Source: an uncultured Veillonella sp.
GTDB lineage: Bacteria > Bacillota > Negativicutes > Veillonellales > Veillonellaceae
NCBI RefSeq assembly: GCF_900538355.1
Contig: NZ_UPXS01000003.1
Length of the DNA: 64,000 nt
Strand: one strand, 5' to 3'
The notes beneath the pieces are model-generated. The model saw nothing but the letters and a program-made list of their open reading frames with translations. It had not been told where the DNA came from and did no database searches. Position numbers and translations under genes: made by a program. Shown piece after piece: positions 1 through 64,000 of the stretch. The first letter of the stretch is position 1. The number at the start of each line of letters is the position of its first letter.

Positions 1-577
1 CTTTGGTGTACTATCAGGGATTATTCAGGCTCGTAAGTCTAATGCTGATGGTGTACGTTGTGCTATTCTCTTTGATAATGAAGAAGTAGGGAGTCGTACT
101 AAACAGGGCGGAGCAGGTATGCTTTTACCAAACCTTATTAAACGAGTATATGATGCATTAGGATATTCTAATCAAGAGATGGATAGTTTCATTTCAAAAG
201 GATTTATGATTTCCTCTGATGTAGCACATGGTTTACATCCAAACTATCCTGAAAAAAATGATATCACTAATATTCCTACACTTAATAAAGGGGTGGCTCT
301 TAAAATAGCATGTAGTCAATCCTATGCTGGCGATGCACGGGCCATTGCAATCGTTAAAGGCTTGTGTGACGAATCTAAGGCGAATTACCAAATTTATGTA
401 AATCGTTCTGATATACCTGGTGGATCTACAGTTGGGTCTATTTCATCTGCTATGTTACCGATGAGAACAATGGACGTGGGCTTACCATTATTAGCGATGC
501 ATTCTGCACGGGAATTAATGGGTGCCAATGATCAAGAACAACTCAATCGATTAATGAATCATTTCTTAGGTGATTAA
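1..577 (+). CDS. M18-family aminopeptidase, 3' portion (5' end lies outside the window)
   Basis: The frame is open from the window edge (codons start at position 2). The translation contains FDNEEVGSRTKQGGAG and a C-terminal region typical of M18 aspartyl aminopeptidases. It ends at TAA 575-577. Confidence 0.7.
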   Translation, partial: FGVLSGIIQARKSNADGVRCAILFDNEEVGSRTKQGGAGMLLPNLIKRVYDALGYSNQEMDSFISKGFMISSDVAHGLHPNYPEKNDITNIPTLNKGVALKIACSQSYAGDARAIAIVKGLCDESKANYQIYVNRSDIPGGSTVGSISSAMLPMRTMDVGLPLLAMHSARELMGANDQEQLNRLMNHFLGD

Positions 578-862
578 TAACGTAGGATATAGAATTAGTT
601 CGATGTACATCGATAAAAGACATATGAGTTTTTGTCATGTACAGCAAATAATGTATTTTATGATTTCGTAATTAATATAATCCTTTAAATATGTGGAAAA
701 TATTGTATAATAGTTATATATAATTATGAATATAATACTCATCATAAAAAATGATGAGCTATCCAAATATATTATTTTGACTATAAGTATAGGAAATATT
801 CATATATTAATAAAATTGAAAGCTGATAGTTCACATTAGTGGAAGCTAGTAGGAGGCAATAC

Positions 863-3800
863 ATGAGAAAAATTAAATCCGTATTGGTTGCCAACCGTGG
901 TGAGATCGCAATCCGCGTGTTCCGTGCATGTAATGAAATGGGTATTAAAACTGTAGCCATTTACTCCAAAGAGGATACATTATCCTTGCACCGTAACCAA
1001 GCTGACGAAGCCTATCTTGTAGGGGAAGGTAAAAAACCAGTTGAAGCATATCTTGATATTGAAGATATTATCCGTATTGCAAAAGAACATGATATTGATG
1101 CTATCCATCCAGGTTATGGTTTCTTGTCTGAAAACGAAGAGTTCGCTCGTCGTTGTGGTGAAGAAGGTATCATCTTTATCGGACCTCATGTAGAACATTT
1201 AAATATGTTCGGCGATAAGGTTAATGCTCGTGCACAAGCTAAATTGGCAGATATCCCAATGATTCCAGGTTCTGATGGGGCATTGCGTGATTTTGAACAA
1301 TTAGAAGAATTTGCAAATACTCATGGTTTCCCATTGATGATTAAAGCCGTAAATGGCGGCGGCGGCCGTGGTATGCGTGAGGTTCATCGTAAAGAAGAAC
1401 TTCGTGATGCATATGATCGCGCTAAATCTGAAGCGAAAGCTGCCTTTGGCGATGATGATGTATATGTAGAAAAACTTATTGTTGAACCTAAACATATTGA
1501 AGTACAAATCTTAGGTGATGAACATGGTAATGTAGTTCATTTACATGAACGTGATTGCTCTGTACAACGTCGTCACCAAAAGGTTGTTGAAATGGCTCCA
1601 GCTTTTGCATTGCCATTGGGAACTCGTAAAGCCGTATGTGATGCAGCCGTAAAAATTATGAAAAATGTTGGCTACGTTAATGCTGGTACTGTAGAATTCT
1701 TGGTAACTGCTGATGGCTCCTTCTATTTCATCGAAGTTAACCCTCGTATCCAAGTAGAACATACTGTAACAGAAATGATTACAGATATTGATATCGTTCA
1801 TTCTCAAATCCGTATTGCTGAAGGTTATGACTTACATAGCCCAGAAGTAGGCATTCCAGCACAAGATGAAGTTCCTTGTAAAGGTACTGCAATCCAATGT
1901 CGTATCACTACAGAAAATCCTAAAAATAACTTCATGCCTGATACAGGTAAAATCTTGGCATATCGTAGCTCCGGTGGCTTTGGTATCCGCTTAGACTCTG
2001 GTAATGCTTTCACAGGTGCCGTAGTAACACCTTACTATGATTCCTTGCTTGTAAAAGCGACTGCATTCGGTCCTAACAACGAAGAAACTATTCGTAAAAT
2101 GCTTCGTTGTTTAAAAGAATTCCGTATTCGTGGCGTTAAAACTAATATTCACTTCTTGATTAATGTTCTTGAAAATCCTGAATTCCAAAGCGGTAACTAC
2201 ACTGTTAACTTCATTGAAGACCATCCAGAATTGTTTGAATTAAAACCAGACCGCGATCGTGGTACTAAATTATTACGTTACATTGCTGACGTAACAATCA
2301 ATGGCTACTCTGGTGCAGGTCCTCAAGTGGTACCTGATTTTGAACCAATTCAAATGCCATCTGATTTAGATGTATCTCCAGCAGCTGGTACAAAACAAAA
2401 ATTTGATGAATTAGGACCAGAAGGCTTCAGTAAATGGTTATCTGATCAAAAACAAGTATTCTTTACAGATACAACATGGCGTGATGCTCACCAATCCTTA
2501 TTTGCTACACGTTTACGTACCATTGATATGGCACGCGTAGCTGGTCGTGCTGCAAAAGGTGTTCCTAACTTATTCTCCTTGGAATGTTGGGGCGGTGCTA
2601 CATTCGATGTATCTTATCGTTTCTTACATGAAGATCCATGGGAACGCTTACGTATGTTCCGTCGCGAAGTGCCTAATACATTACTTCAAATGCTTATTCG
2701 TGGCGCTAATGCTGTAGGTTACACATCTTATCCAGATAATGTAGTTCGTCAATTTATCCAACGTGCTGCTGCTAATGGTATTGATGTATTCCGTGTATTC
2801 GATAGCTTAAATAGCCTTGATAATATGCATGTAGCTATTGATGAAGTTCGTGCACAAAACAAAATTGCTGAAGTAGCATTGTGCTATACAGGGGATATTC
2901 TTGATAGCAACCGTCCTAAATACAATTTAGACTACTATGTAAATATGGCTAAAGAGCTTGAAAAAGCGGGTGCTAATATTATTGCTATCAAAGATATGGC
3001 TGGTTTATTGAAACCTCAAGCTGCTTATAATCTTGTATCTGCCTTAAAAGATGCTGTAACTGTACCGATTCATTTACATACACATGAAGGTTCTGGTAAT
3101 GCTATCTATTCCTATGGTCGCGCTGTAGATGCTGGCGTAGACGTTATCGACTTAGCATACTCTGCATTTGCTAATGGTACATCTCAACCTAGCATGAACT
3201 CCATGTACTATGCATTGAGTGGTCATGACCGTCAACCTGAAATGAACATTGATTACATGGAAGAAATGTCTCATTACTTTGGCAGCATTCGTCCTTACTA
3301 CAAAGGTGTAGATAAAGCAGAAGCATATCCTAACACTGAAGTATATCAACATGAAATGCCAGGTGGTCAATATTCCAACTTGCAACAACAAGCTAAGATG
3401 GTAGGCCTTGGTGATCGTTGGGCTGATATTAAGAAAATGTACCACCAAGTAAATATGATGTTTGGTGATATCATTAAAGTAACACCTTCCTCTAAAGTTG
3501 TAGGCGACATGACATTGTACATGGTACAAAACAACTTGACTGAAAAAGATATTTACGAAAAAGGTGATGTATTAGACTTCCCTCAATCCGTAGTTGAATT
3601 CTTTGAAGGTCGTCTTGGCACTCCATACCAAGGATTCCCTGAAGAGTTACAAAAAATTATCTTGAAAGGTGCCAAACCAATCACAGTTCGTCCAGGTGCA
3701 GTATTGCCTCCAACAGACTTTGAACATGTTCGCAATGAATTGAGTGAAATGGGTGCTCAAACAACTGATGAAGATATCAGTGCATACTGCTTGTACCCTA

Positions 3801-4309
3801 AGGTTTACCAAGATTACAATAAATTTGTAAAAGACTTTGGTAATGTATCTGTACTTGATACTCCAACATTCTTCTTCGGTATGAAACGGGGCGAAGAAAT
3901 TCAAGTAACTATCGAAAAAGGTAAAACACTTATCATCAAAATGAACGGCTTATCTGAACCAGATGAAGATGGTAATCGTATCGTATTGTTCGAGTTCAAT
4001 GGTCAACCTCGTGGTATTAAAGTTCATGATAAACATGCTAAGACTACTGGCGTTGTTCGTCGTAAAGCGGATGAATCTAACCCTGGTGAAATTGGTGCTA
4101 CATTGTCTGGTTCCGTTGTTAAGATTCTCGTTAAAAATGGTCAATCTGTAGTTAAAGGTGAGCCATTGATCGTTACAGAAGCGATGAAGATGGAAACTAC
4201 AATTACTGCTCCTATCGATGGTATCGTAGAAGAAATCCTAGTTCGTGAAGGTAGCCGCATCGAATCTGGCGACTGCTTGCTTCGCGTTGAAGATGCTCCT
4301 AAACGATAG
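863..4309 (+). CDS. pyc: pyruvate carboxylase (biotin carboxylase + carboxyltransferase + biotinyl domain)
   Basis: About 1148 aa with an ATP-grasp BC domain (VANRGEIAIRVFRA), a PYC carboxyltransferase TIM barrel, and a C-terminal biotinyl motif EAMKME. Start ATG 863 is preferred over the ORF-track GTG 839 because AGGAGG sits 7 nt upstream and MRKIKSVLVANRGEIA is the canonical N-terminus. Confidence 0.93.
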   Translation: MRKIKSVLVANRGEIAIRVFRACNEMGIKTVAIYSKEDTLSLHRNQADEAYLVGEGKKPVEAYLDIEDIIRIAKEHDIDAIHPGYGFLSENEEFARRCGEEGIIFIGPHVEHLNMFGDKVNARAQAKLADIPMIPGSDGALRDFEQLEEFANTHGFPLMIKAVNGGGGRGMREVHRKEELRDAYDRAKSEAKAAFGDDDVYVEKLIVEPKHIEVQILGDEHGNVVHLHERDCSVQRRHQKVVEMAPAFALPLGTRKAVCDAAVKIMKNVGYVNAGTVEFLVTADGSFYFIEVNPRIQVEHTVTEMITDIDIVHSQIRIAEGYDLHSPEVGIPAQDEVPCKGTAIQCRITTENPKNNFMPDTGKILAYRSSGGFGIRLDSGNAFTGAVVTPYYDSLLVKATAFGPNNEETIRKMLRCLKEFRIRGVKTNIHFLINVLENPEFQSGNYTVNFIEDHPELFELKPDRDRGTKLLRYIADVTINGYSGAGPQVVPDFEPIQMPSDLDVSPAAGTKQKFDELGPEGFSKWLSDQKQVFFTDTTWRDAHQSLFATRLRTIDMARVAGRAAKGVPNLFSLECWGGATFDVSYRFLHEDPWERLRMFRREVPNTLLQMLIRGANAVGYTSYPDNVVRQFIQRAAANGIDVFRVFDSLNSLDNMHVAIDEVRAQNKIAEVALCYTGDILDSNRPKYNLDYYVNMAKELEKAGANIIAIKDMAGLLKPQAAYNLVSALKDAVTVPIHLHTHEGSGNAIYSYGRAVDAGVDVIDLAYSAFANGTSQPSMNSMYYALSGHDRQPEMNIDYMEEMSHYFGSIRPYYKGVDKAEAYPNTEVYQHEMPGGQYSNLQQQAKMVGLGDRWADIKKMYHQVNMMFGDIIKVTPSSKVVGDMTLYMVQNNLTEKDIYEKGDVLDFPQSVVEFFEGRLGTPYQGFPEELQKIILKGAKPITVRPGAVLPPTDFEHVRNELSEMGAQTTDEDISAYCLYPKVYQDYNKFVKDFGNVSVLDTPTFFFGMKRGEEIQVTIEKGKTLIIKMNGLSEPDEDGNRIVLFEFNGQPRGIKVHDKHAKTTGVVRRKADESNPGEIGATLSGSVVKILVKNGQSVVKGEPLIVTEAMKMETTITAPIDGIVEEILVREGSRIESGDCLLRVEDAPKR

Positions 4310-4384
4310 TTAGAATAGTAGATAAAATTAAAAATATTATTTCTAAAGTATTTCATAACATAAAATGCTCTAGAATAATGGAAG

Positions 4385-4419
4385 AATCCCTAGGAAATCC
4401 TAGGGATTCTTTGTATTTT
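4385..4419 (+). terminator. rho-independent terminator after pyc
   Basis: Stem gaatccctagg/cctagggattc with loop aaat, followed by tttgtatttt. Confidence 0.7.
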
Positions 4420-4507
4420 AAAGGCTTTCATGGTACTATATATAGTAGAGAAAATGGGCGTATTATGCACTATTTTAGAGTGATTATTAAAAAAGGAGTA
4501 GTAACAG

Positions 4508-4984
4508 ATGAGATGTCCTTATTGCCAACACACAGACACGAAGGTAACAGACTCTAGAACGACTGATGAAGGTAATAGTATTCGCCGTCGCCGCGAATGT
4601 ATCAATTGTGGCCGTCGCTTTACTACCTATGAAATTATAGAAGAAGTACCACTTATGGTATTAAAGAAAAACGGACGTCGTGAATTATTTGATCGCGGTA
4701 AATTATTAAATGGTCTATTGCGCTCTTGTGATAAACGTACCGTACCAATGTCTGTGATGGAACAAGTAGTGAATGATGTAGAGCGCGATATTCGTAATGA
4801 AATCAACCAAGAGGTAACTACTGATCGTATAGGTGAACTTGTATTGCAACAATTAAAAGATATCGACCAAGTTGCATATGTTCGCTTTGCCAGCGTATAT
4901 CGTAAGTTTGATAATATTGATAGCTTTATGGAAGAACTGAAAGCATTAAAAAAACTAGATGCTAAAAAACCAAAACGTAGTTAA
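4508..4984 (+). CDS. nrdR: transcriptional repressor NrdR
   Basis: The N-terminus MRCPYCQ...CINCGRRFTTYE is the NrdR zinc ribbon, followed by an ATP-cone domain. GGAG RBS upstream. Confidence 0.93.
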   Translation: MRCPYCQHTDTKVTDSRTTDEGNSIRRRRECINCGRRFTTYEIIEEVPLMVLKKNGRRELFDRGKLLNGLLRSCDKRTVPMSVMEQVVNDVERDIRNEINQEVTTDRIGELVLQQLKDIDQVAYVRFASVYRKFDNIDSFMEELKALKKLDAKKPKRS

Positions 4985-5009
4985 TTACTAATAGTATATG
5001 TGAGGCTTT

Positions 5010-5936
5010 ATGATAGATTTACACTGCGATACGATTATGAAGTTTATAGATTATCCTAGTAATGGAGATTTGTATCGTAATACTTGGAAAATCGATATAG
5101 AAAAATTACAAAAGGCTCACAGCAAGGTGCAGGATTTTGCATTATTTATCAATCTTGGTGATACAAATGACCCTTATGGTCGTTATGAAGCGATGCGTAA
5201 TTTATGTACATCACAAATTCATCACTATGGAGAGCACATTCAGCATGTGCTCTCTTATCAAGATGTAGAGTCTGTATATGAGACTGGTAAGATTGGAGCT
5301 CTCATGTCTATTGAAGAGGGCGGCGTACTAGGTGGTGACTTAGATAAACTTAAACAAGCTTATCAAGATGGGGTTCGACTTATTACGCTTACCTGGAATT
5401 ATCCAAATGGACTGGGTGAGCCACATTGTGGTGAGCAGCATAAAAAATTAACACCGAAAGGCGTTGAATTTGTAGAGGCTATGCAAGATTTAGGGATAAT
5501 CGTCGATTGTTCTCATCTAAATGATGCTGGTACTGAGCAACTAGGAGATATTTTAGATGTACCATTTGTAGCATCACACTCCAATGCACGTGAAGTTACA
5601 GCCCATACTAGAAATCTACCAGATAATTTGATTAAGCTTATTGCTAATAAGGGTGGTGTTATAGGCCTAAACTTTGCCCAATCTTTTTTAGGCACATCAC
5701 CAATAAGTCGAATTGAAGATATCGTAAAGCACGGCTTATATCTCATCAATAAAGGCGGGGAGGATGTTGTGGCATTAGGAACCGACTTTGATGGTATTAA
5801 GCCGGATACAGAAATTAAAGACACTTCTGAAATGTATCGATTATACGATGCATTTAAAGAAGCTGGTTTATCTGTGGAACAATGTGAAAAATTATTCTGG
5901 AAAAATGCAGATAGACTGTTAAAGGAGATTTTATAA
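5010..5936 (+). CDS. membrane dipeptidase (M19 family)
   Basis: 308 aa. MIDLHCDT N-terminus and HSNAR motifs characteristic of renal-dipeptidase-like M19 peptidases. Confidence 0.8.
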   Translation: MIDLHCDTIMKFIDYPSNGDLYRNTWKIDIEKLQKAHSKVQDFALFINLGDTNDPYGRYEAMRNLCTSQIHHYGEHIQHVLSYQDVESVYETGKIGALMSIEEGGVLGGDLDKLKQAYQDGVRLITLTWNYPNGLGEPHCGEQHKKLTPKGVEFVEAMQDLGIIVDCSHLNDAGTEQLGDILDVPFVASHSNAREVTAHTRNLPDNLIKLIANKGGVIGLNFAQSFLGTSPISRIEDIVKHGLYLINKGGEDVVALGTDFDGIKPDTEIKDTSEMYRLYDAFKEAGLSVEQCEKLFWKNADRLLKEIL

Positions 5937-6505
5937 TGACTGATTTAAATCCAATCATTGCAGATCGTTTTACGGAGCATTTGGAAGTCTTTGGAAAGAC
6001 AATGGAGCATATGAATACCATTCAAGAGATTGCATATCGCTGTAAGGCGGCTTTAGAGAATGGCAATAAAATTTTGTTCTGTGGTAATGGCGGTTCTGCT
6101 GCTGATTCTCAACATTTAGCAGCTGAATTGATTTGTCGCTTTAAAAAGGAACGACGCTCTCTTGCAGGTATTGCATTGACTACTGATACATCTGCATTAA
6201 CAGCTATTGCAAATGACTATGATTTTGAATCTGTTTTTGCACGTCAAGTAGAGGGCTTAGGCCGTACAGGTGACGTTCTCATTGGGATTTCTACATCTGG
6301 GAACTCCAAGAACGTTGTAAAAGCTGTAGAAATGGCCCGTTCTATCGGCATGCACACCATAGCTTTCACAGGTGAAGGCGGTGGAAAACTAGCTGAATTA
6401 TGTGATATTACATTAGCTATTCCGAGCAATGTGACAGCTCGTATTCAAGAAATGCACATTCTGGCAGGTCATATAATGTGCGAAATCATTGAAGAAGATT
6501 ATTAA
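5936..6505 (+). CDS. gmhA: D-sedoheptulose-7-phosphate isomerase (SIS domain)
   Basis: 189 aa SIS-domain protein (CGNGGSAADSQHLAAEL). Translationally coupled to the upstream gene and followed by hldE, hldD and gmhB. Confidence 0.85.
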   Translation: MTDLNPIIADRFTEHLEVFGKTMEHMNTIQEIAYRCKAALENGNKILFCGNGGSAADSQHLAAELICRFKKERRSLAGIALTTDTSALTAIANDYDFESVFARQVEGLGRTGDVLIGISTSGNSKNVVKAVEMARSIGMHTIAFTGEGGGKLAELCDITLAIPSNVTARIQEMHILAGHIMCEIIEEDY

Positions 6506-6601
6506 CCGTTACGGTTATATTTATAAATAGATACATGTTTGAAACCCGGTTTTTTAGATAACTCGTTATACATGTATATTGTGGTAAGGAATAGGTGGAT
6601 T

Positions 6602-8080
6602 ATGATAAATGCTACCATTAATCAATTTTTGACAAAACAACTACCCAATCTAAAGATTGCCGTTATAGGTGATGTGATGGTAGATCGTTATGTTTTTGGT
6701 GATGTAAGTCGTATTTCTCCGGAAGCACCGGTTCCTGTAAACCGCGTGGCAAAGATGAAAGAAGTGCTTGGCGGCGCTGGTAATGTTGCGTCAAACTTAT
6801 CAAATTTAGATTGCACAGTATATCTTGGTGCTATTGCCGGTAATGATGACCATGGTCGTTTATTACAACAATTGCTAAAGGCTGATAAGATTGATACAAC
6901 AGGTTTATTAACGAGTGATAATCGTTCTACCATTACTAAAATGCGTATCCTAGGCGATCGCCAACAGATGATGCGCCTTGATTTTGAAACGATTACAGAT
7001 TTAACAAGTGAGGAAGAGAAACGACTGTCTGCTTGGCTAGAAAATCTATGTAAGGCTGGTATCGATGGTATTGTTGTATCTGATTATGGCAAAGGCGTTT
7101 GTACACCAACATTGCTTAAAAAAATCTTTAGTCTAGCTAAGGAGTATGGTGTACAAACCATTGTTGATCCTAAAGGTTCAGACTGGTCTAAATATAATGG
7201 TGCAACTTGCATTACACCGAATGTAAAAGAACTAGGTGAATGTGTAGGTCATAAGTTAGCTAACGATGATGCCACCATCGTAGAGGCAGCTAAGTCAGTA
7301 CTGGCTAATGTTGATTTAGAATATATTGTAGCTACACGGTCAGCAAAAGGGATTACTGTAATTGCAAAGGATGGACGCACATGGCATAATCCGGCTACAC
7401 AACAAGAGGTATTCGATGTAAGTGGTGCAGGCGATACGGTTGTATCTATGATGATGACATGCCTTGCTAGCGGTCTATCTATGCGTTTGGCATTACATAT
7501 CGCAAATGGTGCTGCTGGTATTGTCGTATCTAAGGTGGGCACATATCCAATCCACCGATCTGAACTATTGGATTTATGGCATTCTTATAAGCATAGTGTT
7601 CAATCTAAACCTTTATACACAAAAGAAGAGATGAAGCAGCTTATTGCACAATGGCAAAACAAAGGTGAAACTGTTGTGTTTACTAATGGTTGTTTTGATA
7701 TTCTTCATCGCGGACATATTACGTATTTACAAGAGGCGGCTCAGTTAGGCGACCATTTAATTATTGGATTAAATTCCGATGCTTCGGTTAGACGCCTAAA
7801 AGGGGAAACTCGTCCTATCGTTAGTGAAGAGGATCGAGCTGCTCTATTGAGTGCCTTGCAGTGTATCGATGGGGTTGTATTATTTGAAGAAGATACTCCA
7901 GCTGAGTTATTAGCGTACTTACGTCCTAATACGCTTGTTAAGGGCGGCGATTATAAGATTGAAGATATTATCGGACGGGAGTCCGTTGACAATGTAGAGG
8001 TACTTTCATTTAAAGAAGGTTATTCTACATCTGATATTGTAGGGAAAATAGCCACTATGGCTAAGGAGGGCAAATTATGA
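6602..8080 (+). CDS. hldE: bifunctional D-beta-D-heptose 7-phosphate kinase / heptose 1-phosphate adenylyltransferase
   Basis: N-terminal ribokinase-like PfkB domain (GAGD motif) plus a C-terminal cytidylyltransferase domain (FTNGCFDILHRGH). Start ATG 6602 with GGTGG RBS is chosen over the ORF-track ATG 6539. Confidence 0.88.
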   Translation: MINATINQFLTKQLPNLKIAVIGDVMVDRYVFGDVSRISPEAPVPVNRVAKMKEVLGGAGNVASNLSNLDCTVYLGAIAGNDDHGRLLQQLLKADKIDTTGLLTSDNRSTITKMRILGDRQQMMRLDFETITDLTSEEEKRLSAWLENLCKAGIDGIVVSDYGKGVCTPTLLKKIFSLAKEYGVQTIVDPKGSDWSKYNGATCITPNVKELGECVGHKLANDDATIVEAAKSVLANVDLEYIVATRSAKGITVIAKDGRTWHNPATQQEVFDVSGAGDTVVSMMMTCLASGLSMRLALHIANGAAGIVVSKVGTYPIHRSELLDLWHSYKHSVQSKPLYTKEEMKQLIAQWQNKGETVVFTNGCFDILHRGHITYLQEAAQLGDHLIIGLNSDASVRRLKGETRPIVSEEDRAALLSALQCIDGVVLFEEDTPAELLAYLRPNTLVKGGDYKIEDIIGRESVDNVEVLSFKEGYSTSDIVGKIATMAKEGKL

Positions 8081-9042
8081 TTATCGTAACAGGTGGTGCT
8101 GGTTTTATCGGCAGTAATATTGTGAAAGCACTTAATGACCGCGGTCGTACAGATATTCTCATCGTTGATGATCTTACAGATGGTCGCAAAATTCGCAATA
8201 TTCAAAATCTAGAGTTTTTAGATTACATCGATTGTGATGATTTTGATTGTGCTATCGCTGATGGTACATTCGACGTTGGCCCTATTGAAGTGGTATTCCA
8301 CGAAGGTGCTTGTGCAGACACAATGGAATATAATGGCAAATACATGATGAAGAACAACTATGAAGGTTCTAAAAATCTATTCCATTATTGCCAAGACCGT
8401 CGCATTCCATTTATCTATGCATCCTCTGCATCTACCTATGGTAATGGTACAAATGGTTTCGTAGAAAAACCAGAAGCTGAAGAAGCCCTCAATCCGTATG
8501 CGTATTCTAAATTGTTATTCGACCGTTATGTGCGTAAATATGAAGGTGAATATACAGCTCAAGTAGTAGGCTTACGCTACTTTAACGTATATGGTCCTAA
8601 CGAAGCCCATAAAGATAAAATGGCATCTTTAGTTCGTCAAATGTTCTATAAAAATAAAGAAACTGGTGTTATTAACCTCTTTGAAGGTACAGATGGCTAC
8701 GAAGATGGCGGTCAAACTCGTGACTTTATTTATGTAAAAGACGTAGTTAATGTAAACTTCTACTTCTGGGAGCATCCAGAAATTTCTGGTACTTTTAACT
8801 GTGGTACAGGTAATGCTCATAGCTTTAATCAATTCATGCAAGCTGTTATCGACTATAACGGCCACGGCAAAATTGAATACGTGCCATTCCCAGAGGTATT
8901 AAAAGGCAAATACCAAAGCTTTACAGAGGCTGATACTACTAAATTATTGGCTGCTGGCTATGATAAAGGATTCCACAAAATGGAAGACGCTGTTAAGGAA
9001 TATTGTGAACTACTCGATAATAACGAAGGGTATTTACGTTAA
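8077..9042 (+). CDS. hldD: ADP-L-glycero-D-manno-heptose 6-epimerase
   Basis: NAD-binding Rossmann fold TGGAGFIGSN with YxxxK epimerase signature. 321 aa. Overlaps the hldE stop by 4 nt. Confidence 0.88.
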   Translation: MIIVTGGAGFIGSNIVKALNDRGRTDILIVDDLTDGRKIRNIQNLEFLDYIDCDDFDCAIADGTFDVGPIEVVFHEGACADTMEYNGKYMMKNNYEGSKNLFHYCQDRRIPFIYASSASTYGNGTNGFVEKPEAEEALNPYAYSKLLFDRYVRKYEGEYTAQVVGLRYFNVYGPNEAHKDKMASLVRQMFYKNKETGVINLFEGTDGYEDGGQTRDFIYVKDVVNVNFYFWEHPEISGTFNCGTGNAHSFNQFMQAVIDYNGHGKIEYVPFPEVLKGKYQSFTEADTTKLLAAGYDKGFHKMEDAVKEYCELLDNNEGYLR

Positions 9043-9536
9043 TGCGCAAAGTATTATTTTTAGATCGCGATGGTGTTATTAACAAAGATGTTAGCTATCT
9101 ATATAAAATCAGTGATTTAGAGTGGGTAGACGGTGCAAAAGAGGCCTTAGCTTATGCTTATAGTAAAGGGTATGACCTCATTGTGGTGACTAACCAAAGC
9201 GGTGTAGCTCGTGGCTATTATAAAGAGTCTGATGTAAAGATTCTTCATGACCATATGGCTCATGAACTAGACCGCAGTGGGGCGCCAATTTTACACTTCT
9301 ATTATTGCCCTCACCATAAAGAAGGCTCTGTACCTCTTTATGCTGTCGATTGTGAATGTAGAAAACCTAAGCCTGGCATGATTAAGCAAGCTATTAAGGA
9401 TTATGATGTAGATCCTAAATCTAGTTTTCTTATTGGCGATAGTCAGCGCGATGTTGATGCAGCTGAGGCAGCAGGTGTAAAAGGTTATCTCTTTACAGGT
9501 ACTAACCTATTAGATTTTATTAAAACTATCATTTAA
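9042..9536 (+). CDS. gmhB: D,D-heptose 1,7-bisphosphate phosphatase (HAD)
   Basis: LFLDRDGVIN HAD motif I. 164 aa. Lies in the heptose operon. Confidence 0.8.
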   Translation: MRKVLFLDRDGVINKDVSYLYKISDLEWVDGAKEALAYAYSKGYDLIVVTNQSGVARGYYKESDVKILHDHMAHELDRSGAPILHFYYCPHHKEGSVPLYAVDCECRKPKPGMIKQAIKDYDVDPKSSFLIGDSQRDVDAAEAAGVKGYLFTGTNLLDFIKTII

Positions 9537-9649
9537 TCTAGTATTTAATATACTAATCTACTATTTATATTGTTTTTGCTTAACATATAAGGCTTATTTA
9601 AAGAAAATATAAGGTTGCTTAAGTTGTTGTGTTGTATTTGGGAGGCTAT

Positions 9650-10669
9650 ATGAAAGACTACAAGAATATACTCATCATAAAGATGAGCTCATTAGGCGAT
9701 GTAATTCATGCATTGCCTACCTTGTATGCTGTGCGTAAGAATTGGCCTAATGCGCATATTACCTGGGCCATTCATGAACAATTCGCTAGCCTCTTACCAG
9801 GTACACCTTGGGTTGATGATGTGATTATCATCGACAAGAAACAACTTAAAAAGCCTTATTACTTATATCAATTGCGTAAGGATTTACATAGTCGTCATTT
9901 TGATATGACTTTAGACCTTCAATGTATTGCTAAAAGTGCCATTGTATCATTATTATCTGGTGCGCCTGAAAAATATGGCTACTGGGAACTTCGTGAAGGC
10001 AGTAATTTAGTTAATAAAGCACTTGTTGGTGAACATAAATACGACCATGTCATCGAACGATACCTCGATACCGTACGTGTCCTTGGGGGCGATGTAGAAG
10101 GCGTAGAGTTTCCTATGCCTGCTTATGTGGAGGCGGAGAAGTCCGTTAAGCATAAGTTACAATCTTATGGTGTAGAAGATGAATATGTAGTAGTAGTACC
10201 AGGTGCTCGTTGGATTGTTAAGGAGTGGCCACTTCTTAACTTTGGTGAGCTATGTATCCGCTTATGTGAATCTGGAAAAAAAGTCGTTATTGCTGGTGCC
10301 CCTGATGATGCAGAAAAAGGAGCTTTTATAGAAAACTATGTAAAGCATAAGAATCTCATCAATTTGGTAGGATCTACGTCCATGCCAGAGCTCATTGAGT
10401 TGATTCGACACTGTGAAATTTTCATCAGTGCTGATACGGGTCCTTTGCATATTGCTAATGCTCTGAAGCGGCCTTTGATTGCATTATTTGGAACCACATC
10501 TCCAAAGCGAACTGGTCCATATGGAGGGAGTCATGTACATCTCATTATTTCCCCGACTTCGAAGGCTACACCTGAGCAACCTCTGGTAGATGATCCAGAT
10601 TGTATGGCTCAAATCCCTGTAGATGCAGTATGGTCTGTGTATGAACAAGTACTTGGAAAGGAACTATAA
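9650..10669 (+). CDS. LPS heptosyltransferase (GT9 family, WaaC/WaaF-like)
   Basis: GT9 glycosyltransferase signature (MSSLGDVIHALP N-terminus, C-terminal DTGPLHIA). Start ATG 9650 has GGGAGG 5 nt upstream. Confidence 0.8.
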   Translation: MKDYKNILIIKMSSLGDVIHALPTLYAVRKNWPNAHITWAIHEQFASLLPGTPWVDDVIIIDKKQLKKPYYLYQLRKDLHSRHFDMTLDLQCIAKSAIVSLLSGAPEKYGYWELREGSNLVNKALVGEHKYDHVIERYLDTVRVLGGDVEGVEFPMPAYVEAEKSVKHKLQSYGVEDEYVVVVPGARWIVKEWPLLNFGELCIRLCESGKKVVIAGAPDDAEKGAFIENYVKHKNLINLVGSTSMPELIELIRHCEIFISADTGPLHIANALKRPLIALFGTTSPKRTGPYGGSHVHLIISPTSKATPEQPLVDDPDCMAQIPVDAVWSVYEQVLGKEL

Positions 10670-11709
10670 TGGAACTAGATTATAAGCGCATTGTGGTCAC
10701 CTTTCTCATGCACTTAGGTGATGTTATTTTAACGACTCCATTCCTAGAGGTGCTACGTAAAGCTGCTCCACATAGCCATATTACGTATGTAATAGATGAA
10801 AAACTGCAACAAGTGATGCAATATAATCCAAATATTGATGAACTTATCGTTGTAGATAAAAAAGGGCGTCATAATAGTATTTCTGGGCTCAATGAGGTAG
10901 CTCGTGAGATTAATGCAAAGGGTAAACCTGATATCGTTATCAATTTGCATCCCAATGAACGTACTTCCTATTTAGCCTGGAAGATTCATGCGCCCATTAC
11001 GACTGGTATGAGTCATTTTTTGTTTAGACCGTTTATGACAAAATATACCCGTTTAGACCGTAAAACTCGCCACGCTGCAGATATGTACATCAATGTACTA
11101 GAACAATCAGGTGTAACTGATACTTCTAACTCTGGCTTACACATTGAAACCTGTGAAGCATGGCGCCGTGAGGCTCAAGATTTCTATGCTAGTCATGGAT
11201 TAACCGATAGTGATACGCTCATCGGTTTTAATATTGGTAGTGCTGTTCCTGAGAAGCGCTGGCCTGCTGAACGATTTGCCCATGTAGCTGATTATTTCGG
11301 TCATTTAGGATATAAGACGGTATTCTTTGGCGGCCCTATGGATCTCGAAATGGTGCAACCTGTAGTAGAACAAATGGAAACGAAACCGATTGTGGCTACT
11401 GGAAAATTCCAGTTAGGACCGTTGGCGGCGGCAATGAGCCGCTGTAATCTATTGATTACAAATGACTCTGGTCCTATGCATGTGGCCATCAGTCAACAGG
11501 TGCCAATTGTGGCAATCTATGGGCCATCAAACCCATTCTTTTATGGTCCGTACCAAGCTCATGCTATCGTTCTTGAAACGATGGACTCCTATGAGGTTGG
11601 TAAAAGCATGAAAAAGATTATTAAAGAAGGAAATTACAAAGGGTTATCTGTAATTTCTGAAGAACAGGTTATTAAAGCGGCGGAAACGTTGCTTTCAGAA
11701 TCGAAATAA
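10669..11709 (+). CDS. LPS heptosyltransferase (GT9 family), second paralog
   Basis: GT9 signature (HLGDVILTTP; DSGPMHVA). Translationally coupled to the upstream GT9 gene. Confidence 0.8.
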   Translation: MELDYKRIVVTFLMHLGDVILTTPFLEVLRKAAPHSHITYVIDEKLQQVMQYNPNIDELIVVDKKGRHNSISGLNEVAREINAKGKPDIVINLHPNERTSYLAWKIHAPITTGMSHFLFRPFMTKYTRLDRKTRHAADMYINVLEQSGVTDTSNSGLHIETCEAWRREAQDFYASHGLTDSDTLIGFNIGSAVPEKRWPAERFAHVADYFGHLGYKTVFFGGPMDLEMVQPVVEQMETKPIVATGKFQLGPLAAAMSRCNLLITNDSGPMHVAISQQVPIVAIYGPSNPFFYGPYQAHAIVLETMDSYEVGKSMKKIIKEGNYKGLSVISEEQVIKAAETLLSESK

Positions 11710-11713
11710 ACAT

Positions 11714-12697
11714 ATGAACTATATTGTATTTGATTTAGAGTGGAATCAACCCTATAGCAATGACATTAGCTTTATGAAGCGCACAAAAATGCCACTAACA
11801 GGGGAAATCATTCAAATCGGAGCGGTAAAACTGAATGAAAAGATGGACATTGTAGATCATTTTACAATGTTCATCAAACCACAATACCTGCCACGGATGC
11901 ATAAACATGTCCGTGAATTAACAGGTATTACATCACGAGAACTCGATCATGGTGTGCCCTTTAAGACAGCTATGCAGTACTTTCAAAATTGGTGTGGTGA
12001 TGAGTATATGTTGTTATCTTGGGGGTCTGATGACATTCTCATATTGCGTGAAAATCTAATGCTTCATAGGATGAAAGCTTTATCTTATGATCAATGGGTA
12101 GATGCACAGATGATTTATGCGTATCAGCGATATGGTACGAGTCAACAGTATTCTGTGGCTCATGCCATGGAGGACCTAAATATATCTACGGAGCATTTAT
12201 CTGCTCATAATGCATTACATGATGCTGTATTTACGGCTCATATATGTCAAAAGCTAGATATACAACAAGGTATTTTACATTATGATCTAATTCGAAAGGA
12301 AAGCAGTAATCCTTTCTTATATCCACCAATTTTAACGTTCTTTATGTATGAGAACTTCCCTGAAAAGAAGCGCATTGTTCATGATAGAAGGGTTCGATTA
12401 TCATTCTGCCCGTATTGTCAGACCCGCTTGGAAATGACGCGGCCAGAACGATTGCAAGGTGATAAGCATCTCGCTATAGGCGTTTGTCCTAAACATGGCG
12501 ATTTTGCAGTGCAACTTAAAGTTGGAAAATATACGATTAAGTCCGGTAGTACTAAATTCTACGTTACAAAGGTATTAACGCATTGTACGGACGAAATTCG
12601 TTCTCTATATACTCAGAAGTCTGAAATTAATCGAGAGAAAGAGCGAAAATATTTGGAATTTCGCCGGGCGGAAATTGAAAAGGACCGCCAAAAATAA
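11714..12697 (+). CDS. DEDDh 3'-5' exonuclease (KapD/ERI-1-like) with C-terminal Cys/His extension
   Basis: Exo I motif FDLEWN. HNALHDAVFTAHI is the Exo III H-x4-D motif. The C-terminal ~120 aa contain CPYCQT...CPKHGD, a putative zinc ribbon. Confidence 0.65.
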   Translation: MNYIVFDLEWNQPYSNDISFMKRTKMPLTGEIIQIGAVKLNEKMDIVDHFTMFIKPQYLPRMHKHVRELTGITSRELDHGVPFKTAMQYFQNWCGDEYMLLSWGSDDILILRENLMLHRMKALSYDQWVDAQMIYAYQRYGTSQQYSVAHAMEDLNISTEHLSAHNALHDAVFTAHICQKLDIQQGILHYDLIRKESSNPFLYPPILTFFMYENFPEKKRIVHDRRVRLSFCPYCQTRLEMTRPERLQGDKHLAIGVCPKHGDFAVQLKVGKYTIKSGSTKFYVTKVLTHCTDEIRSLYTQKSEINREKERKYLEFRRAEIEKDRQK

Positions 12698-12767
12698 TTT
12701 TATTAATTCCTGTTCACATCTATAGTTTCTTAATTATTAGCTTGTGAGCATTTAGAAAGGATAGATT

Positions 12768-14159
12768 ATGGAACGCAAATATGCATGGCATAATTACGAC
12801 GATGCCACTATGGAAAAGGTATATGCCTTAAGTGATACATATCGTCAATTTTTAGATAATGGTAAAACAGAACGTGAATGTGTTGTACAGGCCGTTGAAT
12901 TTGCAGAAGCAAAAGGATATGTAAATTTAAAAGATATTATTAAATCCAATACACCAATCAACGCTGGGGATAAAATTTATTACACACATATGGATAAATC
13001 CATTGCTTTATTTAATATTGGTACTGATGATATTGAATTAGGTATGAATATCTTAGGTGCTCATATCGATTCTCCACGCATCGATGTAAAGCAAAATCCA
13101 CAATATGAAGATAGCAATCTCGTATTTTGGGATACTCATTACTATGGAGGCATTAAAAAATACCATTGGGTTGCTATGCCTCTTGCTATTCATGGCGTTG
13201 TAGTAAAAACAGATGGTACTCGTATCAACATCAATATTGGGGATAACGAAAATGATCCTGTATTCTGCATTACAGACTTGTTACCGCATTTGGGACAAGA
13301 GCAAATGCAAAAGAATGCAGCTAAGGTAATTGAAGGGGAAGCCCTTGATTTACTCATTGGTAGCCGTCCTGTAAAAGATGAAGAAAAAGAAGGGGTTACT
13401 AAATTTATTAACAACCTTCTTGAAAAAGAATATGGTTTTGTAGAACGTGATTTATTATCTGCAGAGCTTGAAATTGTACCAGCAGGTAAGGCGCGTGATA
13501 TGGGCTTTGACCGCTCTATGGTTATGGCCTATGGTCAAGACGATCGCGTATGTGCGTATACATCCTTGGTGGCTATGCTTGAAGTAGATAATGTTAAACG
13601 CACAACTTGTTGCTTGCTTGTAGATAAAGAAGAAATCGGTTCTGTAGGCGCTACAGGTATGCAATCTCGTTTCTTTGAAAATGCAGTAGCAGAAGTTCTC
13701 ACACTTATGGGTAAACCTAATTCTGTAAGTGTACGACGAACATTGGAAAATTCTCGTATGTTATCCTCTGATGTTAGTGCCGGCTATGATCCGCTATATG
13801 CATCTGCATTCGAAAAGAAAAATGCATCTTACCTAGGTATGGGTGTTGTATTCAATAAATTTACCGGTTCTCGTGGTAAATCTGGCTCTAATGATGCCAA
13901 TGCAGAATATATGGGCTTCATTCGTCGTGTTATGGAATCTAACAATGTAACATACCAAACTGCAGAGCTTGGTAAGGTTGATCTCGGCGGTGGTGGTACC
14001 ATTGCATATATCATGGCATTATACGGTATGAATGTTATCGACTGTGGTGTGGCTGTGCTTAGCATGCATGCTCCATGGGAGGTTACATCTAAGGCGGATA
14101 TTTACGAAGCAAAACAATGCTATGTTGCGTTCTTAAATGCAGCTGATGAATCAATCTAA
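12768..14159 (+). CDS. M18-family aminopeptidase (aminopeptidase I type)
   Basis: 463 aa. HIDSP metal-binding motif and the C-terminal GGGGT / MHAP motifs of M18 peptidases. Paralogous to the partial gene at the window start. Confidence 0.8.
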   Translation: MERKYAWHNYDDATMEKVYALSDTYRQFLDNGKTERECVVQAVEFAEAKGYVNLKDIIKSNTPINAGDKIYYTHMDKSIALFNIGTDDIELGMNILGAHIDSPRIDVKQNPQYEDSNLVFWDTHYYGGIKKYHWVAMPLAIHGVVVKTDGTRININIGDNENDPVFCITDLLPHLGQEQMQKNAAKVIEGEALDLLIGSRPVKDEEKEGVTKFINNLLEKEYGFVERDLLSAELEIVPAGKARDMGFDRSMVMAYGQDDRVCAYTSLVAMLEVDNVKRTTCCLLVDKEEIGSVGATGMQSRFFENAVAEVLTLMGKPNSVSVRRTLENSRMLSSDVSAGYDPLYASAFEKKNASYLGMGVVFNKFTGSRGKSGSNDANAEYMGFIRRVMESNNVTYQTAELGKVDLGGGGTIAYIMALYGMNVIDCGVAVLSMHAPWEVTSKADIYEAKQCYVAFLNAADESI

Positions 14160-14209
14160 AATTATGGGGCTTTCACCAATGGTGAAAGTCCATTCTATGT
14201 GAGGTATAT

Positions 14210-14587
14210 ATGAATCAAACGGAATTAGGCGCAGCTATTGAAGCAGCGAAGGGAGAGGCAACAGAGGTTAAGACTGTAAAGGTCGATATTTTTGATATTC
14301 CTGAAACAAAGGCTGAAGAATATATTGCTAATCGTGAAGAAGTAGCAGAAGCTGCAGCACAGGTCATGAAACCATACTGTGTAACGGTAAAGCGTGAAAC
14401 ATTAGATCCTGATGAAGGGGAAGCTGTAGTTGGTTATTATGTAACGGGTGAAATTTTAATGTGTGTCATTCTCGATCCATTTGAAGTACCTGTTATGAAG
14501 GTAGCACTTGATAAGGGGACCCTTAAAAACTACATTTTAGCAGCTAATGATTTAACAGAAGACATGTTAGCATCTCTCGAAAAATAA
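14210..14587 (+). CDS. hypothetical small acidic protein
   Basis: 125-aa ORF with GTGAGG RBS. No recognisable motif. Coding-like codon usage. Confidence 0.5.
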   Translation: MNQTELGAAIEAAKGEATEVKTVKVDIFDIPETKAEEYIANREEVAEAAAQVMKPYCVTVKRETLDPDEGEAVVGYYVTGEILMCVILDPFEVPVMKVALDKGTLKNYILAANDLTEDMLASLEK

Positions 14588-14645
14588 GAGGATTTCATAT
14601 CTTAATGTGTTCTATAAATGGACAAATGTAAAATACTTTAATCTG

Positions 14646-14680
14646 CTACATTGATGTAGTAAAGAAATTTGTTTATAATA
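14646..14680 (+). promoter_or_regulatory. sigma70-like promoter with overlapping inverted repeat CTACAT-tg-ATGTAG upstream of the ABC transporter cluster
   Basis: TTGATG -35, a 17-nt spacer and TATAAT -10. The 6-bp inverted repeat spans the -35 region. Confidence 0.4.
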
Positions 14681-14718
14681 GATGTATTATAGTCATTGCA
14701 GATAGGAAGGAAATCCCC

Positions 14719-15696
14719 ATGAATTTAAAAAAAGGTATTGCCCTAGCGCTCACGGCGGCAGCATTGATGGCATTCACAGGCTGTGGATCAAATGGAACAA
14801 CATCTAATGGTGAATATAAGGTTGGCGTAGTACAACTGGTTGAACATCCTGCACTTGATGCAGCAAACAAAGGTTTTGTTGATGCTTTAAAAGAAAAAGG
14901 CTTGGCAGATAAAATTACCTTTGACCAACAAAATGCACAAGCTGATCAATCTAATTTGAACAGTATTGCACAGCGTTTTGTATCTGATCGTAAAAACTTA
15001 ATCTTAGCGATTGCAACACCTGCAGCTCAATCTATGGCGAATGCAACTCATGATATCCCAATCTTGGGTACTGCTATTACTGATTACGAAGCAGCAAAAC
15101 TTGTTAAATCTAATGAAAAACCAGGTGGTAATGTATCTGGTACATCTGATATGAACCCAGTAGAGCAACAAGTTGATTTAATTTTACAAGTATTGCCGAA
15201 CGCAAAAACTATCGGTACTATTTATAGCTCTAGTGAAGTAAATTCTCAAATTCAAGTTGAAAAAATGAAAGCTTATGCAGCTACAAAAGGTGTTAAGGTT
15301 GAAGAGGTTACAGTTTCTAATGTAAACGATATTCAACAAGCAGCACAAAATCTTGTTTCTCAACGTGTAGATGCAATTTATGTGCCAACAGATAATGTAG
15401 TAGCTTCTGCGATGAGCAATCTTGTAGCAATTACTGATCCAGCAAAAATTCCTGTGTTTGGCGGCGAAGATAACCACGTAAAAGGTGGTGCTGTAATGTC
15501 CTTGTCCGTAGATTACTACAAACTTGGATACCAAACAGGTTTAATGGCAGCTAAAATTTTAACTGGTGAAGCTAAAGTTGAAGATATGCCTATTGAAATG
15601 CAAAAAGAATTTAAATTAGTTGTAAGTAAAGATAAATTACAAAAATTGGGCATCACATTACCAGAAGAATTGATGAACAAAGCAACTATGATTTAA
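14719..15696 (+). CDS. ABC transporter substrate-binding lipoprotein (COG2984-type, uncharacterized transport system)
   Basis: Lipoprotein signal with lipobox FTGC. 325 aa. Shares long identical stretches with the next gene (DQQNAQADQSNLNSIAQRFVSD, KPGGNVSGTSDM). Confidence 0.8.
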   Translation: MNLKKGIALALTAAALMAFTGCGSNGTTSNGEYKVGVVQLVEHPALDAANKGFVDALKEKGLADKITFDQQNAQADQSNLNSIAQRFVSDRKNLILAIATPAAQSMANATHDIPILGTAITDYEAAKLVKSNEKPGGNVSGTSDMNPVEQQVDLILQVLPNAKTIGTIYSSSEVNSQIQVEKMKAYAATKGVKVEEVTVSNVNDIQQAAQNLVSQRVDAIYVPTDNVVASAMSNLVAITDPAKIPVFGGEDNHVKGGAVMSLSVDYYKLGYQTGLMAAKILTGEAKVEDMPIEMQKEFKLVVSKDKLQKLGITLPEELMNKATMI

Positions 15697-15720
15697 TAAA
15701 CAATTGGTAAGGAGTTACAT

Positions 15721-16698
15721 ATGAACTGGAAAAAAGGTATTGCAGTAGCACTTAGTGCTATTTCTATTATGGCAATTGTGGCAGGTTGCGGTTCTAATAC
15801 AGCAACTAATGAGCAAAAGAAAATTGGTGTTATTCAATTGGTAGAACATCCATCTCTTGATGCTGCGAATAAAGGTTTTGTTGATGGTCTTGCATCTAAA
15901 GGCTATAAAGATGGGGAAAACATCAAATTAGATCAACAAAATGCACAAGCTGATCAATCTAATTTGAATAGTATTGCTCAACGTTTTGTATCTGATAAAA
16001 AGGATTTAGTATTAGCGATTGCTACACCAGCAGCACAAACGATGGCAAATGCATCTCATGATATTCCAATCATGGGTACTGCTATTACAGATTACGTAAC
16101 AGCAAAACTTGTTCAATCTAATGAAAAACCAGGTGGTAATGTATCTGGTACATCTGATATGACACCTGTAGAAAAAGAGGTTGATCTTATTATTGCGTTA
16201 GTACCAAATGTAAAACGTATTGGTGCTATTTACACATCTTCTGAAATCAACTCCCAACTTCAAGTTGAAAAAATGAAAGCTTATGCTGCCACAAAAGGTA
16301 TTACCGTTGTAGAAGCTACTGTATCTAACGTAAATGATATCCAACAAGCGGCTACAAATCTTGTAAATCAAGATGTACAAGCCATTTATACACCAACTGA
16401 TAATGTATTAGCATCTGCTATGGCTAACTTAGCACAAATTACAGATGCAGCTAAAATTCCAGTATTTGCTGCCGATGAAGGTATGACAATGACTGGTGGT
16501 GTAGCAACATATTCTGTTGACTACTATAAATTAGGTTATCAAACTGGTTTAATGGCGGCAAAAGTGCTTTCTGGTGAAGCTAAAATCTCTGATTTAGCCA
16601 TTGAAACACAAAAAGATATTAAGTTAACTGTAAACGAAGAACGTGCTAAAAAATTAGGTATTACAATTCCTGAAGCACTTCGTAAAGATATGAAATAA
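15721..16698 (+). CDS. ABC transporter substrate-binding lipoprotein, tandem paralog
   Basis: Lipobox VAGC. 325 aa. Highly similar to the upstream binding-protein gene. Confidence 0.8.
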   Translation: MNWKKGIAVALSAISIMAIVAGCGSNTATNEQKKIGVIQLVEHPSLDAANKGFVDGLASKGYKDGENIKLDQQNAQADQSNLNSIAQRFVSDKKDLVLAIATPAAQTMANASHDIPIMGTAITDYVTAKLVQSNEKPGGNVSGTSDMTPVEKEVDLIIALVPNVKRIGAIYTSSEINSQLQVEKMKAYAATKGITVVEATVSNVNDIQQAATNLVNQDVQAIYTPTDNVLASAMANLAQITDAAKIPVFAADEGMTMTGGVATYSVDYYKLGYQTGLMAAKVLSGEAKISDLAIETQKDIKLTVNEERAKKLGITIPEALRKDMK

Positions 16699-16709
16699 TA
16701 GAGGAGATT

Positions 16710-17585
16710 TTGATGTTAGATTTAGTGGTAGGCACCATAACAACTGGCCTTTTATGGTCTTTGTTAGCGGTAGGTGTTTTCATTACCTTCCGTGTATTAG
16801 ATGTGGCTGACTTAACCGTAGAAGGTACGTTTCCAATGGGGGCGGCCATTTCTGCAATTTTAATTACAAGTGGTATGAACCCAATCCTATCTATCTTGAT
16901 TGCCGGCATTGGCGGTATGGCCGCAGGTGCTGTAACAGGTTGGATTCATACTAAATTGAAGATCCCTGCATTGCTTGCAGGTATCTTAACAATGATTGCT
17001 TTATACTCCATTAATCTTCATATTATGGGGAAAGCTAACGTATCTTTGCTTCGTATGGATACAATTTATACAATTATCGGTAGTGTACTTCATACAGCAA
17101 ATATGTGGTCTGCAGCTATCGTAGGTATCATCGTAGCTGTTGTAGTATGCTTATTATTATTCTGGTTCTTCGGTACTGAAATTGGTACAGCATTACGTGC
17201 AACAGGTGTTAACCCACAAATGATTCGTGCTCAAGGCGTAAACACTGACAATATGATCGTTCTTGGTCTTTTGATTTCCAATGGTTTTGTTGGTATGTCT
17301 GGTGCTTTAATAGGTCAATTCCAAGGCTTTGCCGACGTAGGTATGGGTATTGGTACCATCGTAATTGGTTTGGCTTCTGTAATTATCGGTGAGGTAGTAT
17401 TTGGTACAAAATCCTTCGTACGTAGCCTCATTGCTGTAGTACTTGGCTCTATCGTATATCGTATCGTTATTGCGGCTGTACTCTACATGGGTATGCCACC
17501 AAATGATTTGAAATTATTCACTGCTATTCTTGTTGCCATCGCGCTTTCCTTGCCTACATTGAAAGCAAAATGGTTGGCTCGTTAA
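16710..17585 (+). CDS. ABC transporter permease (COG4120-type)
   Basis: 291-aa polytopic membrane protein, translationally linked to the binding-protein and ATPase genes. Confidence 0.8.
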   Translation: MMLDLVVGTITTGLLWSLLAVGVFITFRVLDVADLTVEGTFPMGAAISAILITSGMNPILSILIAGIGGMAAGAVTGWIHTKLKIPALLAGILTMIALYSINLHIMGKANVSLLRMDTIYTIIGSVLHTANMWSAAIVGIIVAVVVCLLLFWFFGTEIGTALRATGVNPQMIRAQGVNTDNMIVLGLLISNGFVGMSGALIGQFQGFADVGMGIGTIVIGLASVIIGEVVFGTKSFVRSLIAVVLGSIVYRIVIAAVLYMGMPPNDLKLFTAILVAIALSLPTLKAKWLAR

Positions 17586-17595
17586 GGAGGACACT

Positions 17596-18393
17596 ATGTT
17601 AGAAGTAAAAAATATGGTAAAAACCTTCTTTAAGGGCACAATCAATGAAAAAACTGCTCTTCAAGGTATTGATCTTCGATTAGAAGAAGGCGATTTCTGT
17701 ACTGTAATCGGTGGTAATGGTGCTGGTAAAAGTACGTTGCTAAACTCCATCGCTGGTGTATTCCCGGTAGATGAAGGTTCTATCACAATCAATGATATTG
17801 ATGTCACTAAAATGCCGGAATATAAACGTGCTAAATACATTGGCCGTGTATTCCAAGACCCTATGGTTGGTACGGCAGGTAACATGCAAATTGAGGAAAA
17901 TTTGATCCTTGCTATGCGCCGTGGTAAAAACTTAGGTCTTAAATGGGCTTTCAAAGATAGTGAACAAGCGTTCTTTAAAGAACGCCTTGCATTATTAGGT
18001 TTAGGTCTTGAAGATCGTTTATCTGCTCGTATGGGATTACTATCCGGTGGTCAACGCCAATCTATTACATTATTGATGGCTACTATGCTCCGTCCAGACC
18101 TTTTATTACTAGACGAACATACAGCGGCTCTTGACCCTAAGACTGCAGAAAATGTTTTGCAATTAACAGATAAACTTGTAGCAGAACATAATTTAACAAC
18201 TCTTATGATTACCCATAATATGCGTGATGCATTGCGCTTTGGTAATCGCCTCATCATGATGGATGCAGGTCGCATTATCTATGATGTAAAAGGGGAAGAA
18301 AAGAAAAAATTAACAGTTGCCGATTTATTACAAAAATTCGAAGTAGCTGGAGAAAATGCATTGAGCGACCGCATGGTGCTTGGTGCAAAATAA
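17596..18393 (+). CDS. ABC transporter ATP-binding protein (COG1101-type)
   Basis: Walker A GGNGAGKST, ABC signature LSGGQRQ, Walker B LLLDEHTAALD. Confidence 0.85.
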   Translation: MLEVKNMVKTFFKGTINEKTALQGIDLRLEEGDFCTVIGGNGAGKSTLLNSIAGVFPVDEGSITINDIDVTKMPEYKRAKYIGRVFQDPMVGTAGNMQIEENLILAMRRGKNLGLKWAFKDSEQAFFKERLALLGLGLEDRLSARMGLLSGGQRQSITLLMATMLRPDLLLLDEHTAALDPKTAENVLQLTDKLVAEHNLTTLMITHNMRDALRFGNRLIMMDAGRIIYDVKGEEKKKLTVADLLQKFEVAGENALSDRMVLGAK

Positions 18394-18396
18394 TAG

Positions 18397-18424
18397 AAGA
18401 GGGCTGTGGCCCTCTTTTGTTTAT
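18397..18424 (+). terminator. rho-independent terminator after the ABC operon
   Basis: aagagggc tgtg gccctctt followed by a T-run. Confidence 0.75.
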
Positions 18425-18564
18425 TTACTGTATTTATTCTTTACAAGATAAGGTAGATACTGTATACTAAATAAGGTCGTAAGACATATCGTAAGCGAAG
18501 TATTCGAATCTCCAACGGTTACTTAAGCTTATCGGGATTATTTATTTTTTAGGAGGTAACATTA

Positions 18565-18831
18565 ATGTTAACTACAGAAGCTAAATTAGCAGTAATTAAA
18601 GAATACGCTACTCATGAAGGTGACACTGGTTCTCCAGAAGTACAAGTTGCGATTTTGACAAGCCGCATCCAATACTTAACAGATCACTTGAAAGAACACA
18701 AAAAAGACCATCATTCCCGTCGTGGTTTGTTGAAATTGGTTGGTCAACGCCGTAACATGCTTGACTACCTTCGTCGTAAAGATATCGAACGTTACCGTTC
18801 CCTTATCGAACGTCTTGGTCTTCGTAAATAA
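18565..18831 (+). CDS. rpsO: 30S ribosomal protein S15
   Basis: 88 aa. [14 protein letters not shown]...[12 protein letters not shown] is the canonical S15 sequence. Confidence 0.95.
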
Positions 18832-18838
18832 TAAAATT

Positions 18839-18863
18839 AGCCGTCCATTAGGACGGCTTTTTT
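18839..18863 (+). terminator. rpsO terminator
   Basis: agccgtcc atta ggacggct followed by ttttt. Confidence 0.8.
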
Positions 18864-18940
18864 ATTTCATTTCTCTATGTTATAATAACGTTAGGCAAAG
18901 GGAAACGAATGCCGATATTCAATTGTGGCAACACAAAAAA

Positions 18941-18968
18941 GGACAGAGCGGCAACTCTGTCCTTTTTT
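18941..18968 (+). terminator. second hairpin and U-tract in the pnp leader (attenuator or processing hairpin)
   Basis: ggacagag cggcaa ctctgtcc flanked by an A-run and a T-run. It lies between rpsO and pnp. Confidence 0.6.
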
Positions 18969-19061
18969 ATTGTGCTAGTTGCTATAATAATTAGCTTATT
19001 TTTTTATGATGATATATAATAAGAAGGTATACATATAAGAAGATTTTTAGGAGGAATAGGA

Positions 19062-21131
19062 ATGGAACAATTCCAAATGGACCTAGCTGGTCGTACGCTT
19101 ACGATTGAGACTGGGGAACTTGCAAAACAAGCTGGCGGTGCCGTAATGGTTGGTTATGGCGATACTCGTGTACTCGTTACCGCTACAGGTTCTAAAGAGG
19201 CGAAGGATATCGATTTCTTCCCACTTACAGTAGACTATGAAGAAAAAATGTACGCTGTTGGTCGTTTACCAGGTGGCTTTATTAAACGTGAAGCACGTCC
19301 ACCTGAATCTGCGATTTTGAATAGCCGTTTGATTGACCGTCCTATTCGTCCATTATTCGATAAAGGTGTACGTAATGAAGTACACGTAGTAGCAACAGTT
19401 ATGTCCGTAGATCAAGATTGTGATCCTGCAATCTGTGGTATGATTGGTGCATCTGCAGCATTGTCTATTTCTGATATTCCTTGGAATGGTCCTATCGCAG
19501 GCGTTCGCATGGGCCGTATCAATGGTGAATTTGTTGTTAATCCAACAAAAGAACAATTGGAAGCAACAGACCTTAATATCGTTGTAGCTGGTACAAAAGA
19601 TGCTATCCTCATGGTTGAAGGTGGTGCTCAAGAGGTTCCAGAAGAAACTATTCTTGAAGTTATCATGGCAGCTCATGAAGAAATCAAAAAAATCGTAGCT
19701 TTCCAAGAAGATATGAAAGCTAAAGTAGGCAAGGAAAAACGCGTATTTGAAAGCAAAGACGTACCTGCTGAAATCGCTGATGCAGTTCGTGCCTATGGTC
19801 ATGATAAACTTGATGCAGCAGTTCGTTGTGCAGATAAACAACAACGTGATGCACAAGAAAGCGAAGTGCGTGCAGATGTATTAGCTCACTTTGAAGAAAT
19901 CTATCCAGATAACTTAGCTGATGTAAATAAAGCATTTGACGCAATGACAAAAGAAATCGTGCGTCATATGATTACTGTTGAAAAAATTCGTCCAGACGGT
20001 CGTAAACTTGATGAAGTACGTCCTATCTCTTGCCGTACAGGTGTATTACCTCGTACACATGGTTCTGGCTTATTTACTCGTGGTCAAACTCAAGTATTGA
20101 ACGTTGCTACTGTAGCTCCATTGTCTGAAACTCAAACAATTGATGGCATTGGTTTAGAAACAGAAAAACGTTATATTCACCACTATAATTTCCCATCCTT
20201 CTCCGTAGGTGAAACACGTTCTTCTCGCGGTCCTGGTCGTCGTGAAATTGGTCATGGTGCATTGGCTGAACGTGCATTGGTACCTGTAATTCCTAGTGAA
20301 GAAGAATTCCCATATGCATTGCGGTTAGTATCCGAAGTATTGGAATCTAATGGTTCTAGCTCCATGGCATCTGTATGTGGTTCCACATTATCTTTGATGG
20401 ATGCTGGTGTACCTATTAAAGCTCCTGTAGCTGGTATTGCAATGGGGCTTGTAACTCAAGGCGAACACTACACAATCTTAACAGATATCCAAGGTATGGA
20501 AGATGCTCTTGGCGATATGGACTTCAAGGTTGCTGGTACAGCTAAGGGTGTAACTGCTATTCAAATGGATATCAAGATTTCCGGCTTGTCCCGTGAAATC
20601 CTTCATGAAGCATTAGAACAAGCTCATAAAGGCCGTATGCATATTATGGGTATCATGCTTGATACAATTGCTGAACCACGTCAACAAATGTCTCAATACG
20701 CTCCACGTATCATTACAATGAAAATTGATCCAGATAAGATTCGCGATGTAATCGGTTCTGGCGGTAAAGTAATTCGTGGTATCATCGATGAAACAGGTGC
20801 AAAAATTGACATCGAAGATGATGGCACAGTATTCATTGCTTCTGTAGACCAAGAAGGTGCTGCTAAAGCTCAACAAATCATTGAAAACCTTACTAAAGAG
20901 GTTGAAGTAGGGGAAGTATACCTTGGTAAAGTAACTCGTTTGATGGCATTTGGTGCTTTCGTAGAGGTATTACCAGGTAAAGAAGGTCTTGTACACATTT
21001 CCAAGCTTGCAAAAGAACGCGTTGAAAATGTAGAAGATGTAGTAAATGTTGGTGATGAGATTATGGTAAAAGTTATCGAAATCGATAAACAAGGCCGTAT
21101 CAACTTGTCCCGTAAGGATTGTTTAAAATAA
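19062..21131 (+). CDS. pnp: polynucleotide phosphorylase
   Basis: 689 aa with two RNase PH domains plus KH and S1 domains. [22 protein letters not shown] and the C-terminal [15 protein letters not shown]1 motif. Confidence 0.95.
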
Positions 21132-21141
21132 GAGGTGTTAC

Positions 21142-21591
21142 ATGGATATTCGTGGCTTTGAAGTAGTTTCTGCTTTTGAAGAACAAGATATCAATTTACC
21201 AACCCGTAAAACAACAGAAAGCGCAGGCTACGATATTGAATGCGCTGAAACTGTTACATTAGAACCAGGTCAAGTAGTACTTGTGCCAACCGGCCTTAAA
21301 GCCTTCATGGCGTACGACGAATACCTTGCTATTCACATCCGTTCTAGCATGGCTATTAAGCGTCATCTAGCACTTGTGAACAGTACAGGTATCATCGATA
21401 GCGATTACTACAATAACGAGGACAACGAAGGTCATATTATGATCGCCCTCTATAACTTTGGCAAAGAAAACGTTACCCTTGAAAAAGGCGAACGCGTTGC
21501 GCAAGGCATTTTCTCTAAATACCTACTCACTAATGATGACGATGCAACAGGCGTCCGTACAGGTGGTATCGGTAGCACTGGTACAATGTAA
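21142..21591 (+). CDS. dut: dUTP diphosphatase
   Basis: 149 aa. dUTPase motifs AGYDI, RSS...ALVNSTGIIDSDY and GGIGSTG at the C-terminus. Confidence 0.85.
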   Translation: MDIRGFEVVSAFEEQDINLPTRKTTESAGYDIECAETVTLEPGQVVLVPTGLKAFMAYDEYLAIHIRSSMAIKRHLALVNSTGIIDSDYYNNEDNEGHIMIALYNFGKENVTLEKGERVAQGIFSKYLLTNDDDATGVRTGGIGSTGTM

Positions 21592-21621
21592 ACTACATAC
21601 AATTCTGAATAGAATGGTGAA

Positions 21622-21651
21622 AGCCGCTCAACTGACGTTGGGCGGCTTTTT
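21622..21651 (+). terminator. rho-independent terminator after dut
   Basis: agccgctcaac tgac gttgggcggct followed by ttttt. Confidence 0.8.
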
Positions 21652-21737
21652 ATAATTATCTTGTATTAAGTTATGAATTATATATATTTATTTCTCTGTG
21701 TGGTATCATAATAGTTATAAACATTAAGGAGGCTATT

Positions 21738-22271
21738 ATGGCAATTAGCAAAGAAATACAAAAATCAAGCGAAATGAAGTTTGATGGTAAACTAATTAAA
21801 GTTACTTATGATATAGCTGATGTAAATGGTAATGAAGCGTGGCGTGAGGTGGTTCATCATCCTGGTGCTACAGCTATTGTGGTTGTTACTGAAGATAATA
21901 AGATTGTAATGGAGCGTCAGTTCCGTTATGCTTTGCAACAGCCTTTGCTTGAAATTCCAGCAGGTAAATTAGATCCTAATGAAGAGCCTCTTAACTGTGC
22001 GAAACGTGAGTTAGCAGAGGAGACAGGGTATCGTGCCAATCAATGGATTCAATTGGGCACAATTGCAACAAGTCCTGGTTTCTGTAACGAAGTATTACAT
22101 TTATACTTAGCTAAAGATCTTACTATGGGTGAAACTAATTGGGATCCAGATGAATATGTGGAACTTGAATACTTTACTTTATCTGAATTATTAGAGGCTA
22201 TCAAGGCTGAGCAAATTAAGGATAGCAAATCTTTGGCAGCGCTTATGCTTGCAATGCCATACCTCAAATAA
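21738..22271 (+). CDS. NUDIX hydrolase (ADP-ribose pyrophosphatase-like)
   Basis: Nudix box GKLDPNEEPLNCAKRELAEETGY. 177 aa. Confidence 0.8.
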   Translation: MAISKEIQKSSEMKFDGKLIKVTYDIADVNGNEAWREVVHHPGATAIVVVTEDNKIVMERQFRYALQQPLLEIPAGKLDPNEEPLNCAKRELAEETGYRANQWIQLGTIATSPGFCNEVLHLYLAKDLTMGETNWDPDEYVELEYFTLSELLEAIKAEQIKDSKSLAALMLAMPYLK

Positions 22272-22292
22272 TAGTACGTAATAGGAGGATAT

Positions 22293-23465
22293 ATGTTTAA
22301 ACGAATTATCCTATTAGTTATGGACTCTGTAGGTATCGGCCACGCTGATGATGCTGCAAAGTTTGGTGATGAAGGTTCTAATACATTAGGGCATATTGAA
22401 TCAACAACAGGTCATATCCATTGTCCTAATTTAAAATCTATCGGTTTAGGTCGCATTGCTGATATTTCTGATACTGGTGAAAGCATTAACGGTGCTTTTG
22501 GCCGTATGGCAGAGCTCAGTACCGGTAAAGATACGACTAGTGGTCATTGGGAAATGATGGGTCATCCTGTTACCGTTCCATTCCCAACCTTTTACGAAGG
22601 TTTTCCAAAAGAATTAATGGATACTTTTACAAAGGAAACAGGCTATGGTTATTTAGGTAATGAAGTTGCATCTGGTACAGAAATTATTGAACGTCTTGGT
22701 GCGGAGCATATTAAGACGGGAAAACCTATTGTATATACCTCGGCAGACTCTGTATTTCAAATTGCGGCACATGAGGATGTGATTCCTTTAGATGAGCTAT
22801 ATCGTATATGCCAAATTACTCGTGATAAGGTTTGCGTTGGAGATTACTATGTAGGCCGTATTATAGCACGTCCATTTGTAGGTGAACTTGGTAGTTTTGT
22901 ACGCACATCTAACCGTCATGATTATAGTCGCATGCCTGAGAAAAAGATGGTACAACAAGAGTTACAAGATGCTAGTGTGCCAACGGTAGCAGTCGGTAAA
23001 ATTGGAGATATCTATGCCCATGTTGGTTGGGATGAAAGCTATCCTACCAAATCTAATGCTCATGGCATGAATATGGTTCCATATCTATTAGGCTCTACAT
23101 TTGATTACGGTCTAATGATGGTAAACCTTGTTGAATTTGATAGCCTTTACGGTCATCGTAGAAATGTAGAAGGTTATAAACGAGCTATTGAAGACTTTGA
23201 TTACCAACTTGGTGGGCTATTACCAATGCTCAATGATGACGATTTATTGCTTATCACCGCTGACCATGGTAATGATCCAACATGGAAGGGAACAGATCAT
23301 ACCCGTGAATTAGTACCTATTCTTGGATATAGTCCTCGAATAAATGGGCCTATAGACCTAGGCGATAGAAAAAGCTTTGCAGACATTGGTGAAACCATTT
23401 TAGAAAACTTTGGACTAAAACAATGGGGTATTGGCACATCGTTTTTGGAGAAACTTAGTAAATAA
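22293..23465 (+). CDS. deoB: phosphopentomutase
   Basis: 390 aa. MDSVGIG N-terminus and ADHGNDPT metal-binding motifs of alkaline-phosphatase-superfamily DeoB. Confidence 0.9.
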   Translation: MFKRIILLVMDSVGIGHADDAAKFGDEGSNTLGHIESTTGHIHCPNLKSIGLGRIADISDTGESINGAFGRMAELSTGKDTTSGHWEMMGHPVTVPFPTFYEGFPKELMDTFTKETGYGYLGNEVASGTEIIERLGAEHIKTGKPIVYTSADSVFQIAAHEDVIPLDELYRICQITRDKVCVGDYYVGRIIARPFVGELGSFVRTSNRHDYSRMPEKKMVQQELQDASVPTVAVGKIGDIYAHVGWDESYPTKSNAHGMNMVPYLLGSTFDYGLMMVNLVEFDSLYGHRRNVEGYKRAIEDFDYQLGGLLPMLNDDDLLLITADHGNDPTWKGTDHTRELVPILGYSPRINGPIDLGDRKSFADIGETILENFGLKQWGIGTSFLEKLSK

Positions 23466-23570
23466 TTTTCTCATATGTTTTTTGTATATTTAGGTTTAGA
23501 ATACTAGATTACGATCTATATACAAAAATAACATAATTTCAAAATAACAATGATAATATGCTATATATGA

Positions 23571-23614
23571 AGATACTACCAGTTAAAAATATTTATTTTT
23601 AACTGGTAGTATCT
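23571..23614. repeat. perfect 19-bp inverted repeat (AT-rich hairpin) between convergent deoB and the pnkp-like gene
   Basis: agatactaccagttaaaaa-tattta-tttttaactggtagtatct. Confidence 0.7.
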
Positions 23615-23640
23615 TTAAAATAGGTAGTTACCTCATAAAG

Positions 23641-23682
23641 AACGACCAACTTATGTATATCATAGGTTGGTCGTTTTTTTAC
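23641..23682 (+). terminator. hairpin with U-tract (likely deoB terminator, possibly bidirectional)
   Basis: aacgaccaac...gttggtcgtt followed by ttttttt. Confidence 0.6.
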
Positions 23683-23708
23683 TTTATAGAATTATATTTC
23701 TTATTTAA

Positions 23709-25913
23709 TTATAGCAAGCCTTTACTTTCCATCATTTCTTTAATATTTAGTAAAGTAGATTTACAAACTACATCATATTCTAGTGTACTTAAGAAATCTG
23801 CAAATTTTCTATCATCTTCATTTTTACAGTTTTCATAAGGTATCTTACCATTTTGTTGATATGGTTCTAGAATCCGATTTCGTCGGTGCTTCCACGCATT
23901 GTAATAAGGACCTTTAAATTTTGTCATAAAGCCATTGCTATCGACTAATACAAAGCCTTCAGACTCATGGTATGATTTAAGTTCTTCGTTAATGATATTC
24001 TCTAGTTCATCCATAGTATTAACTTGTTTAATTGTTTTTACGATAGATATTAATTGAGTGTCATACTTTTTAAGGATGGAATCTAGTTCTGCTAACTTTT
24101 CTCTAGAGAAAGATACATCAATATGCTTGCCATTTACATCTAACGTATTTTGAATCATATCAAGCACATACAGATGATCTTGGTCATACTTAATTATATG
24201 AGTATCCTCTTGGCTGATAACTTCAAACATCATAGAGCAGTTATTACACTGTAATAGTTCTTTTATTTCTTCTTGTAAGGTTTCAGGTAATTTTTGGAAT
24301 AAATCTTTAAATAAATCTACATGCATACCTTCTGTAGTAGATTTAGAAGCAAAAACTAGTTCATCTTTGATAACACCAAGGATAGCAAGGTATCCATTTT
24401 CTTTAGTTCGAATTTCAACAGGGAAGGAAAGTGTGTTAGCCAAATTATTTAACTCTGTTTCTGGACGTTCGTTGAGATTAAAGAATTTATTATAACTACG
24501 TAATTTCACATCTCCTGTTAAGCGATCTACAAATAATCCTCGCGCTTGTACGGTACTTTCGTTCCATAGTCGTTTATGGAATACACGAGAGGTAAAATTC
24601 AAGGAGTATAGGTTAGGGGAGCATTTTTTTACTTTTACTAATTTAGAATTACCTAAAATATTAATATCTTCATTTTGTGTGAAGATAACATGTTGTGTCA
24701 TATTTTGATATTCATGGCGCATGTAATCTTTATCGTACACATCGTTTTTTATTCCATGTTTAGTGAAAGAATCTGCAGTGATATCAATATATTTAAGCTC
24801 GCCACCAAATTCAACTTCGCCTTCTAAACAGAAGGAGTACTTACCATCGGGAACACCGCGGTGACCATGAATTTGAATAAAGTCCTGACACAATCCTTTT
24901 TCGTAATTAGTATCATATATTTTAGCAATATCTGTTTCGTAAGCTCCGAACCCATTAATAAAGGTAGACGTAGCTATAAAGGTCATGTTAGGTACATAGG
25001 AGAGACCACCATGGGAAACTAAATATTTTTTGCCATGAAAAATGAAAGGGTAGCATTCACGAAGTGATTTATAAAAGAGGCGTAACTCTCGTTGAAGAGA
25101 TTCTACTTCTTTTTTCGTCATATCTTTAACAATAGGTGCTACAACTTCTTTCATAAATCGTTTTGAACGATCTAAATTTGTATTGAAAGCAAAGTTTGTG
25201 ATATGTCGTTCGTGATTACCTTCTAACATAATCGTATTAGGCAATGTACTAAGACGCATCATTTCGTACATCATTTCTTTATTTTCAATACCGCGTTCCA
25301 AATAGTCACCACAAAAGATGTAAAGTGTTTTTTCATCCCAAGGTAAGATAGCTTGTTGTAATGCCGTGTAACAACCGTGAATATCACCAATGATACGCAC
25401 TCGTTCATATCGATTCGTCAAATCTACGGTAAAGTAATTGTTGATTTCATCGATAGAATTGATTTTTCTACAAAACTTTGGTAATGGTGTTGTCTTAATC
25501 ACCTTGTGCATACGGTGAATGACTTGCTCTGGTACGCGTTTGTAATCTGTACGTCCTGCATTACGAGCCAAGCATTCCTCTAAAGATGTATCTGGTTCGT
25601 AGTAATATACAGTATATTTATATTTGTTAAGCAAATCTTTATATGCATTAACAGCTTTAGATGTAGTGTGGGTAGCATCTAAAACGACAAAGTCGCCATT
25701 GCTCATTCGTTTTTCTAAGCAATCTAGGAGGAGCTCCCAAGCCGGACCATTATCCTCTTGTGAAATATACCAGCCGTTTTCACCAAGGGAAGGGCTGCGT
25801 AATAGCATACGGAAATGATCGGCTTCTAAGGTGTAAGCCTCAAGATTGTTGTCACGAATCCACTGAGACTTACCACTAGCAGGAGCACCACGCATTAATA
25901 ATAGTGTTCTCAT
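23709..25913 (-). CDS. polynucleotide 5'-kinase / 2',3'-phosphoesterase / RNA-ligase-like three-domain protein (bacterial Pnkp-like RNA repair enzyme)
   Basis: 734 aa. N-terminal P-loop GAPASGKS (polynucleotide-kinase-type). Central calcineurin/lambda-phosphatase motifs GDIHGC, GDYLERG, GNHE. C-terminal covalent nucleotidyltransferase motifs: motif I KENGY, motif IV EGFVLV, motif V MTKFKGPY. It has its own AGAGGA RBS, is monocistronic and convergent with deoB. The rpsT terminator separates it from the upstream gene. Confidence 0.75.
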   Translation of the reverse strand: MRTLLLMRGAPASGKSQWIRDNNLEAYTLEADHFRMLLRSPSLGENGWYISQEDNGPAWELLLDCLEKRMSNGDFVVLDATHTTSKAVNAYKDLLNKYKYTVYYYEPDTSLEECLARNAGRTDYKRVPEQVIHRMHKVIKTTPLPKFCRKINSIDEINNYFTVDLTNRYERVRIIGDIHGCYTALQQAILPWDEKTLYIFCGDYLERGIENKEMMYEMMRLSTLPNTIMLEGNHERHITNFAFNTNLDRSKRFMKEVVAPIVKDMTKKEVESLQRELRLFYKSLRECYPFIFHGKKYLVSHGGLSYVPNMTFIATSTFINGFGAYETDIAKIYDTNYEKGLCQDFIQIHGHRGVPDGKYSFCLEGEVEFGGELKYIDITADSFTKHGIKNDVYDKDYMRHEYQNMTQHVIFTQNEDINILGNSKLVKVKKCSPNLYSLNFTSRVFHKRLWNESTVQARGLFVDRLTGDVKLRSYNKFFNLNERPETELNNLANTLSFPVEIRTKENGYLAILGVIKDELVFASKSTTEGMHVDLFKDLFQKLPETLQEEIKELLQCNNCSMMFEVISQEDTHIIKYDQDHLYVLDMIQNTLDVNGKHIDVSFSREKLAELDSILKKYDTQLISIVKTIKQVNTMDELENIINEELKSYHESEGFVLVDSNGFMTKFKGPYYNAWKHRRNRILEPYQQNGKIPYENCKNEDDRKFADFLSTLEYDVVCKSTLLNIKEMMESKGLL

Positions 25914-26004
25914 AGTAATAGTCCTCTAATCTGCCCATAGGGCGTAATAAAATATAACTGTATAAAAAACGAAAAGATCATTATTGAAAAAAAGGAAAAA
26001 GGAC

Positions 26005-26041
26005 ATAAAAAAACAGTCTCAACGGATATCCGAGAGACTGT
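26005..26041 (-). terminator. rpsT terminator (minus strand)
   Basis: Hairpin cagtctc...gagactg. On the minus strand it is followed by a U-tract (the A-run 26005-26013 on the + strand). Confidence 0.7.
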
Positions 26042-26058
26042 CTTACTTGCTTTTAAAA

Positions 26059-26319
26059 TTATAAAGCGTTTACTTTAGCTGCAAGATTGGATTTTTTGCG
26101 AGCTGCAGTGTTTTTATGAAGTACACCTTTGGAGGCTGCTTTATCAATTACGCTAGTAGCATGAACAAGTGCTTGTTTTGCTTCTTCTACTGCGCCTGCT
26201 TGAACAGCTTCTACGGTTTTACGACTTGCTGTACGGATTTGAGATTTTACAGCGGCGTTTTTCGCACGACGTTCAGCATCCGTTTTTACGCTTCTAATAC
26301 TGGATTTAATGTTTGGCAA
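26059..26319 (-). CDS. rpsT: 30S ribosomal protein S20
   Basis: PNIKSSIRSVKTDAERRAKN is the S20 N-terminus. Start TTG 26319 lies 8 nt after AAGGAGG; the ORF-track GTG 26328 overlaps the SD and is unlikely. Confidence 0.88.
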   Translation of the reverse strand: MPNIKSSIRSVKTDAERRAKNAAVKSQIRTASRKTVEAVQAGAVEEAKQALVHATSVIDKAASKGVLHKNTAARKKSNLAAKVNAL

Positions 26320-26592
26320 TTGAGTCACCTCCTTAAAAATCGTTTCTTATACCTGAATGATTATATCATACCACATATTGATACGCAAGGACTTTTCAGC
26401 CCAATATTTTCCTTATTAGTATGAAGTATAAAACATTTTCTACTGTTTATTAACTATACCATATAAGCGTATTTTATGAAATCAAAATTATTAATATATT
26501 TGATAGTGTTGTGATAAGTTAATTATTTTGATTTTAAAAGTTAGTTAGCTCCCTTATGTTATAATAAAGGATAGAATTAAGTGAGGTGTCTT

Positions 26593-29214
26593 ATGAAAAA
26601 ATTAATGATTATAGATGGCAGTAGTTTGTTATTCCGTGCATTCTTTGCATTACCACCGTTGAAGTCCGCTTTAGGTACTCCAACGAATGCGGTGTATGGT
26701 TTCTTAACAATGCTCATTAAATTGTATGAAGAAATCAATCCGGATTATATTGCAGTAGCATTTGATAAAGGTCGTCAGACATTCCGTACAGAAATGTACA
26801 GTGAATATAAAGGTAATCGTCCAGATGCACCAGAGGATTTACGACCTCAATTTAGCCTTATTCAAGATGTATTAAAAGCGTTGGGCATTTGTGTTATCGA
26901 AGAAGAAGGTTTTGAAGGGGACGATATCCTCGGATCCTTAAGTAAGAAATTTGGTACACCAGAAATGGCTGTTAAAATTATTACTGGTGACCGCGATAAC
27001 CTTCAACTCGTAACAGAACATAGTCATGTATTCTTAACTAAAAAAGGCATTTCTGACATGTTAGAGGTTACTCTTGATAACATGGAGGAACTTTATGGTT
27101 ATGGTCCTGATAAGGTTATCGAAATGAAAGCTCTTATGGGGGATTCTTCCGATAATATTCCAGGTGTACCAGGTGTAGGTGAAAAAACGGCTCTTAAATT
27201 GATTACAGAATACGGTAATCTTGAATCTGTATATGACCATATTGAAGATATTTCTGGTAAGAAATTAAAAGAGCGACTCGTTGAAAATAAAGACTTAGCG
27301 TTCTTATCTCGTGAGTTAGCTACCATCAAAACGGATATGGACTTATCTTACAAGATAGAAGACTTTGTACAAAATTTCCATACCTCTGAAGTACAGCCTT
27401 TATTTGAAACTCTTGGCTTTACTAAATTAACACCTCGTATTGTACAAGTAATGGGCGGAGAGGAAGCAGCTTTTGGTGATTTTGGTTCTCTCTTTGCACC
27501 ACAAGAAGAGATTTCTTTAGACGATTTAGCTGATGTTAAGGCTCTAACCTCTGATTTCTATATAGATAAAACAGTAGCAGTACATGTTGTGCTCGATGGC
27601 AAAACTCCATTTAGAAGAATCGAGACTGCCTATCTTTCTAATGGTGATACTGTCGTTAAAACAAATGATACAAAGGCGGTTTTACCAGTATTACAAGGGG
27701 CTAAGGCCATTGTTACTACTCAAACAAAAGAACTAATAGAAGCATTAGGTGACGAGTCACCAGCTGAAATATCTTTGTTTAATAATGATAACACTGCACG
27801 TATTCATGATATGTCTCTTCTAGCATACTTGTTAGATCCTACGCGTACTAACTACGGGTATCTATATTTAACGGAACGTTTTTCTGTGCCTAGTATTGCC
27901 AGCGGTAGCGTAGATGTAGAGTGTGTATCTATGGTGAAAGCTTTACTTGCTATGAACGATGTTGCTTGTGAATCTGCTCAACGTGAAGAGTTATGGTCTT
28001 TATATGAAACTATTGAGTTGCCATTGATTCATACATTAGTAGTAATGGAGAAAAATGGTATATACATTGATACAAATAAGCTGGCTGAAACGACAGCTCG
28101 CTTTAAAGAGGAATTAGCTCAAGTACAACAAGAGATTTATGATTTGGCAGGTGAAACTTTCAACATAAACTCTCCTAAACAACTAGGTGTTATCTTATTC
28201 GAAAAGATGAACTTACCAGTTATTAAGAAGACTAAGACTGGATATTCTACAGATGCTGAAGTACTTGATATGCTTCGTAATGAAAGTCCAATCGTGGAAA
28301 AAATCTTGGCATACCGTTCTGTTGCTAAGTTAGTTTCTACTTACTTAGAAGGCTTGGCAGTTCTTATTAATGATAAGACTAAGCGTATTCACACTACCTT
28401 TAATCAAATGGTTACAGCTACAGGCCGTTTGAGTTCTTCTGATCCTAACTTACAAAATATTCCGGTTCGTACCGAAAAAGGCCGTGAAATTCGTGCCTTA
28501 TTCTATCCAGGTACAGGGTATGACACATTAGTGAGTGCCGATTATTCTCAAATTGAGTTACGTATTTTAGCGCATCTTTCTGGCGATGAAGCTTTGATTA
28601 AAGCTTTCGTTGATGGTAAGGATATTCACCGATTTACTGCGGCGGAGGTACTAGGTAAAGCCCAAGAGGATGTAACAAGCGAAGAGCGTTCTCATGCAAA
28701 GGCTATTAACTTCGGTATTATTTATGGTATTTCTGACTTTGGCTTATCTCGCGACCTTGGCATCACACGGGGTGAAGCTAAAAACTATATTGATTTATAC
28801 TTTAGCCGTTATCCTAAGGTTAAAGAGTACATGGATCGTATGGTTCAAGAGGCTCATAAAACTGGTAAGGTTCGCACTATGTTCGGCCGTCAACGCGAAC
28901 TTCCTGATATTAACAGCCGCAACTTTAACCGTCGTTCCTTTGCTGAACGTACGGCGATGAATACACCAATTCAAGGTACTGCTGCAGATATTATCAAGTT
29001 AGCAATGAACCAAGTTGAGCAAAAGCTAGAGGAAGGAAACTTCAAATCTCGACTTTTATTACAAGTACATGACGAACTTGTATTAGAAGTAGTAAATGAA
29101 GAATTAGAAGCAGTTGAAGAATTATTGCGTTCTACAATGCAATCTGTCGTAGAATTACATGTTCCTCTTATTGTAGATGTGCATCATGCTGAGAACTGGG
29201 CATTGGTAAAATAG
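26593..29214 (+). CDS. polA: DNA polymerase I
   Basis: 5'-3' exonuclease domain (MKKLMIIDGSSLLFRAFFA), a 3'-5' exo-like domain and the polymerase domain (RRSAKAINFGIIYG equivalent, VHDELVLE). Start ATG 26593 with GAGGTG RBS. Confidence 0.93.
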   Translation: MKKLMIIDGSSLLFRAFFALPPLKSALGTPTNAVYGFLTMLIKLYEEINPDYIAVAFDKGRQTFRTEMYSEYKGNRPDAPEDLRPQFSLIQDVLKALGICVIEEEGFEGDDILGSLSKKFGTPEMAVKIITGDRDNLQLVTEHSHVFLTKKGISDMLEVTLDNMEELYGYGPDKVIEMKALMGDSSDNIPGVPGVGEKTALKLITEYGNLESVYDHIEDISGKKLKERLVENKDLAFLSRELATIKTDMDLSYKIEDFVQNFHTSEVQPLFETLGFTKLTPRIVQVMGGEEAAFGDFGSLFAPQEEISLDDLADVKALTSDFYIDKTVAVHVVLDGKTPFRRIETAYLSNGDTVVKTNDTKAVLPVLQGAKAIVTTQTKELIEALGDESPAEISLFNNDNTARIHDMSLLAYLLDPTRTNYGYLYLTERFSVPSIASGSVDVECVSMVKALLAMNDVACESAQREELWSLYETIELPLIHTLVVMEKNGIYIDTNKLAETTARFKEELAQVQQEIYDLAGETFNINSPKQLGVILFEKMNLPVIKKTKTGYSTDAEVLDMLRNESPIVEKILAYRSVAKLVSTYLEGLAVLINDKTKRIHTTFNQMVTATGRLSSSDPNLQNIPVRTEKGREIRALFYPGTGYDTLVSADYSQIELRILAHLSGDEALIKAFVDGKDIHRFTAAEVLGKAQEDVTSEERSHAKAINFGIIYGISDFGLSRDLGITRGEAKNYIDLYFSRYPKVKEYMDRMVQEAHKTGKVRTMFGRQRELPDINSRNFNRRSFAERTAMNTPIQGTAADIIKLAMNQVEQKLEEGNFKSRLLLQVHDELVLEVVNEELEAVEELLRSTMQSVVELHVPLIVDVHHAENWALVK

Positions 29215-29248
29215 TTTAATTGATAGTATTACGTGTTAGAAGGTATAT

Positions 29249-29854
29249 ATGTTTAAAATAGGCTTAACTGGTGGTATTGCATCAGGCAAGAGTACAGTCC
29301 TTACCTATTTTAAGGACAAAGGAATACCCTATATCGATGCTGATATTGTAGCTCGCGAAGTAGTAGAGCCAGGGACTGAGGGCTTAAAGGCCATTGTAGA
29401 TACCTTTGGTTCTAATGTTTTACAGGATGATGGCACACTCAATCGTGAAGCGCTTGGTGCTATAGTCTTTCACAATGAAGAAAAACGACAATTATTAAAT
29501 AGCTGTCTAAAAATACATATACGCAATCGTATTATGGAATTGACATCTCAATATGAACAAGGAAATACGCCGATTTTAATCTATGATATTCCATTACTCA
29601 TCGAAGGGGAATGGTATACCATGATGGATGAGGTATGGCTCGTATATGTGAATGAAACGACTCAAATCGAACGTTTAATGAATCGTAATGGATATACGAG
29701 AGAGGATGCAATTGCTCGTATTAATAGTCAAATGCGGCTTGATGATAAACGTGCCTATGCAGATGTAATCATTGATAATAATGGTACGCCTCATGATTTG
29801 ACAGTACAGTTGAATATTATTTGGAATGAGCGTATAGAGACAGTTTTACAATAA
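29249..29854 (+). CDS. coaE: dephospho-CoA kinase
   Basis: P-loop GLTGGIASGKST. 201 aa. Confidence 0.88.
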   Translation: MFKIGLTGGIASGKSTVLTYFKDKGIPYIDADIVAREVVEPGTEGLKAIVDTFGSNVLQDDGTLNREALGAIVFHNEEKRQLLNSCLKIHIRNRIMELTSQYEQGNTPILIYDIPLLIEGEWYTMMDEVWLVYVNETTQIERLMNRNGYTREDAIARINSQMRLDDKRAYADVIIDNNGTPHDLTVQLNIIWNERIETVLQ

Positions 29855-30019
29855 ACGAAATAATTGTCTATTGTGTACTAAAATTGGTATATAAAAATAA
29901 CTATTAAATGGTATAATAAGCCCATAAAATTTAGTATAATAGTAACCTAATATTTGGTGGATTAGTATATTGTATCGATATTAAAATCGGATAAAGATTG
30001 TGTAAGGAAAGGGGGATAT

Positions 30020-30574
30020 ATGAAACGTGCAACGGCAACGGCGCTATCGTGCGTCGTACTTGGGTGGTTTTATTTTACTCATTTAGATGATCCTATAGCG
30101 CGTCAAGTGGCGTACCCCTTTAACTATAGAGATGTAGTGATGGCTGCAGCTGAAAAGGAACAAGTACCACCCTCCTTGGTGGCTAGTGTTATCTTAGCTG
30201 AAAGTAAATATAAGAATACTGCCGAATCAGAAACAGGTGCTCTTGGATTGATGCAACTTATGCCTGATACGGCGCGATGGGTAGCTCAACAAGTTGGACA
30301 TGGCAATTATACAGATCGTCAGCTAAAAGAGCCTGAAACTAATATTGAGTTAGGTACATGGTACCTAGGTCATTTGTTAAAGGAATTTAATGGTGATGAG
30401 GTGCAGGCGTTAGCTGCGTACAATGCGGGACGTGGTCATGTTGAATCTTGGCTCAATGAGAATAAATGGAATGGAATGGTTGATACCATACCTTTTCCGG
30501 AAACGCGTAGCTATGTAAAAGCTGTCTTACAGTATCAAGAAAAGTACGAGGCATTATATGGAAACGATTATTGA
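30020..30574 (+). CDS. lytic transglycosylase (SLT domain), signal-anchored
   Basis: SLT catalytic region ESKYKNTAESETGALGLMQLMPDTA and AYNAG motif. 184 aa. Confidence 0.8.
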   Translation: MKRATATALSCVVLGWFYFTHLDDPIARQVAYPFNYRDVVMAAAEKEQVPPSLVASVILAESKYKNTAESETGALGLMQLMPDTARWVAQQVGHGNYTDRQLKEPETNIELGTWYLGHLLKEFNGDEVQALAAYNAGRGHVESWLNENKWNGMVDTIPFPETRSYVKAVLQYQEKYEALYGNDY

Positions 30575-31253
30575 AGCCTGTAAAGCATTAGATTATTCAT
30601 GGTTGCCTCAGCAAATTGAGGGCTTTACCTTAGTGGCGTCCAATGAAGCTGATTATACGGCACTACTTGAGCGTATCGCAGCATGTGAAGAGGTATTAAA
30701 GGTACCCATTTTCCATTATCAAAATGATTTGGGGTGGCGATGGTCTGCCTTATATGATAAAGAGGTAGAGGACTATACAGTACATATTGAAATGCCACTG
30801 TTTTCCTTTGTTGATATTTCTTTTGTACGTGCTGATTTAGAGTCTTTCTGGCAAGGATTACAAGATCGCTGTGTCAAAGGGTTAACGAATATGTTAATAG
30901 AGCCAGCGAATAACTTTACCTTTACCTATCGTCGTCGAGGCATTCCTGAATGGGATTTTTCCGAGGTTATGCCTAAAGAACTGGAAGGCTTTGTATGTGA
31001 TGTTGATCCAGCTCATGCAATCCGGATGATTAATGGTTCTTTTATTATCGGCGAGTATCGTAAGATGGACGAATGTACAGGATTATTGCTATATTATAAC
31101 GAATTGCGAGATGAATACTTTGCAGAGCTTCGTTATAAAAACTATCCTGAAATAGACCATCACCTAGATGCTAAAAATTTAGATGATTTAACTGCAGTTC
31201 TACGTGAACATTTGGGTCCTATATTAAAAGGATTAAATGAACGCGTTGATTAA
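30558..31253 (+). CDS. hypothetical protein, translationally coupled to the SLT gene
   Basis: 231-aa ORF overlapping the SLT gene 3' end by 17 nt. No recognisable motif. Confidence 0.5.
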   Translation: METIIEACKALDYSWLPQQIEGFTLVASNEADYTALLERIAACEEVLKVPIFHYQNDLGWRWSALYDKEVEDYTVHIEMPLFSFVDISFVRADLESFWQGLQDRCVKGLTNMLIEPANNFTFTYRRRGIPEWDFSEVMPKELEGFVCDVDPAHAIRMINGSFIIGEYRKMDECTGLLLYYNELRDEYFAELRYKNYPEIDHHLDAKNLDDLTAVLREHLGPILKGLNERVD

Positions 31254-31518
31254 GGATAATCATTATATATGACTATGCTATTTTTTGAGTTATTTTATAA
31301 TCATATGAAATAATCTGAGTGGGAATGTTTGGTTAAAGCCCATAAGAAAGCGTAGAATTTGTATATACACAGCAAATGTGATATACTATATATGACTTTT
31401 ATATAAATCTTTTAAAAGAGTGGGCTTATGTCCACTCTTTCATTTATGATTAGCCTAATTAAGGTGTTTGAAAAAAAGAGATATATACAAGATGTAGTAA
31501 TGAAGGAGGCGATGGCTA

Positions 31519-31976
31519 TGAAGAGAGAAGCAGTAGAGGAATTTGTATCCTCTGTAGTTGAAGGTATTATAGCCGGCACCGAAATGGAACTAGTCGATGT
31601 AGATTACGTTCGTGAACGCGATTGGTATTTACGTGTCTACCTTGATAAACCAGGTGGTGTAGATTTGGATGATTGTCAGATGGTTAGCGAAAAACTAAGT
31701 GCTGTCCTCGACGAAAAGGATCCAATTACGGAAAACTATTTATTGGAAGTATCTTCTCCAGGCCTAGATCGAGTTCTTAAAAAGGATAAGGATTTGATTC
31801 GCTATAATGGTCGTGATGTTGATATTCAGCTATTTAAACCGATTAATGGCAGTAAACAATTTACTGGTGCATTAGAAGGTTTTACAGACACAACTATCGA
31901 TTTTACTATCAATGGTGAAAGTATGACATTCGAACGGTCTGCCATTGCACAAATTCGATTACATCTTGATTTTTAA
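31519..31976 (+). CDS. rimP: ribosome maturation factor RimP
   Basis: ELVDVDYVRERDWYLRVYLDKPGGVDLDDC is the canonical RimP sequence. Start ATG 31519 lies about 9 nt after AGGAGG; the ORF-track 31428 extension is unlikely. Confidence 0.85.
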
Positions 31977-31993
31977 TATATGGAGGCATACGA

Positions 31994-33070
31994 GTGAGTC
32001 AAGAATTAATTCAAGCGGTAATGGTGCTTACAAAGCAAAAAGGTTTTGCTCCTGAGGTTATTTTTGAATCCTTAGAGGCTGCATTGTTACAAGCATATCG
32101 CAAAGAACCAACATCTAATCCAGATGCTTACGTTGTGATTGACCGTGAAACAGGCGTTTATAAAGTTATGGCTAAAAAACAAGTGGTAGAAACTGTAGAA
32201 TTGCCAGAAACAGAAATTAGCTTGTTAGAAGCTCGCAAAATTGACAAACGTTTTGAAATTGGTGACGTAGTAGAAGTTGATGTTACTCCAGCTAACTTTG
32301 GCCGTAGTGCTGCCCATACTGCAAAACAAATGCTTATTCAACGTTTGAAAGAGGCTGAACGCAGCGTAGTATATGAAGAATACTATAGTCGTGAAGGCGA
32401 TATCATCACTGGCGTTATTACACGTGTAGAAGGTAAAAATGTGTTTATCGACTTAGGTAAAACAGAAGCTATTTTACCGCCTACAGAACAAATTGCTACC
32501 GAAACATATCGCGAAGGGGATCGTATTAAATGCTACATCGTAGAGGTTAAGAAAACTACGAAGGGCCCTCAAATCATGATTTCCCGTACACATCCTGGAC
32601 TATTAAAACGTCTCTTTGAATTAGAGGTGCCAGAAATTTATGAAGGCGTGGTTGAGCTCAAATCCGTAGCTCGTGAGCCTGGTATGCGTTCTAAAATTGC
32701 TGTTTATAGCCGTGATGAAAATGTTGACCCAGTAGGTGCTTGCGTAGGTCCTAAAGGTCAACGTGTACAACATATCGTTGATGAATTGCACGATGAAAAA
32801 ATTGATATCGTTAAATGGGATGAAGATCCAGCAATTTATATCGCTAACTCCTTGAGTCCAGCAAAGGTTGTATCTGTTGATGTAAGTGAAGAAGAAAAAT
32901 CCTCTTACGTTGTAGTCCCTGATTACCAATTATCCTTGGCAATTGGTAAAGCTGGTCAAAATGCTCGATTGGCAGCCAAATTAACTAACTGGAAAATCGA
33001 TATTAAGAGTGAAACTCAAGCAGCTGAAGAACCTTTTGCAGGCTTCGGCAATGCTGAGGACGGTGAATAG
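31994..33070 (+). CDS. nusA: transcription termination/antitermination factor NusA
   Basis: 358 aa with an S1 domain and KH domains (GxxG: IGKAGQNARLA). GTG start with GGAGG RBS. Confidence 0.93.
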   Translation: MSQELIQAVMVLTKQKGFAPEVIFESLEAALLQAYRKEPTSNPDAYVVIDRETGVYKVMAKKQVVETVELPETEISLLEARKIDKRFEIGDVVEVDVTPANFGRSAAHTAKQMLIQRLKEAERSVVYEEYYSREGDIITGVITRVEGKNVFIDLGKTEAILPPTEQIATETYREGDRIKCYIVEVKKTTKGPQIMISRTHPGLLKRLFELEVPEIYEGVVELKSVAREPGMRSKIAVYSRDENVDPVGACVGPKGQRVQHIVDELHDEKIDIVKWDEDPAIYIANSLSPAKVVSVDVSEEEKSSYVVVPDYQLSLAIGKAGQNARLAAKLTNWKIDIKSETQAAEEPFAGFGNAEDGE

Positions 33071-33072
33071 TC

Positions 33073-33342
33073 ATGAAACCGAAATCCCAACCTATGCGCA
33101 CATGCGTAGGATGTGGTGAGCCTAAGGTGAAACGTGAATTGATTCGCGTAGCCTTAAGTCCAGATGGCAATATCAGTATTGACCGCACTGGAAAAGCACC
33201 AGGACGTGGAGCGTATTTATGTGAATCCATGTCATGCTTTGAGCAAGCCTATAAGGCTAAGCGATTAGAACGGTCATTAAAGCATAGTGTATCGAAAGAA
33301 ATATACGAAGCATTACAACGTGATTTACAAGAGAATGAGTAA
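33073..33342 (+). CDS. ylxR: YlxR/DUF448 RNA-binding protein
   Basis: PMRTCVGCGEPKVKRELIRV motif. Canonical nusA-ylxR-L7Ae-infB position. Confidence 0.8.
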   Translation: MKPKSQPMRTCVGCGEPKVKRELIRVALSPDGNISIDRTGKAPGRGAYLCESMSCFEQAYKAKRLERSLKHSVSKEIYEALQRDLQENE

Positions 33343-33354
33343 TCACTGATATAC

Positions 33355-33660
33355 ATGAATGAAGATAAAATTTTAAATCTCTTAGGATTAGCACAACGAG
33401 CTGGCAAGGTTATTTCTGGTGACTTTATCGTAGAAAAGGCCATGAAGAGAAAGGAACCTAAACTAGTCCTTCTCGCTGGCGATTGTGCATCCAATAATGA
33501 AAAGAAATATAATCAATTAGCAGAAACACATCATATCCCACTTCGTAGCATTGGTACTAAAGAAACTTTAGGAACTGCTATTGGTAAAGAGGTTCGGGTA
33601 GTAGTCGCAGTACTAGATGATGGATTTGCAAAGGCGTTACTAAAAGAGATTGATCGATAA
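33355..33660 (+). CDS. L7Ae-family ribosomal-protein-like protein (YlxQ)
   Basis: 101-aa L7Ae/L30e fold (GLAQRAGKVISG). Lies between ylxR and infB. Confidence 0.8.
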   Translation: MNEDKILNLLGLAQRAGKVISGDFIVEKAMKRKEPKLVLLAGDCASNNEKKYNQLAETHHIPLRSIGTKETLGTAIGKEVRVVVAVLDDGFAKALLKEIDR

Positions 33661-33675
33661 TAAGGGGGTATGTAG

Positions 33676-36120
33676 ATGTCCAAAAAGCGCGTTCATGAAA
33701 TCGCCAAAGAGTTTGGCGTAGAAAGTAAGCAGGTCATTTCTATCTTGCAACAACATAATATTAATGTTACAAAAGCAGTAAACTCTGTAGATGATTCAGG
33801 TTATGATATTGTAAAAAAACAATTAAGTAAGAAAGCTGAAGCACCTAAAGCTACACAAAAGGTAGAACAAAAATCTGCTCCAACAGCAGCACATAAACAA
33901 GACGCTGCACCACATAAACAACAAAATCCAAATCGTTCTAACGAACACAAAAAGGATAATTACAAACAAGGTGGTCAAAAACAAGACGATCAATCTAAAC
34001 AAAATGACCATAAAAAGGGCAATGTACGTCATGTACAAATCTCTGAGCCTACACGTAAATCCGAAGGTAACCAACAATCTGGTGACCGCGCTAATAACCG
34101 CCCTAACAACAACAGAAATAATGATAATCGTAATAACGGTCGCCCTAATGATGCTCGTAATAACGATAATCGCAATAACGACAATCGAAACAATGATAAC
34201 CGCAATTCTAATAATAATGATCGTCGTAACAAGAAGAATAAAAAAGGTGGCAATAACCGCCCTCAATCCTTGTTATCTACATCTATGCAAAAGAAAAAGA
34301 ATCGCGTAAAACATCGTAATGAACAATACTTACAACAAAAAGCTGAAGCTGAACGTAAGGCTGAAGCAGCGATTGCTACAGAAATCGAATTATCTGGTTC
34401 TTTAACTGTTAAAGAACTTGCTGAGAAAATGGGTCGCGAAGTATCTGAAATCATCAAAAAATTGATGCTTTTAGGTGTTATGGCTAGCATTAACCAAGAG
34501 GTTGATGTTGATACAGCTACAATCGTAGCTGAAGAATTTGGTGTAACTGTAACAGAAGTAGAACCTGAAGAAGATCCTACAGATGTTATTGAAATTGAAG
34601 ATGCACCAGAAACATTGAAACCTCGTCCTCCAGTTGTTACTATTATGGGTCACGTTGACCATGGTAAAACATCCTTGTTGGACGTAATTCGTCAAACTAA
34701 TGTAACAGCTGGCGAAGCAGGTGGTATCACTCAACATATCGGTGCATACCAAGTTCGTTATAACGACAATAAAATTACATTCCTTGATACTCCAGGGCAT
34801 GAAGCGTTTACGGCTATGCGTCTTCGTGGTGCTAAATCTACAGATATTGCAGTTCTTGTTGTAGCTGCCGATGATGGTGTAATGCCTCAAACTATTGAAG
34901 CCATTAACCATGCTAAATCTGCTGATGTACCAATTATTGTTGCTATCAACAAAATGGATAAACCAGGTGCTAACCCAGACCATGTTAAACAACAATTGTC
35001 TGAACATGGACTTTTACCAGAAGAATGGGGCGGCGATGTAATCATGGTTCCTGTATCTGCTAAACAAAAACAAGGTATCGACGACTTGCTCGAAAATATC
35101 TTGCTCGTAGCAGAAGTTATGGAATTGAAAGCTAACCCTAACCGTAAAGCGTACGGCGTAGTTATCGAGGCTCAACTTGATAAAGGCCGTGGTGCTGTAT
35201 GTACAGTACTAGTACAAAAAGGTTCCCTTCGTGTAGGTGATACTGTACTTGCTGGTACAGCATACGGTAAAGTACGTGCCATGACAAATGAACGCGGTGA
35301 AAAAGTAAAAGTAGCTCGTCCTTCTATGCCAGTAGAAATCTTGGGCTTCTCCGAAGTTCCACAAGCTGGTGAAATCATCAATGGTATGGATGATAACGAA
35401 GCACGTGCAATTGCTGAAAAACGTATTGCAAAACAACGCGTTCAAGAATTACAAGCTACTCACAAGGTTACATTGGATGATATCTTCAACCAAATTCAAC
35501 AAGGTGAGTTAAAAGACCTTAACATTATCATCAAAGCGGATGTTCAAGGTTCCGTAGAAGCATTGCGTCAATCCTTGGAAGGTATTAAAAACCCTGAAGT
35601 ACGTATCGTAATCGTTCATGCTGCAGTAGGTGCTATTAACGAATCCGATATCATGTTGGCATCTGCATCTAATGCAATCGTAATGGGCTTCAATGTACGT
35701 CCAGATGCAAATGTTCGTCGTGCTGCGGAACAAGAAAAAGTTGACCTTCGTACATATCGCGTAATCTATGATGCTATTAATGACGTTGAGTCTGCGATGC
35801 GTGGTATGTTAGCTCCTCAATTCAAAGAGGTTGTCGTTGGTCGTGCAGAGGTGCGTCAAGTTATCTCTACACCTAAAGCTATCGTTGCCGGTTCTTATGT
35901 AACAGAAGGTCGTATTACTAACGACTCTGAAGTACGTTTGATCCGTGATGGTATTGTTGTATTTGAAGGTAAGGTTGACTCTTTACGTCGATTCAAAGAC
36001 GAAGTTAAAGAAGTTAAAACATCCTTCGAATGTGGTATTTCCTTAGAAGGTTACCGCGACATCAAGGAAGGCGACGTAATCGAAGCGTACTTGATGGAAG
36101 AAATTGCACCTCAAATTTAG
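33676..36120 (+). CDS. infB: translation initiation factor IF-2
   Basis: 814 aa. N-terminal low-complexity N/D/R-rich region. G-domain with [22 protein letters not shown]-terminal beta-barrel domains. Confidence 0.95.
34085..34230 (+). repeat. degenerate tandem 9/18-nt repeats encoding the (N-N-D-N-R) low-complexity linker of IF-2
   Basis: aataacgataatcgcaataacgacaatcgaaacaatgataaccgcaat. The spurious alternative-frame ORFs in this region are artifacts. Confidence 0.7.
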
Positions 36121-36129
36121 GAGGTTTAT

Positions 36130-36486
36130 ATGAGTGACGTTCGTGTCAGAAAATTACAAGAATTCATCAAACAAGAGGTAAGTCAAATGTTGATGCGCGG
36201 ATTGAAAGATCCACGCATCGGCTTCACTACTATTACCGATGTTCATGTAACAGGCGATTTGCGTGAAGCTACGATTTATGTCTCCTTGTTTGGTTCCGAT
36301 AAGGAAAAAGAAGATACACTTATCGCTTTAAAGCATGCAGCAGGTCATATTCGTACTGAGCTTGGCAAAGTACTTAAATTGCGTCATATTCCTTCTATCA
36401 CATTCGATAAGGATACGTCTTTAGACTATAGCATGCATATTGAATCCCTTTTGAATGAAATCAAAAAGGACGAAGAAAAAAATTAA
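36130..36486 (+). CDS. rbfA: ribosome-binding factor A
   Basis: 118 aa. RVRKLQEFIKQEVSQML...TITDVHVTGDL is the RbfA KH-like fold. Confidence 0.9.
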   Translation: MSDVRVRKLQEFIKQEVSQMLMRGLKDPRIGFTTITDVHVTGDLREATIYVSLFGSDKEKEDTLIALKHAAGHIRTELGKVLKLRHIPSITFDKDTSLDYSMHIESLLNEIKKDEEKN

Positions 36487-36503
36487 CACAAAGGATACAG
36501 AAC

Positions 36504-37448
36504 ATGAGTAAGATTACTATTAATCAATTACATATGGCTCTGTGTGAAGCTAATTCTATTATGCTAACCGTCCATGTTAGACCTGATGGCGATGCTATCG
36601 GGTCCATGGTGGCCTTTTACGAAGCCCTTGTAGGGCAAGGTAAAACTGTATATATGGTAGTGGATGATGTAGTTCCTGAGAAGTACTCATTCTTACGATA
36701 TACGGACCACATCCATGATGTAGCGTATTTTGAAACAAACCCTGTTGATATTGATATGCTAATGGTATTGGATGCTAGCACGTATGAGCGAATTGGCAAA
36801 GTAGGTGCACTATGGAGTGCACCTATTTTTAATATAGACCACCATATTTCTAATACAGAATTTGCTGATCATCTATATTTGAAGCCTGACTTTGCTGCTA
36901 CTGGTGAAATCGTTACCGATTTATGTACAAAATGGAATTGGCCTATCACTGAGTCTATGGGTACTGCTTTATATATGGCTATTGCTACTGACTGTGGTTT
37001 CTTTAAGTTTAGCAATACAACTGCTAATACATTAGAAATGGCTGCTAAATGTGTAGCAGCCGGTGCTAGACCTAATGTTATTTCTGAAACGATTGAGGCT
37101 GTGTCCGCAAGTCGTCTAGAATTAACAAAACAAGTTATGCAAACTATTGAGTTCTACAAGAATAATACAGTAGCTACCATCGAGTTGAATCGTGAGGCTA
37201 TGAATATTCTCGGCGATGACACAGATGGCTTTGTAGATATTATTAGAAATGTAGATACTGTTGATATAGCTATTTTATTGAAAGCTGAATCTGATGACAG
37301 AACACGGGTAAGCTTACGATCTAAAGGGACCGATGTAAATGCTATTGCTAGCAATTTTGGCGGTGGCGGTCATATTAGAGCTTCTGGTTGTACGATTAAT
37401 CTACCATTACAAGAAGCAAAACAGGCCCTCATCGAGGTGATTAAATAA
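36504..37448 (+). CDS. nrnA: DHH-family bifunctional oligoribonuclease / pAp phosphatase
   Basis: DHH motif HVRPDGDAIGS and DHHA1 GGGGH motif. Confidence 0.8.
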   Translation: MSKITINQLHMALCEANSIMLTVHVRPDGDAIGSMVAFYEALVGQGKTVYMVVDDVVPEKYSFLRYTDHIHDVAYFETNPVDIDMLMVLDASTYERIGKVGALWSAPIFNIDHHISNTEFADHLYLKPDFAATGEIVTDLCTKWNWPITESMGTALYMAIATDCGFFKFSNTTANTLEMAAKCVAAGARPNVISETIEAVSASRLELTKQVMQTIEFYKNNTVATIELNREAMNILGDDTDGFVDIIRNVDTVDIAILLKAESDDRTRVSLRSKGTDVNAIASNFGGGGHIRASGCTINLPLQEAKQALIEVIK

Positions 37449-38389
37449 TGGATGGCATTTTACCATTTTTAAAACCTCCGGGTATAACAAGCCATGATGC
37501 TGTTGCTATTTGTCGTCGCATTTTAAAAGAAAAGCGCATTGGCCATAGTGGTACTTTAGATCCAATGGCCTATGGCGTGTTGCCCGTTTTTCTTGGTAAG
37601 GCTACGCGTCTTATTGAGTATACAGAGGGTTTTGATAAAACCTATGTGGCAGAATGTAAATTTGGTACTTTTACCGATACTGAAGATAGTTCTGGGCAAC
37701 CCGTATTACCTGATAAAGATATGGTATTGCGAGACGGCGTTCTATTGAATGAATCCATTCAAAGTTTAGAACTTTCCGATGCCATGCTTAAACCTACTTT
37801 TGATGAATTAGTTAATACATTGAATACCTTTATTGGTATTCAAAATCAGAGACCATCAAAATATTCTGCTATTAAGATAAAGGGGATACGTGCTTATGAA
37901 TATGCTCGTAAAGGGATTCCTGTAGAATTGCCATTACGTCAGATTCATATTAAACATATTGAGCTGATAGCGTATGGTTTTCCTTATTTTACAGTTCGTG
38001 TAACTTGTTCTGGAGGCACCTATATTCGCTCATTATTACGTGATATATGTGTTTCATTAGGTATACCAGGAACCATGACATCCTTGGCACGTACCCAAGT
38101 GGGGCCGTTTGATATTAGTTCTGCTAAAATGGCTGAAGAGTTGATGATTCATGGTGAAAGCCTATTGTTACCAACGGATACAGCCGTTTCTCATCTTTCA
38201 AAAGTAACGGTAAATAGTGTACAATTAAAGATGATGGTGCAAGGTAAGGAATTGCCTATTAGTAGCGAATTTTCTTATACTGAACCAGAACATTATTATA
38301 GAGCCTATGGTCCTCATGGATTTATAGGGATTATGAAACGAACTAACCACTCTTTGAAGGTGGACAAAAATATTTTTATTGAAGGATAA
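37448..38389 (+). CDS. truB: tRNA pseudouridine(55) synthase
   Basis: HSGTLDPMAYGVLPV catalytic Asp motif. 313 aa. Confidence 0.9.
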   Translation: MDGILPFLKPPGITSHDAVAICRRILKEKRIGHSGTLDPMAYGVLPVFLGKATRLIEYTEGFDKTYVAECKFGTFTDTEDSSGQPVLPDKDMVLRDGVLLNESIQSLELSDAMLKPTFDELVNTLNTFIGIQNQRPSKYSAIKIKGIRAYEYARKGIPVELPLRQIHIKHIELIAYGFPYFTVRVTCSGGTYIRSLLRDICVSLGIPGTMTSLARTQVGPFDISSAKMAEELMIHGESLLLPTDTAVSHLSKVTVNSVQLKMMVQGKELPISSEFSYTEPEHYYRAYGPHGFIGIMKRTNHSLKVDKNIFIEG

Positions 38390-38391
38390 GT

Positions 38392-39324
38392 ATGAAGCAA
38401 ATACATTCGTTTGATGAACTGCGTCAAATCAAAGATACAAAAGTATATGCCCTAGGTACCTTTGATGGTATTCATCGAGGTCATCAACGAGTTATACGCA
38501 AGGCCGTTGATGAGGCAATGGCAGTTAATGGTGTTAGTATAATCATTACCTTTGAACATCATCCACTAACTATACTACATCCAGATCGAGTTCCTAAACG
38601 GGTTATTCAAGAAGAGATTATGGATTCAGTTCTTGAAGATTTGAATGTAGACTATATTTTACGGTTGCCTATGACTGAAGAGTTGCTAAAGATGAGTGCT
38701 GACGATTTTTTAGGAGCTCTTTGTACAGATATGAATGTAGCTGCTATTGTAATTGGAGAAAACTTTACATTTGGTGCTAAAGGTCTTGGTAATCCAGAGT
38801 ATATGAAACAAGTATTAGCGGATAAGCATATACAAGTTTTAGTGCAGCCCTTATTGCCTTGTGATGGACTTAGTACACCTATTTCAAGTACGGAGATTAG
38901 AAAGGCTATTCGCGAAGGGCGTTTAGAAGATGCTACTCATTGGCTTGGAAGACCATTCCAATTTAAAGGGACTGTTATTAAAGGTGATCAACGAGGACGT
39001 ACATTAGGATTCCCAACATTGAACTTGTTGCTTCCTAATGAAATGGCTACACCTCCAGATGGTGTATACGCTAATCGCGTGTGTATCGATGGTATTTGGT
39101 ATGATGGGGTAGGTAATATTGGGGATAATCCTACATTTAAGAATCAGTACCATAGATGCGAAGTACACGTATTTAACTTTGACCAAGATATATATGGAAA
39201 AGAAGTAATTGTACAATTTATTTCCTATCTTAGAGGGGAAGTTAAATTTAATAACTTACAAGATCTTATTGATCAAATGAAGGTAGATGAAGAACAGGCT
39301 CTAGCTGTTTTAGCTAAAGCATAA
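38392..39324 (+). CDS. ribF: bifunctional riboflavin kinase / FMN adenylyltransferase
   Basis: N-terminal FAD synthetase domain (GTFDGIHRGHQ). C-terminal riboflavin kinase domain (GDQRGRTLGFPTLN). Confidence 0.9.
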   Translation: MKQIHSFDELRQIKDTKVYALGTFDGIHRGHQRVIRKAVDEAMAVNGVSIIITFEHHPLTILHPDRVPKRVIQEEIMDSVLEDLNVDYILRLPMTEELLKMSADDFLGALCTDMNVAAIVIGENFTFGAKGLGNPEYMKQVLADKHIQVLVQPLLPCDGLSTPISSTEIRKAIREGRLEDATHWLGRPFQFKGTVIKGDQRGRTLGFPTLNLLLPNEMATPPDGVYANRVCIDGIWYDGVGNIGDNPTFKNQYHRCEVHVFNFDQDIYGKEVIVQFISYLRGEVKFNNLQDLIDQMKVDEEQALAVLAKA

Positions 39325-39337
39325 TAAGGGGGTTCTC

Positions 39338-40102
39338 ATGGATATTAAAGAAGCTCGCAAACAAATAGATAGTATTGACTCCGTACTTGTTACAGAGTTT
39401 GAAAAACGTCTTACATTGATTAAAGAGATTGGTAAATATAAAGATGAACATCATTTGCCACTCATTGATGAAGAACGTGATGAAAGTATTATTGCGTTGC
39501 ATACTGAAAACTGCAAAGATAAAACATTGGCACCTTATATTGAAAATTATATAAAAACTGTTGTGTCTATGAGCAATGAGTTTTTAAAAGAGCATATGCA
39601 TAAGCATATTTTCCTCATTGGCATGCCAGGCGCTGGTAAGACAACAGTTGGCAAAATGCTAGCTAAAGAATTAGGAAGAGATTTTTACGATCTAGATCAA
39701 ACGATTCAAGATAAGGTTGGTAAATCTGTTCAAAAAATCTTTATTTATGATGGTAAAGATGCTTTTAGTGAATATGAATATAATACGATTAAAGAATTAA
39801 TTCATAATAAACCATCTGTTATTGCTACCGGTGGTGGTACTGTTACTTATGATAAAACAGTTAAGCTAATGCGCAATAATGGTCTTGTTGTATTTGTTAA
39901 TCGCGATGTGAATCATATCTTAGATGATTTGGATCTTGAAATTCGTCCACTTGTAAAAGAAAGTATTGAATATATCTTCAATGTATATGAAGAACGATAC
40001 CCTTTATACGAAGAAGTGGCTCATATCAAAATTGGTAATGAAGGTAGCATTACCGATGCGGTACAAGAAATTATTGAAGCTTTGCCTAATACGGAGAAAT
40101 AA
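39338..40102 (+). CDS. chorismate mutase (AroQ) - shikimate kinase fusion protein
   Basis: N-terminal AroQ helix (IKEARKQIDSIDSVLVTEFEKR). C-terminal shikimate kinase P-loop (LIGMPGAGKTTVGK, DLDQ). Confidence 0.7.
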   Translation: MDIKEARKQIDSIDSVLVTEFEKRLTLIKEIGKYKDEHHLPLIDEERDESIIALHTENCKDKTLAPYIENYIKTVVSMSNEFLKEHMHKHIFLIGMPGAGKTTVGKMLAKELGRDFYDLDQTIQDKVGKSVQKIFIYDGKDAFSEYEYNTIKELIHNKPSVIATGGGTVTYDKTVKLMRNNGLVVFVNRDVNHILDDLDLEIRPLVKESIEYIFNVYEERYPLYEEVAHIKIGNEGSITDAVQEIIEALPNTEK

Positions 40103-42255
40103 TGGACGCCATACGAGGATTTGTATACCGAACTATATATGAGAATACACAACGTACGTATTGCGTGTTTGTCCTTAAGGATTATAATGAGGAATACATT
40201 ACTTGTACTGGCAAGTTTGAATCTCCTAAAGAAGGAGAAGATATTGAAGTTCGAGGCCGTTATGTAGAACATGAAAAATATGGTCGTCAATTTGATGCTA
40301 CTAGTGTAGAAAAACTTAAACCTGATAACATGGGTGCTGCTAAGACCTATTTATTGAATTTAGGTATTAAAGGTTTTGGTGAAAAGTCCGTAGAAAAGGT
40401 TCTTGAGTATTTTGGTATCCGTATTTTAGAAGTTTTACGGGAGGAACGTCCCGAAGAAATTAAGGATGTTCCTGGACTTCGTAAAAGTGTTAAGGACGAA
40501 TTATTTAATACCTTACTTGGTGAAGGTATTTTATCCGATTTAAATCACTTTTTTGAAAGCCATCATATTTCTTCTAAATGGAGTCGTACCGTATACACCT
40601 ATTATGGTGTTCAGTCTGTTGCTGTGATAGAGGATAATCCGTATACCTTGTTACGTGTGGCGCCAGATATGCTTTTTGGCACCGCTGATACGCTAGCAGA
40701 ACACTTGGGTATTACAGGTAGTGATACACGCCGTTTAGAAGCGGGATTAGAATGGATTCTACGCAGTTTGGATAATCAAGGGCATACCTGTTTGCCTGTA
40801 GATCAACTTATCGGTCGTTTAGACGATTTATTACAAACTGATGTAGATGATATTGCTAATTTTATTGAAAGTCTCTTGGAGCAAGGTGCTTTATATAGTA
40901 CGTATTATGAAGATATCCTATATATTTACCCTCCAGAAATGTATGTGTCTGAAGTAGAGAGCGTTCATTATACAAAAGATTTCTTATTAGAGGCTGATCC
41001 CATTTCTCTAGATATTCCTAGTTTTATAGAAAAGTTTGAAGCTGATAATCATATTACATTTGGGGATGCTCAAAAAGAGGCTATACAGCTATCCTTCTTT
41101 GAAAAGTTTTCCCTTATAACTGGTGGTCCTGGTACTGGTAAAACGACGATTATTAAGGCTTTAGTAAAAGGCTTCCAACTTGGTGGATTAGGGCGTATTA
41201 TTCTTTGTGCTCCTACGGGACGTGCTGCTAAACGACTTACAGAGGCAACAGAATTTGAGGCTACTACGATTCATAGATTGCTAGTACCTGTTCAAGGCAG
41301 TGACTCTTACGACTTTACTAAGAATGAAGATGATCCATTAGATATAGATGTTATCATCATTGATGAAGCATCAATGCTCAATGTACGGTTATTCTATTCA
41401 TTAATGGCGGCCATTCCAAAGGAAGCCCATGTGATTATCGTTGGTGACGTAGATCAACTACCACCTATTGGAGCAGGTTTTGTATTAAAAGATTTACTCG
41501 ATAGTGATTGTGTTCCTTATACACGACTCAACCAGATTTATCGTCAAAGTTCTGGTAATACTATTGTTGAAAGTGCCTATGCGATTAACCGTGGTGAAAT
41601 GCCAAATTTAGACAGCTTGAGTGAAGAGTTTTCTTTTATTCCTGTTAAGTCTTATGACATGATGATGAAAGCCATCATCGATGTATATAAACGAGAACAA
41701 GAGCATGTAGAGGACGAGCTAGACATTCAAATTATTTCTCCTATGCGCCGTGGTGAAGCCGGTAGTACATTAATTTCTCAATATGTACAACAAGCTGTTA
41801 ATCCACCAGATAGCTTAAAAGGGGAAGCCCGTGTAAATGGTATTACTTACCGCGTTGGCGATAAGGTTATTCAAATTCTCAATGACTATGAGTTAGAGGT
41901 CTTTAATGGTGAAATTGGTGTAATTTACGCCATTACACGAAGCGATATTTGTATCCGATTTATCCATAAAGAGGTTCGTCTACCTATTGATGAAGCTCAT
42001 ATGATTATGACTGCTTATGCTATTACAGTTCATAAGAGCCAAGGTAGCGAGTATGGTGTAGTTATCATTCCATTTGTACCACGCTATGGTGGTATGTTGC
42101 AGCGTAATTTGTTGTATACAGCTGTTACAAGAGCAAAACGGAAGGTTATCATTGTGGGTACTACAAGCGCTATAGAACGTGCTGTACGTACTGTAAATGC
42201 AGATGAACGATATACATTGTTTAAAGAACGACTACAAGGGAGATGTGATTCGTAA
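40102..42255 (+). CDS. recD2: ATP-dependent RecD-like (RecD2) SF1B DNA helicase
   Basis: 717 aa. Walker A GGPGTGKTT, Walker B IIIDEASM, helicase motifs QLPPIGAG and VHKSQGSE. Confidence 0.85.
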   Translation: MDAIRGFVYRTIYENTQRTYCVFVLKDYNEEYITCTGKFESPKEGEDIEVRGRYVEHEKYGRQFDATSVEKLKPDNMGAAKTYLLNLGIKGFGEKSVEKVLEYFGIRILEVLREERPEEIKDVPGLRKSVKDELFNTLLGEGILSDLNHFFESHHISSKWSRTVYTYYGVQSVAVIEDNPYTLLRVAPDMLFGTADTLAEHLGITGSDTRRLEAGLEWILRSLDNQGHTCLPVDQLIGRLDDLLQTDVDDIANFIESLLEQGALYSTYYEDILYIYPPEMYVSEVESVHYTKDFLLEADPISLDIPSFIEKFEADNHITFGDAQKEAIQLSFFEKFSLITGGPGTGKTTIIKALVKGFQLGGLGRIILCAPTGRAAKRLTEATEFEATTIHRLLVPVQGSDSYDFTKNEDDPLDIDVIIIDEASMLNVRLFYSLMAAIPKEAHVIIVGDVDQLPPIGAGFVLKDLLDSDCVPYTRLNQIYRQSSGNTIVESAYAINRGEMPNLDSLSEEFSFIPVKSYDMMMKAIIDVYKREQEHVEDELDIQIISPMRRGEAGSTLISQYVQQAVNPPDSLKGEARVNGITYRVGDKVIQILNDYELEVFNGEIGVIYAITRSDICIRFIHKEVRLPIDEAHMIMTAYAITVHKSQGSEYGVVIIPFVPRYGGMLQRNLLYTAVTRAKRKVIIVGTTSAIERAVRTVNADERYTLFKERLQGRCDS

Positions 42256-42950
42256 TGAGTCTTTGGGATTTCCTATTTCCACCTGTATGTCCTCACTGTG
42301 GTGCCTCTGTTGCAACACAAGGTGATTGGTGTGAAACTTGTTTTAACGATCTATTACATATTCGTCATGTGCCACATAAATTTTTACATTATGTAGATGA
42401 TGTATGTGTGCTAGCAGACTATCGTGGTGGTCTAAAGTCTATGATTTACGATGTAAAATTTAATGAAAAAAAGGAGCAGTCCAAGGGGGCTGCTCCTTTT
42501 TTAGCATCGTACAACTTTTACATGAATTACGATGAACCTAATATTATAAAGGGAAATTGTAAGACTATCTATGATTATATAGTTCCTGTACCGTCTAGTG
42601 AGATGAAGAAGAAAAAAAGGGGGTATAATCAGGTCGATTTATTCTTTAAAAAATGGGCATACTCATTAGAGAAAATAGATAAGCCATATTTTGTATGGTT
42701 AGATTGTATATATAAGTTTGATACCTCTAATGATATGTGGTCCTTAACACATAAAGAACGACATCAAAATATAGAGAATGCTTTTGTGATCAAAGCAGAG
42801 TATAAAGATATTGAATTTTCCACAAAGCGTATTTTAATTGTAGATGATATTTATACTACAGGAGCAACAATCGAAGCTGTAGCCAAGATTCTTAGGTCAT
42901 ATAATCCTAGTAGACTCGATGCTTTAACACTAGCTAGTGGTAGCTTTTAA
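42255..42950 (+). CDS. comFC: ComF-family protein (zinc finger + phosphoribosyltransferase domain)
   Basis: N-terminal CPHCG...C...C zinc ribbon. C-terminal PRTase motif ILIVDDIYTTGATI. Overlaps the recD2 stop. Confidence 0.8.
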   Translation: MSLWDFLFPPVCPHCGASVATQGDWCETCFNDLLHIRHVPHKFLHYVDDVCVLADYRGGLKSMIYDVKFNEKKEQSKGAAPFLASYNFYMNYDEPNIIKGNCKTIYDYIVPVPSSEMKKKKRGYNQVDLFFKKWAYSLEKIDKPYFVWLDCIYKFDTSNDMWSLTHKERHQNIENAFVIKAEYKDIEFSTKRILIVDDIYTTGATIEAVAKILRSYNPSRLDALTLASGSF

Positions 42951-42965
42951 TTATTACAAAAAAAA

Positions 42966-42990
42966 GCGTTCACCGAATGGTGAACGCTTA
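42966..42990 (-). terminator. hairpin and U-tract terminator for the HD-GYP gene (minus strand)
   Basis: aagcgttcacc gaat ggtgaacgctt. On the minus strand it is followed by tttttttt. Confidence 0.7.
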
Positions 42991-42999
42991 ATCATTATA

Positions 43000-43602
43000 T
43001 TAGCCTAGCACATCGATAAATGCTTTTACCACATCTGGATCAAAGAGAGAGCCGGATGCACTAAAGAGTTCTTCTTTAGCTTTAGCTTTTGTTTTTGCCC
43101 AAAATTCTGTAGAAGGATTAACTGTTGTATCATAATAATCTGCAACAGCAATGATTCTAGCTCCTAATGGGATATTAGCACCACGCAAATGTTTAGGGTA
43201 ACCAGAGCCATCCCATTTTTCATGATGGTAACGAATATAAGGCAAGATTTGTTGGCAGCAAGGGTAGTTTTCGATCATATTCGCACCACTTGCAGCATGT
43301 TGCTTATACTTGGACATTTCTTGTTTATTAAGATATGGAGATTTTTGGATTAATGCATTAGGTACCATTAATAGTCCTACGTCATGAAGTAATGCTGCAT
43401 GGCGAATTTGTTCAATTTCATTTAACGGTAAACCCATTTTAGCAGCAATACTAACTGCATAGTTTGAAACTTGGATAGAATGAGTGTACAGATGATAGCT
43501 TTTCATTTGTATCATCTGCAAGAGCTGAGCGCTAATGGCTTCTAAACTGTCCTTCTCCAGTTCGTACAACCCAGATGGTTGCATTAATGATAACATAAAC
43601 AT
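43000..43602 (-). CDS. stand-alone HD-GYP domain phosphohydrolase (putative c-di-GMP phosphodiesterase)
   Basis: HD motif LLHDVGLL. HHEKWDGSGYP carries the GYP signature. 200 aa with no sensor domain. Confidence 0.75.
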   Translation of the reverse strand: MFMLSLMQPSGLYELEKDSLEAISAQLLQMIQMKSYHLYTHSIQVSNYAVSIAAKMGLPLNEIEQIRHAALLHDVGLLMVPNALIQKSPYLNKQEMSKYKQHAASGANMIENYPCCQQILPYIRYHHEKWDGSGYPKHLRGANIPLGARIIAVADYYDTTVNPSTEFWAKTKAKAKEELFSASGSLFDPDVVKAFIDVLG

Positions 43603-44016
43603 AATAAACCCCTTTAACTAACATGTAGAACATATGGTACAACCCCTCGTACTTATGTTCATATCGTACAACTTTAGGCCGTTCTTATTTAATAGTATAC
43701 AAATTATACACCATAAATAATATTTTGTGTATGATACGTATGTTCTATTATACATGTTGTATTCATATTTGGCATACTAAAAATAATTGACATTTTAGGA
43801 ATGTACTAAATATAGTACCTAGAAAAACTAATTTTATAAATATTAAAATAATATGAAGAATATTTTAGGTTTTCTATGACAATTTTCTATACATACCAAA
43901 AAAGGGGTTGCAAAATTTATTCTCATTTCAATGAGAACTGAACGATGCTATGTTCGGAAATATAATTTAATAGGTACGTCTTATTAATTTTAAGAATGTA
44001 TATATAATTATAAATC

Positions 44017-44045
44017 TAGACATGTATACTGTTATTCTTTATAAT
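44017..44045 (+). promoter_or_regulatory. sigma70-type promoter of the structured ncRNA
   Basis: TAGACA -35 (44017-44022), 17-nt spacer, TATAAT -10 (44040-44045). Confidence 0.6.
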
Positions 44046-44051
44046 ACGTCT

Positions 44052-44284
44052 ATACGGGTCTGTGGTTGAAAGTCGATGCCAGTCGCAGGCGAAACGATCC
44101 ACATAAGCAACCCAAGGGGTTGTGAGCATGGTGCGGCTTAGGTGTAAGTCCTGCCGGTAAAACCGAGAGGGGTAGTAGTGGGGAGTCTCGGACTTATGAG
44201 CGAACCCTCCAGCAGGCGAGTGTGGGGGCAAAGACCAGGTCAGCCGTATGCGGGCACATGAGGCTTTTCTCATGTGCTTTTTTC
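44052..44284 (+). ncRNA. stand-alone structured small RNA of about 233 nt, family unassigned (6S/SsrS-like or raiA-motif-like are the candidates)
   Basis: A GC-rich island in AT-rich intergenic DNA. It has its own promoter and an intrinsic terminator (gcacatgag-gcttt-ctcatgtgc + TTTTTT at 44255-44283). The 5' and 3' ends are complementary (AUACGG...CCGUAU, CUG/CAG, UGGU/ACCA). Several internal helices are visible (CAACCC-AAG-GGGUUG; CCGAGA...UCUCGG nested in UAAGU...ACUUA). No ORF is present. Confidence 0.55.
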
Positions 44285-44436
44285 TTTTTATACATCTGTA
44301 TATTTGAAAATGGTGAAAATACCGATTCTTATGGGAAAGTTTTTATACATTATTGTTATAAATATACAATTCGTGTATAAAGATAAAATATAAATATAGT
44401 GATTAATTGATATTTAGGATAATTCTATACAAAATT

Positions 44437-44465
44437 GTTGACATAATTATACTAAGTGGTATACT
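44437..44465 (+). promoter_or_regulatory. promoter of the amino-acid ABC transporter operon
   Basis: TTGACA -35, 16-nt spacer, TATACT -10. Confidence 0.5.
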
Positions 44466-44507
44466 AGTGAAATAAAAATAGTTAGTTTAGTAAATGAGGA
44501 TGATTTG

Positions 44508-45314
44508 ATGTTAAATAGTAAGTTAAAAAAATTAATCATTGGTGGTTGTATGTTGGTAATGGCCGGTACTGTAATTGGCGGTTGTGGATCTTCTACGCAA
44601 ACAACTTCTAATAAACTAATTGTTGGTACTAATGCCACATTTGTACCATTTGAGTTTAAAGATGAAAAAACTCAAGACTACACAGGCTTTGATATTGAAT
44701 TAATTCGTGCCATTGGTAAACGTATCAATAAAGACGTAGAGCTTAAGAATGTTGCTTTTGATGCTTTGATTCCAGCATTAAATACACATGATATTGATGT
44801 AGCTGCATCTGGTATGACGATTACCAAAGCTAGAAGTGAAAAGGTATTATTCTCTTCTCCATATTATGAAAATGCCCTTGCTGTAGTATATAAAGATGGT
44901 GCCAATATCACATCTCTTGATGATCTTAAAGGCAAGAAAATTGCTGCTCAATTAGGTACTACTGGTGCAGATTTAGCACATAAAATCGAAGGAACTACTG
45001 TAAAAGAGTTTGACCATAGTAATGAAGCTTTGTTAGAATTACAAAATGGTGGTGCTGATGCAACTGTTATTGATTTGCCTGTGGCTCAATATTACAGTAC
45101 TAAACATCCAGATCAACATATTAAATTTATGGCATATCCAAATACAAAAGAATATTTGGGCTTAGCAATTAATAAAGATAATAAAGCTTTACAAGAACAA
45201 ATTAATAAAGCAATTGCTGATATGAAGGCTGATGGTGAATTTAATACATTATATAAAAAATGGTTTAATGTAGATGCACCTGCTGATATGCCAGTAGTGG
45301 TAGAATTTAAATAA
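44508..45314 (+). CDS. amino-acid ABC transporter substrate-binding lipoprotein (polar amino acid, family 3)
   Basis: Lipobox IGGC. SBP_bac_3-type sequence. GAGGA RBS 7 nt before ATG 44508. Confidence 0.85.
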   Translation: MLNSKLKKLIIGGCMLVMAGTVIGGCGSSTQTTSNKLIVGTNATFVPFEFKDEKTQDYTGFDIELIRAIGKRINKDVELKNVAFDALIPALNTHDIDVAASGMTITKARSEKVLFSSPYYENALAVVYKDGANITSLDDLKGKKIAAQLGTTGADLAHKIEGTTVKEFDHSNEALLELQNGGADATVIDLPVAQYYSTKHPDQHIKFMAYPNTKEYLGLAINKDNKALQEQINKAIADMKADGEFNTLYKKWFNVDAPADMPVVVEFK

Positions 45315-45325
45315 TAGGAGAAATC

Positions 45326-45982
45326 ATGAGTTTTAATTGGGGGTTAATTGCGGATAATTTACCGCTTTTATTACAAGGTGCACTTGTAACCGTAGAAATT
45401 ACAGCTATGTCTGTTGGCTGTGGTTTCTTTATCGGTTTATTAGTAGCCTTAGCAAATTTATCTAAATTTACTGTAGTTAGATTATTAGCAAAATGTTATG
45501 TAGATATCATTCGTGGTACACCACTATTGGTACAAATCTTCTTGATTTATTTTGCATTGCCAATGATTACAGGACAACGTATTGATCCGTTTATTGCGGC
45601 TGTTACTGCATGTAGTATTAACTCTGGTGCATATGTATCTGAAATCTTCCGTGCTGGTATTCAATCTATCGATAAAGGCCAAATGGAAGCAGGTCGATCT
45701 CTTGGTTTAACTTGGGGTCAAACTATGCGTTATATCATCATGCCTCAAGCTTTCAAAGCAATTATCCCACCATTGGGTAATGAATTTATTGCTATGTTGA
45801 AAGACTCCTCCTTGGTTTCTGTAATTGGTTTCGAAGAATTGACACGTCGTGGTCAATTGATTATTGCTAAAACGTATGCATCCTTTGAAATCTGGGGTAC
45901 AGTTGCTGTTATTTACCTTATTATGACAGTAACAATTTCACAATTGGTTGGTTACCTTGAAAGGAAATATAGCATTAAATGA
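45326..45982 (+). CDS. amino-acid ABC transporter permease (HisM/GlnP-like)
   Basis: 218 aa. EAA-like motif region ([22 protein letters not shown]). Confidence 0.85.
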
Positions 45983-46698
45983 TTAAATTAGAAAATGTAC
46001 ATAAATCCTTTGGTAAAAATGAAGTATTAAAGGGCATTGATTTACATATAGAAAAAGGTCAAGTTGTCGTTATCATCGGTCCATCTGGTTCTGGTAAAAG
46101 TACAGTTTTGCGTACCATGAATTACTTGGAAGAGCCTACATCTGGCAAGGTAATTGTAGATGGTATGGATCTTTCTGATAAGTCTAAACTCAATGAAGTT
46201 CGTGCTGAAGTAGGAATGGTATTCCAAAACTTTAATCTTTTCCCACATATGACAGTAATGGAAAATTTAACGTTAGCTCAAACTAAGGTTCGTAAAACTT
46301 CAAGTGATGAAGCTAAGAAAATCGGACAAGCTTTACTTGATCGCGTTGGGTTAGGCGATAAAGCTAATGCATATCCTGACTCCTTATCTGGTGGTCAAAA
46401 GCAACGTGTTGCCATTGCTCGTGCTCTAGCGATGAAACCAAAAGTTATGCTATTTGATGAACCTACATCTGCACTCGATCCAGAAATGGTTCGTGAGGTT
46501 CTAGATGTAATGAAGTCTCTCGCAGAAGAAGGTATGACAATGGTTATTGTTACTCATGAAATGGGCTTTGCCAAAGAAGTAGCTGACCGTGTATTATTTG
46601 TAGATGGTGGGTTGATTTTGGAAGATGATACTCCTGAAAATGTATTTGATGCTCCAACAAATGAGCGAACAAAATTATTCTTGTCGAAAATTTTATAA
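45979..46698 (+). CDS. amino-acid ABC transporter ATP-binding protein (GlnQ-like)
   Basis: Walker [10 protein letters not shown], signature [15 protein letters not shown], Walker [12 protein letters not shown]. Confidence 0.88.
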
Positions 46699-46718
46699 TA
46701 ATATTTTCTAACATAAAA

Positions 46719-46758
46719 GGAAGTAAGTTCTGAAATTCAGAGTTTGCTTCCTTTTTTT
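46719..46758 (+). terminator. rho-independent terminator after the amino-acid ABC operon
   Basis: Long imperfect stem ggaagtaagttctgaa/ttcagagtttgcttcc followed by ttttttt. Confidence 0.75.
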
Positions 46759-47221
46759 GTATTTTTAAAGATAACCAAATTTGTAGATATTTAATTTCTT
46801 AATATATAAATCGATTTATACCTATTAATAAATTTTATGACCTGTTTTTGCTAAATCTGTTTAACCCTAGAATATAAGCTCTTTTATGGATTTCTTAATC
46901 TATAAAATACGATTATTGCTATAAATATTTGTGATATATAAATATTTTATACATATATATTTTGGAGTAATAATATTTAATTCATATATTTTTATGATTA
47001 TAAAATTATGTAATAATTTAATATGCTATTCGGAAATATTTATAATATAGATAAATAAAGGTTTTAATGTAGTTTTTAGGGTATGAATTATCAATAAGAT
47101 ATATTTGTATATTCATTAAAAGTGTTAATATTATTGTTTGATATTTTATACATGCTGTGTTATGATACAAGTGTAGTGCAAGACAGTAAGACAATATATA
47201 TATTTTTAGGAGGATGTTACC

Positions 47222-47419
47222 ATGTTAGGTAAAGTAAAATGGTTTAGCGCAGAAAAAGGTTATGGTTTTATTGAACGTGAAGACGGTAGCGATGTATTCG
47301 TACATTACTCTGCGATCCAAGACGAAGGCTTCAAATCTTTGACAGAAGGTCAAAATGTAGAGTTTGATATCGTTGATGGTAACCGTGGCCCTCAAGCTGC
47401 TAACGTTGTAAAAGCGTAA
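47222..47419 (+). CDS. cold-shock protein (CspA family)
   Basis: 65 aa. [12 protein letters not shown] (RNP1) and VFVHYSAI (RNP2). Confidence 0.9.
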
Positions 47420-47458
47420 TAACATACCAAAAAATACATAAAAGCAACATATAAAGAA

Positions 47459-47490
47459 ACTCCGATATCGCATGATATTGGAGTTTTTCG
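47459..47490 (+). terminator. csp terminator
   Basis: ctccgatatc gcatg atattggag followed by ttttt. Confidence 0.75.
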
Positions 47491-47660
47491 ATTGTTACTG
47501 GAAATAATATTTATAATTCTGCAAAAAATATAAAAATTCTTTTGAAAAAAAGAGGAGTTTTATACCTTGATGTAGAAATACTAAATATAACACGAGAGAT
47601 AAGTAAAAAATTACTACACACTCGTATCTCGTGGATGATTTTTAGAAAGGGTGTTGACTT

Positions 47661-48188
47661 ATGAAAGTAGCAATCAGAGGTAAAAACATTGAAGTGACAG
47701 ATGCTCTAAGAGCATACATCGAAAAAAGATTGAGCAAATTAACTCGTTACTTCGATGATGAGTTAGATGCACAAGCGGTTTTATCCGTTGTTAAAGATAA
47801 ATCTACTGTTGAACTTACATGCTTCGTTGATAAGATCGTTCTTCGCGGTGTAGAAACAAACGATGATATGTATGCAGCTATTGATTTAGTAATAGACAAG
47901 ATCGTACGTCAAATCCATAAACATAAAACTCGTTTAGCAAAACGCTTCAAAAAACAAGAAGCTTTCCATCCTGAAGCTTTAGCAGCTCCTGTAGAAGAGG
48001 AAACTATAGAAGTTGTAAAACGGAAACACTTTGCAGTACGTCCTATGGATGTAGAAGAAGCTATCTTACAAATGAATCTTATTGGCCATGACTTCTTTAT
48101 GTTCTTCAATGCTGAAACAGAAGCAATGAACGTAGTATATCGTAGACATGATGGATTCTATGGTTTGATTGAGCCAGAATTACAATAA
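47661..48188 (+). CDS. hpf: ribosome hibernation promoting factor (long HPF, RaiA family)
   Basis: 175 aa. N-terminal YfiA fold (MKVAIRGKNIEVTDALRAYIEKRL) plus the C-terminal dimerisation domain of long HPF. Confidence 0.9.
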   Translation: MKVAIRGKNIEVTDALRAYIEKRLSKLTRYFDDELDAQAVLSVVKDKSTVELTCFVDKIVLRGVETNDDMYAAIDLVIDKIVRQIHKHKTRLAKRFKKQEAFHPEALAAPVEEETIEVVKRKHFAVRPMDVEEAILQMNLIGHDFFMFFNAETEAMNVVYRRHDGFYGLIEPELQ

Positions 48189-48254
48189 CCTATAATATCG
48201 GCTGACAATAATCCTAACTCCTTTCTACTTTTTAAATCAGCCGATTATTATATC

Positions 48255-48291
48255 AAGGTGGATGACCATTTTGAGTCATCCACCTTTTTTA
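48255..48291 (+). terminator. hpf terminator
   Basis: aggtggatgac cattttga gtcatccacct followed by tttttt. Confidence 0.8.
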
Positions 48292-48404
48292 TAAAATGCT
48301 ATAAATAATCGTGAAATGCCTTGAATTCTTTGACTATTCAAGGCATTTTCGTTATAATAAATTAGATAAAATAATGTAAGATGTCCTATAGAGGAGTGAT
48401 TTGT

Positions 48405-50840
48405 TTGTTAAGCTTTTTACAAAGGCTATTAGGCAATAATAACGCAAAAGAAATTAAAAAAATGCGTGCTATTGCTGATCATATTAATGAAATTGAACCG
48501 AATTATGTTAAATTAAGTGATGCTAACTTAGTAGCAAAAACCGATGAGTTTAAACGTCGTTTGCAAAAAGGGGAAACGTTAGACGACATTTTGCCAGAAG
48601 CATTTGCTGTAGTTCGCGAAGCATCTAAACGCGTGTTAGGCATGCGTCATTTTGATGTACAGTTGATCGGTGGTATTTGCCTTCATAGAGGTAATATCGC
48701 GGAAATGCGTACTGGTGAAGGTAAAACATTAGTTGCTACATTGCCAGTATATCTAAATGCTTTGACAGGTAATGGTGTACATGTTGTTACAGTAAATGAT
48801 TATTTGGCTACTCGTGATAGTGAACAAATGGGTCGTTTATATAACTTCTTAGGCCTTTCTACAGGTCTTATTGTGGCTAATCTCGATTTTAACCAACGTA
48901 AAGAAGCATATGCATGCGATATTACATATGGTACAAATAATGAGTTTGGTTTTGACTATTTGCGCGATAACATGGTATCCGATGTAGCTCAAATGGTACA
49001 ACGTCCATTGAATTACGCAATTGTCGATGAAGTTGACTCTATTCTTATCGATGAAGCGAGAACTCCATTATTTATTTCTGGTCCTGGTCAACGTTCCACA
49101 GATAATTACTACAAGTTAGCTAAAATTGTTCCTCATCTTGTAAAAGATGAAGATTATACGATTGATGAAAAACAAAAGACTATTGCACCTACTGACTCTG
49201 GTATCGCAAAAGTCGAAAAAATGCTTGGTGTTGAAAACTTGTATGATGCTGAAAACATCGAGTTGAACCATCTACTTGGTGCCTCTCTACGTGCTTATGC
49301 TATGATGCATCGCGATACGGATTACGTAGTTAAAGATGGTGAAGTTGTTATTGTCGATGAATTTACAGGTCGTTTGATGTTTGGTCGTCGTTATTCTGAT
49401 GGCTTACATCAAGCTATCGAAGCTAAAGAAGGATTGAAGGTTGAACGTGAAAGTCAAACATTGGCTTCCATTACATTCCAAAACTATTTCCGTATGTATA
49501 ATAAGCTTGCTGGTATGACTGGTACAGCAAAAACAGAGGAAAAAGAATTCATCGATATTTACGGTTTGGAAGTATTGCCTATTCCTCCAAATAAGCCATT
49601 AGCCCGTGTAGATTTGCCAGATCAAATCTTTAAAACTAAGGCTGCTAAATATCGTGCTGTAGTACGTAATGCTGTAGAACGCCATCAAACTGGTCAACCT
49701 ATCTTGATTGGTACTACATCTATTACACAATCTGAAGAGCTTTCAGATATGTTATTACGTGCAGGCGTACCACATAAAGTATTGAATGCAAAACATCATG
49801 AAAAAGAAGCTGAAATTGTTGCCGATGCTGGTCAAATGGGCATGGTAACAATTGCTACAAACATGGCAGGTCGTGGTACTGATATTACATTAGGGGAAGG
49901 TGTACCTGAATTAGGTGGCTTAGCTATCCTAGGTACTGAACGTCATGAAAGTCGCCGTATCGATAATCAGTTGCGTGGTCGTGCTGGTCGTCAAGGTGAC
50001 CCAGGTTCCTCTCAATTCTTCTTATCCTTAGAAGATGATTTGATGCGTATCTTTGGTGCTGACAATATTACAGGCATCATGGATAAACTTGGCATGGAAG
50101 AGGATGAACCTATTGAGCATTCTTTGATTACTAAATCTATTGAACGTGCTCAAAAGAAAGTAGAGGATCATAACTATAATATTCGTAAATATGTACTCGA
50201 GTATGATGATGTTATGAATCAACAACGTGAAGTATTATACGAACAACGTCGTCGTATTTTACGTAATGAGTCCTTACGTGACACAATCAATGAAATGATT
50301 GATAAACTTGTTACTGAATCTGTAGATGCTTATGCAGATGAAAAATTATATCCAGAAGAATGGGATTACGAAGGTCTCTACAAGCACTTGAGTCAATATT
50401 TCTTAACCGAAGATATTATGACTCCTCAAGATATGGAAGAATATAGTCGTCAAGAATTATTAGAACGCTTGCTTGAAATTGCTCATGCTGAGTACCAAGA
50501 TCGCGTTGATATGCTTGGTGATGCTATGTTTGGCCAACTTGAAAAGGCTATTATGTTGCGCGTTGTTGATAACAAATGGATGGAACATTTGGATAATATG
50601 GATATGTTGCGTGAAGGTATCGGCCTTCGTGCATATGGCCAAAAAAATCCATTGGTGGAATATAAATTTGAAGCCTTTGATATGTTCCAAAACATGATTG
50701 CTGCTATCCAAGATGAAACAATCATGGCGTTGTACAAAATTCGTGCACAATTGATTCAAGAAATTGAAGAACCAGTTGACCACTTAGAAGGTGCACAACC
50801 CCATCATGAAGATGTGTTGGAGCCACAAAACATAGATTAA
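48405..50840 (+). CDS. secA: preprotein translocase ATPase SecA
   Basis: DEAD-like motor with Walker A MRTGEGKT, followed by the preprotein cross-linking domain. Start TTG 48405 gives [10 protein letters not shown], matching the conserved SecA N-terminus, with AGAGGAG 8 nt upstream. The ORF-track ATG 48381 has no RBS. Confidence 0.92.
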
Positions 50841-50961
50841 GATTTGTGAATGGCACGTTGCTCAATGGGATTTCCTTCTGGGCAACGGCCATTTTTCTAT
50901 TTTATTAAGGTGATAGTTTATCGATGTAATAAGCTAATAAGTTAAAGGTGGTGAACATAAA

Positions 50962-52069
50962 TTGTTAGAAGATTTAAAACCTATTATTTCTAATCTAGAA
51001 GAACGTATTTATGGAATGAGGGATTCACTTTAACATCGCTCAGAAAGAAGATCGAATCTTTACACTTGATGTGCAAATGAGCGACCCTACATTTTGGGAT
51101 GACCCAGACAAGGCTCGTGAGATTTCTCAAGAAGCCACACAATTGAAAAATGCTGTAGAAAGCTATAAACAACTTGTTAGTGATATTGAAGATGCTAATG
51201 TAATGCTTGAGATGGCAATAGAGGAAGATGATCGTTCTCTAGAAGGTGAAATCAAGGATTATGTTCAACAAATAGAAGAAACGGTAGAAAAACAAGAAGT
51301 TCTTTTATTGCTTAGTGGTGAATATGATGCTAATAATGCGATTTTAACATTCCATGCTGGTGCAGGTGGCACAGAGGCACAAGATTGGTGTTCCATGCTG
51401 ATTCGCATGTACTTGCGTTGGGCTGAAAAAGCAGGATTCTCTATTGAATTGATGGATGAACAACCAGGTGATGAGGCGGGCACAAAATCTGCTACATTTT
51501 TAATTAAAGGTGAAAATGCCTTTGGTTATTTGAAATCTGAAAAAGGTGTACATCGTCTAGTACGTATTTCACCATTTGATGCTGCTGCACGTCGTCATAC
51601 ATCCTTTGCTGCTGTTGATGTAATGCCGGAAATTGATGATACAGTAGAAATTAATATTGATATGAAAGATGTACAAGTAGATACATATAGAGCTAGCGGT
51701 GCTGGTGGTCAGCATATTAATAAAACAGATTCTGCTGTACGTATGACGCATAGACCAACAGGTATCGTAGTACAGTGTCAAACTCAACGTTCTCAAATGC
51801 AAAATAGGGAACAAGCATTACGTTTATTGCGTGCTAAATTATTTGAATTAGAATTAGAAAAACAAGCAGAACTTAAAGAGCAAATTGGTGGTACCTATCA
51901 AGCGATTGAATGGGGTAGTCAAATTCGGTCGTATGTATTCCACCCATATAATCTCGTTAAGGATCATCGCACAGGGGTTGAAACAGGGAATGTACAATCC
52001 GTTATGGATGGTAATTTAGATCAATTTATGGAAGGTTTCTTGAAAAAAGAAGCGAATTTAACAATTTAG
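50962..52069 (+). CDS. prfB: peptide chain release factor 2, requiring a programmed +1 ribosomal frameshift
   Basis: ORF1 (TTG 50962, GGTGGTG RBS) encodes LLEDLKPIISNLEERIYGMRDSL and stops at TAA 51031-33. The +1 frame continues N-IAQKEDRIFTLDVQMSDPTFWDD... through the GGQ motif (SGAGGQHINKTDSAVR) to 52069. The shift site is CTT TAA C, preceded by the SD-like GAGGGA. Confidence 0.85.
51019..51034 (+). promoter_or_regulatory. prfB +1 frameshift cassette (internal SD-like GAGGGA + CUU UAA C)
   Basis: aGGGAttcaCTTTAAC. The stop at the shift site is UAA rather than the canonical UGA. Confidence 0.7.
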
Positions 52070-52077
52070 GAGTTCTT

Positions 52078-52773
52078 ATGAAAAAGTTTTTACTATTCCT
52101 ATTAGTGCTGATTATTGCTTTAGCAGCAGCAACTCAATTTTTATTACCTTCTTATATTAGTTCCCGTATTGAAAAACAGTTAAATGATTCACTAAAACCA
52201 TCTGCTCAAACGGTAAATGTTGAGTCTCAACCAGGATTTAAATTACTCTATGGTGAAGCTGATCATGTATATGGTTCTTTAGATGATGTAAAACTTGGTA
52301 AATTAAACTTTGCAAACTTCAATTATGATGCAACACAAATTCTTGTAAATCCAATTTCATTATTGGCTAGCCAAGAAATTGATGTAGTAAGTGTAGGTAG
52401 TTCTAGTATCGAAGGTACTGTGACTAATGAAGATTTGGCTAAATTCTTAAGCACTCAAGCTGGTAGTGAAATTCAAGATGTAAAAGTAAACATCAATAAA
52501 GATAACATCAGCTTAACTGGTAACATGAATGTTGGTATGGTATTTAAAGGTTCTGTTAGATTAGATGGCAACTTAGAATTAAAGGATAATACTTTACTAT
52601 TCGCACCTAAAAAGTTCACCATTAATGGCGCTACTATCCCAGGTTTGACATCTAATGTATTAGAGGCTACAGAAGTTTATAACTTTAATAACTTCCCAAT
52701 TCCTGTGAAAGCTGAAAGCTTAACTGTTGATAATGGTGAAATTCACATCAAAGTTAAACCTGTACTTAATTAG
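52078..52773 (+). CDS. hypothetical N-terminally membrane-anchored protein
   Basis: 231 aa. N-terminal TM helix (FLLFLLVLIIALAAA), then a beta-rich soluble domain. No motif recognised. Confidence 0.5.
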   Translation: MKKFLLFLLVLIIALAAATQFLLPSYISSRIEKQLNDSLKPSAQTVNVESQPGFKLLYGEADHVYGSLDDVKLGKLNFANFNYDATQILVNPISLLASQEIDVVSVGSSSIEGTVTNEDLAKFLSTQAGSEIQDVKVNINKDNISLTGNMNVGMVFKGSVRLDGNLELKDNTLLFAPKKFTINGATIPGLTSNVLEATEVYNFNNFPIPVKAESLTVDNGEIHIKVKPVLN

Positions 52774-52785
52774 AAAGGATTTATC

Positions 52786-54828
52786 GTGAATCATCGGAAT
52801 ACACAAAAAAGTAAGTACTCTTGGATTCTAATACTCTGTATTATAGTGGGACTTGTATCCTCTTTATATTTAGTATTTGAACGCCATCAGATTGAAAAAT
52901 CTCAAAATCATATTGAAAATATCGTAGATTATGATGCTGTTCTAAGAGCTAATGCCTTTGAAAAGCGTAGTCAACAAGAGGCTTTTGATGCACTTCGTAA
53001 TGCAGGTGTAACAGCATTCGCCATTTATGATCGTACCTTAGAAAAAGCTAAAGATTCAGGTCAAGTTAAGGTGTTAAGCTCCGAAGAGATGGATGCAGTG
53101 CGTATTAATGGGGCATCCGTTAAAAATGGTGCAACCTACGTAGCATTAATTTCAGGTAAAGAAGGCTATTATAAAGAAATTCGCGAAGACTTGTATCATC
53201 GTATTGGTAAAGATAAAGTTAAAGAGCTTAATACTAGTATTGGTCCGGTCCTTGAATTATATGGTGCTACCGCTGATAGCTATCTAAAAATGAATCTTGG
53301 TATTTCCAAGCTACAAGCTCAAGAAGTTGCTAATCGTGGATTTAATGTTATAGTTCGTCCTACAAACTACAGAAATGTAACATCAGATGACCTCCAATAT
53401 GTGTTTAAGCGTCTTGAAGGAATTCCACATGTAACAGGCATGATCTTTGCTGGTAAAGAGGCCCTAGGAGCTCCTGATTTAACGGATGAAACATTAGAAC
53501 TATTACATAAGAATCATATTCCTCTAGTTGGTATTGAAGCCGTTAACCAACTTCAATATGAGCCACAACAAGGTTTCTTGGAAATGGCTGCTAAAGATAA
53601 TTATAGTGTGGGCCGTGTATATACAATTGCTAAGGATGAATTAAAGAAAATCACTCCAGAAGAAGCAGCTCAACGATTCTATATTAGTGATATTGAACGT
53701 AATATTCGTTTTAACTTATTCCCTATGTATGAAACAGGTGTAAACAATGAAACAGTATTACAAACAACTATTAACTATATTGGGATGACCACTGAAAAAT
53801 TATCTACTAAAGGTTATGAATTCGGTCCTGCTGATATTTATCCTCCTTATACGCCAAATCCTTTATTAGTAGTCATCACAATGATTGGTGCTATTGCGCT
53901 ATTCGTTTATGTTGCTCAAATGTTAGTTCCAATGCGTAAACATACACAATTGGTAGCATTCTTTGGCATTTCCCTTGTATCTGTAGTATTATTCATCATT
54001 ACAAGTGGTACATTGATTACTCAAATCTGGGCTTTATCTAGTGCTATTATGGCTCCTGTAGGTGCCATGATTCGCTTGATGGAGGAATGGCGTCGTTATG
54101 ATGGAGCTCGTCCATTAGGTGCTATTAAATCTACCGTATTAGCAGTGCTTTATCTCGTAATTGCTGCATTATTTGCGGCTATTGGCGGTATGTATATTGC
54201 ATCTTTATTAGGAAATACGAAATTCTTTATGGAATTTGCTATCTTTAGAGGTGTTAAGTTAACATTTGTACTTCCAATTGTATTGGTGATCATCGCGTAC
54301 TTACAACGTTTCCCTTTGTGGAAAGGTCGTATGATTAACTCTAAAGAAGAAGCAAAGAAATTTGTAGTTGAATTCTTAACAATGGATGTTAAATTTTACG
54401 TATTCTTTGTAATGGCTGCTCTTGGTGGCGTGGCATGGGTATTTGTTGGCCGCAGTGGTCATACAGCAGGTGTTCCTGTACCAGGATTTGAACTTATGCT
54501 TCGTCGTTTCCTTGAAAATACATTGTATGCAAGACCTAGAGAAAAAGAGTTCATTATTGGTCACCCAGCATTAATGTTGGCTACGTTTGCATTCTTACGT
54601 AAATGGCCTACAGTAATCCATTTCTTATTAACTATTGCAGGTGTTATCGGCATAGCTTCAATGGTTGAAACATTCTGTCATATTAGAACTCCTGTATTCA
54701 TGTCTATTATGCGTGGATATGATGGTTTATTAATTGGTGCTCTCTTAGGTTTGCTTCTTATCATTGCTGTACGTTTCATGATGTATGTAACACAATGGTT
54801 CCAAGCGCGGGAGGTTGACCATGAGTAA
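52786..54828 (+). CDS. large polytopic membrane protein (DUF5693-like; usually encoded next to csaB)
   Basis: 680 aa. The N-terminal region is periplasmic-like and the C-terminal half is hydrophobic with about 8 TM segments. It overlaps the csaB start. GTG start. Confidence 0.6.
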   Translation: MNHRNTQKSKYSWILILCIIVGLVSSLYLVFERHQIEKSQNHIENIVDYDAVLRANAFEKRSQQEAFDALRNAGVTAFAIYDRTLEKAKDSGQVKVLSSEEMDAVRINGASVKNGATYVALISGKEGYYKEIREDLYHRIGKDKVKELNTSIGPVLELYGATADSYLKMNLGISKLQAQEVANRGFNVIVRPTNYRNVTSDDLQYVFKRLEGIPHVTGMIFAGKEALGAPDLTDETLELLHKNHIPLVGIEAVNQLQYEPQQGFLEMAAKDNYSVGRVYTIAKDELKKITPEEAAQRFYISDIERNIRFNLFPMYETGVNNETVLQTTINYIGMTTEKLSTKGYEFGPADIYPPYTPNPLLVVITMIGAIALFVYVAQMLVPMRKHTQLVAFFGISLVSVVLFIITSGTLITQIWALSSAIMAPVGAMIRLMEEWRRYDGARPLGAIKSTVLAVLYLVIAALFAAIGGMYIASLLGNTKFFMEFAIFRGVKLTFVLPIVLVIIAYLQRFPLWKGRMINSKEEAKKFVVEFLTMDVKFYVFFVMAALGGVAWVFVGRSGHTAGVPVPGFELMLRRFLENTLYARPREKEFIIGHPALMLATFAFLRKWPTVIHFLLTIAGVIGIASMVETFCHIRTPVFMSIMRGYDGLLIGALLGLLLIIAVRFMMYVTQWFQAREVDHE

Positions 54829-55921
54829 TATTGTTATCTCTGGTTATTATGGTTTTGGTAATGCTGGCGATGAAGCAATGCTTTGTGCCATTATCGATGC
54901 CATTCGCAAAGAGGAAGCAGATGCGTATATTACGGTTATTTCTGGTAATCCTACAGAGACAAGCAAAAAACATAACATTCATGCAGTGGGGACATTTTCC
55001 GCATTTGGTATTTTAAATGCAATTGCCAATTCTGATTTAGTGATCAGTGGTGGAGGCAGTCTTTTACAAGATGCTACAAGTATTCGTAATACATATTACT
55101 ATTTAAGTATTATGGCTTTAGCTAAAATGATGGGAAAAAAGGTAATGCTTTACTCTCAAGGTATTGGGCCTTTAAATCGTCCCTCTACACGAAGAGCTGT
55201 TAGCTTTATATTGCGATTTGTGGATACCATTACAGTTCGTGATTCTATTTCAAAATCTGAATTAGAGTCCTTAGGAATTGAAGATGTAGAGGTTACAGCT
55301 GATGCTGTTTTGGCTATGCAACCGGCAGATTTGTCTATTGGTAAACGTATTTTAGAAGGCTATACATCTAAACTACCTAAATCTATAGAGAATCCAAAAC
55401 GAATTGGTGTTGCTGTTCGTAGTTGGAAAGATGATACAGAATATCGTGAATCATTAGCCAATGTGTTGAGCCGATTACAAGAGCAAGATGAGGTAGAAAT
55501 TATTTTTATTCCTATGTCTCATCCAGAGGATACAAAAGAAGCTAAAATTATCGCTAGTTATATGCCAAAGGGGGCTATTGTTCTTGAAGGCCCATTCTCT
55601 ACAGAGGAACAAGTATCCTTATCGGGGAATGTGGATCTAATGATTGGTATACGTCTTCATGCTCTAGTATTTAGCTCTTTAATGGGGAAACCTGTTATTG
55701 GTATTTCCTACGATCCTAAAATTACAAGCTTCTTACATATGATTGGTCAGGAACCAATAGGAACAATGACACATCTTAGAGAAGAGGCGCTATATCAGCG
55801 ATGTCATAAGCTCTTAAATTCCAGAGAAGAGTATCAATCCTCTTATGATCGTATTGAAGCATTGCGTTTAAACTCTCAACGCAATGCAGAAATCGCTATT
55901 TCATTACTTAAAGATTATTAA
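54815..55921 (+). CDS. csaB: polysaccharide pyruvyl transferase CsaB
   Basis: 368 aa. The N-terminus ISGYYGFGNAGDEAM is the CsaB signature. Confidence 0.8.
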   Translation: MTMSNIVISGYYGFGNAGDEAMLCAIIDAIRKEEADAYITVISGNPTETSKKHNIHAVGTFSAFGILNAIANSDLVISGGGSLLQDATSIRNTYYYLSIMALAKMMGKKVMLYSQGIGPLNRPSTRRAVSFILRFVDTITVRDSISKSELESLGIEDVEVTADAVLAMQPADLSIGKRILEGYTSKLPKSIENPKRIGVAVRSWKDDTEYRESLANVLSRLQEQDEVEIIFIPMSHPEDTKEAKIIASYMPKGAIVLEGPFSTEEQVSLSGNVDLMIGIRLHALVFSSLMGKPVIGISYDPKITSFLHMIGQEPIGTMTHLREEALYQRCHKLLNSREEYQSSYDRIEALRLNSQRNAEIAISLLKDY

Positions 55922-55954
55922 TATATTGGATCCAATCCAGAAAGTGAGGTCTCT

Positions 55955-56791
55955 ATGGCTACATTAACACAAGATGTTAAACAACTAGTTCAAGAGAAGG
56001 CAAAAGCTATTCGCGTTAGTATTGTTCAGTCTGTAACGGCAGCAAAATCCGGTCATCCAGGTGGTTCTTTATCTATCGCTGATGTGATGGCCTTGTTGTA
56101 CTATGTAGAAATGAATGTAGATCCAGCAAATCCAAAAGCTCCAAATAGAGATCGTTTTGTCCTTTCTAAAGGTCATGCAGCTCCTGCTTTATATGCTACA
56201 TTGGCTGAAAAAGGTTATTTCCCTAAAGAAGAACTTTTGAATTTACGTAAAATTGACCATATGTTACAAGGCCATCCTGATATGAAACATACACCAGGCG
56301 TAGATATGTCTACAGGCTCCTTGGGCCAAGGCATTTCAGCCGCATGTGGCATGGCATTGGCCGGAAAAATTGATAATGCAGATTATCGCGTTTACACGAT
56401 CCTAGGTGATGGTGAACTTGAAGAAGGTCAAGTATGGGAAGCAGCTATGTTTGCTGGTCATTATAAACTCAATAATTTGACAGCTTTCGTTGATTTCAAC
56501 GGTCTTCAAATCGATGGCGATATTACAAAAGTACTGTCTCCATTACCAATTCCTGAGAAATTTAAAGCGTTTAATTGGAATGTTATTGAAGTCAATGGCC
56601 ATGATCTTGATGAACTTCATAATGCCATTGAATCTGCAAAAGCTTTCACAGAAGGCCCAACATGCATTGTAATGCATACTGTAAAAGGTAAAGGCGTAGC
56701 TGAAATGGAAGGCCAAGCAGGTTGGCATGGTAAAGCGCCTAGTGCAGAGCAAGGTGAAACCTTTGTTAATGAAATTATGGGGGTACAATAA
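55955..56791 (+). CDS. transketolase, N-terminal (TPP-binding) subunit
   Basis: 278 aa. GHPGGSLS and GDGELEEG (TPP-binding GDG) motifs. Split two-gene transketolase. Confidence 0.88.
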   Translation: MATLTQDVKQLVQEKAKAIRVSIVQSVTAAKSGHPGGSLSIADVMALLYYVEMNVDPANPKAPNRDRFVLSKGHAAPALYATLAEKGYFPKEELLNLRKIDHMLQGHPDMKHTPGVDMSTGSLGQGISAACGMALAGKIDNADYRVYTILGDGELEEGQVWEAAMFAGHYKLNNLTAFVDFNGLQIDGDITKVLSPLPIPEKFKAFNWNVIEVNGHDLDELHNAIESAKAFTEGPTCIVMHTVKGKGVAEMEGQAGWHGKAPSAEQGETFVNEIMGVQ

Positions 56792-57723
56792 TGGGTAAAG
56801 CAACACGTGAAGCATATGGTAATGCGTTAGCTCGCATTGGTAAAGAAAATACAAATATTATCGTATTAGATGCAGATTTATCTAAATCTACTAAAACTGA
56901 TACATTTAAAAATGTCTGCCCTGATCGTTTCTTTAATGTAGGTATTGCAGAACAAAACTTGATTTCTGTTGGTGCCGGACTTGCAGCAGCAGGCAAAATT
57001 CCATTTGTTTCTTCCTTTGCTATGTTTGCAACAGGTCGTGCATTTGAACAAATTCGGAATGCTGTATGTTATCCAAAATTGAATGTAAAAGTATGTGCTA
57101 CTCATGCTGGTATTACTGTAGGTGAAGATGGTGCTACACATCAAAGCTTGGAAGATATTTCTTGTATGCGTACTTTACCTAATATGACTGTAGTAGTACC
57201 TGCAGATGAACGTGAAACAGAAGCAGTAGTTGAATGGGCTGCATCTTATAAAGGTCCTGTATATGTTCGTTTAGGCCGTGCTGGTGTGGATGATGTAACT
57301 GCTGAAGGTTATACATTTGTGCCAGGTAAATCTACTACATTGGTAGAGGGCTCTGATGTTACAATTATCGCTTGCGGTGCATTAGTTGGTCCTGCTGTAG
57401 AGGCGGCTAAAACATTAGCTGAATCTAATGTGTCTGCCCGCGTTATCAATATGGCTTCTATTAAGCCTATCGATGCAGAGGCAATTGTAAAAGCAGCTAC
57501 TGAAACAGGTGCTATTGTAACAGCAGAAGAACATAATATCATTGGTGGTCTTGGTTCTGCTGTGTCTGAAGTTGTTGTGGCTAATAAGCCTGTTCCTATG
57601 GAATTCGTTGGTGTACAAGATACATTTGGGGAGAGTGGTACGCCAAAAGAATTGATGGCTAAATATGGTTTGACAGCAAAAGACATTGTAGAAGCAGTAA
57701 AACGTGTAATCACTCGTAAATAA
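56791..57723 (+). CDS. transketolase, C-terminal (pyrimidine-binding) subunit
   Basis: 310 aa. IAEQN motif. Overlaps the upstream stop (ATGA). Confidence 0.88.
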   Translation: MGKATREAYGNALARIGKENTNIIVLDADLSKSTKTDTFKNVCPDRFFNVGIAEQNLISVGAGLAAAGKIPFVSSFAMFATGRAFEQIRNAVCYPKLNVKVCATHAGITVGEDGATHQSLEDISCMRTLPNMTVVVPADERETEAVVEWAASYKGPVYVRLGRAGVDDVTAEGYTFVPGKSTTLVEGSDVTIIACGALVGPAVEAAKTLAESNVSARVINMASIKPIDAEAIVKAATETGAIVTAEEHNIIGGLGSAVSEVVVANKPVPMEFVGVQDTFGESGTPKELMAKYGLTAKDIVEAVKRVITRK

Positions 57724-57737
57724 TCAAAGGGGATCCC

Positions 57738-58424
57738 ATGATTGAATTTAAGAATGTTAGTAAAGTCTATGTTAATGGTTCTGTTGCATTAGACGATGTG
57801 TGTTTAACTATAAATGAGGGCGAATTTGTCCTCATTTGTGGTCACAGCGGTGCAGGGAAATCAACTCTATTTAAATTGTTAACTCATGAAGTGGTACCTG
57901 ATTCTGGTACTGTCATTGTTGATGATTTTGATGTTACGCGTATGAAGCGTAGTAAAATTCCAAAATTACGTAGAAAACTTGGTGTTGTATTCCAAGATTT
58001 CCGTTTATTACCAAACAAAACGGTATCAGAAAATATTGCCTTTGCGCTTGAAGTAATTGAAGAGAAACCAAAGGTAATTAAGGAAAAGGTAAGTCATGTA
58101 CTAGAACTTGTTGGCTTAAGTGATAAAGCAAATGATTTACCAGAGGATTTATCTGGTGGTGAACAACAACGTGTTGCTATTGCTCGCGCTATTGTAAATC
58201 GTCCATCTGTACTTATTGCCGATGAACCGACTGGTAACTTAGATCCTGATACAAGTAAAGGTATTGTAGATTTGTTTAAGCATATCAATAATTTTGGCAC
58301 AACTGTTATTATGGTTACCCATAATATGGATCTTGTTTCGTATTTAAATAAACGTGTTATTCGTCTTAAAGATGGTCGCGTTCAAAGTGATAATATGAGA
58401 GGTGCAGAAATTAATGAAGCCTAG
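57738..58424 (+). CDS. ftsE: cell division ATP-binding protein FtsE
   Basis: Walker [10 protein letters not shown], signature [14 protein letters not shown], Walker [12 protein letters not shown]. Confidence 0.9.
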
Positions 58425-59301
58425 AACATTGAAATACTTTTTTAAAGAAGCCCTCAAATCTATGAAGCGTAACGGTCTTATGACGTTAGCATCTATTTCT
58501 ACAGTGGCTTTATCTTTATTTATGCTTGGTGTATTCCTTTGCGGTGTTATCAATTTGAATAACATGGCATCTAGTTTAGAAAACCAAGTTCAATTGAGCA
58601 TTTATTTAAAAGATGGGTTAACAACTGACCAAATTATGGCGGTAGGTAAGCAAATTAAAGCTATACCAAATCTTAAGCATTTAGAGTTTGTTAATAAAGA
58701 ACAAGCGATGAAAGAATTCAAAGCACGCCTAGGTGATCAACAACAATTGGTAAATGCATTAGGCGATGTAAATCCATTGCCAAACTCTTATGTATTAACC
58801 TTTGACAATCCTAGTGATGTTAAGGCTACAGCTAAACTAGCCACTACATTCCAAGGTGTTGAAAGTACACATTATGGTCAAGATATTGTAGAAGAACTTT
58901 TCCGAATTACTCAAGTAATCAGAATTGGTGGTATTGTATTAATCGCATTCTTAGCAGCAGCTACATTATTCATCATTTCTAATACAATTCGCTTGACTGT
59001 ATTCGCCCGTCGTAAAGAAATTGCCATTATGAAATATGTTGGTGCTACCAATGGTTTTATTCGCTGGCCATTCTTGATTGAAGGTATGTTGTTGGGCTTA
59101 GTTGGGGCTGTAATCGCCGTACTTTGTGTAGGTGAGTTTTACCATTTCATTACCATGGAAGTTTCTGAGTCTTTAGCATTCTTCCCATTAGTACCAATGT
59201 TCCCATTCTTCTATGATGTGGCTATCTATATTTTAGGTGGCGGTATTATAGTCGGTGCTATTGGTAGTACGATTTCTTTAAAACAATACATGAAGGTGTA
59301 A
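58402..59301 (+). CDS. ftsX: cell division permease FtsX
   Basis: 299 aa with 4 TM segments and a large first periplasmic loop. Overlaps ftsE. Confidence 0.85.
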   Translation: MQKLMKPRTLKYFFKEALKSMKRNGLMTLASISTVALSLFMLGVFLCGVINLNNMASSLENQVQLSIYLKDGLTTDQIMAVGKQIKAIPNLKHLEFVNKEQAMKEFKARLGDQQQLVNALGDVNPLPNSYVLTFDNPSDVKATAKLATTFQGVESTHYGQDIVEELFRITQVIRIGGIVLIAFLAAATLFIISNTIRLTVFARRKEIAIMKYVGATNGFIRWPFLIEGMLLGLVGAVIAVLCVGEFYHFITMEVSESLAFFPLVPMFPFFYDVAIYILGGGIIVGAIGSTISLKQYMKV

Positions 59302-60506
59302 TGTTTATGAAATACAACACAATCAAATCTCGTCTTGTAGCAACAATTTTAACAGGTATGGTGGTACTGGGAACACCACTATATATTGTTGCCGAAGATG
59401 AGGATTTAACGAATCAATTAGATTCAATTCAACAACAAGTTAATCAACAAAATTCTATTAAAGCGGATGCAGAAACTGTCATTGTAAGTGTATCTGAACA
59501 GTTGCGACAAATTGAAGAGCAATTGCGTCAGGCCCAACAACAGTTAGAATCTATTCAACAGCAACGTGTAGCCGTTGAAAATGATATTACTGTTAATGAA
59601 AAGTTACTAGCTGAAGCACAAAAGCGCTTAGAAGGGCGAGAGGCTGTATTTTATAAGCGTGTACGAGATATTTATATCAATGGTCGTCTAAGCTATTTAG
59701 ATGTTGTTATTGGATCTAAAGACTTTAGCGATTTTGCAAATCGATTAGAGATCTTAAAACGCATTATCGATTCCGATATTAAGTTAATCGATGAAATTAA
59801 AAAAGAACGTGCTGAAATTGCGGCACGTAAACAAGCTCTTGAACAATCACGAGCTAAGTTAGTAGAGCTTGAAAAAGCTGCTGTAGCAAAACAAGCTGAA
59901 ATTGAACAAAAGAAAAAAGAACGTGAAGTAGTTCTTCAGAAGGCACAAAATGACCGTGCTACGGCGATGCAAGCAGTGGAAGAACTTAATGCTTCTTCCG
60001 CTCAAATTACAGCATTATTGAAAGCTCGCCAAGCTGAACGTGCGGCAGCTCGTGCAGCTGCAGAAGCAGCAGCGGCAGCTGCGGCTCAACAGTCTGCACC
60101 AAGCTACTCTTGGGTTCAAGGATCTGGTCAACTTGGTTGGCCTGTAAGTGGTGAAATTACTTCTCCTTATGGCTATCGTACACATCCAATTTGGGGTACA
60201 ACTATCTACCATTCCGGTATTGATATTGGTGTTGATGAAGGTACACCAGTTCATGCTGCTGATGGAGGTACTGTTGTTTGGTCTGGTTGGATGGGTGGCT
60301 ATGGTTACGCTGTAGTTATCGACCATGGTAATGGTATGTCCACCCTTTATGGCCATAATTCTGAGCTTGCTGTCTCTGAAGGACAAGATGTATCTAAAGG
60401 TCAAGTTATTGCCTATGCTGGTAGCACTGGTAATAGTACTGGGCCACACGTACATTTTGAAGTTCGTATAAGTGGGGATCCTGTTGATCCTATGGGATAT
60501 TTATAA
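59301..60506 (+). CDS. M23-family peptidase with N-terminal coiled coil (EnvC-like murein hydrolase activator)
   Basis: Long Q/E-rich coiled coil. C-terminal LytM motifs HSGIDIGV...GHNS...HVHFEV. Confidence 0.8.
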   Translation: MFMKYNTIKSRLVATILTGMVVLGTPLYIVAEDEDLTNQLDSIQQQVNQQNSIKADAETVIVSVSEQLRQIEEQLRQAQQQLESIQQQRVAVENDITVNEKLLAEAQKRLEGREAVFYKRVRDIYINGRLSYLDVVIGSKDFSDFANRLEILKRIIDSDIKLIDEIKKERAEIAARKQALEQSRAKLVELEKAAVAKQAEIEQKKKEREVVLQKAQNDRATAMQAVEELNASSAQITALLKARQAERAAARAAAEAAAAAAAQQSAPSYSWVQGSGQLGWPVSGEITSPYGYRTHPIWGTTIYHSGIDIGVDEGTPVHAADGGTVVWSGWMGGYGYAVVIDHGNGMSTLYGHNSELAVSEGQDVSKGQVIAYAGSTGNSTGPHVHFEVRISGDPVDPMGYL

Positions 60507-60507
60507 T

Positions 60508-61647
60508 ATGAAATTTGATACACGTACGGTGTTATGGAGTCTATTGAAATATATAGGCTCCGGTATCGTTATTATGTGGCTTACGTTTTGGTACTTATCT
60601 GGTTCATTCTGGGGATTACCAAGACTATTTGTAGCCTACTATGCTGCGAGTCAAGTCTTTATGACACCGATGTCTAAAGCGACCCTTTATGATGGTATGC
60701 TTAAAGGCTTAATTGGCTCTTTGGGAGAGCCCCATAGTATTTATTTAGATGCTGACGAATTTAAGTCCATGAAAATGCAAACATCTGGCACTTATGCAGG
60801 TGTAGGCATGGTTCTTGGTCATGATGATAAAGGTTTATATGCAGTTAGTATTATGGAAGATCAACCAGCTTTCAAAGCGGGCATAAGACCTGGTGATCAT
60901 ATTATTGCTATCGATGGTCAATCCACAAGTGATATTACTGTAGAAGATGCATCCTCTCGAATTCGCGGCGAGGCTGGTACCGTTGTCGCCCTTGATATAG
61001 AGCGTAATGGTGAAAAATTACACTTTGATATTACCCGTGAATCCATTGTGTTACCTACTGTTAAAAGCAAAATGCTCACAAGTACAGTTGGATATATTCG
61101 GATTAGTCAATTTGCAGAAAATACAGCTGATGATTTCGAAACACAATTTAAAGAATTACAATCTCAAGGTATGAAGGAACTAATTTTAGACCTTCGAGAT
61201 AATCCTGGTGGGTTATTATCTACTACAGAAAAGATTTCTAACTATATTATGCCTCCAGGAACATTAGTAACCGTACAAAATAGAGCTGGGAAAAAAGAGG
61301 TTTATAAGTCTAATGGTCCAGACGTAGCTATGCCTTTAGTAGTTCTTGTTAACAAAGGGTCTGCTAGTGCATCTGAAATTATAGCTGGTGCTATTCAAGA
61401 CCGTAAACTAGGTACTATTTTAGGTACTAATACATATGGTAAGGGTACAGTTCAAACTATTTACCCTAGCCTCGATAATGAAGGTGTTAAGGTAACTATT
61501 GCCAAATACCATACACCAAATGACCGTGTTATTGACGGCATTGGTATTAAACCTGATGTAGAACTGGATTTACCAAAAGGTGTAAATCCATCTAGTACAT
61601 TAGATGATATTCAAATTAAAAAAGCATTAGAGTTATTACAGCAATAA
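60508..61647 (+). CDS. ctpA: C-terminal processing peptidase (S41, CtpA-like)
   Basis: PDZ domain plus S41 catalytic region (GGLLS...VLVNKGSASASEI with Ser/Lys dyad). Start ATG 60508 immediately after the upstream stop; the alternative is 60472. Confidence 0.8.
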   Translation: MKFDTRTVLWSLLKYIGSGIVIMWLTFWYLSGSFWGLPRLFVAYYAASQVFMTPMSKATLYDGMLKGLIGSLGEPHSIYLDADEFKSMKMQTSGTYAGVGMVLGHDDKGLYAVSIMEDQPAFKAGIRPGDHIIAIDGQSTSDITVEDASSRIRGEAGTVVALDIERNGEKLHFDITRESIVLPTVKSKMLTSTVGYIRISQFAENTADDFETQFKELQSQGMKELILDLRDNPGGLLSTTEKISNYIMPPGTLVTVQNRAGKKEVYKSNGPDVAMPLVVLVNKGSASASEIIAGAIQDRKLGTILGTNTYGKGTVQTIYPSLDNEGVKVTIAKYHTPNDRVIDGIGIKPDVELDLPKGVNPSSTLDDIQIKKALELLQQ

Positions 61648-61664
61648 TGCATAGGAGTTAAAGT

Positions 61665-62936
61665 ATGTTTATAGATAGAGCGCGTGTCTTTGTTAAGGCC
61701 GGTGACGGTGGGGACGGCATGTCTAGCTTCCGCCGTGAGAAATACGTGCCAAATGGCGGCCCTAGTGGCGGCGATGGTGGTAAAGGGGCAGACGTTATAT
61801 TTAAAGCGGACAAGAATATTAATACTCTTGTAGACTTTAGATATAAACGTCAGTTTAAGGCACCTGCTGGTGGTAATGGTGAAAGCTCCAATAAGCATGG
61901 TCGCGGTTCTGAGCCACTTATTATTCCGGTTCCGTTGGGCACTGTAATTAAAGAAGAAGAAACAGGTAAAATTTTCTGTGACCTCGTTAACGACGGTGAT
62001 ACGTTTGTTATTGCTAAAGGTGGTCGTGGTGGCCGTGGTAATGCACGCTTCCAAACAAGTGCTAACCGTGCACCTACATTTGCAGAAAAGGGTGAACCTG
62101 GTGAAGAGTTCTGGTTACAACTAGAGCTTAAAGTATTGGCAGATGTTGGTCTATTAGGCTATCCATCTGTTGGTAAGTCTAGTATTTTACGTAAGGTTTC
62201 TAAAGCGCAACCAGAGGTAGCTGCTTACCACTTTACTACATTGACACCTGTACTTGGGGTAGTAACCATCTCTGGAGACCGTAGTTTTGTATTAGCCGAT
62301 ATTCCTGGTCTTATTGAAGGGGCTAGCGAAGGTGTTGGCCTAGGGCATAACTTCTTGCGTCACGTAGAACGGACTAACATTTTAATTCACGTCCTTGATG
62401 TATCTGGTATGGAAGGTCGCGATCCAAAGGTTGATTTTGATGCTATTAATGAAGAACTTCGTAAATATTCTGAAAAATTAGCCAATAAAAAACAAATTGT
62501 TGCACTTAATAAGATTGATATGGTCTTTGATGATACAACAATTCCTGATACAAAAAAATATTTTGAAGATAAAGGATATGAAGTATTCCTTATCAATGCA
62601 TTAAGCGGTGAAGGCTTACCAGAGCTCATGGAACGAGCTTACTACTATGTAGAAAACTACGAGCCAGAACCAGAAGCAACTGATGATACAGTTGTATACG
62701 AAGCAAAACCAGATGTGGAATTCGTTATTACTCGTGGTGATGATGCTGCATTCTATATTACCGGTAAACGTATTGAACGCTTAGTGGCAATGACAAATTT
62801 AAGTGATGACCAATCTCTTCGTAGATTCCAACGCATCTGGCGTTTTATGGAGCTCGATGCTAAATTGAAAGAAAAAGGTTGTAAAGACGGTGATGAAGTT
62901 GTGATTGGCGATCAACGCTTTACATTCCAAGAGTAG
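61665..62936 (+). CDS. obg: GTPase Obg/CgtA
   Basis: N-terminal glycine-rich Obg fold (GGDGGKGADV). G-domain GYPSVGKSS and DIPGLIEGA. C-terminal OCT domain. Confidence 0.93.
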   Translation: MFIDRARVFVKAGDGGDGMSSFRREKYVPNGGPSGGDGGKGADVIFKADKNINTLVDFRYKRQFKAPAGGNGESSNKHGRGSEPLIIPVPLGTVIKEEETGKIFCDLVNDGDTFVIAKGGRGGRGNARFQTSANRAPTFAEKGEPGEEFWLQLELKVLADVGLLGYPSVGKSSILRKVSKAQPEVAAYHFTTLTPVLGVVTISGDRSFVLADIPGLIEGASEGVGLGHNFLRHVERTNILIHVLDVSGMEGRDPKVDFDAINEELRKYSEKLANKKQIVALNKIDMVFDDTTIPDTKKYFEDKGYEVFLINALSGEGLPELMERAYYYVENYEPEPEATDDTVVYEAKPDVEFVITRGDDAAFYITGKRIERLVAMTNLSDDQSLRRFQRIWRFMELDAKLKEKGCKDGDEVVIGDQRFTFQE

Positions 62937-62944
62937 GAGTAATA

Positions 62945-63229
62945 ATGACAGGAAAACAAAAACGGTATTTACGTTCTTTGGCAGCAACAATGCCACCAGT
63001 AGTTCAAATTGGTAAAAATGGTTTAGAAAATAGTGTTATTGATAGTGCTCGCGCAGCATTAATGGCTCGTGAATTAATCAAGGTAAAATTACTCAACAAT
63101 AGCCCTGAAGATAAGACGATTTTCCAAGAGTTAGCTGATATGCTTGGTGCTGAATTAGTCCAAGTTATCGGCTTTAACGGTGTATTATATAAAGCTAAAA
63201 AAGAACCAAAAATTATTCTACCTAAATAA
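62945..63229 (+). CDS. yhbY: YhbY/CRS1 RNA-binding protein
   Basis: 94 aa. KQKRYLRSLA...VVQIGKNG is the CRM domain. Confidence 0.8.
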   Translation: MTGKQKRYLRSLAATMPPVVQIGKNGLENSVIDSARAALMARELIKVKLLNNSPEDKTIFQELADMLGAELVQVIGFNGVLYKAKKEPKIILPK

Positions 63230-63296
63230 ATCGTCATATTACTAACATGTATTATATGGGGGTCTACATAACCTGTTAGCCCTAGGAGGTTATTCT

Positions 63297-64000
63297 ATGC
63301 GCAGTGCTATCATCAACGCAAAAAGAATAGTAGTTAAAGTAGGCAGTAGTACGCTTTGTTATGCTAATGGTCATTTAAACCTAGAACGCATTGAACGATT
63401 AGTACGCCAACTATCAGATTTAGCTAACCAAGGTAAAGAGGTTATCCTCGTTTCTTCTGGTGCAACAGGTGCTGGACTGGCCCCTTTAGGATTTAAGGAA
63501 AAACCTAGAGACCTTGTATTAAAACAAGCTGCTGCAGCAGTAGGACAAGGCATCCTTATTCATATGTATGAGCGTATGTTTCGTGAATATGGTCGTACAG
63601 TAGGTCAAATTCTTTTAACAAAAGAAGATAGTACTGGTCGCCATAGTTATCTTAATTTGCGTAATACATTACATACGTTATTGCAACTCAATGTTATTCC
63701 TATCATTAATGAAAATGACGTGGTTGCCATTGAAGAATTTAAAATCGGAGATAATGATACTTTATCTGCTACCGTAGCAGGTATTGTAGATGCTGATTTG
63801 CTCATTATTTTGTCTGATATTGAAGGCTTATATACAGCTAATCCAGCTACTCATCCAGATGCTACATTAATAGAAACAGTTTCTGAAATTACTGATGAAA
63901 CCTATGCTATTGCAGGTGGAGCAGGATCTAACATGGGTACTGGTGGTATGTATACTAAAATTAAAGCGGCTCATATGGCTACAAACTCAGGCGTACCGAT
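63297..64000 (+). CDS. proB: glutamate 5-kinase, 5' portion (runs off the window end)
   Basis: [10 protein letters not shown] and VSSGA motifs of the amino-acid kinase family. GGAGG RBS upstream. Confidence 0.88.

Follow-up and report, generated by a model that had tools for sequence, protein, structure and literature searches.

A raiA-motif (ModT) RNA gene of Veillonella with a predicted promoter and terminator of its own

What is encoded by a compact GC-rich block that stands in otherwise very AT-rich intergenic DNA of a Veillonella? The window analysed here is a stretch of 64 kb (64,000 nucleotides), and its G+C content is 0.53-0.60 over 44050-44250 compared with 0.16-0.28 in the flanks, which bears out the GC-rich island that an earlier note had picked out from the letters alone. 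That note took the island for an independent, highly structured noncoding RNA gene, called its family unclear, named 6S RNA and the raiA-motif RNA as candidates and dismissed SRP RNA. The first of these judgments is backed by the match to an Rfam family, by covariation and by the conservation of promoter and terminator, all dealt with below, whereas the family, far from being unclear, is settled by one Rfam search.

When the whole window was scanned against Rfam 15 at gathering thresholds, the only match was to RF03072 (raiA RNA), in one copy. It is full length (model positions 1-209 of 209) and extends over 44049-44252 on the plus strand, with 196.8 bits as against a gathering score of 101.3, and E 1.6e-50. 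In a permissive scan of 43900-44400 (E<=10, permissive filters) raiA is the sole match with an E value below 0.4, the other four being noise well under their thresholds. The Veillonella RNA is identical to the RF03072 consensus at 84 of the 85 strongly conserved (upper-case) positions, and the family trait of at least about 50 nearly invariant nucleotides is therewith present. The search that the earlier note had proposed, with 6S, raiA and SRP models, thus returns a full-length raiA match and nothing for the other two, so that the raiA motif, one of the two candidates it had named, turns out to be right. Judged by this match, the island reads as a textbook raiA-motif RNA (called ModT in C. 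difficile). With little room for doubt, 44049-44252 can be taken as a Veillonella raiA-motif RNA gene, present once in the window and with its own predicted promoter and terminator; by homology the RNA would act in trans.

The alternative of a 6S RNA, an open-promoter mimic that would sequester RNA polymerase, draws on the size and the long terminal helix of the island and on nothing else. Even at E<=10 with permissive filters, 6S models gave zero matches in 43900-44400, and the fold is a multi-junction with two pseudoknots and not a rod with a central bubble, so that the likelihood of this identity is virtually nil. SRP RNA is excluded, as had been supposed, its models also having zero matches in the permissive scan of 43900-44400 at E<=10. 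Both 6S and SRP RNA are like the Veillonella raiA RNA in size class, in forming a GC-rich island, in having their own promoter and terminator and in the high abundance to be expected, but sequence and structure are unmatched and the fold is another one.

The raiA motif was first described in 2017 and was catalogued in 2024 in more than 2,700 species, Negativicutes included (PMC10861870); the family has since been studied genetically (PMC11706538) and structurally (PMC12968392). Among large bacterial RNAs whose biochemical function has yet to be found, it is one of the most widespread. The copy in the window is of an already known kind, a standard member that a default Rfam search recovers, and the main yield is an annotation gap mended: the intergenic island is to be labelled raiA-motif/ModT RNA.

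For the architecture, helices were placed with the published consensus (PMC10861870) and the cryo-EM descriptions (PMC12968392) as guides, 44049 being counted as position 1 (Table 1). The Veillonella sequence accommodates all the published helices and both pseudoknots, P2 being absent. The three-segment P1 with its GU (5′) and GGU (3′) bulges, a trait of the family, is present and is formed by the two ends whose complementarity had been noticed from the letters; the bent P3a/P3b with an A-rich loop, together with P4, a core trait of the family, is present as well. The junction residues, GAAA and a single A at 44231 (A183), are there at the level of sequence; in the solved structures the GAA(A) turn is completed by a bulged A, the equivalent of 44231, that comes from the PK2 region (PMC12968392). 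G20, A22 and A23 of the junction are conserved, and position 21 varies between A, U and C.

Table 1. Coordinates in the window of the raiA-motif RNA gene, its parts and its neighbours
Feature	Coordinates	Strand	RNA numbering	Remarks
RecD2/YrrC helicase	40102-42255			
ComFC-like gene	42255-42950	+		gene position -2; Pfam DZR_2 and Pribosyltran; NCBIfam comF below cutoff
HD-GYP phosphodiesterase gene	43000-43602	-		stand-alone, 200 aa, divergent from the RNA gene; Pfam HD_5
-35 hexamer TAGACA	44017-44022	+		sigma-70/SigA-type promoter of the RNA (predicted); conserved in Veillonella
-10 hexamer TATAAT	44040-44045	+		predicted start ~44052 (A), from spacing
raiA-motif (ModT) RNA core	44049-44252	+		204 nt; subtype without P2 and with P8; RF03072 match
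P1, 5′ strand	44051-44067	+	P1a 3-9; bulge G10 U11; P1b 12-14; P1c 15-19	P1a 44051-44057; GU bulge 44058-44059; P1b 44060-44062; P1c 44063-44067
P1, 3′ strand	44233-44250	+	P1c 185-189; bulge G190 G191 U192; P1b 193-195; P1a 196-202	P1c 44233-44237; GGU bulge 44238-44240; P1b 44241-44243; P1a 44244-44250
GAAA junction	44068-44071	+	G20 A21 A22 A23	GAA(A) tetraloop-like turn
P3a and P3b	44072-44098	+	P3a 24-27/47-50; P3b 30-32/40-42	P3a 44072-44075/44095-44098; P3b 44078-44080/44088-44090; A-rich asymmetric internal loop, AU 44076-44077 opposite GAAA 44091-44094; P3b apical loop forms PK1
PK1	44082-44087/44132-44137	+	34-39/84-89	GUCGCA with UGCGGC, 6 bp; P3b loop with post-P5 linker
P4	44099-44103/44221-44225	+	51-55/173-177	
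P5 hairpin	44107-44123	+	59-65/69-75	
PK2	44129-44130/44229-44230	+	81-82/181-182	UG with CA; U44129-A44230, G44130-C44229
Linker UUAGGUGUAA	44138-44147	+	90-99	single-stranded, PK1 to P6; proposed KhpA-KhpB binding site
P6	44150-44154/44212-44216	+	102-106/164-168	encloses P7 and P8 (44150-44216)
P7	44155-44165	+	107-109/115-117	short hairpin
P8	44169-44209	+	121-161	E-loop UAGUA/GAA
Intrinsic terminator	44252-44289	+		stem GCACAUGAG(G)/(U)CUCAUGUGC, 10-12 bp, 44252/44254-44279; loop CUUU; U-tract, UUUUUUCUUUUU up to 44289
Antisense ORF	44016-44273	-		85 aa; mechanical ORF list; no Pfam match
Sense ORF	44222-44380	+		52 aa; mechanical ORF list; no Pfam match
Polar amino-acid ABC transporter operon	44438-46698	+		promoter 44438-44465; genes 44505-46698: binding protein (+1), permease, ATPase
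Cold-shock protein gene	47222-47419			
hpf/raiA, ribosome hibernation factor, long form	47661-48188	+		position +5; Pfam Ribosomal_S30AE and C-terminal domain; NCBIfam yfiA
secA	48381-50840			
prfB (release factor 2)	50963-52069	+		after secA

The single-stranded linker has 8 of 10 bases in common with the family consensus UUAGA(C/A)GUAA, within which the site for KhpA-KhpB has been proposed (PMC12968392); two central positions also vary in other members, and the A-to-G change at the fifth base (44142) is the sole mismatch to the strongly conserved consensus positions. GAGGGG and CCCUC, put forward in the earlier note as pseudoknot partners, are rejected as such: they make up the nested basal helix of P8, the true pseudoknots being PK1 and PK2. 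When 44052-44290 is folded as a single sequence to minimum free energy, the terminator hairpin comes out but the true fold does not, and the z of -1.6 compared with shuffles is not significant; the RNA being pseudoknotted, such a fold is uninformative. The structural evidence is comparative, not thermodynamic.

That comparative evidence begins with the genus. The RNA is at the same place in V. infantium, V. parvula, V. atypica, V. tobetsuensis, a Veillonella MAG and Veillonella sp. VA142 (187-198 bits with the Rfam model), and is also present in Phascolarctobacterium/Acidaminococcaceae and in one Bacillota MAG (194-199 bits). The comparison loci, seven from six other Veillonella species and four from other Negativicutes/Bacillota, all have the RNA at the same place, with 187-199 bits when taken together. 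In an alignment of 11 sequences, 98.2% of the cells are paired, compared with 33-41% when the 3′ partners are slid by 1-3 columns, and both-sided changes are found at 18 pairs, with pairs of PK1 and PK2 among them. Scanning of metagenome contigs with a conserved 3′ pattern yielded 120 further raiA loci. With 88 diverse sequences aligned, 97.8% of the cells are paired (29-47% when slid) and both sides change at 26 of 44 pairs, though in that set positions 168-196 are fixed by the search pattern, with the result that P4, P1b and P1c are uninformative there.

Among the individual elements, PK1 and P3a are each 100% paired in the 88 sequences, with double changes at all of their pairs (6/6 and 4/4, respectively), and the U-A pair of PK2 is replaced by C-G in 3 of the 11 and 11 of the 88. 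P1a covaries strongly; P1b and P1c are invariant. P5 shows compensatory change within Veillonella, GCAACCC/GGGUUGU in some and GCAGUCC/GGGCUGU in others, and broadly in the 88-sequence set too. The alignment for covariation that had been suggested as a check therefore comes out in favour of the RNA, pseudoknots included, and the fold, comprising P1, P3a/P3b, P4, two pseudoknots and the arms P5, P6-P7 and P8, is supported at the level of sequence and covariation. In the Veillonellaceae relatives Colibacter, Megasphaera and Dialister, nhmmer and Rfam searches of the 6 kb that precede hpf gave no raiA RNA. Dialister keeps the permease-ATPase-csp-hpf-secA block, with the RNA undetected there. The RNA may be elsewhere in the genomes of these three genera, or may have been lost.

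The same comparisons have a bearing on the host. The hpf product is 98% identical to that of V. infantium and 96% to that of V. parvula, which, along with the HD-GYP protein described below, places the window in a Veillonella of that group; ComFC is ~81-82% identical to its counterpart in both and 53% identical to that of V. atypica. Because ComFC is only ~81-82% identical to both V. infantium and V. parvula, the host is probably another species than these two, or a divergent strain.

Could the island code for a small protein? Two overlapping ORFs, one antisense of 85 aa (44016-44273) and one sense of 52 aa (44222-44380), do appear in the mechanical list, and to that extent the earlier statement that the island encodes no ORF is literally incorrect. 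In substance it holds, since the frames are not conserved across species and a Pfam search of the two ORFs gave no matches. The longest open frame shifts in length and frame from species to species: it has 91 aa in the window and 67 in V. parvula, and in V. atypica the same frame is open for 43. The substitutions are compensatory ones in helices and not changes at third codon positions. GC-rich DNA inside an AT-rich genome lacks stop codons from composition alone. A coding role for the island is extremely improbable, and the overlapping ORFs are by-products of this base composition.

How the raiA RNA would be transcribed can be predicted from its borders. The promoter, TAGACA-17-TATAAT, which had been described as near-consensus, matches the consensus at 11 of 12 positions. 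Promoter-like matches are common in the surrounding AT-rich kilobase (15 observed, where shuffles lead one to expect 6.5), so it is mainly by its conservation that the promoter is called: the -35, the -10 and the distance to P1 are kept in five other Veillonella (V. infantium, V. parvula, V. atypica, V. tobetsuensis and a Veillonella MAG), with a spacer of 17 or 18, while the surrounding DNA diverges. Between the -10 hexamer and the CGGG of P1 there are 9 nt in all the Veillonella species. At the other end, the strong intrinsic terminator that had been recognized is the only terminator-like site in the kilobase, with 0.3 expected, and five other Veillonella species have the identical hairpin. 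In Veillonella sp. VA142 the promoter region is another one, and so is the terminator hairpin at the same place.

Transcription would start at about 44052 from this housekeeping-type promoter and stop at the terminator, giving a predicted primary transcript of ~235-240 nt that would consist of the 204-nt conserved core and a 3′ hairpin, as in the long ModT isoform. P1a has 7 bp in the DNA and 6-7 bp when counted from the predicted start, compared with 9 bp in the Rfam model; by a crude measure, the number of contiguous P1a pairs ranges from 1 to 24 across 88 loci, a spread too broad to mark the Veillonella P1a as unusually short. In a crude scan, a terminator is found within 80 nt of P1 in 24 of 87 raiA loci. 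A third near-consensus promoter, TTGACA-18-TATAGT (11/12), is at 43787-43816 (+), ~260 nt upstream and pointing at the RNA gene; no obvious ORF is behind it, and other Veillonella species have kept its TTGACA. The RNA could have a further start there, or the promoter could serve an unrelated small transcript.

The wider gene context is that of the family. hpf/raiA is the gene that named the RNA and comFC is the typical upstream neighbour of raiA RNAs (PMC10861870). In the window comFC is upstream, hpf is downstream, where it had been reckoned to lie 3.4 kb away, and a binding-protein gene adjoins. A block of RNA, binding protein(s), permease, ATPase, (csp), hpf and secA is common to Veillonella, Acidaminococcaceae and a Bacillota MAG, the order being the RNA first and then the transporter binding protein(s), and a Pelosinus locus, with a partial nhmmer match at its edge, agrees with that gene order. 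Published raiA associations comprise comFC, raiA/hpf, binding-protein genes, ABC transporters, secA, prfB and cyclic-dinucleotide signalling genes (PMC10861870; Weinberg et al.).

Two observations from farther away in the window may be set down here. The prfB gene has CUU UAA C at 51028-51034, where the in-frame stop is UAA and a programmed +1 frameshift is needed. Programmed +1 frameshifting is usual for prfB, the classical in-frame stop being UGA. At 5936-11709 (+) there is an ADP-heptose cluster with genes for SIS/GmhA, an HldE-like kinase-adenylyltransferase, an epimerase, a GmhB-like phosphatase and two heptosyltransferases; these are ordinary genes for the LPS core and in keeping with a diderm Negativicutes host.

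The constancy with which the RNA precedes a transporter operon raises the matter of whether it acts in cis. As a riboswitch-like leader it would govern the downstream ABC operon by conditional read-through of the terminator at 44252-44289. In Rfam the family bears the type label 'Cis-reg; riboswitch', a link with periplasmic binding proteins was pointed out by Weinberg et al., and in all Negativicutes loci examined the RNA, 1-3 binding-protein genes, and the permease and ATPase genes follow one another on the same strand, all of which makes this the only rival with any support. However, a strong terminator comes 2-3 nt after P1, and the ABC operon has a promoter of its own, TTGACA-16-TATACT, ~150 nt beyond that terminator and conserved in Veillonella, as the earlier note had said in setting the operon apart. 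By eye, no conserved antiterminator pairing was found: the partial complementarity of 44127-44134 to the 5′ arm of the terminator is lost in Veillonella sp. VA142. Elsewhere in the family, deletions were complemented in trans in two species (PMC10861870; PMC11706538), and orientation to neighbouring genes varies (PMC10861870). A leader function is on balance quite improbable, and the earlier view that the RNA is not a cis-leader most likely stands; its conserved promoter and terminator define the raiA RNA as a predicted separate transcription unit.

The interval between the RNA terminator and the ABC promoter has a peculiarity of another kind. Its sites at 44289-44302 and 44363-44379 are the only TATACA-N(2-5)-TGTATA palindromes in the 64 kb, where 0.26 are expected, and they are kept in 5 of 6 other Veillonella species, Veillonella sp. 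VA142 being the one that lacks them. Of the window's 69 TATACA hexamers, 12 fall in 43696-44431. The palindromes are candidate operator sites for some regulator.

On its other side the RNA gene shares a 450-nt divergent promoter region with a gene for a stand-alone HD-GYP phosphodiesterase, and does so in all Veillonella and many Acidaminococcaceae loci. The protein has the motifs LLHDVG and HHEKWDGSGYP, is homologous to HD-GYP phosphodiesterases of solved structure (5z7c, 4mcw, 4r8z) and is identical to one in V. parvula DSM 2008 (CP001820.1) and other assemblies. In conservation it surpasses all other proteins of the region, those of hpf and secA and the cold-shock protein included. With 0 non-synonymous and 57 synonymous codon differences from V. 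parvula, and 6 and 82, respectively, from V. atypica, its gene is under extreme purifying selection. In its 5′ UTR, at 43628-43660 (-), there is a hairpin ~25 nt upstream of the ribosome-binding site. The stem sequences differ between the V. parvula and V. atypica groups, the loop GGGGUUG is constant, and the ribosome-binding site, GGGGUU, reads like that loop; the hairpin may be a regulatory element.

That cyclic-dinucleotide genes are near raiA RNAs has already been remarked on (PMC10861870). In the metagenomic set, an HD-GYP gene lies no more than 5 kb away in 17 of the 120 raiA loci, 14 of them in the same divergent arrangement and all 14 with the Negativicutes-type operon, and three with the gene downstream of hpf. 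Outside Negativicutes the adjacency is weak (3 of the 120 metagenomic loci, in the other arrangement), and hpf loci without a detected raiA RNA gave one HD-GYP match, a weak one. The linkage of HD-GYP gene and raiA RNA is thus real but mostly a matter of one lineage. The further step, that in Negativicutes the raiA/ModT RNA and the HD-GYP phosphodiesterase are a functional pair, is a long shot; as variants of it, the RNA might bind the enzyme, regulate it or be acted on by it, or might sense its substrate or product. If true, such a pair would account for the c-di-GMP phenotype seen in ModT mutants and provide a biochemical handle on this class of RNA. The HD-GYP gene, tightly linked and unusually constrained, is a concrete candidate partner and the sole lead worth following.

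Veillonella is a non-sporulating diderm, and clostridial sporulation and toxin phenotypes do not exist there, so the physiological role in Veillonella is extrapolated from homologues. No study of raiA RNA in Veillonella turned up in the literature, and the literature on Veillonella expression held nothing relevant to that RNA. In C. acetobutylicum and C. difficile the raiA RNA is very abundant and very stable, and its deletion is complemented in trans (PMC10861870; PMC11706538). Strains that have lost it are impaired in sporulating and aggregating and are late in entering stationary phase (PMC10861870; PMC11706538), and in C. difficile the sporulation defect on loss of ModT comes about via c-di-GMP raised through dccA (PMC11706538). 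KhpA-KhpB binds several raiA RNAs in vitro with a Kd of ~2 uM, possibly at the exposed linker (PMC12968392), though on KhpB and ModT in C. difficile the papers disagree, with RIP-seq not detecting the interaction (PMC11706538) and pull-down showing enrichment (PMC12968392).

By analogy, it is highly likely that the Veillonella raiA RNA acts in trans. It would do so as an abundant, stable RNA, probably within a ribonucleoprotein, and would tune the switch from growth to stationary phase; since the genus forms no spores, growth arrest, aggregation or biofilm are the likely outputs. Any specific biochemical mechanism is much less certain than action in trans, the candidates for the family being a ligand receptor, a ribozyme and a protein scaffold. 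The lack of sporulation together with the linked HD-GYP gene makes Veillonella a reasonable experimental system. As a suggestion, and not a discovery, a knockout in this genetically tractable genus could part the core function of the RNA from its clostridial developmental outputs.

Of the known members, Ca-raiA of C. acetobutylicum, solved by cryo-EM (PMC12968392), is like the Veillonella RNA in its 204 nt, in having no P2, a short P7 and a P8 with E-loop, in PK1 and PK2 and even in the numbering of landmarks (G10 U11, G20 A21 A22 A23 and A183), and it too has comFC upstream and hpf downstream. Differences are that Veillonella has a conserved terminator right after P1, whereas for C. acetobutylicum a terminator or long isoform is unreported (PMC11706538), that an HD-GYP gene and an ABC operon are inserted in Veillonella among comFC, the RNA and hpf, and that the linker reads UUAGGUGUAA in a host that is a non-sporulating diderm. 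ModT of C. difficile (PMC11706538) differs in having two measured 3′ ends (~215 and ~260 nt), as opposed to one predicted terminator in Veillonella, and in a link to c-di-GMP via dccA expression, for which the neighbouring HD-GYP gene is the only Veillonella hint. It resembles the Veillonella RNA in being far GC-richer than its genome, in being an independent gene that acts in trans (in Veillonella, predicted to do so), in its one SigA-type promoter and in the terminator hairpin appended to P1 in its long isoform, the more stable one (PMC11706538). It is this long isoform that the predicted Veillonella transcript resembles, because its terminator hairpin comes directly after P1.
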